Origin: Trypanosoma brucei
Lineage: Eukaryota
Direction of reading: 5' to 3'
DNA: 64,000 nucleotides
NCBI GenBank assembly: GCA_000002445.1
Contig: CP000069.1
Span: forward strand, 1,248,001-1,312,000
Both the position numbers and the translations under genes were made by a program. This document shows, one piece after another, positions 1 through 64,000 of this stretch; position 1 is the first letter of the stretch, and each line of letters opens with the position of its first letter. The notes beneath the pieces were generated by a model. The model saw nothing but the letters and a program-made list of their open reading frames with translations. It made no database searches and was not told the DNA's origin.

Positions 1-97
1 CTGAACCATACATACCCGCAAGATTTTCAGGAGCCGTAGCAAGCTCCTCGAAAAATGCAGGTGCAAACTTGTACGCTACCTCAGTTGGCGTTGGCAT
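1..97 (-). CDS. Possible N-terminal fragment of a leftward gene running off the window edge (MPTPTEVAYKFAPAFFEELATAPENLAGMYGS...)
   Basis: ATG at 97..95 on the minus strand, with an open protein-like frame to position 1. A T-rich pyrimidine tract lies on the minus strand just upstream (plus coordinates about 120-260). Only about 32 codons are visible. Confidence 0.25.
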   Translation of the reverse strand, partial: MPTPTEVAYKFAPAFFEELATAPENLAGMYGS

Positions 98-295
98 AGC
101 GAAAAAGCTTTCACTAGATAATGTAACTAAAACCTACCTTCCACAACACATGTAAAGAAAAAAAATTAAAAAAAATAAAAATAGCACTCCAGAGATTAAA
201 TACACAAACTTTACACCTTTGAAAAGTGAACGGGGGAAAAGAAAAGAAAAGAGGGATGGACAACAACCTCGCTACGTTCAATGAAGTCAAGAAGC

Positions 296-2107
296 CTAAC
301 CTGTAGAACCGCTTGTTGATACTCCCTTCAAGTCGTCACAGGGAATGTCCCATTTCCTAAACGATGCTATGCACAACGAAAGACAACGAGGGTCAACAGG
401 GGACTGTGTTGCGCGAAGCACCGCAACAAGTTGCCGTACACTCCCAATGTCGACAACGAGACAAAGCATCTTGAAAAGACGAACAGATAATCTGCTTTCG
501 ATAGAAACGCTTCTCTGCCTGTGGTACTCAACCAACATCATCGCGGTTGAAACATCCTGAGCATCAACTGCCAACTCAAGGCCACCACGAAGAAATTCCG
601 CTGTCACTTCAACACCCAAATCTACCATGTCCTCCAGAAATGTTGGTATCTTCTTCACAGCGCTTACAGCATTGGGGGAGGTTGACAGTAGTAAAGTAAA
701 CGTGCGTGCTGTCTCTCGCACAGCAACGTTTCGGAAAGTAAATAAGACCAGTGATGCCTTCTGTTCGTCTTTCATTAATGCACACGCTTCAAGCACAACA
801 TTAAGTGTTTTATGACTCACATTCCCACCCGCAGCTTTGCGCTCCTCCAACAACAACAACGACTCCTCAACCCTGGAGTCCACTTCCGCAATAAAACGCA
901 CAAGCGACATAACTGGATGTGCGTTAAGTAAAGTCAACCGCCTCGTCTCTAAGAAGAGTTTGGGTCTCGAACCTGGGATGGAGTCAGATTCCGGAATCTC
1001 ATCCTCTAATAAATACAACGCCTCCTTCAGTAACCCGGCCCGCACTAACGTCTCCAGGTGAAGGAGCGCCAGTGCAAACTTGTGCTGAGGAGGAATAATG
1101 CATGGATGAGCGCGAAGATACTTCAATACGTAATCAGCAGAAGCCACATCGCCCCATTTGGCACATTTCGCCATAAGTTTCAATGCAGTAACATCATTAT
1201 TCAGCACAGGTCCACCCTTTGCTTCCTGAAGGATCGAAGAACTTTCCTCAAAGGCATTGACACCGATATCGGCGCTGGCTTCGGCAACCTCCTGCTCGGA
1301 AGCGCCTTCCGCTGCTGCAATCAACTGGACAGCAATTGAGGGTGGTGACGCCACATTATTTGTGCTGAGCAACATATAGGGAAGAAGCAAGCGGGGAGAC
1401 ATTTTCTCACGGTCCGCAAGCCGCAGTAACTCAAAACATTCCTGAACCATAGTGACGTCGTGGTGGACACGGAGGAGAGTTTGAAAGCAATGTTGAAGGC
1501 GTATTGACAATAAGGGAAACTTTTGCTGCCAGTTCTTCCCCGATGTGATGATGCTCTTAGTATCCTCATGAATGGAAGGCCACCAGGAGGAATAGTCCTC
1601 TCCGAGTCGCGTGTATACGATGAAGAGAGAAATCTTCGTTACTACATCAGGTTCAGCACCTTTCATACGCATTGCCTCTATGGCGTTTTCAACCTCATAC
1701 TGATTGAAGGTATCACTAAGGGAAATGGCCAACAGGTATACGTTAAACAGTTCCACAGATGGGGAAGAAAGTTCCAACATGCACTGAGCAAATAAAAAGC
1801 GCAGTTCCTCAAGCTTATGAAGATCGCAAAGTATCTTCATCATGACAACCGCAAAAGGTTCTGTATCATCAAAAGAACCACAAAAACTCTGGAGCGGCTT
1901 CATATCCACCGTTGCTATGGAAGTGCCGGAGGTAACTTGTCGGTAATATGTACGAAACTCTTCAAAAACATGCCATGCGGCTGGTGGGCCCTCTCCATCC
2001 GACTGCAGCATCCTCAGAACTCGAATGTACGGATTGTCACCTGTGGAAAAAGTCAAAGAAGCACAGCTGGAAGCAGTCTTCCTAAGCACATTGAGGCGCC
2101 GAATCAT
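296..2107 (-). CDS. Conserved hypothetical protein with pentatricopeptide (PPR)-like helical repeats, probably mitochondrial (603 aa)
   Basis: True ATG start (plus 'cat' at 2105-2107). Repeated ~35-aa helical motifs such as AIEAMRMKGAEPDVVTKISLFIVYTRLGE and ALKLMAKCAKWGDVASADYVLKYLRAHP are PPR-like. N-terminus MIRRLNVLRKTASSCASL resembles a mitochondrial presequence. Confidence 0.55.
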   Translation of the reverse strand: MIRRLNVLRKTASSCASLTFSTGDNPYIRVLRMLQSDGEGPPAAWHVFEEFRTYYRQVTSGTSIATVDMKPLQSFCGSFDDTEPFAVVMMKILCDLHKLEELRFLFAQCMLELSSPSVELFNVYLLAISLSDTFNQYEVENAIEAMRMKGAEPDVVTKISLFIVYTRLGEDYSSWWPSIHEDTKSIITSGKNWQQKFPLLSIRLQHCFQTLLRVHHDVTMVQECFELLRLADREKMSPRLLLPYMLLSTNNVASPPSIAVQLIAAAEGASEQEVAEASADIGVNAFEESSSILQEAKGGPVLNNDVTALKLMAKCAKWGDVASADYVLKYLRAHPCIIPPQHKFALALLHLETLVRAGLLKEALYLLEDEIPESDSIPGSRPKLFLETRRLTLLNAHPVMSLVRFIAEVDSRVEESLLLLEERKAAGGNVSHKTLNVVLEACALMKDEQKASLVLFTFRNVAVRETARTFTLLLSTSPNAVSAVKKIPTFLEDMVDLGVEVTAEFLRGGLELAVDAQDVSTAMMLVEYHRQRSVSIESRLSVRLFKMLCLVVDIGSVRQLVAVLRATQSPVDPRCLSLCIASFRKWDIPCDDLKGVSTSGSTG

Positions 2108-2573
2108 TGGTATCAGCTCCCCTGCACTCTCACATCCTTACGTGCCGTGGGATATAACATTATTATTATGGGACCAAAAGAAGGCAGTTAACCGTCAACC
2201 ATCGGAAAATACAAAAAGTATAGATGAAAAGGTGTGTTAAAACGAGAAAGATGAAATGGGATAGGGTCTCTAAATAAAATAAGAGAAGTAAGATGAAGAA
2301 GATAACCAGAAACAGAACCACTCCAACGCCAAACACGGATGCAACAACGCTAAACACAAGAGAAAGGAAGGGGAATCGTGTCGCCACTTTAACAACCTTC
2401 CAACGTGCGGGATATAATAAACTTAATTATCATGATATTAATTTGTTAACTTAAACCGACTGATAGCAGCTAGATGGCGAATGAAAAAGACATTAGCAGG
2501 GGGAAAATCTGCCTGCGCATATAAAGACTACTTCGAAGACAAGAAACCAACCAAAAGCACAGGGCTGCTCCGT

Positions 2574-3686
2574 TCATTCCTTCGCTCCAGAAGCTGCGGA
2601 AGTCCCTACAGTGCCAACCGCACGTTTTACATAGTTTACCTTCAGAACCCAGTGACCCGGTGTATACTCGTTCACTGTACGGTGATGCGCTTCATAGTTC
2701 GGATAATACTCGGGTTCCACACCAATCGTTCCCCCACTATGGTAAGACTTCCCCACAGCACTATCAGGGTCAATAAATACAATCACAGAAAACCGTTCAG
2801 GGTCGAACACTCTCAATACTCCACAGATACACTTCGAGTAATTAAGAGCACACGTATTCGTCTCATATGATGCAAACGAACAGTGCTCCTCAGGTGTTAT
2901 GTGTATCGTTTGATACTCGCTACCACGTATCGCATTTATGCTGTAGCCACATGGCTCATACTGAAGGTCGTGAAGGATCCATGAATCATCTACAACTTCA
3001 CTGAGCCCCGTTGCCTCCCGTATCACTGCGGTTTCAGGACCCGTAGGCAACATCTTATCCGAGTACCAGTGTTTCGTTTGATTGCGATCAAGCCCATACA
3101 TGGTCATGCTGAGTTGTGCATCGTCACTGCAGCTGGGTTGAACAACATCACTGTGGAAATACAAGAAGTAGTGGTCGCTGTCAATCGGACCAAATATGAA
3201 TGGTTGTCCCGACGGAAAATGGGACCTAAGTGTCTTAAATTCTTCCGCCATCGAAAGATGCGGTCCCTTCTGCTCCCACGGGAAACTGTAGTTTTTGTGC
3301 ATGAAGGAAACCCATTCTACTTCGCCGCAAACAGTACTCACCGCCTCGCATATGAGCGGCACGCAATTCAAAAGAGTGATGGTACCACAAGTTATGAGAA
3401 TCACGCGATCTTTCATTACAAACAATGAGCTCTCCGATAACACGTAGGAGCGAATGTATTCATTAAACTCACGGGAAACAATGTGTGCACATATAGCATC
3501 AATAACTTTTTGCCACACATCGTCATCGTGTGCAAGTAAACCACTAACGTGCGTCCCGTCCACCACCCGCATTATCACCTCCAAGCGCTTCTCAGGCCCT
3601 TCGAAGCTTCGCTCGTGCTTTGGGTCAAAACGAGCGATGGAACCCCACATCGCCATGAGCGAAAGAGAGTCCTTGCAAGAGGACAT
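2574..3686 (-). CDS. AdoMetDC: S-adenosylmethionine decarboxylase proenzyme (AdoMetDC), 370 aa
   Basis: FEGPEKRLEV N-terminal signature. Intact pyruvoyl self-processing motif YVLSESSLFV. Length and overall similarity to eukaryotic AdoMetDC. ATG start verified (cat at 3684-3686). Confidence 0.93.
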   Translation of the reverse strand: MSSCKDSLSLMAMWGSIARFDPKHERSFEGPEKRLEVIMRVVDGTHVSGLLAHDDDVWQKVIDAICAHIVSREFNEYIRSYVLSESSLFVMKDRVILITCGTITLLNCVPLICEAVSTVCGEVEWVSFMHKNYSFPWEQKGPHLSMAEEFKTLRSHFPSGQPFIFGPIDSDHYFLYFHSDVVQPSCSDDAQLSMTMYGLDRNQTKHWYSDKMLPTGPETAVIREATGLSEVVDDSWILHDLQYEPCGYSINAIRGSEYQTIHITPEEHCSFASYETNTCALNYSKCICGVLRVFDPERFSVIVFIDPDSAVGKSYHSGGTIGVEPEYYPNYEAHHRTVNEYTPGHWVLKVNYVKRAVGTVGTSAASGAKE

Positions 3687-3849
3687 GACTAGTACTTCAG
3701 TCAGTGTGCGGTCAAATATAGCACCTTACGGATTAAATAACCAAACCAGACACGCACACACGCAGGCCCACAAAGGAATGGTGCGCTTCCTAAGAGTGCA
3801 AGCTCAACAAACAATGTACTTTTTGTGCTCGAGGATACGCGTACAAACT

Positions 3850-3943
3850 CCACAGAAAAAGGTCAAAAATCCGAAACGAGGGAAATAAAATATGAATAAG
3901 ATAGAATAGGGAGAAGAGAAAAGAAAGAGAAGGGAAAGGGCAG
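3850..3943 (-). promoter_or_regulatory. Polypyrimidine tract (purine-rich on plus) upstream of AdoMetDC; candidate trans-splicing signal. First downstream AG on the minus strand is near 3848.
   Basis: Plus strand reads a long A/G-only run (agaaaaaggtcaaaaatccgaaacgagggaaataaaatatgaataagatagaatagggagaagagaaaagaaagagaagggaaaggg). This is a C/T tract on the coding strand about 160-250 nt upstream of the ATG at 3686. Confidence 0.5.
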
Positions 3944-5953
3944 GTATTAGTGGTGCCTACATCACAAGTGCGAGTCGACAAAAAGGCATTTATGGAAACT
4001 TGACACACGGAGGTTGTGAAGCTCAACCAAAAATGAAGCCAAGAGAATTAATCTCTTTTGCGTCTTCCTTTAACCCTTTTGAGTTAGACTTCGCCACACA
4101 GGAGAAACCCCAGGTGATACTAATTTGGGGAGGAACGTATACATATACACATATATATTGATATGTGTAGGTATGTATACAAATATGTCTTCCTCTCCCG
4201 TCACCTCAGCTGATTATTATCCTTCACTCTCCCTTCTTTTCTCCTCTTCTATCCCTTTCAAATAGAATCAGAATGTTGGCGTTGAAACAACATGCAGAAA
4301 TGTGGAAAGATGGAAGAAACAAATGACCCATAGTCATGGGCTCCCGCCATACGCAAATACCTGGAAAGTGGGTAAGATAAACTGAGAACATATGAAAAAC
4401 AAACCGACAAAGGCAAAGGCAAAGGCGTGAGCAACTTGTTCGCTTGGAGAAATAAAATATGGCAACAACAGCAACATCACAAAACTGAGAGGAGCAGAAA
4501 CATGCTGGTAGTTCCTCACATTATCATGCGCTCTCAACGAAAGAAAAAAGGATAAATAAACGAACATGTGACCTCCCACCTTATTGACCACAAAAGTGTA
4601 AACTTCAAAATCATGTATGGAGGTCACATTTACTCTCAATCAGTTACCGTAAATCACACGCAAGTAAAAGTAACCTCAAATGCTCATTCTCATATGTCTC
4701 AATCACCCCTCACATCACCATCAGTCTCTGGTTTCCAGACTCGTATGTTACGCATATCTATCCTTAAAACACACAGACTCAGGTACATGTATTTGGCAGC
4801 GTCACCCCTCCGATATTGTATCACCTTCTCCCTTCCGATCGGCATCATTTCTCTTCTTCTAAAACGTTACTTGATTCTTTTCCTTCCAGTGCTATACCTC
4901 ATAACACATGTTAATGCACCATTTCTCCAGCCACACACGAAAGCAGAGGGAGAAAGTCGTAGATATTTTGTTACTATTATTCGATAATTCATCAACTCTA
5001 CACTTCATTTCATTCTTTTTCTTTCATATTACTCTTGATCCTCTTCCTTATACCTGCTTGAAGGTCTAATCACCTCTTTCGCTTCTGTTGTTTCAACTTC
5101 TTTTGACTTGTGCTTGTGTCGGTCTGTTGCGTTTCTCTTTATCCGTCACCTCGCTTCCTGTCGGATGACATAACTTCGGCTACTTCCTTTCAATACCACC
5201 GCTGCTTGGTATATAACCATATGATCTTCCGCCCCCAGTGATGGTAAGGAAAGGAAGTAGAAGTGAACAAGAAGGGCGAGGGGCAGGAAAAGCAATACGT
5301 AACGGCGACAAATGGTTCTTTCTTTTTTTTTCTTTTTGATAAATAAGTTTGCATGCAACAAAAACCCCGCTGCTGAAAGTCTGTTAAGGCTTTCGCTCAG
5401 TAACGTAAATTAGAGGCTCTATCCACCTTTCAAATCGCAAATACAAACGTACGGACGCGCGCGTATTCGTTTTCAAGCTCCCACCCACAAATACTCACAT
5501 CTTTGTTTCCGTTACTGTTCCGTCATTCCTGTGCCGTTGTCCATCGAATAGTTTTAAACCAGCTGTACAGTTGGACAAAAAAAGAAAAGGAAAATAGGCA
5601 TTATCAAGAGGTGCTGGTGGTGGGAACCATGAAAGCGAAACAAGGTTGGAAAAAATAGTGAAATGATACGGGGAGGAAAAAAGAAAGAACGAAAATGAAG
5701 GGGATGAGACACCACTAATTTGAACGAAGGTAAGCCACTTCACGTAACAAGCTGCTTCTCGATTTGGTTTTCTTTCCCAGCTGTTCATTAGCCTGTTCTC
5801 TTTTAATGCCTGATAGGAACTGCCGCCGCCGTCCATCTACTATCCTCAATAGCGGGTAACCACACAACTTTTTCACCCCTCCCTGCCCGCGCACCCACAA
5901 GACACATACACCATTACGGCAGCTCTTTATTATTATTACTATTAATATTACGT

Positions 5954-5989
5954 TATATATATATATATATGTATACATATATATATATA
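5954..5989. repeat. (TA)n-rich microsatellite within the AdoMetDC/prozyme spacer
   Basis: Sequence tatatatatatatatatgtatacatatatatatata. Confidence 0.9.
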
Positions 5990-7608
5990 AAGAGAAAACC
6001 AAGTCAAGTTTTAAAGAAGAAAATCAAACATAATGGGTAGGGTGTGAAAAATGCTTATTGAACTCAAAAAAATGTTAAGAAACAAGCACATAGAGTGATA
6101 TTTTGCTCCTTTATAAGACGAAAAAGAGGAAAAAAAAGGAAGCTAAACCATTAAATGAATAGATAAACCGCCACAGCAAACAGACTATTAGGCAGCACCT
6201 TTCACTTCCAGCTTTTTCGTTTTGAAAAGAAAACAGCACAGATATCACGAACTGAGACACGAAGCACCCACAGCTGTACAGCTGTACGCATCAATACAAC
6301 CCACATACTCACTCACTGACGCACACTTTGCCCACTTTCGTGCAAACCAAATCACGCTCCACTTGTTTAGTGATTATGAAACGAAACGGGGCAACGGAGA
6401 CGTCTGAAGTACCAGTGCCTTCTTCCTGTCCCCTTTTCCCCGCAACCTCAGTGCTACGAATCCCTTCCATTGGTTCCGCTGATTTTAGGGTTTTGTGGGG
6501 TAGAGTAAAGGAAAAGCAGTTGTCCCGCGTTTATTACCTAATGTATTGAACAAGGTTCGATACAGTGGTAGAATTATTTTAAAACAAAAAATTAAAAAAA
6601 AAAAGAAATGCTCAGGCAAGCAAACCAGATTTCTTTTTCTATTTTTCCTTTTTTTTCTCAAGAAGAAAAATATGAAGCGTGCGGGTACTCATCGTTCGTC
6701 GTGAGCGCCGCCATTTTAGCTGCTGTTGTATGCGCCTATCCGCCAGTTCGAGCTGCCCGTGTGTCCGTGGGCGTTGGCTACAGGAGGGAGGGGTGAATGC
6801 CCCCCGAAAAGGTTTTACCACAACCACAACATTCTCTTTTGTTGATGAACAGAACCACTGCATCAGGCGCAAGCTGGGCCTTTCAAATTAAAGTTAATTT
6901 TTTAAAAAAAGCCTACCCGCATCCACAAACGAAAACAAAAACAAAAAACACAGTCACTTACCTGCTGACACCCCTTCGCACGCGCCTAATAGAGATAATT
7001 GAAAGGCGTGTATGCGTATGAATGAAAAACACCAGAAAACAAAAAACAGGAAAATGTGTGCCTCTTGACGGCTGCTATGGAAACATGAGGAGGGGCGGGA
7101 AAGAATCACGGGGGAAGAAGCGGGTTCAGCAGTTAAAATATTTTCTTTCTTCGCACCGTTAGACACGGCCGTTTCTTTTTTATTTTTTTTTTTGAAAACA
7201 AAAGGGGCTGCCGCAAAAGTGGTGTTGAGCGCTTTTAAGGAGCAACTCAATAAACTGGCACATGAAATGACAAAAGAGGCATTAAAACTCTCGAACCTTT
7301 GACAGTGATGATACTTAATAAGCGGATGTTTAAAAAAAAAAAAGAGCCCTCCATTGCAGATAAAAACGACAAATCAACAAATATACATGAACCGATTTAC
7401 GCACAATGGAATGACTCCGTTTTACTCCTCATCTTTAAAACCGACTACCATAGAATAACTGTAGAAATTAGGGGGAGAGTATCCATATATATATATATAC
7501 TTGTATGGCACCCAAAATACCTAAAAAGCTGAGGTGTGTTTTCGCGCTGACCAGGGTGACCATTAAAAAAAAAAACCTTCAGAAGCGTTTCAGCATCTGT
7601 ACTGGAAA

Positions 7609-8586
7609 TCAGGCACTGCGTGCGTATGTGGCCTGGTGGAAGACATAGCCTCCACCAAAGTGATTAGCACCGCGGTGCACGACGGTGAAACCTTCCAATC
7701 TATCCATAACGCCGCACGCAGTTGTGCCCTGTGCGTCCCGGTCCTGCAGCAGCACGAGCAGAACTCTCTCCGGGTAAAATTTTTTGAGAAGTCCATTCAC
7801 AATTTTTGTGATATCACTCGCGGCAGACACGGCATTCGTTTCGAAGGAGGCAAAGGGATGCGTGGACCCATATGTTGACACTCGCAACGTTTCGTACTCC
7901 CCCGCGCAGTGGGATACAAGAAGTTGCTGTTCTTTGGTGTTTCCGTCCAAGTCATACTCATCATCTGCTTGTACGTTGTACATGTAAACATTGATCTGCA
8001 CATCATTTTCCCTTCGACAACTGGACGGGTCGCGATCGATGCCATCGTACACAAAGTAAAAACAGTGATCACGGTCAACAGGACCAGCTAGGTACGGGTG
8101 GCCCGTTGGGAACGCGGACTTCAACTCGGCGTATTCATGAGCCATAATATCACTCGTTTCCGATGTCATGTCCCAAGGCGAGCCGTAGTTGACCCGCATG
8201 AAAGACGCCCAATCCACAATAATGTTGTGGGAGCGCATGAGCTCAAGCATCGGGTGTACCGCTTCGTGTAGCATCACTGAAACGGAAGAGCGCACAACAA
8301 TCTGCTTTGCCGTAAACACCAAGAGGGACCTGTCGAACTTAAGCGTATGAATTCCCAGCTCAGCGGAGTTCTGACGAAGTGACTCACCGGCACGCTCCAT
8401 CACGGATGCCAGCTGTTTTACCGTAACGGTTCCTATATCAACAGGCTGTGCGAAATTGAGTTCAAACCGCTTCTCCAGGCCGCTGTCCGTGGAGGTTTTA
8501 GATTGGGTGCAACCTCCCCAACATGACACAAGGTCATGCACCGAACTTGGGCACTCGGTTTGCTGGTTAATCCGCGTGACCGACAT
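7609..8586 (-). CDS. prozyme: AdoMetDC prozyme: catalytically dead AdoMetDC paralog, 325 aa from the first ATG
   Basis: Clear paralog of the AdoMetDC at 2574-3686 (GLEKRFELNF vs FEGPEKRLEV; shared core blocks). The self-processing motif ...LSESSLFV is replaced by ...KFDRSLLVF, so the enzyme cannot form the pyruvoyl group. The track start at 8631 is TTG (plus 'caa'). The first in-frame ATG is at 8586 (MSVTRINQQ...), giving 325 aa. From memory this matches the T. brucei prozyme described by Willert et al. 2007. Confidence 0.88.
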   Translation of the reverse strand: MSVTRINQQTECPSSVHDLVSCWGGCTQSKTSTDSGLEKRFELNFAQPVDIGTVTVKQLASVMERAGESLRQNSAELGIHTLKFDRSLLVFTAKQIVVRSSVSVMLHEAVHPMLELMRSHNIIVDWASFMRVNYGSPWDMTSETSDIMAHEYAELKSAFPTGHPYLAGPVDRDHCFYFVYDGIDRDPSSCRRENDVQINVYMYNVQADDEYDLDGNTKEQQLLVSHCAGEYETLRVSTYGSTHPFASFETNAVSAASDITKIVNGLLKKFYPERVLLVLLQDRDAQGTTACGVMDRLEGFTVVHRGANHFGGGYVFHQATYARSA

Positions 8587-9254
8587 CCTTACCGTTTCCC
8601 TCTGGTGTAAAACCAGTTTGCCTCCCCTCAACTCGCCGTGCAGCAGAAGTAACGCACTTACACGTACAAATTAAAAAAATTAAAAGCAAGGGTCAAAGAA
8701 GAAAGATAAGTATTCTGCCATTAACCAAAGAACATATTAGCAGGCAAACAATCCAACAATGTGATATTTCACGATGACGCAGCAGCGAGGAAAATTTGGC
8801 TCTCTCCGTTTATGCGTTTCTGGGAAAGCTATGTGTATATTCTCAACCACATTTTTTTTAAGTTCAGGAAATTTTCATCGGGTAAAACTCTTATTGGCGC
8901 TCATCGCAGGAAACAGGTGTTGTCATTATCAGAGTCAATTGGATCAGGAATACAGGGAAGAAAGGCCTGCCCGAAACGCTAGATTTTCAGCTGTCAACAT
9001 TTTAAAAGGGGAAATTTTCACCAGTAATACAACAACAGTGTAGAAATGAATAGGAAGAAGAGAAAATATGTTATGCTGGTCCCCTGAGTAATCCTAGTCG
9101 CTCCGGTTATTAATGTCACCAGCTGTCAAACACTAAACTTACCAGACTCCCTCAGTGCCTGAAGAAGACCCGACTTCATTATACCCCATCCATTCCCCTC
9201 GTTTCCCTAAATAAATATCATGTTCTCAACTGAGGCGTTTGCATCTCCGGCGTC

Positions 9255-12182
9255 TTAGAGTAAACTCTTCATCTTTGTTAAACCCTCAGTCAGTTGTGCC
9301 TCCTGCTCAACAAGCGACTCCAGTTTAACCTTATTGGCCTCACGCACATCAGCAGGCACTTTGGTTTCATAACCTGGCATTGATATCTTCTTATTGACAC
9401 CCTCAATCTGCTTCTGGAGTCCGGCGAGCTGTTTCTCGAGCTTTGCTACCTCCTTCTGCACATCAATGAAGCCAAGCAGCATCATGTTAATGCTCAGGTC
9501 TTTGTTTACTACTGCAAAACCGCAGCCCTTCGGCACCGCAGCTGCCTCCTCTTCAGGGGGTATAACCGAGACCCTGCCCACAACACCAAGCGATTCAATC
9601 ATGAACTTGTGTGACTCGACGATTTCTCTTGTTTCGGCAGCACGAGCAGTAACCCAGACGTCTGGCTTGTGTTTGTTGGTGAGGGAGTAAAAGGCTTTCG
9701 TTGAGCGGACAATATGAACTGTTTCCATCAGCAGTTTCATCTGCTCCTCAACTTGGCTGTCTTGCCAACCAGACACCTCGGGGTAAGGGGCAACCACAAT
9801 ACTTTGGACGCCAAAGGATTCATAGTTTGGTAGATAGTGCCAAAGTTCCTCTGTGAGGAATGGCATCATCGGATGTAGCAGACGGAGGGCCACCTCTACC
9901 ACATGGAGAAGCACATCTTGCACGATCACCTTCTTCTCACCTCCCGCCTGGATGGTTGGCTTTGTCAGCTCAAGATAGACATCGCAGAGCTCATATAGCC
10001 AGAAGCGGTACACGGCGTTGGTCGCAAGTGCAAAATCGTATGTACCCTCAGAAAAACCACGGGTGCATTCCTCCACAGCCACATCAAGGCGGGAAAGGAT
10101 CCACCGGCATTCGAGTGGCAGGCTCGCTACCTTTTGAGAATTGACAAGGGTCGCCTTCGGCTTATAGTCTTCTCCTAGTGCATGATATAGCACAAAGCGC
10201 ACAGCATTCCATAGCTTGTTGCATAGTTGCCTGTAGGCAACGACGCGGTCAATATCCAGGTTAACGTTGCGTCCAGACTGAGTGTAGGAAAGGAGACCGA
10301 AACGCAGAGCATCGCTGCCACACTCCGGGATGCCATTCGGAAAGGTTTCCCTCTGCAACTTCAGAGCTCTGGAAACCTCCTTTTCGTCAAGGTTGCCCGA
10401 CCTCACTGTGTCATGAAGCGCTTCAAGAGACACGCCGCTTATAATGAAGAGCGGGTCAATCACATTTCCCTTCGATTTGCTCATCTTCTCACCGTTCTTG
10501 TCACGCACCATGGCATGCAAAAACACCTCCGAGAAGGGAAGCTTACCGGTGAAGTGGAGTGACGTCATAACCATGCGGGCAACCCAGAAGAATAGGATGT
10601 CGTGACCAGTTTCCATCAGACTTCCAGGGAAGAACCTCTGCATATCACCCGTTTCGGCCGGCCAACCCATGGTGGAGAAAGGCCACATGGCGGAGCTGAA
10701 CCATGTGTCAAGCACATCACTATCCTGCTCGAGAACCAGCTCCCTAACCTCCGCATCACTGAGATTAAACTTCTCTTTTGCCTTGGCCTTTGCCTCCTCC
10801 AAATTGCGTGCAACAACCCACGGGTCCTCGTGCGTAGATGGGACAGCACCTGTGCACTTGTATGCGGGAATGCGGTGACCCCACCACAGCTGACGTGAAA
10901 CACACCACGGTTTGATGTTCTCCAACCAATGATACCATACAACCTGATGCGTTGGTGGATACAAGCGCAGTTCATTGTTACGAACGGCCTCCACCGACTT
11001 ACGAGCCATCTCCGTGCAGTCCACGAACCATTGAGGCATCAACAGCGGCTCAACAATGTCACCGGTCCTACTGCAACGGCCAACCCGATACTCATATGGG
11101 ACCACTTCGCGTAAGAGTCCCATCTTTTCCAACTCCTTCACAATCTCACGACGGCAATCAAAGCGGTGCATCCCCTTGAAGGGGCCCTCGGTGGTGACGT
11201 GCCCCTTAAGATCCATCATCGTCAACTGCGAGAGATTGTGGCGCAGCCCCGCCTCGAAATCGTTTGGGTCATGTGCCGGTGTTATCTTCACAGCACCCGT
11301 ACCGAAGTTCACATCAACCAGAACAGGATCAAGAATTAGCGGAATCGTTTCATCGCGGAATGGGCACTTTAGCCGCTTACCGTGATACTTCTTGTACCGC
11401 TCATCATCTGGATGAACAGCGACAGCGGTATCTCCAAGAATAGTCTCCGGCCGAGTTGTTGCAATGATAATTTCGTCCTCGCTGTCGGCAAACTTGTAGG
11501 CGACGTGGGTAAGCACACCCATGTCAACCTTCCTGTCGTACCCCGGGATCGTGAGCTTCGCGTTCTTCGGAACATCCTCAAATACAACCTCAAGATCGGA
11601 AATTGCACTTTGCAGCGAACAGCACCAGTTGATGAGCCGTGTCGCCCGGTAAATGAGGCCATCTTCATGAAGCTTCACGAAGCCCTCGACCACAGCTTTG
11701 GCACATTGCTCATCCATTGTGAAACGCTCCCTGGACCAGTCCAGGCTCAATCCAATACGCCGAAGCTGACGAGTTATAACACCACAGTGGTTCTCCTTGA
11801 AGACCCACACTTGCTTCAAAAATTCCTCGCGGCCAACGTCGTGGCGCGACTTTCCACTCTCCTTCATGAGACGTTTCTCCACCACAACCTGCGTCGCAAT
11901 ACCCGCGTGGTCCGTGCCAGGAAGATACAAAGTGTCATCACCTTTCATACGGTGGAAACGGATGAGCGCATCCTGCACTGCCCCGGTTAACGCGTGTCCA
12001 ATATGCAGGTGCCCAGTAACATTAGGTGGAGGAGAGACGATAACAAATGACCGGCCGCGGATGGGACGGCCCATGTCTGACGCGGGGCGGAAGAAGCCGG
12101 ACTCCTCCCACCACTCGTACCATCCGCTCTCCACGTCCTTAGGAATGTAGGCCGGAGCCATCTGGGGAGCAAGTTGTTTCAT
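9255..12182 (-). CDS. ValRS: Valyl-tRNA synthetase (class I), 975 aa
   Basis: HIGH motif PPPNVTGHLHIGHAL. KMSKS motif KMSKSKGN. Editing-domain and anticodon-binding regions typical of ValRS, with a C-terminal coiled coil. ATG verified at 12182. Confidence 0.95.
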   Translation of the reverse strand: MKQLAPQMAPAYIPKDVESGWYEWWEESGFFRPASDMGRPIRGRSFVIVSPPPNVTGHLHIGHALTGAVQDALIRFHRMKGDDTLYLPGTDHAGIATQVVVEKRLMKESGKSRHDVGREEFLKQVWVFKENHCGVITRQLRRIGLSLDWSRERFTMDEQCAKAVVEGFVKLHEDGLIYRATRLINWCCSLQSAISDLEVVFEDVPKNAKLTIPGYDRKVDMGVLTHVAYKFADSEDEIIIATTRPETILGDTAVAVHPDDERYKKYHGKRLKCPFRDETIPLILDPVLVDVNFGTGAVKITPAHDPNDFEAGLRHNLSQLTMMDLKGHVTTEGPFKGMHRFDCRREIVKELEKMGLLREVVPYEYRVGRCSRTGDIVEPLLMPQWFVDCTEMARKSVEAVRNNELRLYPPTHQVVWYHWLENIKPWCVSRQLWWGHRIPAYKCTGAVPSTHEDPWVVARNLEEAKAKAKEKFNLSDAEVRELVLEQDSDVLDTWFSSAMWPFSTMGWPAETGDMQRFFPGSLMETGHDILFFWVARMVMTSLHFTGKLPFSEVFLHAMVRDKNGEKMSKSKGNVIDPLFIISGVSLEALHDTVRSGNLDEKEVSRALKLQRETFPNGIPECGSDALRFGLLSYTQSGRNVNLDIDRVVAYRQLCNKLWNAVRFVLYHALGEDYKPKATLVNSQKVASLPLECRWILSRLDVAVEECTRGFSEGTYDFALATNAVYRFWLYELCDVYLELTKPTIQAGGEKKVIVQDVLLHVVEVALRLLHPMMPFLTEELWHYLPNYESFGVQSIVVAPYPEVSGWQDSQVEEQMKLLMETVHIVRSTKAFYSLTNKHKPDVWVTARAAETREIVESHKFMIESLGVVGRVSVIPPEEEAAAVPKGCGFAVVNKDLSINMMLLGFIDVQKEVAKLEKQLAGLQKQIEGVNKKISMPGYETKVPADVREANKVKLESLVEQEAQLTEGLTKMKSLL

Positions 12183-13802
12183 TAGGGGGAATATACGCCG
12201 AAACGTCGTTTTCCCGTTTACCTTGCAGTTAAATGTTTCACCTCAAAAGCCTCAGTCTCCTTATGGCCGAAAATAAAAAATTCTGAAAGCTCCTTCAACT
12301 GATAAGTGGTGTAAGAAAAACAAAAAAAAAAGAAAAAACAAGGGGAAAAGCACATTCCAGCGTCAACAACAGCTGAAGCAAGTAATATTCCAACTTCTCC
12401 ATTTCGGTTAAACAACTACAAATTTGTGTGGCATGAAAGCTGACCGCCTTTCTATTTCCTCACTCTCGCCTAATAAGAGCAGCAGCACTGGTTCCGCGCC
12501 AGCGCCAAGATGAAAAGAAAAAAAATCGTAATAGGGCAAAGAAAGTAGAAAAGGGAAATAATAGGGCATCACCCGTTACCGGCGATGTCGCACTCTACCC
12601 CACACTCGACACAATACACAAAAGAAAAAGAAAAGAAAAGTACCACAAACTGATGACTTCATCAAAAACATCACATATTGTCCTTTCCCCTCCCCTCGGT
12701 TGCCACGACAACGGAAGAAGAGCTTTTCTACTAACACATGTAACACCCGCACACATACACGTAAACGTACTTGAGCACGGGAAAAGATAAAAAAGACAGG
12801 GAAGAAATGAAATGAATCAGACAAATGCCACAGGATGTGACACTCGCCGATTCTCTGTTTTACGATCCCTCTTCGACGCATTTCTTCCCCATCCGCTTGC
12901 CTTCTATGCACTTAACCCGCCAGAACTCAAGAATAATGTACGACTGGAGCTAGCAATATTTGAAAAAGAAAAACAAGAAAAATAAATAGAAATTGGAAAC
13001 GCCCCTACTTTTCGCATTTTGTTTTATTTGCGTAATGATTCTCAACGAAACAACCCACTTCGTAAAGTCAAATAAAAATATATCAAGGAAGATCCGATCC
13101 CATGAAAATAAAAATAACTAAATAAACAGTGAAGGAAAAAAAGCCTCTTTCTTTTCTGCTGCTTCGACATCGTTAAGGTAGTGATGGGGTTTGGGAAAAA
13201 GAAAAAGTGGAGAAAGAAAAGACCATGGTCACCCGAAAGAAGCAACGGAGATTTGCGCGCATAGAAAAAAAAACTTCTCGCAACATCACTGCGTTTGGAA
13301 TTACTTCGACCAGGCAGCTCCCTACATCCGGCCCCTCTAATTGGGCTTCTACTCATCACAGTCTTGTTGTTCCACAAACCCTTTCAGGATTGCGATCGGA
13401 GCCGCTCATCGCTTTAAAAACTGCTCCTGAAGCGCAATTTCTGTTGTTGTTGTTGTTGGCTTCGTTTACATTTGTATTTACCTTGTATGATATTTGTTCT
13501 ATCCACCAAACTTCACCGGTTGCCTAGACGCATGTTGGCTGCGACGATAAGAACGCAACAGAGGAGATAAAGAAAGTTTAAAAAAAAAAGAAAACGATCA
13601 CGAAGCCACACGAACCCCTAGAACCTAACCCCCACCAACGTTTTTAACTGCTGCTGCTTCTTAAAGGCACCAAGCAGTCACGCATCATCTGTGACGGGTT
13701 GAAAGTGGCACCCTCCCTCCCAAGAAATGAAGACGCGCCTAACAAGCCGGGTATGAAGGTTCAAACTCTTCTCTTGTGCCTCATCTACTAACCTCAGGTG
13801 AG

Positions 13803-14306
13803 TTAGTTCAGAAATAGCTTTCTTGACTCACTCAGTTGCCGAAGAACCTCTCGCTGACGCTCATGGCACTTTTCCACCGAATTGGTAGAGTAACCATACG
13901 ACCAGTTACGCAGCTCACTGCTCCACAGCATCATAGACGAAAGATTGGCCACCACCTGTCGATACGGGTCTGTTGCACCTGGAAACGACGCCTCGGTGGT
14001 GTCAAATTCATCGTCCGCTGCACGCATCAGGGACCGCCACTTTGTCGCATTCACCCGTTGTTGCGGATCACGACTGCAAGCAACGGAAAGGAGGTGTCTT
14101 ACCATCAACCGGTGGTCCTCCCGTGATATCAAGGCTTGCTTCTCCTCTTCGGCCACAATTTCGTTTAGCCGCGCCTGCCGCCACAAGGCCACACTCTGGC
14201 GGTCCTGTTCAATATTGGCATGGCGAAGCTGCTGGGGGCACGAGGCGTCGAGAGGAACATTAAGCACCGCGCGGTTGGCAACGTTCAATTCACTGCTGGG
14301 CGCCAT
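13803..14306 (-). CDS. Conserved hypothetical protein (167 aa)
   Basis: ATG-initiated ORF (cat at 14304-14306) in the same orientation as the array. Non-repetitive composition. No recognisable domain. Confidence 0.5.
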   Translation of the reverse strand: MAPSSELNVANRAVLNVPLDASCPQQLRHANIEQDRQSVALWRQARLNEIVAEEEKQALISREDHRLMVRHLLSVACSRDPQQRVNATKWRSLMRAADDEFDTTEASFPGATDPYRQVVANLSSMMLWSSELRNWSYGYSTNSVEKCHERQREVLRQLSESRKLFLN

Positions 14307-14988
14307 CCTGCGTCACCGGGCACTGCAACGGGTGGTGGATTTCAGCTTCCACGTGGCACAGCCACTACGCGACGTGCCATGAAAGCAAAAAAACATATAT
14401 ATGCGGAAAAACGAAAAGGAAAATATTTAAAAGAAAAAAGAGAAAAGCAGCACCATCAAAACCAACCGCACAGCTAAGAAAACAGGATGAACAGTACAAT
14501 GAAGTCGACGAATTGCATCATACGCTGAACACATGCAAAAAGGCAGAGGTGGCAGATATTAACGGAGGGTATAAACGCACAAGAGGGTTACGCATTGTCA
14601 GATATCAGGCTGTTCCACATTAAAATCAACACGTTACTTGCAAGACATTTCTTGACCAGCACCGTAGTCTTTGTCTTCCCCTCTTTTGCTCTGTTCATTG
14701 ATCACACACTCTATCTTTAAATAGCAAGAATCAGGCACCCTCGGTTACGTTTAATTCCTCACAATACAAGGAACGATCTACGACACGTGTTACATGAGTG
14801 AACAAGCGCCAGCTGACCATCCATTATATGCCTTTTGGCCTCACCCTCACTTCCTTCTTGCCTACTCGATTCCTCCTTTCACCCCCTGTACAGGCCGTCA
14901 CATTGCCTCTTTCAAAGTGGAGCGCACCCTAATTGAATGCGTCGTCCTTCACAAGCGCAGATCGCACCTGTCAGAATGACAAATTATT

Positions 14989-15600
14989 TCATTTAACTGC
15001 CTTGGAGCGACGAATTAAGAGGTCCACTTGGCTCTGCTCCATACGGTACACAACAAGAGGAAACAAGGCGGGAACAAGACATAGGAAGGCGTAGACCGCC
15101 GCCTCCCGCACATAGCTCTTGTATAAGCGGTCATAGAACTCGCGGGTAACCACGGACACAATACCACGGAAATTTGTATCGTCGTAATCCTCTCCGTAGA
15201 AATATGCCGTACCTTCGCGGATGATGTTACTGTATGCTTTTTCTGTCTTCTTCCCTCCTCTCTCCAGGGAGTATAACACCTCCGTCACCCCAACGTGATA
15301 ACCACCAAGAGCCTTGGTGACAATGGTGTACTTAAGTTCGGCTGACTCACCGAAAGCAAGCGAATCCACCTGCTTCGTGCGCGTAGTACCGTCAGGTAGC
15401 AAGTCAGTAATGGTAATATCAAAGGCAGGGCTTTGACCGTAGTTGTAGACAGTCACAGTGAATTCGACGTTGTTGCCCACCACCACGTGGTCATCCGAGA
15501 TCATTTTCGAGACGAAAAGAAGCGGCTGGGGATCCGGCTGAGCCAGTGACCCGACGGCAGCAGCGGCCAAAAGAAGCGGGATGACATAGAGGAGCCGCAT
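14989..15600 (-). CDS. Translocon-associated protein subunit beta (TRAP-beta/SSR2)-like ER membrane protein, 203 aa
   Basis: N-terminal signal peptide ([20 protein letters not shown]). Luminal beta-sandwich block [22 protein letters not shown] aligns with human SSR2 [30 protein letters not shown] followed by one C-terminal transmembrane helix and a short basic tail, as in SSR2. Confidence 0.65.
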   Translation of the reverse strand: [203 protein letters not shown]

Positions 15601-16147
15601 ATCTTCCCCTCGGCTTCCTTATGGCCTGTTTTTTTCTTTCTTCGTTCCCCTGTTATCAGTGTTCTTGGTGTATTTTTAACTTTGCGGCTTATACTTTTCT
15701 CACACTTTTACTTATTTTAATTACGGGTGGCTTTCCCTTGTCACCCCTTTGACTGCTAGCGTGATCCCTTTCGACCATTTTAGGGAGGTAGGAACGAAGG
15801 AAAAAATGGTGGAAAAAATAGTGCAACACACCAGAGGGTTCGCACGAATCAGAAGATGCGCTGTTGTTGCTCAAAGTCAGAAAGACGAAACGATGGTGCC
15901 TTCACACTACAAGTTGCCACGACGAAGCTCTCCACACTACAGTTCTGTCAATGTGCTCACCGTATTTGTGCGCGCGTGCAGCGTCTGTTAATGCATATAC
16001 ATACATATGTATATGACAAAAGATGAACCCGCAGGAAACATTTCACAGAAAATTTGGAGATACTAACAAAAAGGAACCCCCAGCTGTACAACCTCCCCAA
16101 GGGAGTTGGGGGAGGGGGAAAATATGGCGGGACCCCACCATACGCGG

Positions 16148-17125
16148 TCACAACTTGAGTGCTTCCAACCTTTCGACTGTAACACGGTGGAGTGGTATGC
16201 GATTTTCCTCCAATCGCTTGCAAACTTTCTCCGTCCCATGAATCTTCCCCATGTGTTCAAACACCTCACGCGCTGGTTGAGATACCTGGCCAATGTCAAC
16301 GAGGTGGTCCATTCCTCTTCCAACGTACTCCCAGTCGCCAACCTCCACAGCGTGGGCTAAAAGCGGCGCAACAACATCAGCATCACCAAGCACACATGCG
16401 TTCTCCAGGTGCTCAGACAGATGCTGCAGGCTACAACCACCACGAAGAATATGCGTCAAAGCAAGATCGAACGGTACCGAATTCTTCGGGCACGCGGATA
16501 TGAGCATCAGAGCCTTTTCCCAATCGAGTTCTTCGATCAGTGGCCACAGGGTAACGACATCGCTTCGGGTGATACGAACGTTTCGCAACAGCTCCACAGC
16601 AACATCCCATCGCTTGTGCGCCAAAGCAACATGAACCAAATTACACCGCGTAACGGTTGCAAACGGAAAGCTATCCACAAGTTTTTCCTCCCAATCTTCA
16701 CCGGCGGCTTTCAATAGCACGGCGCACGCCTCAGCCGTTGATATCTGTTGTGAAACACTGGAAAGTCGGGCTCCCATCAGTGCAGCACTGATGGTTTTGG
16801 AATCACCTTTGTTAAGTGCTTCCCAAAATACACTCCACTCCACTTCATCCGGTGCCTTTCTCTGTAAAATCGCGGAGAGACGTATCTTTTCATTAAAGCG
16901 GCTTTTCACGTCGTCTACACGCACGCCGGTTGCGTGCATCACGGCTTTCAACAAATCAAATGTATCCACGGGAGGTGCATGATAAGGATGACGCTGATAC
17001 GCATGCAAAGCCTTCATCCAATCGCCAGTTTCGAGTGATGTGTGGAACTGCTGTGGCAGGGGCACTGCCTTCCACACCTTTTCAGTTGATTGTCTCTTCG
17101 AAAGCAGACGAATTGATGTGTTCAT
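16148..17125 (-). CDS. Conserved hypothetical alpha-helical repeat protein (325 aa)
   Basis: ATG verified at 17125. Helix-rich with repeated amphipathic helical pairs. No specific family recognised. Confidence 0.6.
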   Translation of the reverse strand: MNTSIRLLSKRQSTEKVWKAVPLPQQFHTSLETGDWMKALHAYQRHPYHAPPVDTFDLLKAVMHATGVRVDDVKSRFNEKIRLSAILQRKAPDEVEWSVFWEALNKGDSKTISAALMGARLSSVSQQISTAEACAVLLKAAGEDWEEKLVDSFPFATVTRCNLVHVALAHKRWDVAVELLRNVRITRSDVVTLWPLIEELDWEKALMLISACPKNSVPFDLALTHILRGGCSLQHLSEHLENACVLGDADVVAPLLAHAVEVGDWEYVGRGMDHLVDIGQVSQPAREVFEHMGKIHGTEKVCKRLEENRIPLHRVTVERLEALKL

Positions 17126-17515
17126 CGATTCTTACCGCATAAGCTAAATAACACGCGCAAGGAAGCATACAAAGGGACCCGATACCACCGAACGAGGAGC
17201 GTGATACACGAAAAGACGAGAAAACAACATAACGTAGCCAAAACACAACAAAACACGTGAAAATAACATTATATGATGACAAAAAAAACAACGAAGATGC
17301 TACGGCACCACTTCTACTTATGATAACACTCCAACACACACAAACGCAACAAGCTTTGTGGCGCCTCCGCGCGATATAAGTGATGCAGTAAAACATAAAT
17401 TATACATGGAAGGTCGAAAACTGACAAAAGTAGGAAGAATAACACAGCCTGTCACAACAGGCACTTCAAGAGAGGAAATTACAACAAAACGAAGCCTCTA
17501 AACAGCATGGGCGCT

Positions 17516-18826
17516 CTATTTCGTAATCCCAAATTTCTTCTTTTCATCCACAGTCAGCAAACGGGCCGGAACATGTTGACCTAGGGTTGGCACATACTCC
17601 TCAAGAAGTTGTGCACGGGCTCGTCGAATATACTCTTGAAGTTCTTCGGCTCTCTTTCTCTCCCGTTCCTCCACCTCAGCAGCCAGGCGCTGTTCCTCAC
17701 GCTTGAGTTCCTGAAACTTTTCCAACCTTCGCTCCGTCTCTAATATTTTTTGCTTCTTGATTTCTATCTGCCGCTCCCGCTCCAGACGCTTCGCCTTCGC
17801 CTGCTGAGCAAGGTCCTCGACGGCCTTCTGACGCATCATGGCCTCCTCCTGACGTTCCAGGTCCCTCGCTTTAATTCGATCCTGAATAAGGTTCCAGTTT
17901 TCTTGCTTTACTGCGTCAGCTAATTTCTCACTCCTCTCTTTAGCATCTGCTAAAGCCTGTCTCTCTCGCGATATGCGCTCAGCCTCATAATAGTCGCTCA
18001 GAAGGCTTTCCAGCTCCTCACGCTTCAACCGCTCCTCCATGATCTTTTTGCTTTGCTCCTCGAGGATTCGGGCCTTGACGGCTTCTTTCTCACGAAGCAG
18101 CTTTTCATCCGTCTCCCTGCGACGACCTTTCTCAGCCAGGTATGCCTCAATAGCCTCGTCCTCGCGCTGCTGGCGTAGTCGCTCATTTTCCTTAATTTCC
18201 TTCCGCAGCCTGTAGAACTCATCCTGCTCCGCCTGGAGTTGCCGCTGCTTCTCACGCCGCTCCAAAGCTTCAAGGAACTCCTTCTCCTGCAGACGCGCAG
18301 CGACAGCGTCGACAGCAAAGCGCTCTTGCCGGCTTTGTTCAGCATCACGCTCAGCTTGCGCCCTTCGCTCCTCGATCAGCTTGAGTTGAGCCGCTTGGTG
18401 CTCATTAAATGCTTGAATTGCTTTCCTTCTTTTTTCTTCCTCTTCTGCCTTCTCCTTTGCTTCCTTTTCGGCCAAGTAGGCGTTGTACTCTCGCTCTTCC
18501 TGTAAACGTTCTTCGCGGCGCTTGCAGCACTCATCAACCTGATCTGACCGGTCCACCTTCATGCGGGCGTGTTTCAGTTGCGCTTCTAGGTTCCGCAACT
18601 CCGGAAGGTCGCGAACGAACTGTAGCATCTTCGCATCCTTCAACTCCAGGCGCTGTCGTTCCGCCAATTCCTTTGCAAGCGCCTCGTCGCGGGCTGCGGC
18701 ACTTATCTTTCTCTCGCGCATCGCCTGAAATTCCGCCTCTTCCCGCTCCCGCGCGAGCTCTGCCTGAACAGCTTTGTAGCGATTCACACGGCGAAGCCGC
18801 TCAACACGGGCATCTCCAGCGTCCAT
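17516..18826 (-). CDS. Highly charged E/R/K-rich coiled-coil protein (MNS1/trichohyalin-like low-complexity), 436 aa from the first ATG
   Basis: The track start at 18838 is GTG. The first ATG (MDAGDARVERL...) is at 18826. Nearly the whole protein is E/R/K/A/Q heptad-like coiled coil. Confidence 0.7.
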   Translation of the reverse strand: MDAGDARVERLRRVNRYKAVQAELAREREEAEFQAMRERKISAAARDEALAKELAERQRLELKDAKMLQFVRDLPELRNLEAQLKHARMKVDRSDQVDECCKRREERLQEEREYNAYLAEKEAKEKAEEEEKRRKAIQAFNEHQAAQLKLIEERRAQAERDAEQSRQERFAVDAVAARLQEKEFLEALERREKQRQLQAEQDEFYRLRKEIKENERLRQQREDEAIEAYLAEKGRRRETDEKLLREKEAVKARILEEQSKKIMEERLKREELESLLSDYYEAERISRERQALADAKERSEKLADAVKQENWNLIQDRIKARDLERQEEAMMRQKAVEDLAQQAKAKRLERERQIEIKKQKILETERRLEKFQELKREEQRLAAEVEERERKRAEELQEYIRRARAQLLEEYVPTLGQHVPARLLTVDEKKKFGITK

Positions 18827-20107
18827 AGTAATGTTCACAAACTAAGAAAGCACTACAATTGTGCGCAACCGAATACGGAAGATGAAATAGCGAAATTCTT
18901 GTCACATTCGGTGGCACGTAGTGGAAGCAACAGGGCAAGAATGAGACATTCACGTCAGTGCGTAGGCGAAGTGAAAAATCGAAAAGGGACCAGCGAAGGG
19001 AGAACGCAGGTAAAGCCTGCGAAAAAAAAAAACGATGATTGCCAATGGACACCCAGCAATAGACTGCCAACGCGTGCGCCCGTAAGGGATATCCGTGAAC
19101 CCGGTGAAGTAAACGAGACAGAAACAACCCGTGTCCACGGCGATATGCATAACGTTAAGGAGTCACGTCCAAACCGCAGCTGCCTCCTTTTTATTTTTTT
19201 CTTTTCCTACCTTCTCTCGCCCGCCAGACTTTGCTCAGGCGTTTGACCTTTTCGGGAATGGGCGGGGAGGTACATCACAACCTCCGGGTAAATGTCAGCA
19301 CTCCCACAGCAAAGAATTTTGAGTGAACGGTTAAGAGGGAAAAAATACGTAACGCGTCACGAATGAGTGTTAAGCAGAAAGGGGTGAAAAAATGAGGGTA
19401 ATGCTTGCTTAAAACGTGAAGAGAAACGATACCGATACGCCAATTTTAAGACGAAAATCGAAGAGAGTCATGAAAGAAATTTGACAAAATAATGCTGACC
19501 ACAATCATAATGATGTGTATATGGGCTTACACTTCACTTGTTCGCGCTTCACGTAGCATCTCTTGTGCTTCAGTTGCAGAGAATGGACAGAGAAGCCACG
19601 AAAAAAAAAACTCTATATGTGATGTCGCTGCAGCGTTTTGCTCATCATTTTCCACCCTCATGATTGGGACTGGAAACTGTCGTTCAAAGAAGGGTGCGAA
19701 GGTGTGGACAGATTCAAGGCGCCATCTTAAATGCTGGGCAGTGCCCACAACAATCAATCCTTGCAAATATCCACGCCCAACAGATTCACAGTAATGTGCA
19801 CGTCTGCGCACGCTTCCCGATACGCTGGTGGCACACGGCCCCGCAGTGCCCTCTAGAATACTCATGAAATAAAAACTCTTTTCCTCATTGCCAGCACTCA
19901 GCACTTCCATGAGAAAAATTCCCGCCACACATCCCTCCCCTAAATGTTGCCCCACCACCAAAAACAAAAACATTAACGAAAATGATACAACTAAGGCATC
20001 TAACACGATACAGATAGTGGGTATGTGCTCGAAATGCCAGGGGCCATTCTCACTACAGTAACGCACGGTAAGCGCATGGCGAACCGTTGTTACCACACCA
20101 CAACCTC

Positions 20108-20569
20108 CTAATACGAATGCAACCGCCCCTCGCCTGCTGGACCGCTACTGTCATTCCAGCGCGCTCCCTCAAAGATTTCTCTGTCAGATGGGGGCGGGGG
20201 GACATCTGTCCGAGGATAGTTCTCGTCAAACCCCTCCAGTGGGATGTATGAGGGGTCGCGACCCAGCGCAGCTGCTTGGGCGTACTCGCGCCCAACTTTG
20301 CGGCCATATTCTGAAATGCAAGGACTCCTCACGTGATATAATACCACCAGAGGTGTATTCCTGGATGCGCAATAGTGATGATGCAGCGCGGCGATCGCAG
20401 AGTCCGCATCGTCCACGGCGTTGTACATCACCTCCGCAAACTGCACCGATCCCTCAAACACAATCTTGACATCAGCAACGTGACCGTAAGCCGAGAACAG
20501 GCGTTCTACATACTGCGCGTTCGCTACTGTGGGTAAATTTGCCACGAACAACAGAGCAGAAGAGGACAT
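20108..20569 (-). CDS. Small RRM-domain protein resembling spliceosomal SF3b14/p14 (153 aa from the first ATG)
   Basis: The track start at 20752 is TTG, and its first 61 codons are not protein-like. The first ATG is at 20569 (MSSSALLFVANLP...). Single RRM: LFVANLP...VERLFSAYGHVADVKI...FAEVMYNAVDDADSAIAAL...NTPLVVLYHV parallels human p14 ILYVRNLP...EEMYDIFGKYG...AYVVYEDIFDAKNACDHL...NRYLVVLYY. Confidence 0.6.
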   Translation of the reverse strand: MSSSALLFVANLPTVANAQYVERLFSAYGHVADVKIVFEGSVQFAEVMYNAVDDADSAIAALHHHYCASRNTPLVVLYHVRSPCISEYGRKVGREYAQAAALGRDPSYIPLEGFDENYPRTDVPPPPSDREIFEGARWNDSSGPAGEGRLHSY

Positions 20570-22201
20570 ATGCAAAACTTCCGTCACAACGTCTTCGAAT
20601 CCCCAACACGTTTGCGTACAGTCCCTCACTTTTCCTCCTCTCTGGGTGCTGCGTCTTCGGTAAAAATTTAAACGAGAAAGGAAAATAGAAGGGCATGCAC
20701 CCCCACCATAACGGTACAAGTACGCACAACCGCATCGACTCTGCGCGAGCAACCTTTGCGGCAGAACACAATTCCCAAACGCACACCGAGGCGAACATAT
20801 ACAGAAAAGTTAAACTTAGCCACTCCAACAAAAATAAAAATACCTTTCCCCTTACATGCAGAAGGTTACTAGGACTGTTGTGCGGTGAGACATACACCAG
20901 ACCACGCAACGAGTAAACGTACATGTGCATGCATACCGCACTGCCAAACTGGACAAAGAGGGAAGAAGGCAAACCAACCACGCCTACAATCCGCCTGCTG
21001 GGCTTCTACACCCTGTGCTTTGCCAAACACATGCACACGGGAAGATACACAAAGGAGGTTCCAACAGAAAAAAAAAAAAGTAACATGTTTGCTGCGCCAC
21101 TCCCACCTCCCGTTAACATCGGAGTGGTTTGGGCCCGAAGCAAGCCATTTTCATTTGAAAAGGCGTCCCAACTACGTGCATCGCTTGTTCACACGCTATT
21201 GTAATGAATGTGCATCTTGCTTGGGCAGCTCGGTTGTGGTGAAAAAACAGCACAAACGCAGCGTTCAATAAAAAAGGCTGCAGCACCGCACGGTGTTGCG
21301 AAGCGACAACCAGATGCCGTAACACAAAGCACGTCACAATCCTGCGCCCACAGCACATTTATGAAGTCGGGCCGAGTCCGCGGTGGCGTGTTACCCGCAG
21401 CCTCCCCTTCAAATTGAGACGCTGCTTCGCTTTCATTGTTGTATCTTATGAATTCTGCAGATTTCCCTGGTTGGTCACCTTGGGGTAGGTGTTCTATTCC
21501 TTATCACCCACTGCCAGCATACATAGTTCGTGTAAAGCCTACATCGCTTCAATGACATCTTCATTCACCACATGTCGAGCCGCTACCTTCACTGCACAGC
21601 CGTGACACAAAGAGCGGTGGCGCCTATCGAAAACAAAGTCACACTGTACAACCAACCTTCCCTTTTACTACGATAATAAACACCCCCTTCTGCTACTCCA
21701 ATGGTACCACCACCCTGACTGGAAAGGTCCTCAGTTTAAGTTGAAATATTCGCTGCCGCGTACATGCGAACACGAGTCAGGGCAAACGGGTAACCTCAAC
21801 ACAAGGCGCGAACCCCCGTTTAGCGTCAGCTTGTACAGAGAAAATCAAGCAGCACGACCACATTAAGGAACGGGAATAATCCCCAGAAATACGGGCGCGC
21901 CGGCCCTCTTGCCCTCTTTCGGAGCGATGCTAAAGGGTCGAAATCGGCACACCCATAGGTAATACGATAATGAACACGCACACCCGAACACTCAAGAAGG
22001 AGGAAAGAGGTGCAGATGACCAGCACCTACACCGTACATGCACTACCCGCTTACACGAGCACTGAAACTCCGATCAGCCACCGCCACTTAATCACAGCAA
22101 TAACGTAAGCGCATACTCCTCCCCTTGTGCAACCCACAAGGACAACGCACATTGCCCTCTCCACCACACTCTACTTCATACTGGTTTCATTTTTATCCGC
22201 A

Positions 22202-23506
22202 TTACTTCCTACGATTCAACCGCATGTGGGCACTTAGGAGGTGCCCTGCAGCCAACCCTGACATGAGCGACAGTTCCGCAGAAAGAACACCAGCCGCAAC
22301 AAGACGTGAGAGAAGCTGCGCGTTGGCCCCTGGTGCTTCCTTGTTCGACCCAGCACACCCGATCATATCTAAGCACCCACTCTGGGCTGGTAGACCCGTG
22401 CCACCACCAACTGTTCCCACCTCAATGCTGGGCATTGCGACCGAAATGAGCAGATCGTTCCCAACTTTAGACATTGTGGTGATGCAGGTGGAGGATTCCA
22501 CCACCTGCGCTGGGTCCTGCCCCGTCGCAATGAAAATTGCTGCAACAACATTGGCAGCTTGTGCATTAAAGCCACCAACAGAACCGGCAACAGCTGAGCC
22601 AACGAGGTTTTTGTCGATATTTAGTGACACAAGATCCTCAACGGTGCACTTTAATGTGCGCTCAACCAACTCGCCCCTTACGAGCGCCTCGGCAACGACA
22701 GTTTTTCCTCTCCCCTCAATCCAGTTCACTGCGGAGGGTTTCTTGTCAGTGCAGTAGTTCCCCGACAACGCAATAACCTTCATCGACGGAAAGTTTTGCT
22801 TTATTAACTCCAATGCCTTGTCGACACCTTTGGTTATCATGTTCATCCCCATCGCATCTCCGGTGGTCGCGCGGAACCGAATATAGGCTTTGCGACCGAT
22901 GATGACGCACTTGAGCGACTGCAACTTCCCAAATCGCGTCGTGCTCTCGAAAGCTGCTTTGATTTCAGTGAAATTTTCTACACAAAAATTATGAAGCCTT
23001 CCCGCCTCTTCCAAAGACTCAACCTCCACTACTGGAGCACGTGACATGCCCTCGCCCAAGATCAGTGTCTTACAGCCCCCACTTTGGGATATAGCTCGTG
23101 CGCCTCGATGTGTGCTGGCAACCAGGGCACCTTCTGTCGTGGCCATGGGAATGGGGTATTCACAGCCATCCATTATTATTGGCCCAGCCATACCAAGAGG
23201 AATAGGAACGTAACCCACAATATTTTCACAGTTCTGACCAACCACTCGATCCCATTCGTAGTTTTCAAATGGTATACGCTCCAAGCTTTTCCTCTTCACC
23301 TCCGCACTTTGGGAGGATGCCACATAGTCGGACACCACCTCACGACGCACAGCGATAGCGCGCTGGTAGTCGGGCTCCAGAGCCTGCTCTAACCCATAAA
23401 AGGTTAATTGACGACTGCTTACGGCTTTAACAAGCTCGGCATTGCTCATTGCGCCCCAACCCGTTTTGCCTGTCCCACAAGCACATGAGAGAGTCCTACG
23501 AAGCAT
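22202..23506 (-). CDS. HMGR: 3-hydroxy-3-methylglutaryl-CoA reductase (class I catalytic domain only, soluble), 434 aa from the first ATG
   Basis: Class I HMGR catalytic motifs (ENVIGYVPIPLGMAGP, PMATTEGALVAS, DAMGMNM, GTVGGGT). No N-terminal membrane domain, as in trypanosomatid HMGR. The track start at 23527 is TTG (plus 'caa'). The first ATG is at 23506 (MLRRTLS...). Confidence 0.94.
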   Translation of the reverse strand: MLRRTLSCACGTGKTGWGAMSNAELVKAVSSRQLTFYGLEQALEPDYQRAIAVRREVVSDYVASSQSAEVKRKSLERIPFENYEWDRVVGQNCENIVGYVPIPLGMAGPIIMDGCEYPIPMATTEGALVASTHRGARAISQSGGCKTLILGEGMSRAPVVEVESLEEAGRLHNFCVENFTEIKAAFESTTRFGKLQSLKCVIIGRKAYIRFRATTGDAMGMNMITKGVDKALELIKQNFPSMKVIALSGNYCTDKKPSAVNWIEGRGKTVVAEALVRGELVERTLKCTVEDLVSLNIDKNLVGSAVAGSVGGFNAQAANVVAAIFIATGQDPAQVVESSTCITTMSKVGNDLLISVAMPSIEVGTVGGGTGLPAQSGCLDMIGCAGSNKEAPGANAQLLSRLVAAGVLSAELSLMSGLAAGHLLSAHMRLNRRK

Positions 23507-24858
23507 TGCTAGTGCTTTTGACGACAAAATGCTTGGTAGCTAAAAAAAAAAAAAAATCTGCAAAAGTGGGGAACTAAAAAGTGAACAAGGGATATCAGAA
23601 TGAAAAAGTGAGCCTGTTATTCACTTTTTCCGGAGGAGCCTTCCCACCCACACACCCTCCAAAAAAAAAAACGGAACAAAACAGTTAGACTTTTACCACT
23701 CCCACGGAGGATAACCAATCCTCCCGACCGTGGACTTAAGGAACACGAAACAACACGTCAGGAAACCAGTGAACCGAACACTGGCAGTACCTTATGCGCA
23801 GTTATGAGCCTAGTGGCTGACCGTAAGGCACTAATGTGTACCTACGTACGTATATCGGTGCTAACGGGTTGCTCTGTCATCACCTGTTTGTAGGCCGGTC
23901 TGAAGCGCATCGAGCAAATAGTTGGAAGAAGACACGCCTAATCGAAGGGTCGCTACTCGTGACGTCCCCATCACCCATGACTAATGAAGTCTCTGCTTAA
24001 AGGAGTAAATTGTGGAAAACATAAACAGCTAGAGGTGGAAAAAAAAAATCTTGCTCTACGGCATGAAGAACAGAAACCCTTTTCGGCAGTGGCCAACGCT
24101 AATACAGTAGACAACAGAAAAAGTGGATTCAAGAGCAAATTATTGACAATGTTCGACCCTCTCCTCCCCTCATGCACCGCAAGCACATTACCCGGTTCAA
24201 GTATAAGCAGGCATCCTCATGTTACTGCTTCGCTCGGCTGCAAACCGAGTTAGGTCTGCCACGAACGATCGTGGAGCCAGTCGGTGAGAACATTGCCTTG
24301 GCGCCACTGCTTCTAGCAACTTGTGAATCGTCGGTTGATTCATTGAATTTCAAACCGTCGGGAAACAGCCACCCACCGTGAAACCGTAGGATTAAAGGAA
24401 CGTGCATAACGTTGTTGAAACTAAAATAAAAAGCACCTGCTTCCTGACGCAGACATCGTATTTCTCCCTTTGATATTCCTGTAGCGAACCAATCGATCCA
24501 GAGGGGCTTACAAAACAGAAGCCACAGAACACCCAAGACCAGGTAAGGCGTGTCGTGCAGCCCAAGCTGCACCGAAATAAAGATTACCTGATATATTTGG
24601 GATGTTGTAACCACTTCGGTAAATCCCGAGAAATTAATTCTGTACCGCTCCAAACACTACCGATGGGGCAGCAATGGTAAAAAGCCGAGCGTAAGCACAA
24701 CATCGAGAAACATCACCCCCTATGAAGCAAGTATTTGTGGCGGAACACCCCAAATGGCCACAGCATTACTTGCCTTGCCACATGCACATGACTAGAACAA
24801 CAGTTACTGGGTTGGGAAACGTTTGTTTCCACTCAACCTTTCATTTGCAAACCATTAT

Positions 24859-27264
24859 CTACAGGGACTTCCCACAAGTGATTTCGAGCAGAAGCGAACG
24901 ATAAAGCGCATTAACGTCGTCTAAACAGCATTTCTCGGACTCCTTGGCATTGTTGATGTCATCGAACCTCAGTTCCACTATATGGCTGAGCTGTCCTCCC
25001 TCTTCTAGTGGCCCAGTTCCACCCGAATTTAGCTCTACACCATCGGCAAAGTACGGCACATGTGTAGGCGGGAAACGAACAATGTCACCCTTTATCGTCC
25101 CAGAAACCCATTCCATAACTTCCCTGCGTTCCCGGTCAATCGCAGCCTGCCTTTCCTCTTCACGTTTTGTCTCGAAATCGTAGCTAACGTTTTCGTTCAT
25201 CCGCAGTGAGTGAATTAGTGCCAGCAGGTCATCCCGACCAATTGGGTGCGAAAGCTTTTCGACTGTTGACCTCATGCTCGCGAATACGTCACTTTCAACT
25301 CTGTCTGCCGCTGTTTTCAAAGAATTCAACTCCACCTCCATCTGCGTGTTCTGTGCCGTAACCGTGCTGATCGTCTTCTCCAACACTACAACTTGAGCCC
25401 CCACTCGGCACTCGTCCGCCTCATTTTGCTCCTTTGCCACCCTTAAACGCACACACATGGCGTTTAACTCAGCTTTCCGTCGCTGAATGGTGATGGATAA
25501 TTCTTGTGTAGCCGCGTCGGCCTCCACAAGAGCCTCATTCTGGGCATCCTCAATGCCCTGGAAGCGCCCTCTCTCAAAAGAATCTTGTGCAACCCTTTGC
25601 CGTTCCTCCTGGTACCTTCTTTCACGTACAGACAGCTCCTCAAGTAGCTCCTGCCGCAACTCACGAACATCCTCAGCACCCTTGCCACGCTCATCTTCTA
25701 TTAACTGCACGTAGTGAAGCTTATCACTCTCTATCTTCTGCCTCTGCTCCTCTATCTGACCTTCCTTCAGACGAATGTCGTCTGTAATACTGCGCAGCTG
25801 ATCGTTGAGAGTCGTGGCGTTTGATTCCATAATTTTCCGACGCGAGCTCTCCTCTGTATGGGCTGCTTCAGCTGCCGCGAGCTTCGCCTTATTAGTCTGC
25901 AACACAACTGATGCAACTTGTAGGCTTCGCTTCTCGGTCTTAATGTCCTGGTCAGTGACGTGAAGGAGTTGCTTTATTGAAGACAAATGACGAGAAACAT
26001 CTTCGCGTTCGGAATGAATTCTCGTAAGTTGAGCCTGGGCGTCTGCCAACCTTCGGTCCAAATCCAATTTATTTTCGTTAAGCAAATTAATAGTACTTTT
26101 TTTCTCTTCAGCAAGCATGTTGGTTGTTGCGCTAAATTTCTCAACTTTCTTTTGTAGATCTCTATTTTTCTCCTCCATTTGCTTCAGGGTGATTTCCTTC
26201 TGGGAAAGTAGTTCTTTGTTCTGCTCAGTGTCGCTCATGAGCTTCTGTACTGAATACTCGACTTGGGCGCTAGACAAACTGTGAGGCTTCGTGTCGCGTT
26301 CAAAGAGCTTGACATCGTTCATGAAGACATCGAGTTGCTGGCGAATGCTCTGCAGTTGCCTCGTGAGCAGTTCGGCGCAGTCGCGAAGCCGGTCAACAGC
26401 TGATAGTTGCTCCCTGTTAAAGCCAGCCGGTGGTGGAGGCACCGCGTAAGCCGCATCAGGACTCAAGTTACTTACTCCATCAGCTTTTTGACCTGACATG
26501 TTGGAAGGCGAAGTCAGAAAGGGAACAACCCCACTATTGTTTCCTTCACCGGTCAAAGTATCCTTTTTCTTTACCACGTGCATGAAAAAGCAGGTATGCA
26601 CCTGTGCCCCTGCCCCACGCCTGACCTTCGAGGGTACCACTACGAAACGAGACCCCTTCTCAGTCATTCCAATAAGCATACCCTCAAACCCCCTCATGTC
26701 TGGTGTAACACTGAGGTGGTTTGTTGGAACACACAATGCAACCGGTTTATCGTCGTGAAGATTTCCATCCAACTTGCTTCCGAGTGTGGGAAGTTCTTTT
26801 CGCGGATTTTCAGCTTGGATAACCCAACAAATATAACGAACCTTCACTTGATCGTTAGCGAGGATAATTCGATCCCTATTCCCCATGGTAACATCACAAG
26901 CAATAATACTCTGCTCCGGAGAGCCAGACACACCGTACATAGCTACAGTTACATGCGCACAGAACTTAATCGCCTCATCCTCTTCTTCAAAAAGCATAGA
27001 CCAGCACCTCCCTTGCTCATCCTTAAAAGATACGTATCCTCCTTCTTGTAGTGCGATACACGCACCCGTTTCATTGTTGGAAGTAATAACTGCAGTGCAC
27101 AGGTACTCACTCCTTTCGTCATAGCAACCCATTTTATAAATGGGAGGATCGGAAAGTGTACCGATAATTGTGCAACCCACCGGCCCATAATCTTCGTATT
27201 GACCACTTTTCTCATCAAAAAGATATAAATTAACTCTTACCAGACATGTGTGTTGGGCTGCCAT
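24859..27264 (-). CDS. Long coiled-coil protein with an N-terminal PH/WH1-like region and a degenerate FKBP-like domain (FKBP15/WAFL-like architecture), 801 aa from the first ATG
   Basis: The track start at 27327 is GTG. The first ATG is at 27264 (MAAQHTCLVRV...). Residues about 150-250 (VKVRYICWVIQ...DKPVALCV...MRGFEGMLIGMTEKGSRFVVVPSK) follow the FKBP fold pattern but lack the catalytic consensus. The C-terminal ~500 aa is continuous coiled coil. Confidence 0.7.
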   Translation of the reverse strand: MAAQHTCLVRVNLYLFDEKSGQYEDYGPVGCTIIGTLSDPPIYKMGCYDERSEYLCTAVITSNNETGACIALQEGGYVSFKDEQGRCWSMLFEEEDEAIKFCAHVTVAMYGVSGSPEQSIIACDVTMGNRDRIILANDQVKVRYICWVIQAENPRKELPTLGSKLDGNLHDDKPVALCVPTNHLSVTPDMRGFEGMLIGMTEKGSRFVVVPSKVRRGAGAQVHTCFFMHVVKKKDTLTGEGNNSGVVPFLTSPSNMSGQKADGVSNLSPDAAYAVPPPPAGFNREQLSAVDRLRDCAELLTRQLQSIRQQLDVFMNDVKLFERDTKPHSLSSAQVEYSVQKLMSDTEQNKELLSQKEITLKQMEEKNRDLQKKVEKFSATTNMLAEEKKSTINLLNENKLDLDRRLADAQAQLTRIHSEREDVSRHLSSIKQLLHVTDQDIKTEKRSLQVASVVLQTNKAKLAAAEAAHTEESSRRKIMESNATTLNDQLRSITDDIRLKEGQIEEQRQKIESDKLHYVQLIEDERGKGAEDVRELRQELLEELSVRERRYQEERQRVAQDSFERGRFQGIEDAQNEALVEADAATQELSITIQRRKAELNAMCVRLRVAKEQNEADECRVGAQVVVLEKTISTVTAQNTQMEVELNSLKTAADRVESDVFASMRSTVEKLSHPIGRDDLLALIHSLRMNENVSYDFETKREEERQAAIDRERREVMEWVSGTIKGDIVRFPPTHVPYFADGVELNSGGTGPLEEGGQLSHIVELRFDDINNAKESEKCCLDDVNALYRSLLLEITCGKSL

Positions 27265-27567
27265 ATCATTCGACGAAGGGTAGACCCCCTGTTTCACTGG
27301 AACCGCTGTTTGCTTTTCTTTCTTCACCAGAAAGCAGTACGAAAAGAGAGTTGCAGCAACAAACCAGTCCTCCTTAATGATATACTGCCTCGCTTATTAT
27401 TTTATTTTTATGGGGAAAGGGGGAAAAAAGCGGGGAAAAGTAAATGTTAAACCAATATGGCCACGGGGAAACAAGGTGAAGGGAGAGCATCTCGTTAAAA
27501 CTACTAAAAGAGCGACAAATAACCGAAAGCGATATGTGACGGTTTCTTGACGCTTGTTCACCATAAG

Positions 27568-28791
27568 TTACAAAGTGAGCCATTCCTCCTCGTTCGTTGT
27601 TTTCGCGAGTGCCGTGTAATCAACATCTTTAGGGTCCAGTTCTTTGTTGTAATTTGTCAACCACGGTATCAGCAAATTCGACTGCTCATTTGAGAGACGG
27701 AATACGATATCATTCAACCGAACGATGGAACCCTTATCAAGATACGTTGGGGGTAAAAGAAGGTTCCTAATCCGCACCTCAGAAGGTGGGATACCTAGAA
27801 CAAAGCACACGCGCCTTGCAATACCCTCCATTTGCCTGCGATGGGGTAGCTGGCGATTGCGCAACCACGGGTTGTCTGAAGCGATAATAATAAGAGTAAC
27901 ATCATTTCCATTGATGTAAAGAAAGTCGATTATTCCCTGGCAGCTGTCACCAGAAACCAGCGACTCTCTGCTAACACAGTAGTCAAACAGGATGTTATGC
28001 TCCCCTTTGTCACCTGTTACCAACCTCCCAGAGGCCCTTACATTTTCAGCCGTTTTACATTGTAAATACTCCATGTATCGCCTTAGTGACGAGCGGTAAC
28101 CCTCACTATAGTTAAAACCTAAGAAGTCATAAATAATGTCAATTTGACTGTAATTTCTCACAATATGAGCAACTAGCTCCTTAAAGGGGTTTCGCTCATC
28201 CACAAAAATATCATTTGTAACTGGATCCTCAGTGATATAGTTCGTAAACGCTTCATCAAATGTCCCCTGCCGCGCCAAACCATAAATGCAACATAATCGT
28301 TCCATAAACATAAAGTCCCTTGATCCGAATGCTTCCAACCGCATAAACGCGTCACGCAATAATGCCGCCTTATTCACTTCGCCCATCCACCGTAATTTCG
28401 CTACCTCTTCTTGCAGCCACGTCCTGTTCTTTTCTCTCACGACTTCCTTCGGAACCCCTGTCAAAGATGAAATCTGCAAAATATCGGCATTTAAGGCACC
28501 GAAACACTTTCTCCATCCGGACAAAATTTGCTTAAGGTTTTCCTGCTCCTGTCGGATCAATTCTTTTTGATCGTTCGGAAGATTGGGAGGAATGCGCATC
28601 TCCCACTTATTTAACTTCCAACTGAAAATTCGTTCCTCCACAAGTTCAAGCAAACCCAACTCATCCACTTTGCCCCCATCGGTCGCGTAAACAGAGGTAA
28701 CCTGGCTGTGTGTTAACGGGACAGCACCGTAAGTCGCGTGAGATCTTGCCGAGTTCCAACAATTTGCCATGAAATGACAAAACTTTCGCAT
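27568..28791 (-). CDS. Conserved hypothetical protein (407 aa)
   Basis: ATG verified at 28791. Globular-looking composition. No recognisable family. Confidence 0.6.
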   Translation of the reverse strand: MRKFCHFMANCWNSARSHATYGAVPLTHSQVTSVYATDGGKVDELGLLELVEERIFSWKLNKWEMRIPPNLPNDQKELIRQEQENLKQILSGWRKCFGALNADILQISSLTGVPKEVVREKNRTWLQEEVAKLRWMGEVNKAALLRDAFMRLEAFGSRDFMFMERLCCIYGLARQGTFDEAFTNYITEDPVTNDIFVDERNPFKELVAHIVRNYSQIDIIYDFLGFNYSEGYRSSLRRYMEYLQCKTAENVRASGRLVTGDKGEHNILFDYCVSRESLVSGDSCQGIIDFLYINGNDVTLIIIASDNPWLRNRQLPHRRQMEGIARRVCFVLGIPPSEVRIRNLLLPPTYLDKGSIVRLNDIVFRLSNEQSNLLIPWLTNYNKELDPKDVDYTALAKTTNEEEWLTL

Positions 28792-29155
28792 CTTCTTCCT
28801 TTCTAACGTTCATACACATGTGAATACGTTGACGCCATTTATTGTCGTTTCAGTGGCAGGTAAACAAAAAAAAAACATTGTAAAAGGGTCAGCACGTATA
28901 TACTTACGTATGACAGACCTTACACAACTATGAATATATATTCCGTGTAGGGGAACCTCCACATACACACAAAAACAACAGCTGATGTAAAAAGGGGTGT
29001 CAACTTTCTAAAGAACAAAACTTCTATCTCCTGTTAAGGATACAGATTCACTACAATAGGTCACCTCCACAATCACTTCCGCTATTTTCCTTCACCAAAC
29101 TTACTTTCCCACACCTCCATAACATATGAACTTGTCTCGACTTTTTAAAAAAAAA

Positions 29156-29581
29156 TCAGTACGACTCCTTTGTGTGAATGTGTCGCAGCCACTCCGCGTC
29201 CAATACGCTGCCACCCCACTCAATATAATGATTATCCATTGGATAGTGCATTGTATAGTCCAAAAAGGGCTTTTCTCCATACTCGCCATAGTAATTCGCA
29301 GCTACCCACTTTGGTATACCAAATGGAAATATAAAGTAACAGGGGAAAAACCACATGAGGAGTCGACGAAGCATCTCCCAAGTGGTTTCATACTTCCGGG
29401 TGTCGCGGTCAATCCATAGTTCCTGACGCCCCCAACCCCAGAACATCCAGAAATTCATCTGGTACTGGGGGAAAACAGAAGTATTAGGTGCTTCACGTGC
29501 GTAGTTAAATGGATACTTGGCTCCCTTCGACATTTCGAATTCTTGATAACGGTATGATAGTCTTCTACATAATCTCAGCAT
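29156..29581 (-). CDS. Small conserved protein, possibly a mitochondrial membrane protein (141 aa from the first ATG)
   Basis: The track start at 29605 is GTG. The first ATG is at 29581 (MLRLCRRLSYRY..., presequence-like). One hydrophobic Trp/Phe-rich segment (NFWMFWGWG, MWFFPCYFIFPF). Confidence 0.45.
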   Translation of the reverse strand: MLRLCRRLSYRYQEFEMSKGAKYPFNYAREAPNTSVFPQYQMNFWMFWGWGRQELWIDRDTRKYETTWEMLRRLLMWFFPCYFIFPFGIPKWVAANYYGEYGEKPFLDYTMHYPMDNHYIEWGGSVLDAEWLRHIHTKESY

Positions 29582-29882
29582 TTTCCAAGATCCTACGTCT
29601 ACCACCCCTGGATTGGCAGGGAAAAGAAAGGTTACCTAGTGCGAAAAAATTGAAATAAAATCGGTGATAATAATACATATTGTTACGTAAGCTCCGCACC
29701 TGGTTAACACATTGGAACACTTCTGCCAACACTGCCTCACACATTAAGGAACCTTCGGCGCAGACGTGCAAGAAGTGGAAAATATCTTCATTTTTAACTA
29801 CAAATAAGAAATAGGTTCAACAAGTGAACAAAAAAACGAGCCTGTCACGATGACGAAGTTTTCGTGGAAGAAAAATAAATTT

Positions 29883-30167
29883 TCAACTATCTTCATCAAC
29901 CCCAAAAATACCTTCCCCCAGTTTCCACCAGGCTAGGGTATAAAACATGTGAAGATCATGATGTTTCTCAGCTTCATTCAAGTCGCTCCAGTTGTCACCC
30001 GTAATCGGCCAGTGATACATTGATCTATAAGTTGAAAAATACCACGGGATGTTTTGGTCTAATTTCTTTACGAATGCCGGTTCCTTCATGCCGTGGGGAA
30101 ATTCACCCCGTGTTGTTAACTCTAGATCGGCATACTTCATCCTGAAAAGGATGCTCCGTCGAAGCAT
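29883..30167 (-). CDS. Small hypothetical protein (about 94 aa from the first in-frame ATG); first ORF of the leftward array
   Basis: The track start at 30206 is GTG. First internal Met is MLRRSILFRMKYADL. Aromatic-rich (WYFSTYRSMYHWP). Weakly supported. Confidence 0.35.
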   Translation of the reverse strand: MLRRSILFRMKYADLELTTRGEFPHGMKEPAFVKKLDQNIPWYFSTYRSMYHWPITGDNWSDLNEAEKHHDLHMFYTLAWWKLGEGIFGVDEDS

Positions 30168-31025
30168 GTTTCCACCTTCTACCAACGGCAGCAGGGACAC
30201 TAACACTGAAAAGAAATAACACCAATGTTATAGCACACTGTGCAGAAGCCTACAGAAACGATATGCGAAACCTGCAGTATCTACACTTGAGCAACCACAA
30301 GATCCTAACAAAGCAGAGGAAAGCGGAATAAACAATGAACAAAAATGAAGGAGTATATAACAAACGCTAAAAATTTTTAAATTCAAACAGCAAACAAAAC
30401 AGAACCCTGTACAGCAACCTTTCAAAAGCTAAAAATACTACAAACACACAGAGGTATACAACGAAAAATATGCAACTTCGTATCCTCCCGAACATAGGGG
30501 TCACAGTGCAGTCCAGAAGAAAAAAAGTGTCATAACCATTTCAACGAAAAAACGAAAATATACCCACCCAATCCGGAACAAAGAACTACAAAAATATGAT
30601 ATTTTTATTTTACAAAAGGCCAAACCGACCACGCTAACGTACAAAAAGACGCCTCTAAACATCCTAAATAAGTGTTTATTATCCAAATATTTCCCGAAAG
30701 ACGCGGTGCGCTATTGATTCTTAGCAGCAACCCCAACCACAAATATGCAAATCCCACCACAGTTACAACAAGTACTGAAACGTTCACATAAAGTATAATA
30801 AAATTGTGATGTGGTGAAAGCAGACAACCGGTCGCCAGATATAATAACTTATCCCCCACAACAGCACCTACACTGACGCTTATATATAATAACCCTCGTG
30901 CAGGAGGGAACGAAAGGAGGTGTAGGTGATCAAATAAATAAAACCAATAACGACAGCAACAGTTAATATTGAATAGCATTGAGTCAGGACCAGTAGTACA
31001 CAGAACGGCAAACATATGCATATGC

Positions 31026-31047
31026 ATATATATATATATATATATAT
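31026..31047. repeat. (TA)11 microsatellite flanked by catatgcatatg
   Basis: Sequence atatatatatatatatatatat. Confidence 0.9.
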
Positions 31048-32054
31048 CTTTAAAAAACATAGTAAACATTGCCATTCGGTGACACAAACCGTGATCCCGC
31101 TTCTGCCCCTCAATCGCAAACCCACCATCCGTCAAATTCAGCTAAATCCACACAGGTACACAGACACAGGGAACGAAAAGAGCAATTCAAGTGGAGGACC
31201 CTCGGATGTAAGGTCCAACCGACTCATCTTCCGCCCACCCGCTACCACATCACACTCACCACTATGCCAGCACTCCTCCCCAACAACTTTAATGCAAGCC
31301 TGAAAGAAGCGCAGCTGTGGAGCACGGCAGGCAGGACCCCTCAGCAGTGGCCGACAACAACAACCACCACCACCGCATTTTAAGAACTTCAGGATATAGA
31401 ATCCCGAGGGAAATACCGTCGTACGCTGTTTGGTTCATGAGAAAATCGAAGTTCCCGACTCACGGTCACATTCACGGAGGCGAAGAAATCATCAATCGAA
31501 GGTCGGCCCAGGCACTGCCCGCTACCGGGAATACGAAGCAGCAAACAGGGGAGCCACATACAAAGGAAACAGGTGTCATAAACGGGTGACGTCTCAGGCC
31601 GCCGCCGACCCTGGCAACAGCATGGCAAACCCAACCGCGCGGCCAAGGAAACTTTTTTCCGCTGACGGGCAGAACGCCTGCAGTGGAGAAAGGGCGTATA
31701 AGCGAGACGAAGAGGTAGCTCCACAAATAGCGGAAGGGTGCGGACAATGTGAACGAATTAATACGAGCGGGCCGCCTGCCGCGCTACAGCGAAATCCATC
31801 CCTAGAACAGGCGAATTTACTCCTTCGCTACGGGACGCGGAGACCCCAGACTTGGAGGGTGTGGGTGAGTAAAGTTGATGGAAATATAATGAAACCCCTT
31901 AGTGGGAGGAGGATAAGGGCTAAGCATGGTAAAATCTCCAAGGAGTAGGGTCATGGAGGCCGTAGTTTGCCTTTGGAAGAGGAGAATAACCGGGAATTTG
32001 TGGTATCCAGACCAACCCACCAACACGGCTGGTCCCAGTGGTCGCAGCGGGCTG

Positions 32055-32066
32055 CCCCCCCCCCCC
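32055..32066 (-). promoter_or_regulatory. C12 on plus (G12 on the leftward-transcribed strand); candidate directional element of the leftward pol II start region
   Basis: Exact run of 12 C in gctgccccccccccccgtgg. G-runs on the transcribed strand are the recurrent motif reported at trypanosome divergent strand-switch regions (Siegel et al. 2009; Kolev et al. 2010). Confidence 0.5.
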
Positions 32067-32104
32067 GTGGAAATTAAAAAGCATCGGGGCGGAGGCTCTT
32101 GTGG

Positions 32105-32128
32105 AAACCCTCTAGACAAAGAGGGTTT
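32105..32128. other. Perfect 9-bp stem / 6-nt loop hairpin (aaaccctct-agacaa-agagggttt) inside a GC-rich island
   Basis: Exact inverted repeat read from the sequence. Confidence 0.6.
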
Positions 32129-42870: not shown

Positions 42871-44112
42871 ATGAACTCCGGCACTTGCATTGGAGGCCTG
42901 CAAGGTTCAAAGGACCTTTTAGATGCCGTTCGAGCGGCCGTGGTTAGGGGCGATCTGGATGCGCTGGCTTCCCTCAAAGGCGATTTCCTGGTTATCAAGG
43001 AAAATATAGTTAAATGTGTTGATGGATCGGGGAACACTCTGGTTCATCTGGCACTTGGGAAAAATACCACTATGCTGGAGTTTGTAGTTAAGGAGCTTAC
43101 CGGTGATGTAAACGCGCCAAATTTTCAAGGACGCACTCCGTTGCATGAGGCCGTCAGAAACAACTATGTTGAATGTTGTGAGGCCCTCTTGGACTATGGG
43201 GCAGATGTCGGTGCCCAGTCTGCAACTCTCTCTACACCATTTCATACAGCGGCTGCCTGTGGGAGTGTGGAGTGTATGGAGGTATTGTTGAAACGGAGTG
43301 ATAACCCGAAAAATAAGGTGAACGAACTGGATCGCAACAAGTGTTCAGCGCTGCATAAGAGTGCCTCGGATGGAGACGTTCGTGTTAGCAAGTGGTTGGT
43401 AGAGCATGGCGCTGAAGTAGACCAGAAGGACGCAGATGATACGACGCCACTTCTTATGGCTGTTAAGATGGGTAAACCGGATGTGGCAGAGTATTTGATT
43501 AAGCAGGACGCGAACCGTGACCAGGCGGATTCTCACGGGAACCGTCCTGTTCATTATTGTGCTATTCGTTGTGATTATAAGATTCTCAAGATCCTCATTG
43601 ATGCAGGGGCTACAGTTAACGTTCAGAACAATGATTTAAACAATCCCCTTCATCTTGCAGCTATTCACCAGCGGCCGAATTCGAGGGAATGGGAGGATTT
43701 GATTGAGCTTCTGCTCGATTCGGGGTGTGACCCAGCGGTAGAAAATGCTTCGCGCAAAAAACCTGCAGATTATGTTGGTCGGAGCTTCAAGAAATTTTTC
43801 TCAAACGAAGTCTCCGTCGAACGTCGTAGACTAGAGAAGAAGAAGATGCAAGAAGAAGAGGAGGAGTTTAAAACAATGCTGGAGATGAGGAATACTTGGA
43901 GAGCCAACATCGTTGCTGACCTAGAAAAGGTAAAGAGAAGACAAAAAGAGGAACTTGATCGATTGCATAGGGAGACGGAAGAAAGGCACCGTGCGGAGGA
44001 TGACGCACGGATGCTATTGGAGGAAGCGATAGAGAGGAAACGCTACCAGGAGGAGCAAAGGAAAAAGCGGCTGGAGGCCGCCGAAAAGGGTGCGAGCACT
44101 ATGAAGAAGTAA
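42871..44112 (+). CDS. Ankyrin-repeat protein with a C-terminal charged coiled coil, 413 aa
   Basis: At least six ankyrin repeats (GNTLVHLAL..., GRTPLHEAVRNN..., TPFHTAAACGS..., SALHKSASDGD..., TTPLLMAVKMG..., NRPVHYCAIR..., NNPLHLAAIH...). The track start at 42853 is TTG. The first ATG is at 42871. A pyrimidine tract lies immediately upstream. Confidence 0.85.
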   Translation: MNSGTCIGGLQGSKDLLDAVRAAVVRGDLDALASLKGDFLVIKENIVKCVDGSGNTLVHLALGKNTTMLEFVVKELTGDVNAPNFQGRTPLHEAVRNNYVECCEALLDYGADVGAQSATLSTPFHTAAACGSVECMEVLLKRSDNPKNKVNELDRNKCSALHKSASDGDVRVSKWLVEHGAEVDQKDADDTTPLLMAVKMGKPDVAEYLIKQDANRDQADSHGNRPVHYCAIRCDYKILKILIDAGATVNVQNNDLNNPLHLAAIHQRPNSREWEDLIELLLDSGCDPAVENASRKKPADYVGRSFKKFFSNEVSVERRRLEKKKMQEEEEEFKTMLEMRNTWRANIVADLEKVKRRQKEELDRLHRETEERHRAEDDARMLLEEAIERKRYQEEQRKKRLEAAEKGASTMKK

Positions 44113-45099
44113 ATTACCTCATATTTATTTTTCGGGGTCTCGCTTTGCGCTTATCTCTAACCAATGTTTTCCTTCTCCCATAGCTCGCCAGCGCACAGCT
44201 GTTATTAGTTCCCATTCGCGATAGTGTGGAAGTGTTGTGTTGCAAGTTTCACGGTAGATGTGTTGATACATAAGTAACTTCTTCTAGTGTTGCAGTGACT
44301 TTCAAATTATGCAAGAGCGACACAAAGGGCTGTCCTTTTGGTAGCCGCACCTCGACTTCATGTACATGTATTATCCCCTTTATTATGTCGATCTATGTGC
44401 CCTCGTTTCTCTGTACATGTTTTTAATCTCCTTTTCGTTCATGCAACTGTATGACCATACATCTCCCTCTTTCCAGTTCTTTTCCTCCGAGGTGAACAAC
44501 GTGATGGCTGCTCAAGGGCTGTTGAAGGAGCGCGACTTGGCGGGCACTGCAGCGTTCGAGGTTGCGCTGCAGCACATTGTTGTGAGGCAGGATCGTACTT
44601 ACCACTTTGCGCAACTATTAATTGCGCTTTCTTTTCTAGTTCTCATTGTCGAGGTCGTGCTAATCGTTGTCACTTATGCAGTGCTTCCGATTTTGTCCAT
44701 CGAACCCGAGGGGTACGTATGTCATATTTTGTCCTTTGCCTCGCCACCTTGTCTCATTCTACCGGTTGTGTGTCTCGGGTTGCTCCGCACTGCGACCCAA
44801 AGGTTCGCTATTGAATCCGGCAGCCAAATGGTACATAGACTAAATGCCACCGTTATGGAACCTTGCTTGGGAATGCACTTCAAATATTTATCGGGGAAGA
44901 TTAGTTCTGACGGGTATTGTTATGCTGATAGGGACCTGTTGTCTAAACCCGACTATACGAGTCAGACCTGACGGTTCGTGAAGATAGGGGGATGTGCCGC
45001 CATCTGTTCTGGCGGTACCGGCTGCCAATGCCTTGCCGTCCTCCGACTTGTGCCGTAGCGCTCCTTTTCCCACTGAGTGCATTATCGGGGAGTACACGC

Positions 45100-45180
45100 G
45101 TGCGCGTGTGCTTGTGGGATGGCCGTTTCACTTTCCTCTGCCTCCCCCTTTTGTTTCTTCCCCCTTTCTGTTTCCACACG
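45100..45180 (+). promoter_or_regulatory. Polypyrimidine tract plus downstream AG: candidate spliced-leader acceptor region for the phosphatase gene
   Basis: Sequence ttcactttcctctgcctcccccttttgtttcttccccctttctgtttccacacgag lies about 50-120 nt upstream of the ATG at 45226. The ORF-track extension across it (CLPLLFLPPFCFH) is translated pyrimidine tract. Confidence 0.55.
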
Positions 45181-45225
45181 AGTCAGACACCTCATTTCAA
45201 AGCTCATAGCTCCTCCAAGTACAGA

Positions 45226-46326
45226 ATGCCGAACGCTGATGCTCTATGGGTTGTTTTCTTTTGTATCATCGGGACTATGCGTGTCGAGGGACGGCAGATA
45301 GTGGTTGTAGGGGATTTGCACGGGGACCTCAATCAAACCCTCGCCATATTAAAGATTACAGGGCTTGTTGATGACCGCCAGCATTGGATTGGTGGTGATA
45401 GTTTTTTTGTCCAGCTTGGCGACATATTCGATGTGGGCCCGGACGACATTTCGATAGTTAAACTCCTGATGAAACTTGAAAAGGAGGCACAATCAGTGGG
45501 TGGGGATGTTATCGAGCTTTTGGGCAATCATGAGATTCGTAATCTTCTCGGGGACTACAGTGCAGTGGACCCCGGTAGCCTCGCGGGCTCTGGAGGTGTC
45601 AGTGGGCGCGATCGTTTACTTTCCAACAGGACTTCTGTTGGCATGTATTTGCGTACAAGGAAAGCCATTTTTCACCATAACGAATTTCTTTTCATGCATG
45701 GGGGGTTGTCAACTGCGACGGCGAGCATTATCACAGGTATTGACAAAATACATGAGTTTAACAAGGATTTGAGAAAGGCGTTAACGAATGGTACGCTGAC
45801 CCCTCTGGGAAGTACAGGCCTCAACCTCGCCGAAGGTGGTGGACAAGAAGTTGTGAACCCCATTTTGGTTCGCTCAATCTTGAACGTCCGCTGTAAAGAC
45901 TTGATAAAGGTTCTTCAAAATAAATTTGCCGGAATTAAGTCTGTGGTGGTTGGCCATGTGCCTCACAACCATCAGGATTTTAAGGATTGGCGACTATGCG
46001 GGGGCCATTTAATTGCTATCGATTTCGGTCTTAGTCGTTGGAAGAAAGGTGATCCAGGGCACGTGGCCGCGCTGCAGATTGACGATACCACAGGTCACGT
46101 GCAGCTGCTTGAGTCGACGGTACGCTTTCCTGAATTCAGCGCTGATGAGCACCCCGTGGATAGGCCGTTGATTGGCAAGTGGTTTCCAGTGATTGAGCGT
46201 GTATCGGTCGTTGTCATCATTCTCGTTTCTTTGGTATTTATTGGGAAGTGGGCAGTATCGTTTATCTGCGGTGGTAATGGCGGCACTCCCGGTAATCGAC
46301 GATATGGGACTTTTTCCCCTGTGTAG
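45226..46326 (+). CDS. PPP-family (bacterial-like / ApaH-like) metallophosphoesterase-type Ser/Thr phosphatase with hydrophobic N- and C-terminal segments, 366 aa
   Basis: PPP signature motifs in order: GDLHGD, GDIFDVGPD, GNHE, HGG (FLFMHGGLS). N-terminal hydrophobic stretch ALWVVFFCIIGT. C-terminal transmembrane-like VSVVVIILVSLVFIGKWAV. Start reset from the track's 44992 to the first ATG after the pyrimidine tract. Confidence 0.72.
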   Translation: MPNADALWVVFFCIIGTMRVEGRQIVVVGDLHGDLNQTLAILKITGLVDDRQHWIGGDSFFVQLGDIFDVGPDDISIVKLLMKLEKEAQSVGGDVIELLGNHEIRNLLGDYSAVDPGSLAGSGGVSGRDRLLSNRTSVGMYLRTRKAIFHHNEFLFMHGGLSTATASIITGIDKIHEFNKDLRKALTNGTLTPLGSTGLNLAEGGGQEVVNPILVRSILNVRCKDLIKVLQNKFAGIKSVVVGHVPHNHQDFKDWRLCGGHLIAIDFGLSRWKKGDPGHVAALQIDDTTGHVQLLESTVRFPEFSADEHPVDRPLIGKWFPVIERVSVVVIILVSLVFIGKWAVSFICGGNGGTPGNRRYGTFSPV

Positions 46327-47700
46327 GAGCTCAGAATCGACGGGAGGAGTCAGCTGCCGATTAAGTCAAGGGTCCGCATGCAGAAGAGGTCAATGTGCTG
46401 TGTTTAATGTGCATGTGCTGCGTGTTTTTCTTTTTCGCGTGGGAAACGTATACAATGAGCGAAGGATGGTATGTGACTGCTAACCCGAAGGGGCACTGTG
46501 CCGCTCACGCTGGCATCCCCTCTGCGCCCTGTAGTCATCGGCGGGGTTCATTGTTAGCATTTAGTGGTTACGGGCTAGGAAGAGGTACCCCCGGCATATG
46601 TGTGCGGGCTGAGTGGGGCAGGTGGACAAGTAACATGTACAAGGAAAAGGGGAGGGGTAGCATTCTTGCCACTGTGTTGTGTACATATATATACATATGC
46701 CTATATATACTTTTTGGTAGCGGTTGATGCAGTGTGTTTGTTTCAACCGTTCGAGCTTGCGCTGAGTAATTAACACTTGTAACTGAAACATAGAACGTGT
46801 GGTACGGAGAAGATTGTTCTTTATCGCCTTTTTGTGAGGTTGGTGTTGTTTTTCGTGTTTTTGCTCGAGTTTTTTTCTCATCCTCAGCTCTTCTACACTT
46901 TGAGCCAAATTGAATTATTCTAGTTAAGCTGAAACGAGAGTAACGTGAGAAGCTACTCTGTATCTAGTTAGGTAGCATGTACGTGCTTTATTACTACGGG
47001 CACCGTGAGTGGAAGTATAGCTCGGTAAACTTTATGGTGCCCTTCAGCTAAGGTTTGTGGGATCGGTTGTTGGCTGGATGAATGGTTGTGACGGTTCACC
47101 TTCTGGTACTGCTGTTTGAAGCGGGGTTTGATTGGGGTGTGGACCATGTATGTTTGCGTGTATGAATAGGTGAGTGTATTGAGTGTTATAGCTAGATATG
47201 ATTGTAGCCTCGTGCATGGTGTGGGGTGGAATGTTACTCGTCTCAAAAGACCTTGGCCTCCTGCGTTGCTTGGTCCTGTAGATACCTCTACCAAGGATGA
47301 AATAGGCAGCAACAGACCGTTAAGGGGGAGCTGCAGCGGAGCAGCGTTTGCAGCCTCCCCTCTAAGGGGCAGTGGGGCTTTTGTTCTCTTTGAAAAAGAG
47401 TGCAAAAAACTTATTATTTTTCAAAGAACTGTTGTTTTGTAGTAGTGTGTCGGCTAAGTGTTTGCGTCTCTATATTTGAGAATCAAATGAATGTTGTGAT
47501 TGTTGTTTTGTGTTTATCACTCAATCTTCCCACCAAGGCACCTGATTTCTTCCCCCCTACTTTGCGGAGGTGCTTGAATTTTCCTTTTCATTCGAAAGGA
47601 AGGGGTGGCTACTAGTGGTGACGAAAGAAAACTGGAGCAACTTGCCTTCTCGGAAGGTTGTACTCGCTTTATAGGTTAATGAAAAGTGGGCCGTGCTGAA

Positions 47701-50415
47701 ATGCCCAAGAAAACTCGCGTCGAAGACCCCTTTGGCACGGCCGACGAGAATGATCGCGTTGTCGAGCTTTGGTTTCACGCGCAGGTTCCTCCAAAGTTTT
47801 GGGAGAAGCATGCTGGCACCAATCTCATGTTCGCATCAAATGTAATGGGTGAGGAGGAACGAGCTCTGGCTTGCAATTTGGTGGAGTCCGACAGCCCACC
47901 GGAGCCTTTCTCTATCCGCTTCTTTCGTCGCAAAGTTAATCTAGCACCCGGTGCTCTTCTTCAAGTTTGCAATGAAACCCACAAAATGACTGTGTATATC
48001 CGTAACTCTGGAATGTTAGAATCGGATGTAGCCGCTCCGAAGCCGAGCAAACGTGGTGCAAAAAAGGAGCGGCCTAGAAAAGGTGATGACTCATTTTTCA
48101 CGGACACCGTGGAAACTTTGACGTCACTTGAGTTTGATTTTATGGATCTTCTCACATCCTGTTCTGCAAAGTACCCCCTACAGGTGGATGACGGTTCTCT
48201 ATTCCGTAATTGCGTAATGGAGATATGTTGCGCTGAGCCATTTCTGCCTCCCAAGAGGTTCGACAGGTACCGACCACTGAAGTTTGAAATCTGCTCACTC
48301 AACAATCTTCCGGACCCTCGCACCCTCGATACACCGTTGTCTGTGTCGGTAAACTTCGGTGATATAAGTATTTCGTCGCCGAAGGTGAGCGTACCGCACA
48401 GCGGTAGGTCAATATTCCGTCAAATAGTGTTTTTGGGTCAAAGCACCCCTCTGCAAGTATACCGGGAGGCATTTTTCAAACCATTAGTTGTGACGCTTTT
48501 GGACGATAAGGCGAACGCGATTGGTAGGGGATCCGCTTCTGTTCGGGAGTATGTTACAGATAATCGGACAACGTTCAGTGAAATGGTGCATCTCTTACCG
48601 ATCCGAAGTGGTCTGTACGGCTGCGTTTGTCTGACTGAGGGTACGTTCGTGCTGCTCAAACTAGATTTTTTTTCCCCCTTACCGCCTTGCTGCCACGTTT
48701 ACAGCGATGGACGACCGGCATATGGGCATTTCCTTACTCGTGGTGTTATTCGTATGCCATACATGACACGGTGGGCAGGCGCCGTTCTGAGCACGTTTAT
48801 TGCCACCCTTCTGGAGACTAAGAGACCCACGGTGAATGACGACGTATACCAGCGGAAAGCTCCGGTCGTTAAACCGGAGGTTCCATCTGTGAAGGAGAAG
48901 AAAAAGGAACTCAAGCAGCATAAGGGCCAACAGGTAGTGCCACAGCGCCCACCTTCACCGCCATCGCCCTTCAGTCTTCCATTTGAGGTTGTGACTCCTC
49001 CTGGCATTAGTGGTGTTGAAGTGATGGATGACGACACGAGGATTTTTTGTATCGAGGGGCCCGTTTCGGAAATTCACAAACTGTTCGAGCGAATGAGCGC
49101 GGCGTCGGGGCACGATCCTCAGTTGGTACTCCTCATGAACGCGGAGCTATTTATTCCACAGCGCGAATACCTATCTTTTCCGCCACTTGTGACGCTACCG
49201 CCCTCGTTTGAATGCTTGGATGCAAACATGGATGCAAAGGGGGAGTCAGCTCTGGGAGATACACCAGAGGCTAATGCCCTTGGGGCCACCCTTTCCTGTT
49301 CTGAAGGTGCCGCCGTGTCACCCCGACCCACAGAGTTACCAGGACGGCCTCCGTCAGAACAGGATGCAAGTATCGAAGACAGTTTCGATACAGGAGAAGT
49401 GGAGGCAAACGGAACTGGGGGTCGAATTCATCGCGTCCGTATTTCAGCAACCATCGCGTCGCTAGTATCCCATCAACGCCACCTGCTGAAACGGAGTTTG
49501 TCGGAGAGTTGCATCGCTTGTTATAGTAAGCTCGACGCCATAAGCAGTTGTTCGCAGCTGCGCCAAGTTGTTGAACGTGATCTTTTCCCAACTCCAGAAG
49601 AGGTGCTCGCCTTGGAGCGGTCATTCGGTCGCATGCTGGGTCTGCCCGACGTCTTTGGACGGGAGGAGTTTGTTAATGTCACCAACAATGTGGACATGGA
49701 AAATTTTGCGTACCAGGGGGAAGTACAAGAAACCGCGGCAGATATCGATCTACATGCTTTAGAGGAGAAGGATGTTGGAAAATGTGTTGTGTTTGATGCT
49801 ATTCGTTCTGGTTGCTGCAGACGACTTCCTCCCTTTGTCGAGCAGCGGTTTCCTCATGCCTGCTGGATGCGCGTGGTGAGCACCAACAAGAATGTCTTGT
49901 GTGCCTTTCCCGTGAATTCACAACCAAGCCGAAGCATCCGTTACCGCGTAGAGGCGGAAATTATTCGTATGAATGGTAGTCTTTTTATCTTTGCTCTCAA
50001 GTCCACCTCGCTCGCCAAGGGGTTTACAGACTCACATAATCTGTCGTATGAGGCTCGTTTAGCTGCATCGTTACGAGCAAAGAAACGTCGGTCATCTAGT
50101 TTGCAAAGGGGAGGAGCACTTTCACTTGAAATATTGGCTTTGGAGCGTTCTCTGCAGCGCACGGAAACGAGTGGCGCTACTGGTGATGATTCTTCTGAGT
50201 CTCCGCGGAAGGATGCAGACACCAGGGCGAGGACTCAAGTCGCTGCTTCCCTGGGGAAATATCCTGATTCCAAACGGCGGCACATCTTGCCAGTGTGCTT
50301 GAAGCCCAGTCGAGAGGAGCAGCGCGAGCAGTATGCCTTGTGTTGGGAAATTTACCGCCGAAGGGCCCCGCAGGAGCGGCCAAAATTACCCAAAGGACCA
50401 CCGATGCGTTTTTGA
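47701..50415 (+). CDS. Large conserved hypothetical protein (904 aa) with a central proline-rich linker
   Basis: The track start at 47686 is GTG. The first ATG is at 47701 (MPKKTRVEDPF...). The ORF is long and uninterrupted in the orientation of the array. No recognisable catalytic motifs. Confidence 0.68.
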   Translation: MPKKTRVEDPFGTADENDRVVELWFHAQVPPKFWEKHAGTNLMFASNVMGEEERALACNLVESDSPPEPFSIRFFRRKVNLAPGALLQVCNETHKMTVYIRNSGMLESDVAAPKPSKRGAKKERPRKGDDSFFTDTVETLTSLEFDFMDLLTSCSAKYPLQVDDGSLFRNCVMEICCAEPFLPPKRFDRYRPLKFEICSLNNLPDPRTLDTPLSVSVNFGDISISSPKVSVPHSGRSIFRQIVFLGQSTPLQVYREAFFKPLVVTLLDDKANAIGRGSASVREYVTDNRTTFSEMVHLLPIRSGLYGCVCLTEGTFVLLKLDFFSPLPPCCHVYSDGRPAYGHFLTRGVIRMPYMTRWAGAVLSTFIATLLETKRPTVNDDVYQRKAPVVKPEVPSVKEKKKELKQHKGQQVVPQRPPSPPSPFSLPFEVVTPPGISGVEVMDDDTRIFCIEGPVSEIHKLFERMSAASGHDPQLVLLMNAELFIPQREYLSFPPLVTLPPSFECLDANMDAKGESALGDTPEANALGATLSCSEGAAVSPRPTELPGRPPSEQDASIEDSFDTGEVEANGTGGRIHRVRISATIASLVSHQRHLLKRSLSESCIACYSKLDAISSCSQLRQVVERDLFPTPEEVLALERSFGRMLGLPDVFGREEFVNVTNNVDMENFAYQGEVQETAADIDLHALEEKDVGKCVVFDAIRSGCCRRLPPFVEQRFPHACWMRVVSTNKNVLCAFPVNSQPSRSIRYRVEAEIIRMNGSLFIFALKSTSLAKGFTDSHNLSYEARLAASLRAKKRRSSSLQRGGALSLEILALERSLQRTETSGATGDDSSESPRKDADTRARTQVAASLGKYPDSKRRHILPVCLKPSREEQREQYALCWEIYRRRAPQERPKLPKGPPMRF

Positions 50416-50801
50416 ATGTGTAAATAAGCATGTCTTTACCTATGAGATTTGCTTTGTTATACGGTTGTATATATGTTTCCCCTGTGCCAACTCTCTTCGG
50501 CATTCCTTGTGTAGAGACTGTGGTCGCACTGCAGCTAAGTGGCTTATATGACTCAATGCAGTTACTGGTGGCGGAACCACATATGTAGATTTGAAACTTG
50601 TTGAGAGCCCGCAAGGAAAGCGGGATGGGTGACTCATATTACCGTTTGGTAGCGCGTATCACCAGTCAGCTGCTTTAGATTTTTCTCTTGCTTCTCACTC
50701 ACCTCCGCTTCTGTTTGCCCTCGCTTGAAGTTTTGCCTTTTTCCGATAGAGTGTTAACACTGTTGTTCCGAGTCACAAACTGCAGTGGTGAAAGTCGAAG
50801 G

Positions 50802-51872
50802 ATGAGGATAATTCTCAAGAGCGTGCTGGGGAAGAAGCGTGAGCACGAAGTAAGCCCAGATACCAAGGTAGAGGATATAAAGAAGTTTCTTGAGAGCGAA
50901 TACACCCCACAAAGTCTTCGACTGTGTTACAATAACCGCGTTCTGGAGGACCCAATGACCATGGAACAGTTGGGCATTGGAGAGGACACCGTTATTGTGT
51001 ATGTGGGAAAGAAACAATCGGTTCAGCAGTTGGCGTCCAAGTCGGGCGGGTGTGCCTCACCAAGTGCTCCTGCAGAGGGCCCCGCAAAGGGGGAATTAAA
51101 CGAAAACCCTGGAGTCGCTGGTGCGAGCAGTGTACCGGTTGATGTGCCGGCCCCTTCCCCTAGTGCTCAAGCACCGGCGACAACACAGCAACCCTCAGGT
51201 CCCGCGCCTGCGTCTCTTCGGAGTGTTGATCCAGCCCTTATAGATTCAATTGTCGCGATGGGGTTTAACGACCGCGAGCAGGTATCTCTTGCACTTCGCG
51301 CCGCCTACATGAACGCCGATCGGGCGGTGGAATTTTTGTGCACGGGGATTCCTCCACATGTCCAGCAGCAACTCGCGGAGGCAGATCTCCAGGCAAGTGC
51401 CATGGGTAGAGCAGCGGTGCCGTCAGCGGGCACGCCGCCGTCGGACGCCGGGTCGGGTGGTACTCAGTCAGACCTTCGGAGGGCGCTGTCGGCGATTCCC
51501 CATATTGATGATTTCCGTTCACTGCTGCAAAACAACCCTCAAGCCTTTAGCGCGCTGGCCGGCCAACTACTTGAAAACTTCCCGCAAGTTGGCGAGCTTG
51601 CGCAGCAGGACCCGGAGGAGTTTGCAAGGTTTATGATGGCTGGGTCGGTGCCGGATAACGCTGACCAGACCCTTGTGACTGCTGGTGAGACGGAAGTGGA
51701 TGATGCTCAACCGTTAGGTGAGGAAGACAGAGCTGCAGTTAATCGCCTCGTTTTACTTGGTGAGGGAGCGTGGGGTGAGCGTGAGGCAACTGAAGCATAT
51801 CGCATGTGCGGACGGAGGGAAGATGCGGCAGCACATTTTCTTCTTTTCAACTTTCTCGGGATTACCGACTGA
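50802..51872 (+). CDS. RAD23: UV excision repair protein RAD23 homolog (UBL-UBA1-XPC binding-UBA2), 356 aa
   Basis: N-terminal ubiquitin-like domain (MRIILKSVLGKKREHEVSPDTKVEDIKKFLE...). UBA1 (IDSIVAMGFNDREQVSLALRAAYMNADRAVEFL). XPC-binding/STI1-like segment. C-terminal UBA2 (VNRLVLLGEGAWGEREATEAYRMCGRREDAAAHFLL). The track start at 50688 is TTG and runs over a pyrimidine tract. The first ATG is at 50802. Confidence 0.88.
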   Translation: MRIILKSVLGKKREHEVSPDTKVEDIKKFLESEYTPQSLRLCYNNRVLEDPMTMEQLGIGEDTVIVYVGKKQSVQQLASKSGGCASPSAPAEGPAKGELNENPGVAGASSVPVDVPAPSPSAQAPATTQQPSGPAPASLRSVDPALIDSIVAMGFNDREQVSLALRAAYMNADRAVEFLCTGIPPHVQQQLAEADLQASAMGRAAVPSAGTPPSDAGSGGTQSDLRRALSAIPHIDDFRSLLQNNPQAFSALAGQLLENFPQVGELAQQDPEEFARFMMAGSVPDNADQTLVTAGETEVDDAQPLGEEDRAAVNRLVLLGEGAWGEREATEAYRMCGRREDAAAHFLLFNFLGITD

Positions 51873-52820
51873 CGACGGAACAACCGCGTCCATTTTGTTG
51901 GTTGTTGTGAAAGTGCTCCGCGGCTCGAGGCTTGGCGAGGTGCGGGGAAATCGGTGTGATATCCATCGTAATCGGTGGGTACCGTTCAGGAGAATACTCT
52001 ATTCCAGTACGTTTACAGGGCCGGGGGCTACAGATCTAAATGGGGAAGGGGCAGTGTGATGGAGGCAATAAAGAGTTTATGTTTGTTTGCAATCGTCTCT
52101 ACGTTTACCCTCGTGACCTCTTTCTGGTAAGTTGTTGAATGAGTGGTCCGAAGTACGAGGGTGTCATTTGTCACTTAAGTACCGAATGATGGCGGTTGTC
52201 CGTTGCACACCTGTTGCGACTCTATTTGTCTACTTTCTCCTTGCTCTCCTTGGGGGATGGGAGCGTCGGTGGATTTTTGTCGGAAGGTTTTCTCCCTAAT
52301 CGTCATTATTATTAACTTCCTTTTTTTCCCTCGTGTGCGTGAATATGGGGATGTGGGGGAAAGGGGTATTATGAGTGCAGCGCTCAAAGTGGAGTGCGGC
52401 ATGTTCAGTGGCACACCCTTCACGCTACCACTGTCAACTTACAAAATCGAAAGGAAGAGAGATGTGAGCTGCGATGTCAGCGGTATGCATGTGTGGGGTG
52501 TGGGAATGAAGCTCGATGGGTGGTGGAAGAAAGAAAACGGAACAGGAAATATGACCCAGCTTTGGAGTTCACGGACACTCGTTATGAACCTCTTGGATAT
52601 TGGTCTTGTTACTCGCATCTTCCTCCCCTTGGCGCTCACCTTAGGTTGCAAGCACGTTGAATACCTTTGAGTTTACCCTACCATTCTTTTGGTCCCCTGT
52701 TAAACTGACTTGTCTCGTGTTTCTTCCCGGCGTGTAGACCCGAAAGAGGGGTGTCGCCGGTTGTGGCTCTTAGTTAAAACAAGTAATTAAAGTTAAAGTT
52801 GTACATTTCCCTTGTTGTAT

Positions 52821-54440
52821 ATGGTCTCATGGTCCCGTCCTGAATTCGCGGAAGCATTTTTTGGCAAGCTCGTTAGGAGGCGTTGCATATACGCCACGAA
52901 GGCGGCACTCGACAGTAGTCCCTTTGTGCGCGTCCTTGGTTTACTTTCCCTCGTATCACTTGGCGTCGGTGCCGTCGTTGGCGCGGGTATATTCGTTATC
53001 ACTGGTCAGGCTGCGGCACAGTACGCGGGGCCAGGCTTGACAATCTCCTTTGTGTTGTGTATGTTTCCATGTTTCCTTACCGCTCTCTGCTATGGGGAGC
53101 TCGCCGCGATGCTACCGGTTGCGGGGAGTGCGTACACTCATACTTCTGTTGCCCTCGGGGAATTTGCGTCGTGGACAGTGGCAGTGTGTATGACATTGGA
53201 ATGCCTCGTGTCCGGATGTGCTGTTTCTGTCAGTTGGTCTGCCTATGTTCAGGCGTTCTTGAAGCGGTTTTCTTTTGTGCTGCCGCAGCCGTTGAGAAAG
53301 TCTCCGATTGATGTGGTGGGGGGAAGATTTGTCCTTACTGGGAGTGTGGTAAATTTCCCGGCTGTGGTTATCACTGTAGTGTGTTTCGTTGTACTGTGCT
53401 TAGGCGTCGAACAGACAGCCTCTATGAATAGTTTTTTTGTTGTTGTGAAGCTGGCGGCCCTTGTTTGCTTCGTATTCTACGGAATTTATTATTCGCTGGG
53501 AAACTGGGCGGAGGTCAATGCGAACCTAACCCCCTTTGTTCCACCTAACGACGGCCACTTTGGCCACTTCGGCGTCAGCGGTATCTTACGTGGGGCGAGC
53601 GTGGTTTTCTTTGCAAACGTGGGATTTGACACGATATGCGCTAGTGCCCAGGAGTGCCGCAGCCCGCAGCGGGACATCCCGCGTGGTATAATTTTAACAC
53701 TTCTGTTGTGCTCTACTCTGTACGTGATGGTGACGGTTTCGTTGACTGGCTTGGTGAAATACACCGAACTAGGAACTGATGCACCCGTGATTGCAGCGTT
53801 GGAGAAAGTGAAGGCACCGAGCTTTTTGAGACTTTTCATTGAAGTTGGTACCGTAGCGGCACTGAGTTCGGTGTGCTTCGTCTCGTTCTACGCAATGCCG
53901 CGGCTCATTATGGCCGTGGCAAAAGATGGGTTGCTACCGGCCTTACTTACCCATGTTCACGAGCAGTTCAGAACTCCTATTAACGCCACGATATTCTGTG
54001 GTATACCCGCCACTTTTATTTGCGCCGTGTTCCCGTTGGGGATGTTGGGCGAGCTGATATCATTTGGCACTCTGATTGCTCTTGCTTGTGTGTGTGTGTC
54101 CATGTGGAAGATCCGCATTGATCACCCCGAGTTCCACAGACCGTTCGTGGCTCCCCTTTTTCCCTACGTTCCTATTCTCGGGGCTCTCCTGAACGCCGCG
54201 CAACTGTTCTTCCTACCTTTAACGACATGGCGCAACTACTTTGTTGTTATGGCAACAACATCGCTGTGGTACATCGTTTACGGCATCCGCCACAGCACGG
54301 TAGGAGAGGACGGAATCACACGCCGACCGGACTCACTACTTGGCACAGTGGAGCCTCCGTTGTGCGAGGCACTGGAGGGAGTACAGGGAGCCGGTGGCAG
54401 TTTGAGCATTGAGTTGACTGAGCGTTATGTCCATAATTGA
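52821..54440 (+). CDS. Amino-acid permease of the APC/SLC7 (cationic amino-acid transporter-like) family, 539 aa, about 12-14 transmembrane helices
   Basis: Signature GAGIFVITGQAAAQYAGPGLTISF. Multiple hydrophobic helices throughout. The track start at 52812 is TTG. The first ATG is at 52821. Confidence 0.85.
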   Translation: MVSWSRPEFAEAFFGKLVRRRCIYATKAALDSSPFVRVLGLLSLVSLGVGAVVGAGIFVITGQAAAQYAGPGLTISFVLCMFPCFLTALCYGELAAMLPVAGSAYTHTSVALGEFASWTVAVCMTLECLVSGCAVSVSWSAYVQAFLKRFSFVLPQPLRKSPIDVVGGRFVLTGSVVNFPAVVITVVCFVVLCLGVEQTASMNSFFVVVKLAALVCFVFYGIYYSLGNWAEVNANLTPFVPPNDGHFGHFGVSGILRGASVVFFANVGFDTICASAQECRSPQRDIPRGIILTLLLCSTLYVMVTVSLTGLVKYTELGTDAPVIAALEKVKAPSFLRLFIEVGTVAALSSVCFVSFYAMPRLIMAVAKDGLLPALLTHVHEQFRTPINATIFCGIPATFICAVFPLGMLGELISFGTLIALACVCVSMWKIRIDHPEFHRPFVAPLFPYVPILGALLNAAQLFFLPLTTWRNYFVVMATTSLWYIVYGIRHSTVGEDGITRRPDSLLGTVEPPLCEALEGVQGAGGSLSIELTERYVHN

Positions 54441-55131
54441 GTGGGTGGCCTTTGCGACCCGTATTGTATGGTGGGTGAGCTAGAAAAGGGAGAGGGACAA
54501 GCGTATACAGGTTATTTTTTTCATACTTTTTCCTATTAATATACCAGTTTCTCTTTTTTCTTTTCCGTCTGTTGGAAGTAACCTTTTCGTTGCTACACGG
54601 TAAGTTAAAAGTAGGCTGCCTGGAAGTGGGTGTGTCTATGTACATTAGTTTCGAGTTGGCACTGACCAACGGGAGTGGCGATCGCTCCAGGTGAACCGCT
54701 GCCAGATCTGCAAACAGGTTTGGAGCCGGTGACATTTGGGAGGATGTATGCGACAAGCCTGACTGGGGTCTTGAATTTTATTCTTCATTTACTACCGCTG
54801 CCCAAGTCCCTTCGTGTCGTGGGGGGTGCACAACAAAGTTAGACTATATGGACGCATGTGTGTTTGTGCATGCATGTCAGTGTCTGCTTGTGTGCGTCTA
54901 TGCTTTCAGCAATATAGCTTCTCTTTTTTCATTGTTTCATTTTGCTTCTTTCCATCCGATAACAGACAGTGAGGGGACATAAAGATAATTTACACCCGGT
55001 ACATAATTTAATCCAATAGAGGGACGTTAGGTAAAAAAAAGTGTAAAAAAAAGAAAAGAGAGGCTTTAAATCCAAGAGAACGAAAATAAAAAAAAAAAAG
55101 GGAGCAAGTGTTCGCTTCTGAAAGTAAATAA

Positions 55132-56232
<1,101 letters not shown>

Positions 56233-57229
56233 AGTACGCATAGACTACACCGGAGAGGGGTTTATTTTGCTTTCCTCTTGCTTGTATTGCATCTATAGAG
56301 TAAATTTAACTAGGTATCATACAACGTTGTGCTTGATCGAAAAGATTGTGGAAAGGAGGAGGTTAGTTTGTTTTTTTAAAAAGGAAAATAAGAGAGGGAA
56401 AATGAAGTGTAAGAAACGTCTGGGTGCACTTTCAGGTGGGGGCGGGCGACGTGTTACCGTTAAATTGGCTCCTTTGTCAGGGCTTGTGCGTCTTTACCCT
56501 CGGGGGCCCCCTGGGAAATTGGAGAGGAATGTGAAATGGAGGCGGGAAAAGAAAGGCGAATGAATGTCTGTGCGTGCGCGTGACCACGGTGCTGTATGTG
56601 GAAATTTATGAGGGGTGAGATGCCGAAACTAGCGCTGTGTCTTTTTTTTTTTTGCTACTTCGATCCGCTCTCCAGCGGAGTTTCGTGCTCCGCGACCGCC
56701 GTGCCGTGCCCATCTGCACACCTTGTTCGTTTGTTTTTTCCCGCTAAACTTTTTTTATTTACTTTTTACAAACTGACTTTCCTTCATATATCAAAAAAAA
56801 ACTTGTCGACCGTCCCCCCTTCCCCCCTCCCCAACGGTTTCTGTGCAGCAGTGGCCGGCAGTGTGGCGCTTTTTCCCACTCGGCTTTTGAGAACTGTCCT
56901 TTTTACTTCCTTTTGTCGGCCCGACCCAACGAATAGGTAAGGTTGGTTACTTTCATTCCCACCATCTTTTCCCCCTTCCCCATTCTTCTCGTTTTATTTT
57001 ATTTGGACCCACCCGTTGCCACATATTATGCGGTCCATGAAAATGGTAGCAAAATTAGTGCGGGGAAGGCGAAGGGAAGGCATCATTGGAAGGAAACGTT
57101 GAATCTGGACTGGAGGCACTCCTTTCTTCCAGTTAGTGAATTTTCGGGTTTACGTCCCACTTTCCTATTAGTGGTGGTGTCTTCGTTCAAACGCATTGTG
57201 TCGTCACCTTGTTGGATTATTTGCTTGTG

Positions 57230-58084
57230 ATGGAGTCTTTTAAGGGGTTGGCGCGACGAGTAACGCAGAGCGTCAAGGAAAAGGTGAGTAATGTGGAGCC
57301 TACTGAGGAGGATGAGGCACTGGCCCAAGCATGCAAAAAGGTACGCCAGTTGGAGAAGGTTGGTAAAGTTCTTGAGGAAAAGTTTGTGCGTGCTTCCATG
57401 CTCATCGAAGAATTAAGTGGGATACTTAAGGAAATTGGACTGGAGTACATGCGCGTCCCGGATGTGCAACCAGAGTCTGAAAAGGTGGCAAGGGATTTGT
57501 TTTCCCTCGGAAATAGTCTCCTAGACTCCAGTGTAGCACAAAGGAAGGAGCTGAAGGAGGACGGCACGGATATGTTGAGTGCTTTTCTTAAGAATGTGAG
57601 TGTGCTTGATGCTTCAGAGGAGTCGTACCGCAAGTTTCGATTAGAGCACAACTTTCAGCGAGAGAAAGTGTGGAAGTTACGGCGGGCAGAAAGTCAGGAT
57701 TCTGACCGACTCATACGAAACGAATGCAAACTGGAGGACTGGCACGTGAAGTTGTGGACCGCTGGCGAAAAGAGTAGGGCTGCCTGCTCGCAGTTATACT
57801 ACGACGGTCGCACCTCCATTGATCTTAGTGTTATGTCATTCACCAAGGTTCTGTCAGCCTATTTCGGTGCTGTTGGAACCAAAATGAACGAGATGTTCAG
57901 CTCTATTACTCTACCGACGTATTCAACCGAACCTCTGCTTCCCCCAACGAAATTGCCACCTAGTTCAGCGCAACTTTGCAAACCGCCAGTGGGTGGCACT
58001 GCCAGTGTTCCAGAGCCTGACGAGCAGCAACAAAATCAACAAGTAGTGGATAGCGATGTGGTCACAACACATGTGGCAGCTTGA
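57230..58084 (+). CDS. Conserved hypothetical protein, helical, possibly BAR/arfaptin-like (284 aa from the first ATG)
   Basis: The track start at 57209 is TTG. The first ATG is at 57230 (MESFKGLARRV...). Predicted long amphipathic helices. Proline-rich C-terminus. Confidence 0.5.
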   Translation: MESFKGLARRVTQSVKEKVSNVEPTEEDEALAQACKKVRQLEKVGKVLEEKFVRASMLIEELSGILKEIGLEYMRVPDVQPESEKVARDLFSLGNSLLDSSVAQRKELKEDGTDMLSAFLKNVSVLDASEESYRKFRLEHNFQREKVWKLRRAESQDSDRLIRNECKLEDWHVKLWTAGEKSRAACSQLYYDGRTSIDLSVMSFTKVLSAYFGAVGTKMNEMFSSITLPTYSTEPLLPPTKLPPSSAQLCKPPVGGTASVPEPDEQQQNQQVVDSDVVTTHVAA

Positions 58085-59405
58085 TTTCTGCAGAATTAGC
58101 TGCGGTACCTTTTTCGAGGTTGGCAGTTCGTGCCGTGAAATCATTTTTTTGCGATGGGTGGTGCGTAAACGTTTGTGTGGAAAATGTTTACAAAAGCGAT
58201 CGCTGCGTCCGTGTCATCGTGTTTGGGCGTCAAATCGCCTCTTGCTGTCTCCTGGTCTGCCAGCGGTTAACCCTTCGGCCATTTAGTAAAGTGAGGCCAT
58301 TATTTCGAGGCTATCGAAGTGATCAGAAGTTTGATACTCTTTGCACTGACTGTGATTAGTTCCTTGATGTACTGAGGGAAACATAAAGCGCTTATTACTG
58401 TTTTGTTTTCATACGGTTTGTTGACGGCTACATCCACCGCCTGCTGCTCCTTCCTTTTCAACGTGCTGCCCGGTTTGCCGTTGAGAATTAACTTCGGAGC
58501 TCAGTTGCTTGAAGGCGCTGAACGACCACGTTTGGGGCTGTGGCGAGTGGTGCGTTGATTTGTTTCTAGAGGCGCCATCGACCTGCTTTAAGCCATGTTG
58601 CGACCACTAAAGAAAGGCACACTTGTGCATGCCTCGATGATTCTCGTGTGTTTATCGGTCCGTTGCAATGTGTTGAAGACCGTACAGGTCACCATGAATG
58701 CTGCTTCAGAACCAAGCGGGAGAAGAGTACAGACAACATAGGCGGTGTTTTTGTGTGCCGCAGCATGCTGTGCGGTTACTTGTGTGGAATAAGTTGGAGG
58801 AACTCTCTGGAACAATGGGCTTGAAATGTCGAGTTCCACATACTGGTACACTGTGCACATTAACCAGCTATAAGATGAGTGACGGTTGGAGTCGAAGTAC
58901 ACTAATTCTTGCGCCACTAGGTTTACCTGTAACCGTTCTCGGTTGATACAGATTGGTCTAATCACTTTTTATTAGCTGTGCACCGGTCCATGCACTCGAC
59001 TTCATGCTGAAGCATCATTAACTACCTGTTCAGCTTCCGGGTGATCCAATCGCTCGCAGATTTCACCGAGTGGACGCCGCTACGTGCAGCTACTCGGTGC
59101 GTTGTGAGGTCACTTGACGATGGCGGTTTGTGGCAAAGGTGGCAATGAATTCGGAAGTGGCGTGTTGTTTCGTTTTGCCACGTTATAACCTACCAAGGTG
59201 CGTGTCTGGAGGTGAAAGTGACCGTTTTCGTTGCCTTGTTGCCTCCCAACTTCTCTTTATTTTCTTCCGTATACATAATACGGCTAATACCGCTGTTCCC
59301 CTTTTCGACATTTTTTTTGTCTCCTTTCCCACTGCTTTGTTTAATTAATTCTAACCCTCATTTTTCGTTGCTGTATTTTGAAGGCAGAGGGGAACCGTAA
59401 AGAAT

Positions 59406-59969
59406 ATGAAGATCAAGTCGCACGACCAAATCACCTTCCCTGAGGATGTCACCGTCTCCGTAAAAGACCGCATCGTAACGGTGAAGGGGAAGCGTGGCAC
59501 GCTCACAAAGGACTTGCGTCATCTGCAACTTGACTTCCGCGTGAACAAGAAGCTCCGTACCTTCACTGCGGTTCGTTGGTTTGGTAACAAGATCAATAAC
59601 TCAACCATCAACACCGCGCTCTCGCACGTGCGCAACATGATCACTGGTGTTACAAAAGGGTTCCGCTTCAAGGTGCGTTTCGCATACGCTCACTTTCCCA
59701 TTTCTGTGACGGTGGAAAACCAATTGGTGGAGATCCGTAACTTCCTTGGGGAGAAGCGTGTCCGCCGACAAGTGGTGGCAGACGACGTGAAGGTCTATCG
59801 TACGGATGCTGCACTTGTCAAGGATGAGCTCGTGCTCGAGGGGAATGACTTGGAACAGGTGTCTCGTGAGGCTGCTGTGATGCATCAGCTCTGCCTAGTG
59901 AAGAAGAAGGATATCCGTAAGGTTCTTGGACGGCATCTACGTGCAGACAAAGACCAACATCGAAGTTGA
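59406..59969 (+). CDS. RPL9: 60S ribosomal protein L9 (uL6); in this sequence the last ~16 codons are out of frame relative to the conserved L9 C-terminus
   Basis: Strong uL6/L9 similarity throughout (FPEDVTVSVKDRIVTVKGKRGTL..., AYAHFPISV, VEIRNFLGEKRVRR, LVLEGNDLEQVS). As printed, the ORF ends KVLGRHLRADKDQHRS*. Removing one G in cttGGacgg (about 59927-59928) would give KVLDGIYVQTKTNIEVDE* ending at TAA 59974-59976. That restores the universally conserved DGIYV C-terminal motif. Confidence 0.85.
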   Translation: MKIKSHDQITFPEDVTVSVKDRIVTVKGKRGTLTKDLRHLQLDFRVNKKLRTFTAVRWFGNKINNSTINTALSHVRNMITGVTKGFRFKVRFAYAHFPISVTVENQLVEIRNFLGEKRVRRQVVADDVKVYRTDAALVKDELVLEGNDLEQVSREAAVMHQLCLVKKKDIRKVLGRHLRADKDQHRS

Positions 59970-60861
59970 TGAGTAAGAGGATTTCTCCCTTTCTGACCTG
60001 CCACATTTTTTTCTTTTTCCTTTTCATCTTATTTACTCATTTTGCGTCGAAATACTGTTCCTACCAAGGAGTTTCTTCGGTGGCCATGGGTGTCTTCGAT
60101 GGTTCGAATAAACCGACGCCCACCCCTGCATTGTAGTCTGGTGATCCCCTGGAGATGCCACATTAAGTATAACTTTCTCATATTTTTCTAATTTACATTC
60201 CCTACGCGTCTTGCGCTTGGGAGTCGAAGGAAGGTCATGAAGTTTCCTCTCAGCTATCTAGAACTTACGGGAGGAATCCCCTCTGTAGTGTTTTCGGTGG
60301 AGGGCGGGATAACGCTTCCACATAAATACACTTCCTCCGGTATTTCTTACTGTCTTGTTGGGCGTAGGCGCTGCTGTTGAGGGTGTGAGTGATGGGACGG
60401 CGGTTAATGCTGTTACTGAGCTGTAAGCGGGGCGGATGGATAATGCCACTTCATCATCCCGCTGCTTCAATGTTTTCAGCGCCTCTTAGTTACCGGCGGC
60501 TGTCGGCGTGGCGTGTAGGTCCTTCCACGGAGATCTTCTCTGCTTGTAACTACACAAGTTTTTATACTTGCGGCGGCGTATTTCACGTTGCGATGCCTGA
60601 GCTATTTCGTATTCAACTTAGGCGTTCACCGTTTGCTTCACCCGGGTTGAGTTACACGCGGTAGAAGACATTAATACATGTTACATTAAAAGTGGACGGA
60701 TATTTCTTTTTTGTTTTCTTTATTTTTTACCTTCTCTGTGCTGTTACGTTGTTTCGGGAATCCACACTCCTTTGTGTAGGGGCTGCACCCACGGTAACAA
60801 AAAAGGGGGTAGAACATAGAGACAGCACGTGGCGTGCGGGCGTTGGCTCCTTATCTGAGCC

Positions 60862-61833
60862 ATGAGATCGTCTCCCCGTTTAGCCATGTCCATGTGGGAT
60901 AATCCTGCATTTGAACACAACCCCCTCACCCGCTACTGGAAGCGCATGATGAAGCGCAGCGGTGAGACGCTTACTTCTCATAGTATTCCTCGACACATAC
61001 ATGGGTATATCGAGTCATCGAATCCTCGCACAGAGTGCCTCGTCAGGTGGTTTCCCTACAAGCAGCAGATGACTGTGGATGGCCGCTACGTACCAACCCT
61101 CGGTGACATTATCTACACGCATTACTTCCCAAAGCAGCTTGACGACGACCAACGGGTTAAGTACGTCGCTTTGAAGACTAACAGGTCTGAGTTGGAGGTT
61201 GCGGAGGAGCTCTTTCTAATGCGCAAGATGAAGCTGTTTGTCTCACAATTACTTCGGAACAAGCTGCAAAATAGGCCTTTGAGAATGCCGGATGGAGTTG
61301 ACTATTCGGGCATCGAACGTCGCTACACGCTTGGCATCGCCAAAGTGGCGCAAGCAATGGGTATGAGCATGTACCGCTCGCAGTCGTACGACCCCACTGT
61401 AGTATATTCGCCTTATTTAGATTTTGGTGATTGTATTGACTGCGTCTGCACTAAGCAGCTGCGGACTTCGAGCCAGTATTTGCTTTGCGAAGTCGCTGTG
61501 CATCGTGGCATTGCACGGAGCCGTTTGACTGACGTGACAGAAGATCCAAAGGAACCCCTATCGCACCTTGAACCATCTCTCTACGAGTTCGTCAAGTTGA
61601 GACTGGGTATACTCGCGGTTGCAGCAAAACAGGAGCATTATGTTGTCGACCACATGTTTGACGGGGGACATAGGTACGGCGGGTGCCTAATCCATCTCTT
61701 CCCTTCCCCACTCGATCCAGAAATCATCGATCATGAGGTTGAGCATATTGAGCTGGATCTTGATCTGGCGCGGCGCTGGATGAAACACTACTACGACCAC
61801 TACGTCGCTCCCAGGCGATCGGGGCTTGCATAG
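60862..61833 (+). CDS. Conserved hypothetical protein (323 aa)
   Basis: ATG verified at 60862. Globular composition. Orientation matches the array. No recognisable domain. Confidence 0.55.
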   Translation: MRSSPRLAMSMWDNPAFEHNPLTRYWKRMMKRSGETLTSHSIPRHIHGYIESSNPRTECLVRWFPYKQQMTVDGRYVPTLGDIIYTHYFPKQLDDDQRVKYVALKTNRSELEVAEELFLMRKMKLFVSQLLRNKLQNRPLRMPDGVDYSGIERRYTLGIAKVAQAMGMSMYRSQSYDPTVVYSPYLDFGDCIDCVCTKQLRTSSQYLLCEVAVHRGIARSRLTDVTEDPKEPLSHLEPSLYEFVKLRLGILAVAAKQEHYVVDHMFDGGHRYGGCLIHLFPSPLDPEIIDHEVEHIELDLDLARRWMKHYYDHYVAPRRSGLA

Positions 61834-62630
61834 TGTGACTTTGTGGTCCATCATATCGTGTGGCTATTGATGTTTCTGCATGTTGCTGAGAAGCTTTTAG
61901 CTCAAGTGGTTGGTTTGCGGGTTCGTGTCGCACACAGATAACCTGCAGAGGCGGGGTGCCGTGGTGTCAGTTTCCCCCAGAACCGTTTAATGAATCTCGT
62001 TCTTGGAGGCCGTCACTGTCTGTCGCTTCTTGGTGCTTTTGGAAGCTTTTTCATTGCTAGGAACGCCTCCTTGTACAGGGAAAGTGCGTCCGCACCGAGA
62101 CGGCAGTGACACCTCAATCTTTTCCGTGCTATATGATTTGGTCTTAGAGGACATAGCGACTATCTCAACCCTGGAGACTAGTATCTTCTCGACGAGGATT
62201 CATAATGGAGAAAAGCGCTGTAAAGGGCAACAGAAGTAGCATCGTGTTTCGACTTATGATTGGACAGATGAAGGGTGAGAAAGTGAATACCTGTGAGAGA
62301 AGTGGTTCCCCCTCCGCACCGACATCGAATAGCAAGCCCATGCATATATGTTTGTTTGTATGCGCGTCAAAGTTGTTGGATACCATCGTTCGCGGTTAAA
62401 AAAAAAAAAGAAACAGGTTTGTCTCTTTTTGTTCGTTGAGGGACTTTGACTTCCTCTTTTTGTCGCTTTCACTACCCTTTGGAGTTGTCATATTTACTTT
62501 TTCACTGGTTGTTCTCTTTCTATTGCCTCTCTCGTCTTTCATACTTGCAGCCCCTCTGCGTTCAGTTTTAGGCCGCGACAGCGTTTTTTTTTCAATTAAT
62601 TTTGCGGCGACTTTCGTTTGACGTACAGCA

Positions 62631-64000
62631 ATGACGCACGTTGGTGCTGCGCACAGCTTGCCTCCTCAATTTGATTCGCTTAGCCCAGAGGAGGTTGACA
62701 TGCTTCGTGACTCTTTCATTTATATGGACCGTGATAACGATGGTCACGTGAGTAAGGCTGAGTTACTTGATATGGTCTTTCGCTGTGTGGGTGAGGAGCG
62801 GTATGGACCATTGGTTTCGTACCTTCTTCCGCTGTTCGATGTGGCCGACAAGGATGGTGATGGCAAATTGAGTCTCGCCGAGTTCGTAATGTCTTTTGTT
62901 GATGGTCCTGGTGTTGTCCCGGCGGAGGTAATAAATAGCTGCGTGTCGTCAATTCGCGTTCGTCTCACAGATGAAGAGATTGTAACGCTGCAGGATTCGT
63001 TTCGCCGCATCGACACGAAGGCTGATGGCTACATAGACAGGGAGGAACTGCTTGCTGCTCTTAAGGAGAATCTCAAGGATACATTCCCCGATCTGAGAGA
63101 GAACAACTTTAATGACATCGTCGCCGTTATTATGGCCAGCGCGGATGTGGACAACGACGGTCGCTTATGCTTATCAGAGTTCATTCGTTCTTTTCAAGAA
63201 GACCAAGGCGTGTTGCCAGCCGTGTTTGTGGATGCAAGATCGAATGGCTTTGTGCAACATCTTTCACCGGCGGAGGTTGAGGTTCTCCGGGAGGCCTTTG
63301 CGACATTGGACAAAAACCACGATGGTTATGTGGAGTTTGCTGATATATACGAGTCGCTGTGGGAGGCCGTCTCCGACGAAAACTACGACAAAAATCAAAT
63401 ATATGAGCTCTGTGATCTCATAATGGTCACAACAGACCGCAGCAAAAGCGGCGTCCTAACTCTGGGGGACTTTGTTCGGGGGTTTATTCGTAACGTCACC
63501 TTGGTGCAACTTCCCGTCGCAACTGCACATGAAGAAATACTACGTTGTTGCGAACGTGTGCAACTGTTGTTCGAGAGTGGTGAGCTGGAGCGGCTTTCAG
63601 GGTACACTGAAACTGGTGAAAACACAACGAAATGTGTAAATCCTGGTGGCCTCGTGTCTGTACTTAGCAACGTGTTTCGCGATGGCTTCCCTCTGCTGGA
63701 GGAAGAAATTCTTTCATCCGTAATAGGTGCCCTCGTGGCTGCGTCTGAAAACGATCTAGATAAGAAATTTGGAATTGAGGAGTTTATTTCATGCTTCGCC
63801 GGGGGTCCGTGCTCTTCCTCTGACGGTGTCGGGTTGCTGGATCACGAGAACGCTATTTCTGAGTCAGACGTCCAAACTGTTTCGAGGCTCCTCAGGGACC
63901 TGGGGAAAAGTGCTGATGAAGGCGGAAATGTGCAAGAGCCATTTGTGCTGGAGGCTGTCAGAAATACCTTCCGCGATGATCCAGAGAAGGCAGACCGTGT
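62631..64000 (+). CDS. Multi-EF-hand calcium-binding protein, 3'-partial (first 456 aa; continues beyond the window)
   Basis: ATG at 62631, open to the window end. It is absent from the ORF track only because no stop falls inside the window. Repeated canonical EF-hand loops: DRDNDGHVSKAEL, DKDGDGKLSLAEF, DTKADGYIDREEL, DVDNDGRLCLSEF, DKNHDGYVEFADI. Confidence 0.8.
   Translation, partial: MTHVGAAHSLPPQFDSLSPEEVDMLRDSFIYMDRDNDGHVSKAELLDMVFRCVGEERYGPLVSYLLPLFDVADKDGDGKLSLAEFVMSFVDGPGVVPAEVINSCVSSIRVRLTDEEIVTLQDSFRRIDTKADGYIDREELLAALKENLKDTFPDLRENNFNDIVAVIMASADVDNDGRLCLSEFIRSFQEDQGVLPAVFVDARSNGFVQHLSPAEVEVLREAFATLDKNHDGYVEFADIYESLWEAVSDENYDKNQIYELCDLIMVTTDRSKSGVLTLGDFVRGFIRNVTLVQLPVATAHEEILRCCERVQLLFESGELERLSGYTETGENTTKCVNPGGLVSVLSNVFRDGFPLLEEEILSSVIGALVAASENDLDKKFGIEEFISCFAGGPCSSSDGVGLLDHENAISESDVQTVSRLLRDLGKSADEGGNVQEPFVLEAVRNTFRDDPEKADR

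What the first reader, a model, noticed from the sequence alone, without database searches (positions are those of the whole stretch)
2574..8586. AdoMetDC and its dead-enzyme paralog (prozyme) encoded as neighbouring genes on the same strand
The ORF at 2574-3686 is a canonical AdoMetDC with an intact YVLSESSLFV autoprocessing site. The ORF at 7609-8586 is a clear paralog in which that site is degenerate (KFDRSLLVF), as are other core blocks. This is the kinetoplastid pseudoenzyme-activator arrangement: the dead paralog heterodimerises with AdoMetDC and strongly activates it. It is a known target-validation locus in T. brucei. The first in-frame ATG gives exactly 325 aa, which fits my recollection of the prozyme length.
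Basis: partly seen in the sequence, partly recalled or inferred. Interest (0 to 1): 0.55.

Follow-up and report, generated by a model that had tools for sequence, protein, structure and literature searches.

The report
Trypanosoma brucei AdoMetDC and prozyme genes
These are the well-studied sleeping-sickness parasite genes for the polyamine enzyme AdoMetDC and its catalytically dead activator "prozyme", so the finding is correct but already known; the gap between the two genes also holds a conserved folded RNA region that may control prozyme production.

Summary
Both ORFs lie on the minus strand. ORF 2574-3686 (370 aa) is 100% identical to the crystallised T. brucei AdoMetDC beta and alpha chains. 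ORF 7609-8586 (325 aa from the first ATG) is 100% identical over its full length to the "inactive AdoMetDC prozyme" chain of PDB 5TVF/5TVM/6BM7. The two are paralogs (25% identity, E 3e-22). Prozyme has lost E8, E67, C82, S229, H243 and E247 (human numbering) and a ~37-column segment. Sixteen orthologues share these losses. The order ValRS, prozyme, AdoMetDC on one strand holds in every kinetoplastid locus I fetched. The interpretation (a pseudoenzyme that activates AdoMetDC) is established literature, so the finding is already known.

One thing goes beyond the finding. The first 1.9 kb of the 3.9-kb spacer downstream of prozyme contains the only non-coding sequence conserved between T. brucei and six other Trypanosoma species in this ~17-kb syntenic region. 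The conserved blocks pair with one another. They form a ~40-bp long-range duplex with 14 compensatory pairs and a closing helix, and single-sequence folds recover the duplex in all six species folded. This is a concrete candidate for the unresolved 3'UTR element through which dcAdoMet and AdoMetDC repress prozyme translation. I could not check whether Xiao et al. 2013 already described it.

The parts
2574..3686 (-). AdoMetDC proenzyme gene (370 aa; the prozyme-proximal amd copy, Tb927.6.4460 by position). The autoprocessing site is E85/S86. Catalytic residues C100, S249, H262, E266, E29 and E32 are present.
   Evidence: It is 100% identical to PDB 5tvf_A (residues 1-85) and 5tvf_B (residues 87-370). 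Pfam PF01536 scores 315.9 bits. Residue table. Gene IDs are from PMC2562514.
7609..8586 (-). Prozyme gene (325 aa, TGA stop): a catalytically dead AdoMetDC paralog and allosteric activator (Tb927.6.4470).
   Evidence: It is 100% identical over residues 1-325 to PDB 5tvf_E. Pfam PF01536 scores 49 bits. Catalytic residues are lost. The 978-nt CDS with TGA stop matches PMC2562514.
8587..8631 (-). Mechanical upstream extension of the prozyme ORF to a TTG codon. It is not part of the protein.
   Evidence: The crystallised protein starts at the ATG at 8586. A polypyrimidine tract followed by AG lies just upstream.
3687..7608 (-). Gene-free spacer of 3922 nt between the prozyme stop and the AdoMetDC start. 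It holds the prozyme 3' flank/UTR and the AdoMetDC 5' flank.
   Evidence: Spacers of 2.9-5.3 kb with no annotated protein family occupy the same position in eight other trypanosomatid loci; in two of them the gene caller placed a short, unannotated ORF (113 and 124 aa) inside.
172..4929 (-). Segment that is duplicated in the two-amd-copy assembly GCA_003543875.1. It carries the 603-aa gene, amd and 1.24 kb of amd 5' flank. The second copy itself lies outside the window.
   Evidence: blastn of window 1-13000 against L001/L002. The gene order amd, 603 aa, GHMP kinase, TRM10, amd, 603 aa comes. 'Two identical amd genes' is stated in PMC6221367.
7204..7275 (-). Conserved non-coding block A. It includes GCCAGUUU (7259-7252) and a local hairpin (7248-7227).
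   Evidence: 80-83% identity to six other Trypanosoma species, E down to 5e-19. Alignment. Coordinates.
7109..7134 (-). Conserved block A2 (AACUGCUGAACCCGCUUCUUCCCCCG). It is the 5' strand of the closing helix with block D, and its C-run is complementary to the G-run of block B.
   Evidence: A compensatory Phytomonas variant GCUA/UAGC was seen by eye.
6750..6806 (-). Conserved block B. It comprises a G-run (6806-6800) and the 5' strand of the long-range B-C duplex (6797-6750).
   Evidence: helices 6-8: 41 pairs, 14 with changes on both sides. The duplex is recovered in the MFE folds.
6742..6749 (-). GAACUGGC, an invariant octamer complementary to GCCAGUU(C/U) of block A. It is a possible pseudoknot helix and is tentative.
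   Evidence: helix 1: 100% paired, but seven of eight pairs never vary, so this is uninformative.
5872..5925 (-). Conserved block C, the 3' strand of the long-range B-C duplex. It lies about 870 nt downstream of B in T. brucei.
5751..5761 (-). Conserved block D core (CGAGAAGCAGC), the 3' strand of the A2-D closing helix.
   Evidence: helices 3-4. A2-D pairs appear in the MFE of 5 of 6 species.
9255..12182 (-). Valyl-tRNA synthetase gene (975 aa), the conserved upstream neighbour of prozyme.
   Evidence: Pfam tRNA-synt_1, Anticodon_1 and Val_tRNA-synt_C are recorded on the syntenic genes.

Best explanation
The window comes from Trypanosoma brucei (or a member of its very close species complex), chromosome 6. 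ORF 2574-3686 (minus strand) encodes the pyruvoyl-dependent enzyme S-adenosylmethionine decarboxylase. This enzyme cleaves itself between E85 and S86 into beta and alpha chains. On its own it is nearly inactive, because its N-terminal residues S27-G30 block the active site. ORF 7609-8586 (minus strand) encodes prozyme, a paralog that arose by an old tandem duplication. Prozyme has lost the processing context and the catalytic residues. It forms a heterodimer with AdoMetDC, and dimerisation displaces the autoinhibitory peptide (cis-to-trans isomerisation of P31, docking of helix h1 into the interface) and raises catalytic efficiency about 1000-fold. The identity of both proteins, the paralogy, the residue losses and the conserved gene order are shown here. 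The heterodimerisation, the activation mechanism, the essentiality, and the translational repression of prozyme by dcAdoMet plus AdoMetDC protein acting through the prozyme 3'UTR are taken from the literature on these same sequences. A further point is inferred here: the regulatory 3'UTR element is probably the conserved, long-range base-paired RNA domain at window 5751-7275 (minus strand).
For: The AdoMetDC product is 100% identical to PDB 5TVF/5TVM/6BM7 chains A and B, and the prozyme product is 100% identical to chain E. Paralogy is supported at E 3e-22, and both products pass the Pfam PF01536 threshold. In AdoMetDC the equivalents of human E8, E11, E67, S68, C82, S229, H243 and E247 are intact. 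In prozyme they read S35, E38, R86, S87, S101, deleted, R235 and Y239. All 16 orthologues retrieved show H243 replaced by Arg and the same deletion of about 37 alignment columns; Cys82 is lost in all but P0017, and Glu67 in all, with the P0018 register uncertain. The order ValRS, prozyme, AdoMetDC on one strand is found in T. cruzi, T. vivax, T. rangeli, T. grayi, T. conorhini, T. theileri, L. donovani, Phytomonas and two unnamed kinetoplastid-like contigs. The mechanism is described in Volkov 2016, the gene IDs and CDS length in Willert & Phillips 2008, and the regulation in Patel 2018.
Against: There is nothing substantive against it. At the DNA level the window is 98.9-99.96% identical to the three related assemblies retrieved but 100% identical to none, so the strain is not identified. 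T. brucei prozyme keeps a Ser at the column of the pyruvoyl-forming Ser, so 'dead' rests on the loss of the other residues and on published biochemistry, not on that position. Heterodimerisation and activation cannot be tested in silico here. Assigning the conserved RNA domain to prozyme regulation is an inference.
Confidence: 0.97

Rival explanations
1. The 7609-8586 ORF is a decaying pseudogene copy of AdoMetDC with no function of its own.
For: It scores only 49 bits against PF01536, compared with 315.9 bits for AdoMetDC, and lacks the catalytic residues.
Against: The ORF is intact and has a conserved length (317-334 aa) in named Trypanosoma, Leishmania and Phytomonas species. Many columns are invariant, and the same substitutions are fixed across lineages, for example H243 to Arg in 16 of 16. 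The protein was crystallised as a heterodimer with AdoMetDC. The title of PMC2562514 calls it an 'essential allosteric activator'.
Confidence: 0.01
2. The 7609-8586 product is a second, divergent but catalytically competent AdoMetDC isozyme.
For: It keeps a Ser (S87) in the column of the pyruvoyl precursor. E11, E15, D174 and E256 (human numbering) are conserved.
Against: E67 is Arg, C82 is Ser, H243 is Arg and E247 is Tyr. The segment carrying F223, C226 and S229 is deleted. Volkov 2016 states that prozyme lacks key residues, is not processed, and is missing Y243, helices h9-h11 and strand beta10.
Confidence: 0.01
3. On the conserved spacer blocks only: they are an independent non-coding RNA gene, or a DNA-level inverted repeat, that happens to sit between prozyme and AdoMetDC. 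They are not a cis-regulatory part of the prozyme mRNA.
For: No tool here shows where the prozyme mRNA ends. The domain begins about 330 nt after the stop codon, and polypyrimidine tracts that could direct processing lie before and inside it. The B and C strands amount to an imperfect inverted repeat.
Against: There is no Rfam match at the gathering threshold or at relaxed E-values. G.U pairs outnumber A.C mismatches 59 to 12, and sense-strand folds are more stable than antisense folds, which favours an RNA on the prozyme strand over a DNA element. The domain lies outside the amd duplication unit. Published work places a translational control element and a 'putative secondary structure' in the 3'UTR of the longest prozyme transcript.
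Confidence: 0.2

Closest known systems
T. brucei AdoMetDC/prozyme heterodimer (Tb927.6.4460/4410 and Tb927.6.4470; PDB 5TVF, 5TVM, 5TVO, 6BM7)
   Same: It is the same thing. Both protein sequences are identical over their full length. The CDS length and stop codon match, and the neighbours match (ValRS upstream, amd downstream).
   Different: Nothing differs at the protein level. The window DNA is about 99% identical, not 100%, to the three assemblies I could retrieve. Only one of the two amd copies falls inside the window.
Human and other eukaryotic AdoMetDC homodimers (e.g. PDB 1JL0, 1MSV, 1I7B)
   Same: They share the PF01536 fold, the YVLSES self-cleavage site and the catalytic Cys, His, Ser and Glu residues with the 2574-3686 product.
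   Different: The human enzyme is an active homodimer stimulated by putrescine. The trypanosome enzyme has an extra N-terminal segment of about 20 residues, is autoinhibited as a monomer, and needs the dead paralog. Human K80 and E178, two putrescine-site residues by my recollection, are I98 and S193 in the T. brucei enzyme.
Other T. brucei enzyme-prozyme pairs (deoxyhypusine synthase DHSc/DHSp; PRMT1 ENZ/PRO)
   Same: They follow the same logic: a catalytically dead paralog oligomerises with a weak enzyme and activates it by orders of magnitude (PMC3663545 and bioRxiv 10.1101/776112, listed).
   Different: The protein families and oligomeric states are unrelated (heterotetramers). I did not examine whether those pairs are adjacent genes.
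Bacterial SAM/SAH riboswitches, and the dcAdoMet 'riboswitch-like' hypothesis for the prozyme 3'UTR
   Same: Patel 2018 hypothesises that a structure in the prozyme 3'UTR senses dcAdoMet. The conserved, covarying RNA domain found here sits in that flank.
   Different: The domain matches no Rfam family, SAM classes included. It lies in a 3' flank, spans about 1.5 kb with a non-conserved insert of 350-1000 nt, and ligand binding is untested. Published data also require AdoMetDC protein for repression.

Membership tests
Eukaryotic AdoMetDC (Pfam PF01536, pyruvoyl-dependent), ORF 2574-3686 | Significant full-length match to the family profile | tested here: met
   315.9 bits against a cut-off of 22.2, covering profile positions 2-342 of 343. 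E 6.6e-34 to the human proenzyme 1msv_A.
Eukaryotic AdoMetDC (Pfam PF01536, pyruvoyl-dependent), ORF 2574-3686 | Self-cleavage site Glu-Ser inside YVLSES, yielding beta and alpha chains | tested here: met
   YVLSE85/S86S is present. The identical protein occurs in the PDB as a beta chain of residues 1-85 and an alpha chain starting at residue 86. Pvl86 is described in PMC5201418.
Eukaryotic AdoMetDC (Pfam PF01536, pyruvoyl-dependent), ORF 2574-3686 | Catalytic and processing residues equivalent to human E8, E11, C82, S229, H243 and E247 | tested here: met
   E29, E32, C100, S249, H262 and E266 are all present.
Trypanosomatid AdoMetDC prozyme, ORF 7609-8586 | Recognisable paralog of AdoMetDC | tested here: met
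   BLASTP E 3e-22 at 25% identity. PF01536 scores 49 bits, above the 22.2 cut-off.
Trypanosomatid AdoMetDC prozyme, ORF 7609-8586 | Loss of the processing motif and catalytic residues | tested here: met
   E8 to S35, E67 to R86, C82 to S101, H243 to R235, E247 to Y239, with S229, C226 and F223 deleted. S68 is retained as S87. Nearly all of the 16 orthologues show the same pattern (one keeps Cys82).
Trypanosomatid AdoMetDC prozyme, ORF 7609-8586 | Deletion of the segment forming helices h9-h11 and strand beta10 | tested here: met
   A gap of about 37 alignment columns relative to AdoMetDC is present in all prozyme orthologues. The structural description is in PMC5201418.
Trypanosomatid AdoMetDC prozyme, ORF 7609-8586 | Kinetoplastid-restricted, and syntenic between ValRS and AdoMetDC | tested here: met
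   All named hits are Trypanosoma, Leishmania or Phytomonas. The synteny is found in 12 loci. 'Only found in the trypanosomatids' is stated.
Trypanosomatid AdoMetDC prozyme, ORF 7609-8586 | Forms a heterodimer with AdoMetDC and activates it about 1000-fold | not testable with these tools
   This is taken from the literature for the identical sequence. The heterodimer crystal structures are 5TVF, 5TVM and 6BM7, and the mechanism is in PMC5201418.
Known riboswitch or other Rfam family (conserved spacer domain 5751-7275) | Match to a curated covariance model | tested here: not met
   The whole window gives 0 hits at the gathering threshold. The relaxed scan of 5600-7650 has a best E of 0.19, in an A/T-rich stretch outside the conserved blocks.
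Known riboswitch or other Rfam family (conserved spacer domain 5751-7275) | Direct, specific ligand (dcAdoMet) binding that changes the fold | not testable with these tools
   This needs in-line probing, ITC or SHAPE with dcAdoMet.

The most novel reading that the evidence does not exclude
The spacer inside the finding carries an RNA domain of about 1.5 kb (window 5751-7275, minus strand) that is conserved across the genus Trypanosoma and partly in Phytomonas. It consists of five sequence blocks held together by a long-range duplex of about 40 bp (B-C, 14 compensatory pairs) and a closing helix (A2-D). The novel reading is that this domain is the still-undefined cis element through which dcAdoMet and AdoMetDC protein repress prozyme translation. 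It could act as a structured platform for a protein sensor or, less probably, as a eukaryotic 3'UTR riboswitch for dcAdoMet. A further requirement of this reading is that the architecture has not been described before. Only a 'putative secondary structure' in the longest transcript is mentioned in the papers I could read, and Xiao et al. 2013 could not be opened.
Probability: 0.3. Interest if true: 0.6.

Novelty: already known. Interest (0 to 1): 0.3.

Why it matters
The gene pair is a textbook case of a pseudoenzyme acting as an allosteric activator, and it is a validated drug target in African trypanosomes. Finding it again adds nothing new.

The possible value lies in the spacer. How the parasite senses dcAdoMet and adjusts prozyme translation is stated to be an open question (Patel 2018; Clayton 2019 supplementary Note 42). 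The conserved blocks and the covarying long-range helices mapped here give precise nucleotides to mutate and compensate. They also give short, defined RNA pieces to test for binding of dcAdoMet or of AdoMetDC.

Tried and rejected
- **Second amd or prozyme copy in the window.** tblastn finds none. The second amd copy reported in the literature lies beyond the left edge of the window.
- **Hidden protein gene in the spacer.** tblastn with six-frame peptides hits the conserved blocks in several frames and on both strands. Block A carries 1-nt indels between species. The conservation is therefore at the nucleotide level, not coding.
- **Known RNA family.** Rfam gives nothing at the gathering threshold or at relaxed E-values.
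- **Sliding-window fold z-scores of the T. brucei spacer alone.** These were unremarkable (mean z -0.42). They missed the domain because its helices are long-range, so single-species local folding was the wrong tool.
- **Three-sequence alignment.** It aligned human H243 to a His in prozyme. The 18-sequence alignment shows that H243 corresponds to a conserved Arg, so I rejected the earlier placement.
- **nhmmer profiles of blocks A, A2 and B.** They found only weak collinear matches in Phytomonas (E about 0.08) and none in L. donovani or in the two divergent contigs. I do not claim conservation beyond Trypanosoma plus partial Phytomonas.
- **An A-C helix (ACACCACU/AGUGGUGU).** It is broken in T. 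vivax and T. conorhini, so I dropped it.
- **First mini-alignment (A5).** T. brucei was one base out of register, so I discarded it in favour of A6. A full-length structure string on A4 failed because of a length error.
- **Papers that could not be read.** Willert 2007 (PMC1895940) and Xiao 2013 (PMC3771639) are not held.


Full report
**1. Observation.**
The ORF list shows two ORFs on the minus strand at the stated coordinates.
- ORF 2574..3686 is 370 aa, starts at ATG and contains RSYVLSESSLFVMKD.
- ORF 7609..8631 is 340 aa from a TTG. Its first ATG, at 8586, gives 325 aa and contains HTLKFDRSLLVFTAKQ.
- The two products are paralogs. BLASTP gives 25% identity over 286 aa, E 3e-22.
- Both exceed the Pfam PF01536 gathering score of 22.2 bits: 315.9 bits for the first and 49.0 bits for the second.
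- tblastn finds no other copy of either gene in the 64-kb window.

The only details missing from the finding are that both genes are on the minus strand, and that prozyme is therefore the upstream gene in the direction of transcription.

**2. Identity.**
- The 370-aa product is 100% identical to the beta chain (residues 1-85) and the alpha chain (residues 87-370) of T. brucei AdoMetDC in PDB 5TVF/5TVM/6BM7. The chain break falls exactly at the E85/S86 self-cleavage site.
- The 325-aa product is 100% identical over residues 1-325 to chain 5tvf_E, "Inactive S-adenosylmethionine decarboxylase prozyme".
- Willert & Phillips 2008 describe the prozyme CDS as 978 nt ending in TGA. They give the gene IDs as amd Tb927.6.4460/Tb927.6.4410 and prozyme Tb927.6.4470 (PMC2562514). 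The window has 8586-7609 = 978 nt ending in TGA.
- The upstream neighbour at 9255-12182 is a 975-aa valyl-tRNA synthetase.

**3. Residue check.**
I aligned human AdoMetDC, the two window proteins and 15 prozyme orthologues.

| Human residue | AdoMetDC (2574-3686) | Prozyme (7609-8586) |
|---|---|---|
| E8 | E29 | S35 |
| E11 | E32 | E38 (kept) |
| E67 | E85 | R86 |
| S68 | S86 | S87 (kept) |
| C82 | C100 | S101 |
| F223 / C226 / S229 | Y243 / C246 / S249 | deleted, about 37 alignment columns |
| H243 | H262 | R235 |
| E247 | E266 | Y239 |

- Volkov 2016 describes Y243, the equivalent of human F223, as a ligand-binding residue.
- Every prozyme orthologue has Arg at the H243 column and the same deletion.
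- The column of the pyruvoyl-forming Ser varies among orthologues (S, T, C or G).
- An earlier three-sequence alignment misplaced H243, and I rejected it.

**4. Mechanism.**
The mechanism comes from the literature on these same sequences.
- Monomeric TbAdoMetDC is autoinhibited. Residues S27-G30 occupy the active site, held there by a cis G30-P31 peptide bond.
- Heterodimerisation with prozyme buries an interface of 3,200 square angstroms and triggers cis-to-trans isomerisation of P31. [quoted passage not shown] Activation is about 1000-fold (PMC5201418).
- Prozyme is regulated at the level of translation. Loss of AdoMetDC protein, or depletion of dcAdoMet, raises prozyme levels. A 3'UTR "putative secondary structure" in the longest transcript was proposed as riboswitch-like, and the sensor is still unknown (PMC6221367; PMC6597758 main text and supplementary Note 42).

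**5. Context in other genomes.**
- An exact-sequence look-up found the two proteins in three related assemblies. Window 1-13000 is 98.9-99.96% identical to them and 100% identical to none, so the strain is not identified.
- In GCA_003543875.1 there are two amd copies 9,891 bp apart, in the order amd, 603 aa, GHMP kinase, TRM10, amd, 603 aa. In GCA_000210295.1 there is one. From memory, not from a tool, these accessions are T. b. brucei Lister 427 and T. b. gambiense DAL972.
- The duplicated unit corresponds to window ~172-4929. The window therefore holds the prozyme-proximal amd copy, and the first ~170 nt continue into the two-copy arrangement.
- One search with prozyme returned 18 proteins. 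The named ones are Trypanosoma, Leishmania or Phytomonas.
- The order ValRS, prozyme, AdoMetDC, then a protein of about 600 aa, all on one strand, holds in T. cruzi, T. vivax, T. rangeli, T. grayi, T. conorhini, T. theileri and Phytomonas EM1; the L. donovani locus shows ValRS, prozyme and AdoMetDC but ends before any further gene. The ValRS, prozyme-like, AdoMetDC core also holds in two unnamed, more divergent contigs.
- The tandem arrangement is therefore ancient, as expected for a tandem duplication.

**6. The spacer: what I found beyond the finding.**

*Size and conservation.*
- The prozyme-AdoMetDC spacer is long in all named trypanosomatids (2.9-5.3 kb; 3,922 nt here). Most neighbouring gaps in the same loci are about 0.3-0.7 kb, though a few reach about 2 kb. 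The spacer is short (865 and 1,608 nt) in the two divergent contigs.
- Prozyme protein is only about 50% identical between T. brucei and T. cruzi or T. vivax. Even so, blastn of the spacers finds collinear non-coding blocks within the first 1.9 kb after the prozyme stop:
  - block A: 80-83% identity over about 75-95 nt, E down to 5e-19
  - block A2
  - block B: 91-97% identity over its 3' core
  - block C
  - block D: 96% identity over 25 nt
- With the small CDSs accounted for, these are the only collinear non-coding matches in the ~17-kb syntenic region.
- They are not coding. Hits occur in several frames and on both strands, and block A has 1-nt indels between species.
- They match no Rfam family.

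*Base pairing between blocks.*
- The blocks are mutually complementary. RNAalifold on a mini-alignment of the blocks from seven species (A6) gives -96.3 kcal/mol and 87 pairs, 18 of which have changes on both sides.
- I tested a cleaned 82-pair model.

| Measure | Observed | Control |
|---|---|---|
| Cells forming a standard pair | 94.8% | 40-52% with the 3' partner slid by 1-3 columns |
| Pairs with a compensatory change | 17 | 9.6 ± 2.0 in shuffles (0 of 500 reach 17) |
| Covariation score | 0.237 | 0.168 in shuffles (0 of 500 reach it) |

- The support is concentrated in the long-range B-C duplex, where 33 variable-region pairs include 14 compensatory ones, alongside the invariant GGCAGCUC/GAGCUGCC.
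- The following helices pair in all species but hardly vary, so the Trypanosoma set says little about them:
  - the A2-D closing helix
  - the A2 C-run with the B G-run
  - the possible A-B pseudoknot (GCCAGUUC/GAACUGGC)
- By eye, Phytomonas changes A2-D from GCCG/CGGC to GCUA/UAGC.

*Independent checks.*
- I folded each species' natural A2-to-D sequence (855-1,794 nt) on its own. The B-C duplex (39-42 pairs) appears in the MFE in all six species folded, and A2-D (10-15 pairs) in five of six.
- The T. brucei stretch 5860-6815 (minus strand) folds with z = -5.59, and B-C closes both the MFE and the centroid structure. T. vivax gives z = -2.89.
- G.U cells outnumber A.C cells 59 to 12, and sense folds are more stable than antisense folds. 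This favours an RNA on the prozyme strand.
- The domain lies outside the amd duplication unit, so it belongs with prozyme and not with amd.

*Caveats.*
- Only seven species were compared.
- The model was derived from the same alignment it was tested on.
- The linker-joined mini-alignment omits the variable inserts.
- Transcript ends were not available.

**7. Verdict.**
The finding is correct and fully explained by existing knowledge, so its novelty is "already known". The conserved, covarying RNA domain in the prozyme 3' flank is a well-supported structural observation. It is a plausible candidate for the undefined translational control element. Its function and its novelty relative to Xiao et al. 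2013 remain unverified.

Noticed in passing
window 5751-7275 (minus strand): blocks A 7275-7204, A2 7134-7109, B 6806-6742, C 5925-5872, D 5761-5751: Five non-coding blocks in the prozyme 3' flank are conserved in seven Trypanosoma species, and partly in Phytomonas. They base-pair with one another over long range. The B-C duplex is about 40 bp and has 14 compensatory pairs, and A2-D forms a closing helix. There is no Rfam match.
   Followed up: yes
window ~6852-6845 and ~5788-5781 (minus strand): A possible extra helix 'E' was seen by eye. T. brucei has CUGUUCAU/AUGAACAG where most other Trypanosoma species have GUACCU/AGGUAC at the equivalent places. The register shifts between species. It would cross the helix between the A2 C-run and the B G-run.
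   Followed up: partly
window ~172-177 and ~4929; loci L001/L002 against L003: These are the boundaries of the segmental duplication that gives T. b. brucei its two identical amd genes. The unit carries the 603-aa gene, amd and 1.24 kb of 5' flank. One related assembly has a single copy and a 1111-aa kinesin gene where the two-copy assembly has a 341-aa ORF.
   Followed up: partly
loci L008-L017 compared with L018 and L020: The prozyme-AdoMetDC spacer is 2.9-5.3 kb in all named trypanosomatids. It is only 865 and 1,608 nt in two divergent, unnamed kinetoplastid-like contigs, which keep the ValRS, prozyme-like, AdoMetDC order but have none of the conserved blocks.
   Followed up: partly
proteins P0017 and P0018 (alignment A2): These are two distant prozyme-like proteins from unnamed sources. 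P0017 keeps a Cys at the human C82 column. P0018 keeps an LSES-like motif near the processing site. They could represent intermediate stages of catalytic decay.
   Followed up: no
window ~28,800-37,600: ORFs of at least 220 aa are all on the minus strand to the left of this gap and all on the plus strand to the right, and the GC skew changes sign near 32 kb. This looks like a divergent strand-switch region between two polycistronic units. Rfam reports no tRNA or other RNA gene there.
   Followed up: no
window 296-2107 (minus strand): A 603-aa ORF lies downstream of amd. It has syntenic counterparts of 580-626 aa in most of the loci fetched, and up to 722 aa in one divergent contig. It has no confident Pfam family (only a faint TPR_24). 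It is co-duplicated with amd in T. b. brucei.
   Followed up: no
window 5180-5260; also 5945-5990, 4140-4175 and 7475-7492: A 25-nt inverted repeat (84% complementary, local fold z about -3.5) and several (TA)n or (TG)n microsatellites lie in the spacer. None of them is conserved in other species.
   Followed up: no

What the first reader, a model, noticed from the sequence alone, without database searches (positions are those of the whole stretch)
59900..59976. Ribosomal protein L9 gene carries a +1 frameshift before its conserved C-terminus
As printed, the L9 ORF ends ...IRKVLGRHLRADKDQHRS*. Eukaryotic L9/uL6 proteins end with ...IRK(F/V)LDGIYV... Reading one base later after KVL gives DGIYVQTKTNIEVDE* with a TAA at 59974-59976. 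A single extra G in cttGGacgg (about 59927-59928) therefore separates this sequence from an intact L9. The cause could be a sequencing or assembly error, a strain-specific lesion in one copy of a multicopy gene, or a deliberate alteration.
Basis: seen in the sequence. Interest (0 to 1): 0.5.

Follow-up and report, generated by a model that had tools for sequence, protein, structure and literature searches.

The report
One-base frameshift in reference L9 gene
The public Trypanosoma brucei TREU927 reference has one extra G near the end of its chromosome-6 ribosomal protein L9 gene, which scrambles the last 17 amino acids; every relative and the second gene copy lack it, so it is a reference error or a private, tolerated lesion and not new biology.

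Summary
ORF 59406..59969 encodes a 187-aa uL6/L9 ending ...IRKVLGRHLRADKDQHRS*. The next frame encodes the conserved end up to TAA 59974-59976.

It is one G of the GG at 59921-59922 (AAG|G|TTC), not cttGGacgg at 59928-59929. Removing it gives ...IRKFLDGIYVQTKTNIEVDE, which is 189/189 identical to the uL6 chain of the solved T. brucei ribosome (4V8M).

The window is T. b. brucei TREU927 chromosome 6, by inference positions 1,248,001-1,312,000. The shifted 187-aa product is already deposited as XP_845586.1/Q587D5 (by inference gene Tb927.6.4690), so the G was not planted.

The syntenic gene lacks the G in T. b. gambiense DAL972, T. b. equiperdum and T. evansi STIB805 (12 of 13 reads, published table). 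The chromosome-10 paralogue lacks it too.

The two paralogues differ only at 15 synonymous sites plus the stop codon, so the gene shows no other decay.

I could not decide between an uncorrected reference or clone error (about 0.55) and a genuine, probably heterozygous, TREU927 allele (about 0.40). Programmed frameshifting is effectively excluded. Interest is low.

The parts
59406..59969 (+). uL6/L9 ORF as printed (187 aa). It is identical to the deposited TREU927 protein XP_845586.1 / AAZ12027.1 / Q587D5; the gene name Tb927.6.4690 is inferred.
   Evidence: P0122 is identical. Pfam Ribosomal_L6 scores 84.3 bits. The gene name comes from the Lys172fs entry.
59921..59922 (+). GG doublet, one G of which is the extra base (AAG|G|TTC, straight after the Lys172 codon). 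This is the actual frameshift site.
   Evidence: Single-base gap in the alignments with L002, L003 and L001. Deleting one G gives a protein 189/189 identical to 4v8m_By and to P0001.
59923..59976 (+). The authentic C-terminal coding segment, FLDGIYVQTKTNIEVDE plus TAA, now one base out of frame with the upstream CDS.
   Evidence: F173, L174, D175 and G176 are invariant, and I177, Y178, V179 and K182 are at least 90% conserved, in homologues.
59967..59969 (+). Out-of-frame TGA that ends the ORF as printed.
59974..59976 (+). Authentic TAA stop of the intact gene. The chromosome-10 paralogue uses TAG here.
59838..59974 (+). Stretch identical, apart from the extra G, to the chromosome-10 paralogue. 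Short reads lying wholly inside it cannot be assigned to one copy.
   Evidence: The nearest paralogue-specific sites are 59828 and 59837 upstream, and 59976 plus the diverged 3' UTR downstream. Logan contigs break at 59946.
59225..59405 (+). Upstream pyrimidine-rich tracts followed by AG dinucleotides just before the ATG. I infer this is the trans-splicing acceptor region and a short 5' UTR; this was not tested.
   Evidence: Sequence, inference only. TREU927 lacks a 5-nt TCTTT unit after 59253 relative to L002 and L003.

Best explanation
The window is T. brucei brucei TREU927 chromosome 6. The gene is the chromosome-6 paralogue of cytosolic large-subunit ribosomal protein uL6 (L9), by inference Tb927.6.4690. 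The deposited sequence has one extra G in the GG at 59921-59922, straight after the Lys172 codon. This replaces the last 17 residues (FLDGIYVQTKTNIEVDE) with 15 unrelated ones (VLGRHLRADKDQHRS), and so removes the invariant F-L-D-G block. The insertion is private to the TREU927 reference record. I think it most likely an uncorrected single-base error of the capillary-era reference or of the sequenced clone. It would have escaped curation because it changes the ORF length by only 2 codons. On this reading the real gene encodes the normal 189-aa uL6 and nothing biological happens here. Shown: the identity of the gene, the exact site, its absence from all comparators, and the lack of any other decay. 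Inferred: that the cause is an error and not a true allele.
For: Deleting one G gives a protein 189/189 identical to the uL6 chain of the solved T. brucei ribosome, 4v8m_By, and to P0001. P0001 carries accessions from DAL972 (two loci), T. b. equiperdum and EAN77540.1, and the chromosome-10 gene is Tb927.10.1100/Q38CD0. The syntenic chromosome-6 loci of DAL972 and T. b. equiperdum are 99.5% identical over 9.6 kb. The G is the only indel inside a coding sequence; the other roughly 9 indel events are all intergenic. T. evansi STIB805 reads lack the G in 12 of 13 cases, listed as Lys172fs at Tb927_06_v4:1307921. There is no other sign of decay: the chromosome-6 and chromosome-10 copies differ at 15 sites, all synonymous third positions, plus the stop codon. 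The lost block F173-L174-D175-G176 is invariant in 112 homologues, so a real allele would probably be defective. That argues against one persisting in a highly expressed ribosomal protein gene. Reference errors of this type are documented: TREU927's own Illumina reads gave 58 homozygous CDS indel discrepancies against the reference.
Against: No read-level data for TREU927 at this site could be reached. The relevant table (S5 of PMC4288722) is held only up to chromosome 1. Genuine allele-specific 1-bp frameshifts are common in T. brucei: 123 genes differ in CDS length between alleles in Lister 427, with no nonsense-mediated decay. The prior for a real heterozygous allele captured in a mosaic reference is therefore about as large as that for an error. 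With two loci and two alleles each, losing one of four copies could be nearly neutral. INSDC, RefSeq and UniProt still carry the 187-aa form.
Confidence: 0.55

Rival explanations
1. The extra G is a genuine TREU927-specific mutation, most likely heterozygous and captured because the reference is a one-allele mosaic. It inactivates or cripples one chromosome-6 uL6 allele. The cell tolerates it because Tb927.10.1100, and probably the other chromosome-6 allele, encode identical intact uL6. Without nonsense-mediated decay the mRNA would be made and translated into a uL6 that lacks the invariant FLDG block, and this product would probably be degraded or fail to assemble.
For: Real allele-specific 1-bp insertions and 123 genes with allele-specific CDS length exist in T. 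brucei Lister 427, with transcript levels unchanged. In TREU927 Illumina data most CDS indels against the reference were heterozygous (1630 in total, only 58 homozygous). An identical intact paralogue provides redundancy. Duplication of a G next to a G is a typical slippage mutation (inference).
Against: The gene is otherwise under strict purifying selection, with 0 nonsynonymous against 15 synonymous differences between paralogues. The lesion removes invariant residues. It is absent from four other Trypanozoon sequences. Many 'heterozygous' indel calls in duplicated genes are paralogue mis-mapping, and that would apply to the 137-nt shared stretch here.
Confidence: 0.4
2. Programmed +1 ribosomal frameshifting: the ribosome skips one base around AAG-G or CUU-GGA-C, so that full-length uL6 is made from the shifted gene.
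For: The shifted frame is perfectly intact to its stop. In the printed frame CUU GGA C loosely resembles the CUU-NNN-C heptamers of Ty1 and RF2 (resemblance recalled from memory).
Against: The shift is not conserved. The syntenic gene in DAL972, T. b. equiperdum and T. evansi, and the paralogue, are all in one frame. The F173 codon shows that the base was inserted at AAG|G, where tRNA-Lys re-pairing on AGG would be poor (inference). The downstream RNA has no unusual structure: z = +0.39, with 136 of 200 shuffles folding at least as well.
Confidence: 0.01
3. The base was deliberately introduced into this window (a planted alteration), or the window comes from a low-quality assembly.
For: None found.
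Against: The same 187-aa product is deposited for TREU927 under four accessions. Seven other window ORFs match deposited proteins exactly: their clusters list accessions AAZ11998-AAZ12028, and three of them are named TREU927 on the 1,618,915-bp contig. The published coordinate 1,307,921 for the G indel places the window start at exactly 1,248,001 = 39 x 32,000 + 1. No other CDS indel against T. evansi is listed between 1,200,573 and 1,315,002.
Confidence: 0.01

Closest known systems
Tb927.10.1100 (Q38CD0), the chromosome-10 uL6/L9 paralogue of T. brucei, which has the same sequence as chain By of the T. brucei ribosome structure 4V8M
   Same: After one G is removed the encoded protein is 189/189 identical. 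Both carry two Ribosomal_L6 (PF00347) stretches. The CDS is about 97% identical, with only synonymous differences.
   Different: The window copy has the extra G at 59921/22, TAA instead of TAG, and unrelated UTRs and neighbours. The chromosome-10 copy sits next to two S12/S23-family (PF00164) genes. The chromosome-6 copy lies between a 284-aa and a 323-aa conserved hypothetical gene.
The deposited record itself: XP_845586.1 / AAZ12027.1 / AAX79242.1 / UniProt Q587D5, '60S ribosomal protein L9, putative', T. b. brucei TREU927 (by inference Tb927.6.4690)
   Same: Identical 187-aa sequence, including the aberrant tail. It lies on a 1,618,915-bp contig.
   Different: Nothing differs. This is the same object, so the finding concerns a public annotation that carries an unflagged frameshift.
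Allele-specific 1-bp frameshift alleles of T. brucei Lister 427 (Cosentino, Brink and Siegel 2021, PMC8445201)
   Same: A single-base insertion in one sequence version of a gene whose orthologues in other strains are intact. No nonsense-mediated decay is expected.
   Different: Those cases were phased and supported by RNA-seq and Ribo-seq. Here no read data for TREU927 are available, the affected gene is a duplicated essential ribosomal protein gene, and only the last 17 residues change.
Programmed +1 frameshift genes (antizyme, Ty1, bacterial RF2; from general knowledge)
   Same: Two overlapping frames together encode one conserved protein.
   Different: There is no conservation of the shift in any relative, no recognisable shift-prone site at the true insertion point, and no stimulatory structure.

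Membership tests
Ribosomal protein uL6 (eukaryotic L9), Pfam PF00347 Ribosomal_L6 | Two L6 alpha/beta repeats detected above the curated threshold | tested here: met
   PF00347 scores 84.3 bits as printed and 87.2 bits after repair (cutoff 27), with 2 stretches in each case.
Ribosomal protein uL6 (eukaryotic L9), Pfam PF00347 Ribosomal_L6 | Conserved C-terminal block K-D-I-R-x-F-L-D-G-I-Y-V (I recall it as part of the PROSITE L6 signature 2; that is from memory) | tested here: not met
   As printed, the block reads KDIRKVLGRHLR. F173, L174, D175 and G176 are invariant in 112 homologues. The feature is met only after one G at 59921/22 is removed.
Ribosomal protein uL6 (eukaryotic L9), Pfam PF00347 Ribosomal_L6 | Identity with the protein found in the organism's ribosome | tested here: met
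   The repaired translation is 189/189 identical to 4v8m_By (also in entries 8ova and 8ove), E = 4e-121. As printed, residues 1-172 are identical.
Decayed pseudogene | Further lesions or relaxed constraint (nonsynonymous changes, extra indels or stops) | tested here: not met
   Against the paralogue there are 0 nonsynonymous and 15 synonymous differences. Against the syntenic orthologues there are only 1-2 synonymous differences and the single G.
Decayed pseudogene | Loss of expression | not testable with these tools
   No RNA-seq reads are available. The upstream pyrimidine tracts and AG sites are intact (inference only).
Programmed +1 ribosomal frameshift site | The frameshift is conserved in orthologues | tested here: not met
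   DAL972, T. b. equiperdum, T. evansi and the chromosome-10 paralogue all have the single-frame gene.
Programmed +1 ribosomal frameshift site | Stimulatory RNA structure or a shift-prone codon at the site | tested here: not met
   Folding 59923-60040 gives z = +0.39 against shuffles. AAG-G is not a known +1 shift site (general knowledge).
Reference-sequence error | The strain's own independent reads disagree with the deposited base | not testable with these tools
   S5 Table of PMC4288722 would show this, but the stored copy stops in chromosome 1. Logan contigs stop at 59946 and are not TREU927.

The most novel reading that the evidence does not exclude
The G is real in TREU927, and the mRNA is stable because trypanosomes appear to lack nonsense-mediated decay. 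Either it yields a uL6 variant with a basic VLGRHLRADKDQHRS tail that enters a subset of ribosomes, or low-level +1 recoding rescues it. That would be a strain-specific case of ribosome heterogeneity or recoding in a kinetoplastid.
Probability: 0.02. Interest if true: 0.5.

Novelty: already known. Interest (0 to 1): 0.1.

Why it matters
It matters mainly as a data-quality note. The most widely used T. brucei reference carries a uL6/L9 entry (XP_845586.1, Q587D5) with a wrong, or at best allele-specific, C-terminus.

The error has already spread. The T. equiperdum OVI gene model (151 aa) ends in the same out-of-frame DKDQHRS across a scaffold gap.

Anyone using this entry would be misled about the last 17 residues. 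That includes work on peptide databases, primer or tag design (C-terminal tagging would fuse to the wrong frame) and evolutionary comparison. No new biology is implied.

Tried and rejected
1. I looked up the printed 187-aa product in the contig index and found no record. The cluster look-up later showed it is deposited for TREU927.

2. The T. equiperdum OVI model P0121 ends in DKDQHRS, which looked like independent support for the shifted frame. The DNA shows a run of N over the site, so this is an annotation-transfer artefact and tells us nothing.

3. P0122 lacks the 'eukprot' source tag while P0001 has it, which I took as a hint that a later TREU927 proteome had been corrected. I rejected this: the three cluster members that carry an EukProt EP00681 id are DAL972-specific proteins, and the TREU927-only forms lack the tag.

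4. I fetched Logan read-assembly contigs through the downstream gene. The best one begins at window 59946, 25 nt short of the site, as expected from a k-mer break in the stretch shared by the paralogues. They also carry non-TREU927 alleles.

5. I searched the protein collection with the aberrant tail alone. Neither result is informative.

6. Literature searches for Q587D5 and Tb927.6.4690 returned no paper. The gambiense genome paper, the Lister 427 Nanopore paper and the supplements of the phased-genome paper do not mention the gene.

7. Programmed frameshifting is rejected on lack of conservation and lack of structure.

8. An AlphaFold model of the intact protein (mean pLDDT 81.9) has pLDDT below 50 for residues 169-175, so it cannot say how the invariant block is held. 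It places a final strand at 179-184, which the frameshift would also abolish.

Full report
**What is in the sequence**

The ORF at 59406..59969 (+) encodes 187 aa ending ...LCLVKKKDIRKVLGRHLRADKDQHRS, with TGA at 59967-59969. Pfam recognises it as Ribosomal_L6 (PF00347, 84.3 bits, two stretches).

The next frame, read from 59923, gives FLDGIYVQTKTNIEVDE* with TAA at 59974-59976. Read from 59929 it gives DGIYVQTKTNIEVDE*. A run of 17 residues matching the known protein in the alternative frame cannot be chance.

**Where the extra base is**

That GG is at 59928-59929, and removing one of its bases would give K-V-L-D-G.

Joining 59406-59921 to 59923-59976, which drops one G of the GG at 59921-59922, gives ...DIRKFLDGIYVQTKTNIEVDE. 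This 189-aa protein is identical over all 189 residues to chain By of the T. brucei ribosome structure 4V8M (E = 4e-121). It is also identical to protein P0001 of the large collection.

Position 173 is F in 112 of 112 homologues, and L174, D175 and G176 are equally invariant.

DNA alignment settles the point. Three intact copies read CGTAA-GTTCTTGGACGGC where the window reads CGTAAGGTTCTTGGACGGC. The lesion is AAG|G|TTC, immediately after the Lys172 codon.

**Where the window comes from**

The printed 187-aa product is exactly P0122. That protein is deposited as '60S ribosomal protein L9, putative [Trypanosoma brucei brucei TREU927]' under AAZ12027.1, XP_845586.1, AAX79242.1 and UniProt Q587D5, on a 1,618,915-bp contig.

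Seven other window ORFs are exact matches to deposited proteins. Their clusters list accessions in the neighbouring series AAZ11998-AAZ12028, and three of them are named TREU927 on the same contig.

Supplementary table S4 of Carnes et al. 2015 (PMC4288722) lists, for T. evansi STIB805 against the reference: 'Tb927_06_v4 1307921 Indel 1 G -> - 92.3% 12/13 Lys172fs Tb927.6.4690'. The same base, residue and chromosome identify this as our site. I therefore infer that the gene is Tb927.6.4690. I also infer that the window is chromosome 6 positions 1,248,001-1,312,000, whose start is exactly 39 x 32,000 + 1.

The G is thus part of the public reference and was not added to this window.

**Comparison with other copies**

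- *Syntenic loci.* Those of T. b. gambiense DAL972 (L003) and T. b. equiperdum GCA_003543875.1 (L002) match window 54410-64000 at 99.5%. Of about ten indel events in that span, nine lie between genes. The G at 59921 is the only one inside a called coding sequence.
- *T. evansi.* It also lacks the G. The same table lists no other coding indel between 1,200,573 and 1,315,002, so the region is not generally of poor quality.
- *Second locus.* It lies on chromosome 10, next to two S12/S23-family (PF00164) genes, and is Tb927.10.1100/Q38CD0. It encodes the identical 189-aa protein. The accession list of P0001 includes EAN77540.1, which from my own knowledge belongs to the TREU927 chromosome 9-11 submission.
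- *Constraint.* The chromosome-6 and chromosome-10 coding sequences differ at 15 positions, all synonymous third positions, plus TAA against TAG. Homology stops at the CDS borders. Both copies are therefore under strict constraint, and the chromosome-6 copy shows no decay apart from this one base.
- *T. equiperdum OVI.* Its 151-aa model ends in the out-of-frame DKDQHRS, but its DNA has a run of N over the site. This is the TREU927 frame carried over by annotation transfer and is not independent evidence.

**Consequence for the protein**

As printed, residues 173-189 (FLDGIYVQTKTNIEVDE) are replaced by VLGRHLRADKDQHRS. This removes four invariant residues and four that are at least 90% conserved.

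An AlphaFold model of the intact protein (mean pLDDT 81.9) gives a helix at 149-162, a low-confidence loop that includes 169-175, and a last strand at 179-184. The frameshift changes everything from residue 173 on, including that strand. The model is too uncertain in the loop to say more.

I infer that the printed product would be defective in folding or rRNA binding. This was not tested.

**Cause**

Two explanations remain, and the tools could not separate them.

*(a) An uncorrected error of the reference or of the sequenced clone.* Carnes et al. report 58 homozygous coding indel discrepancies between TREU927 Illumina reads and the reference. An error that changes the ORF length by only two codons would easily escape curation. 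A defective allele of a highly expressed ribosomal protein gene is less likely to persist than a lesion in an average gene.

*(b) A genuine, probably heterozygous, TREU927 allele.* In Lister 427, 123 genes differ in CDS length between alleles. These include 1-bp insertions where the other allele matches other strains, and there is no nonsense-mediated decay. Four gene copies give redundancy.

I put (a) at about 0.55 and (b) at about 0.40. The table that would decide this (S5 of the same paper) is stored only as far as chromosome 1.

Short-read evidence needs care. The 137 nt from 59838 to 59974 are identical in the two paralogues. That probably explains the 13x coverage in T. evansi (inference). 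It also explains why Logan contigs that approach from the 3' UTR stop at 59946.

**Rejected readings**

Programmed +1 frameshifting is rejected for three reasons:

- The shift is absent from every relative.
- The true insertion point, AAG|G, is not a known shift-prone site.
- The downstream RNA folds no better than shuffled sequence (z = +0.39).

A planted alteration is refuted by the public records.

**Verdict**

This is an ordinary single-base frameshift in a public reference gene. It is correctly spotted but mislocated by 7 nt, already present in the databases, and tabulated (without comment) in a 2015 supplement. Its value is as an annotation correction. Interest is low.

Noticed in passing
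L004:3001-3468 (T. equiperdum OVI, CZPT02000598.1); equivalent to window 59406-59976: The T. equiperdum L9 gene model (151 aa, SCU66692.1) jumps across a scaffold gap (a run of N) and ends in the out-of-frame DKDQHRS tail. The TREU927 frameshifted frame has been propagated by annotation transfer.
   Followed up: yes
L002:8224-9309; equivalent to window 63714-63716 (EF-hand gene starting at window 62631): In T. b. equiperdum GCA_003543875.1, codon 362 of the downstream EF-hand protein is TGA instead of TCA (C to G at window-equivalent 63715). This cuts a 673-aa protein to 361 aa. The window and DAL972 have the intact codon.
   Followed up: partly
window 59838-59974 against L001: The last 137 nt of the two L9 paralogues are identical, while the first 432 nt hold all 15 synonymous differences. 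Under an even spread the chance of this is about 0.016. It may mark a recent gene-conversion tract at the 3' end, and it also makes short reads ambiguous at the frameshift site.
   Followed up: partly
window 59253-59254, 59311: TREU927 lacks a 5-nt TCTTT unit in the pyrimidine tract upstream of L9 relative to DAL972 and T. b. equiperdum, and a T-run length varies at 59311. These are ordinary length polymorphisms in the presumed splice-acceptor region.
   Followed up: no
window 28800-37570: All long ORFs left of about 28.8 kb are on the minus strand, and all right of about 37.6 kb are on the plus strand. The roughly 9-kb stretch between them has no ORF of 200 aa or more. It looks like a divergent strand-switch region between two polycistronic units. 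No tRNA genes were found anywhere in the window.
   Followed up: no
window 2574-3686 (-), 14989-15600 (-) and 27568-28791 (-): Exact matches to deposited proteins. The first is S-adenosylmethionine decarboxylase; two accessions, AAZ11999.1 and AAZ12004.1, share the sequence, which suggests a local duplicate. The second is named translocon-associated protein subunit beta in UniRef. The third belongs to the same 90%-identity cluster as mitoribosomal protein ms56 (chain DI of 6HIV/6HIW), but it is not the identical sequence.
   Followed up: no
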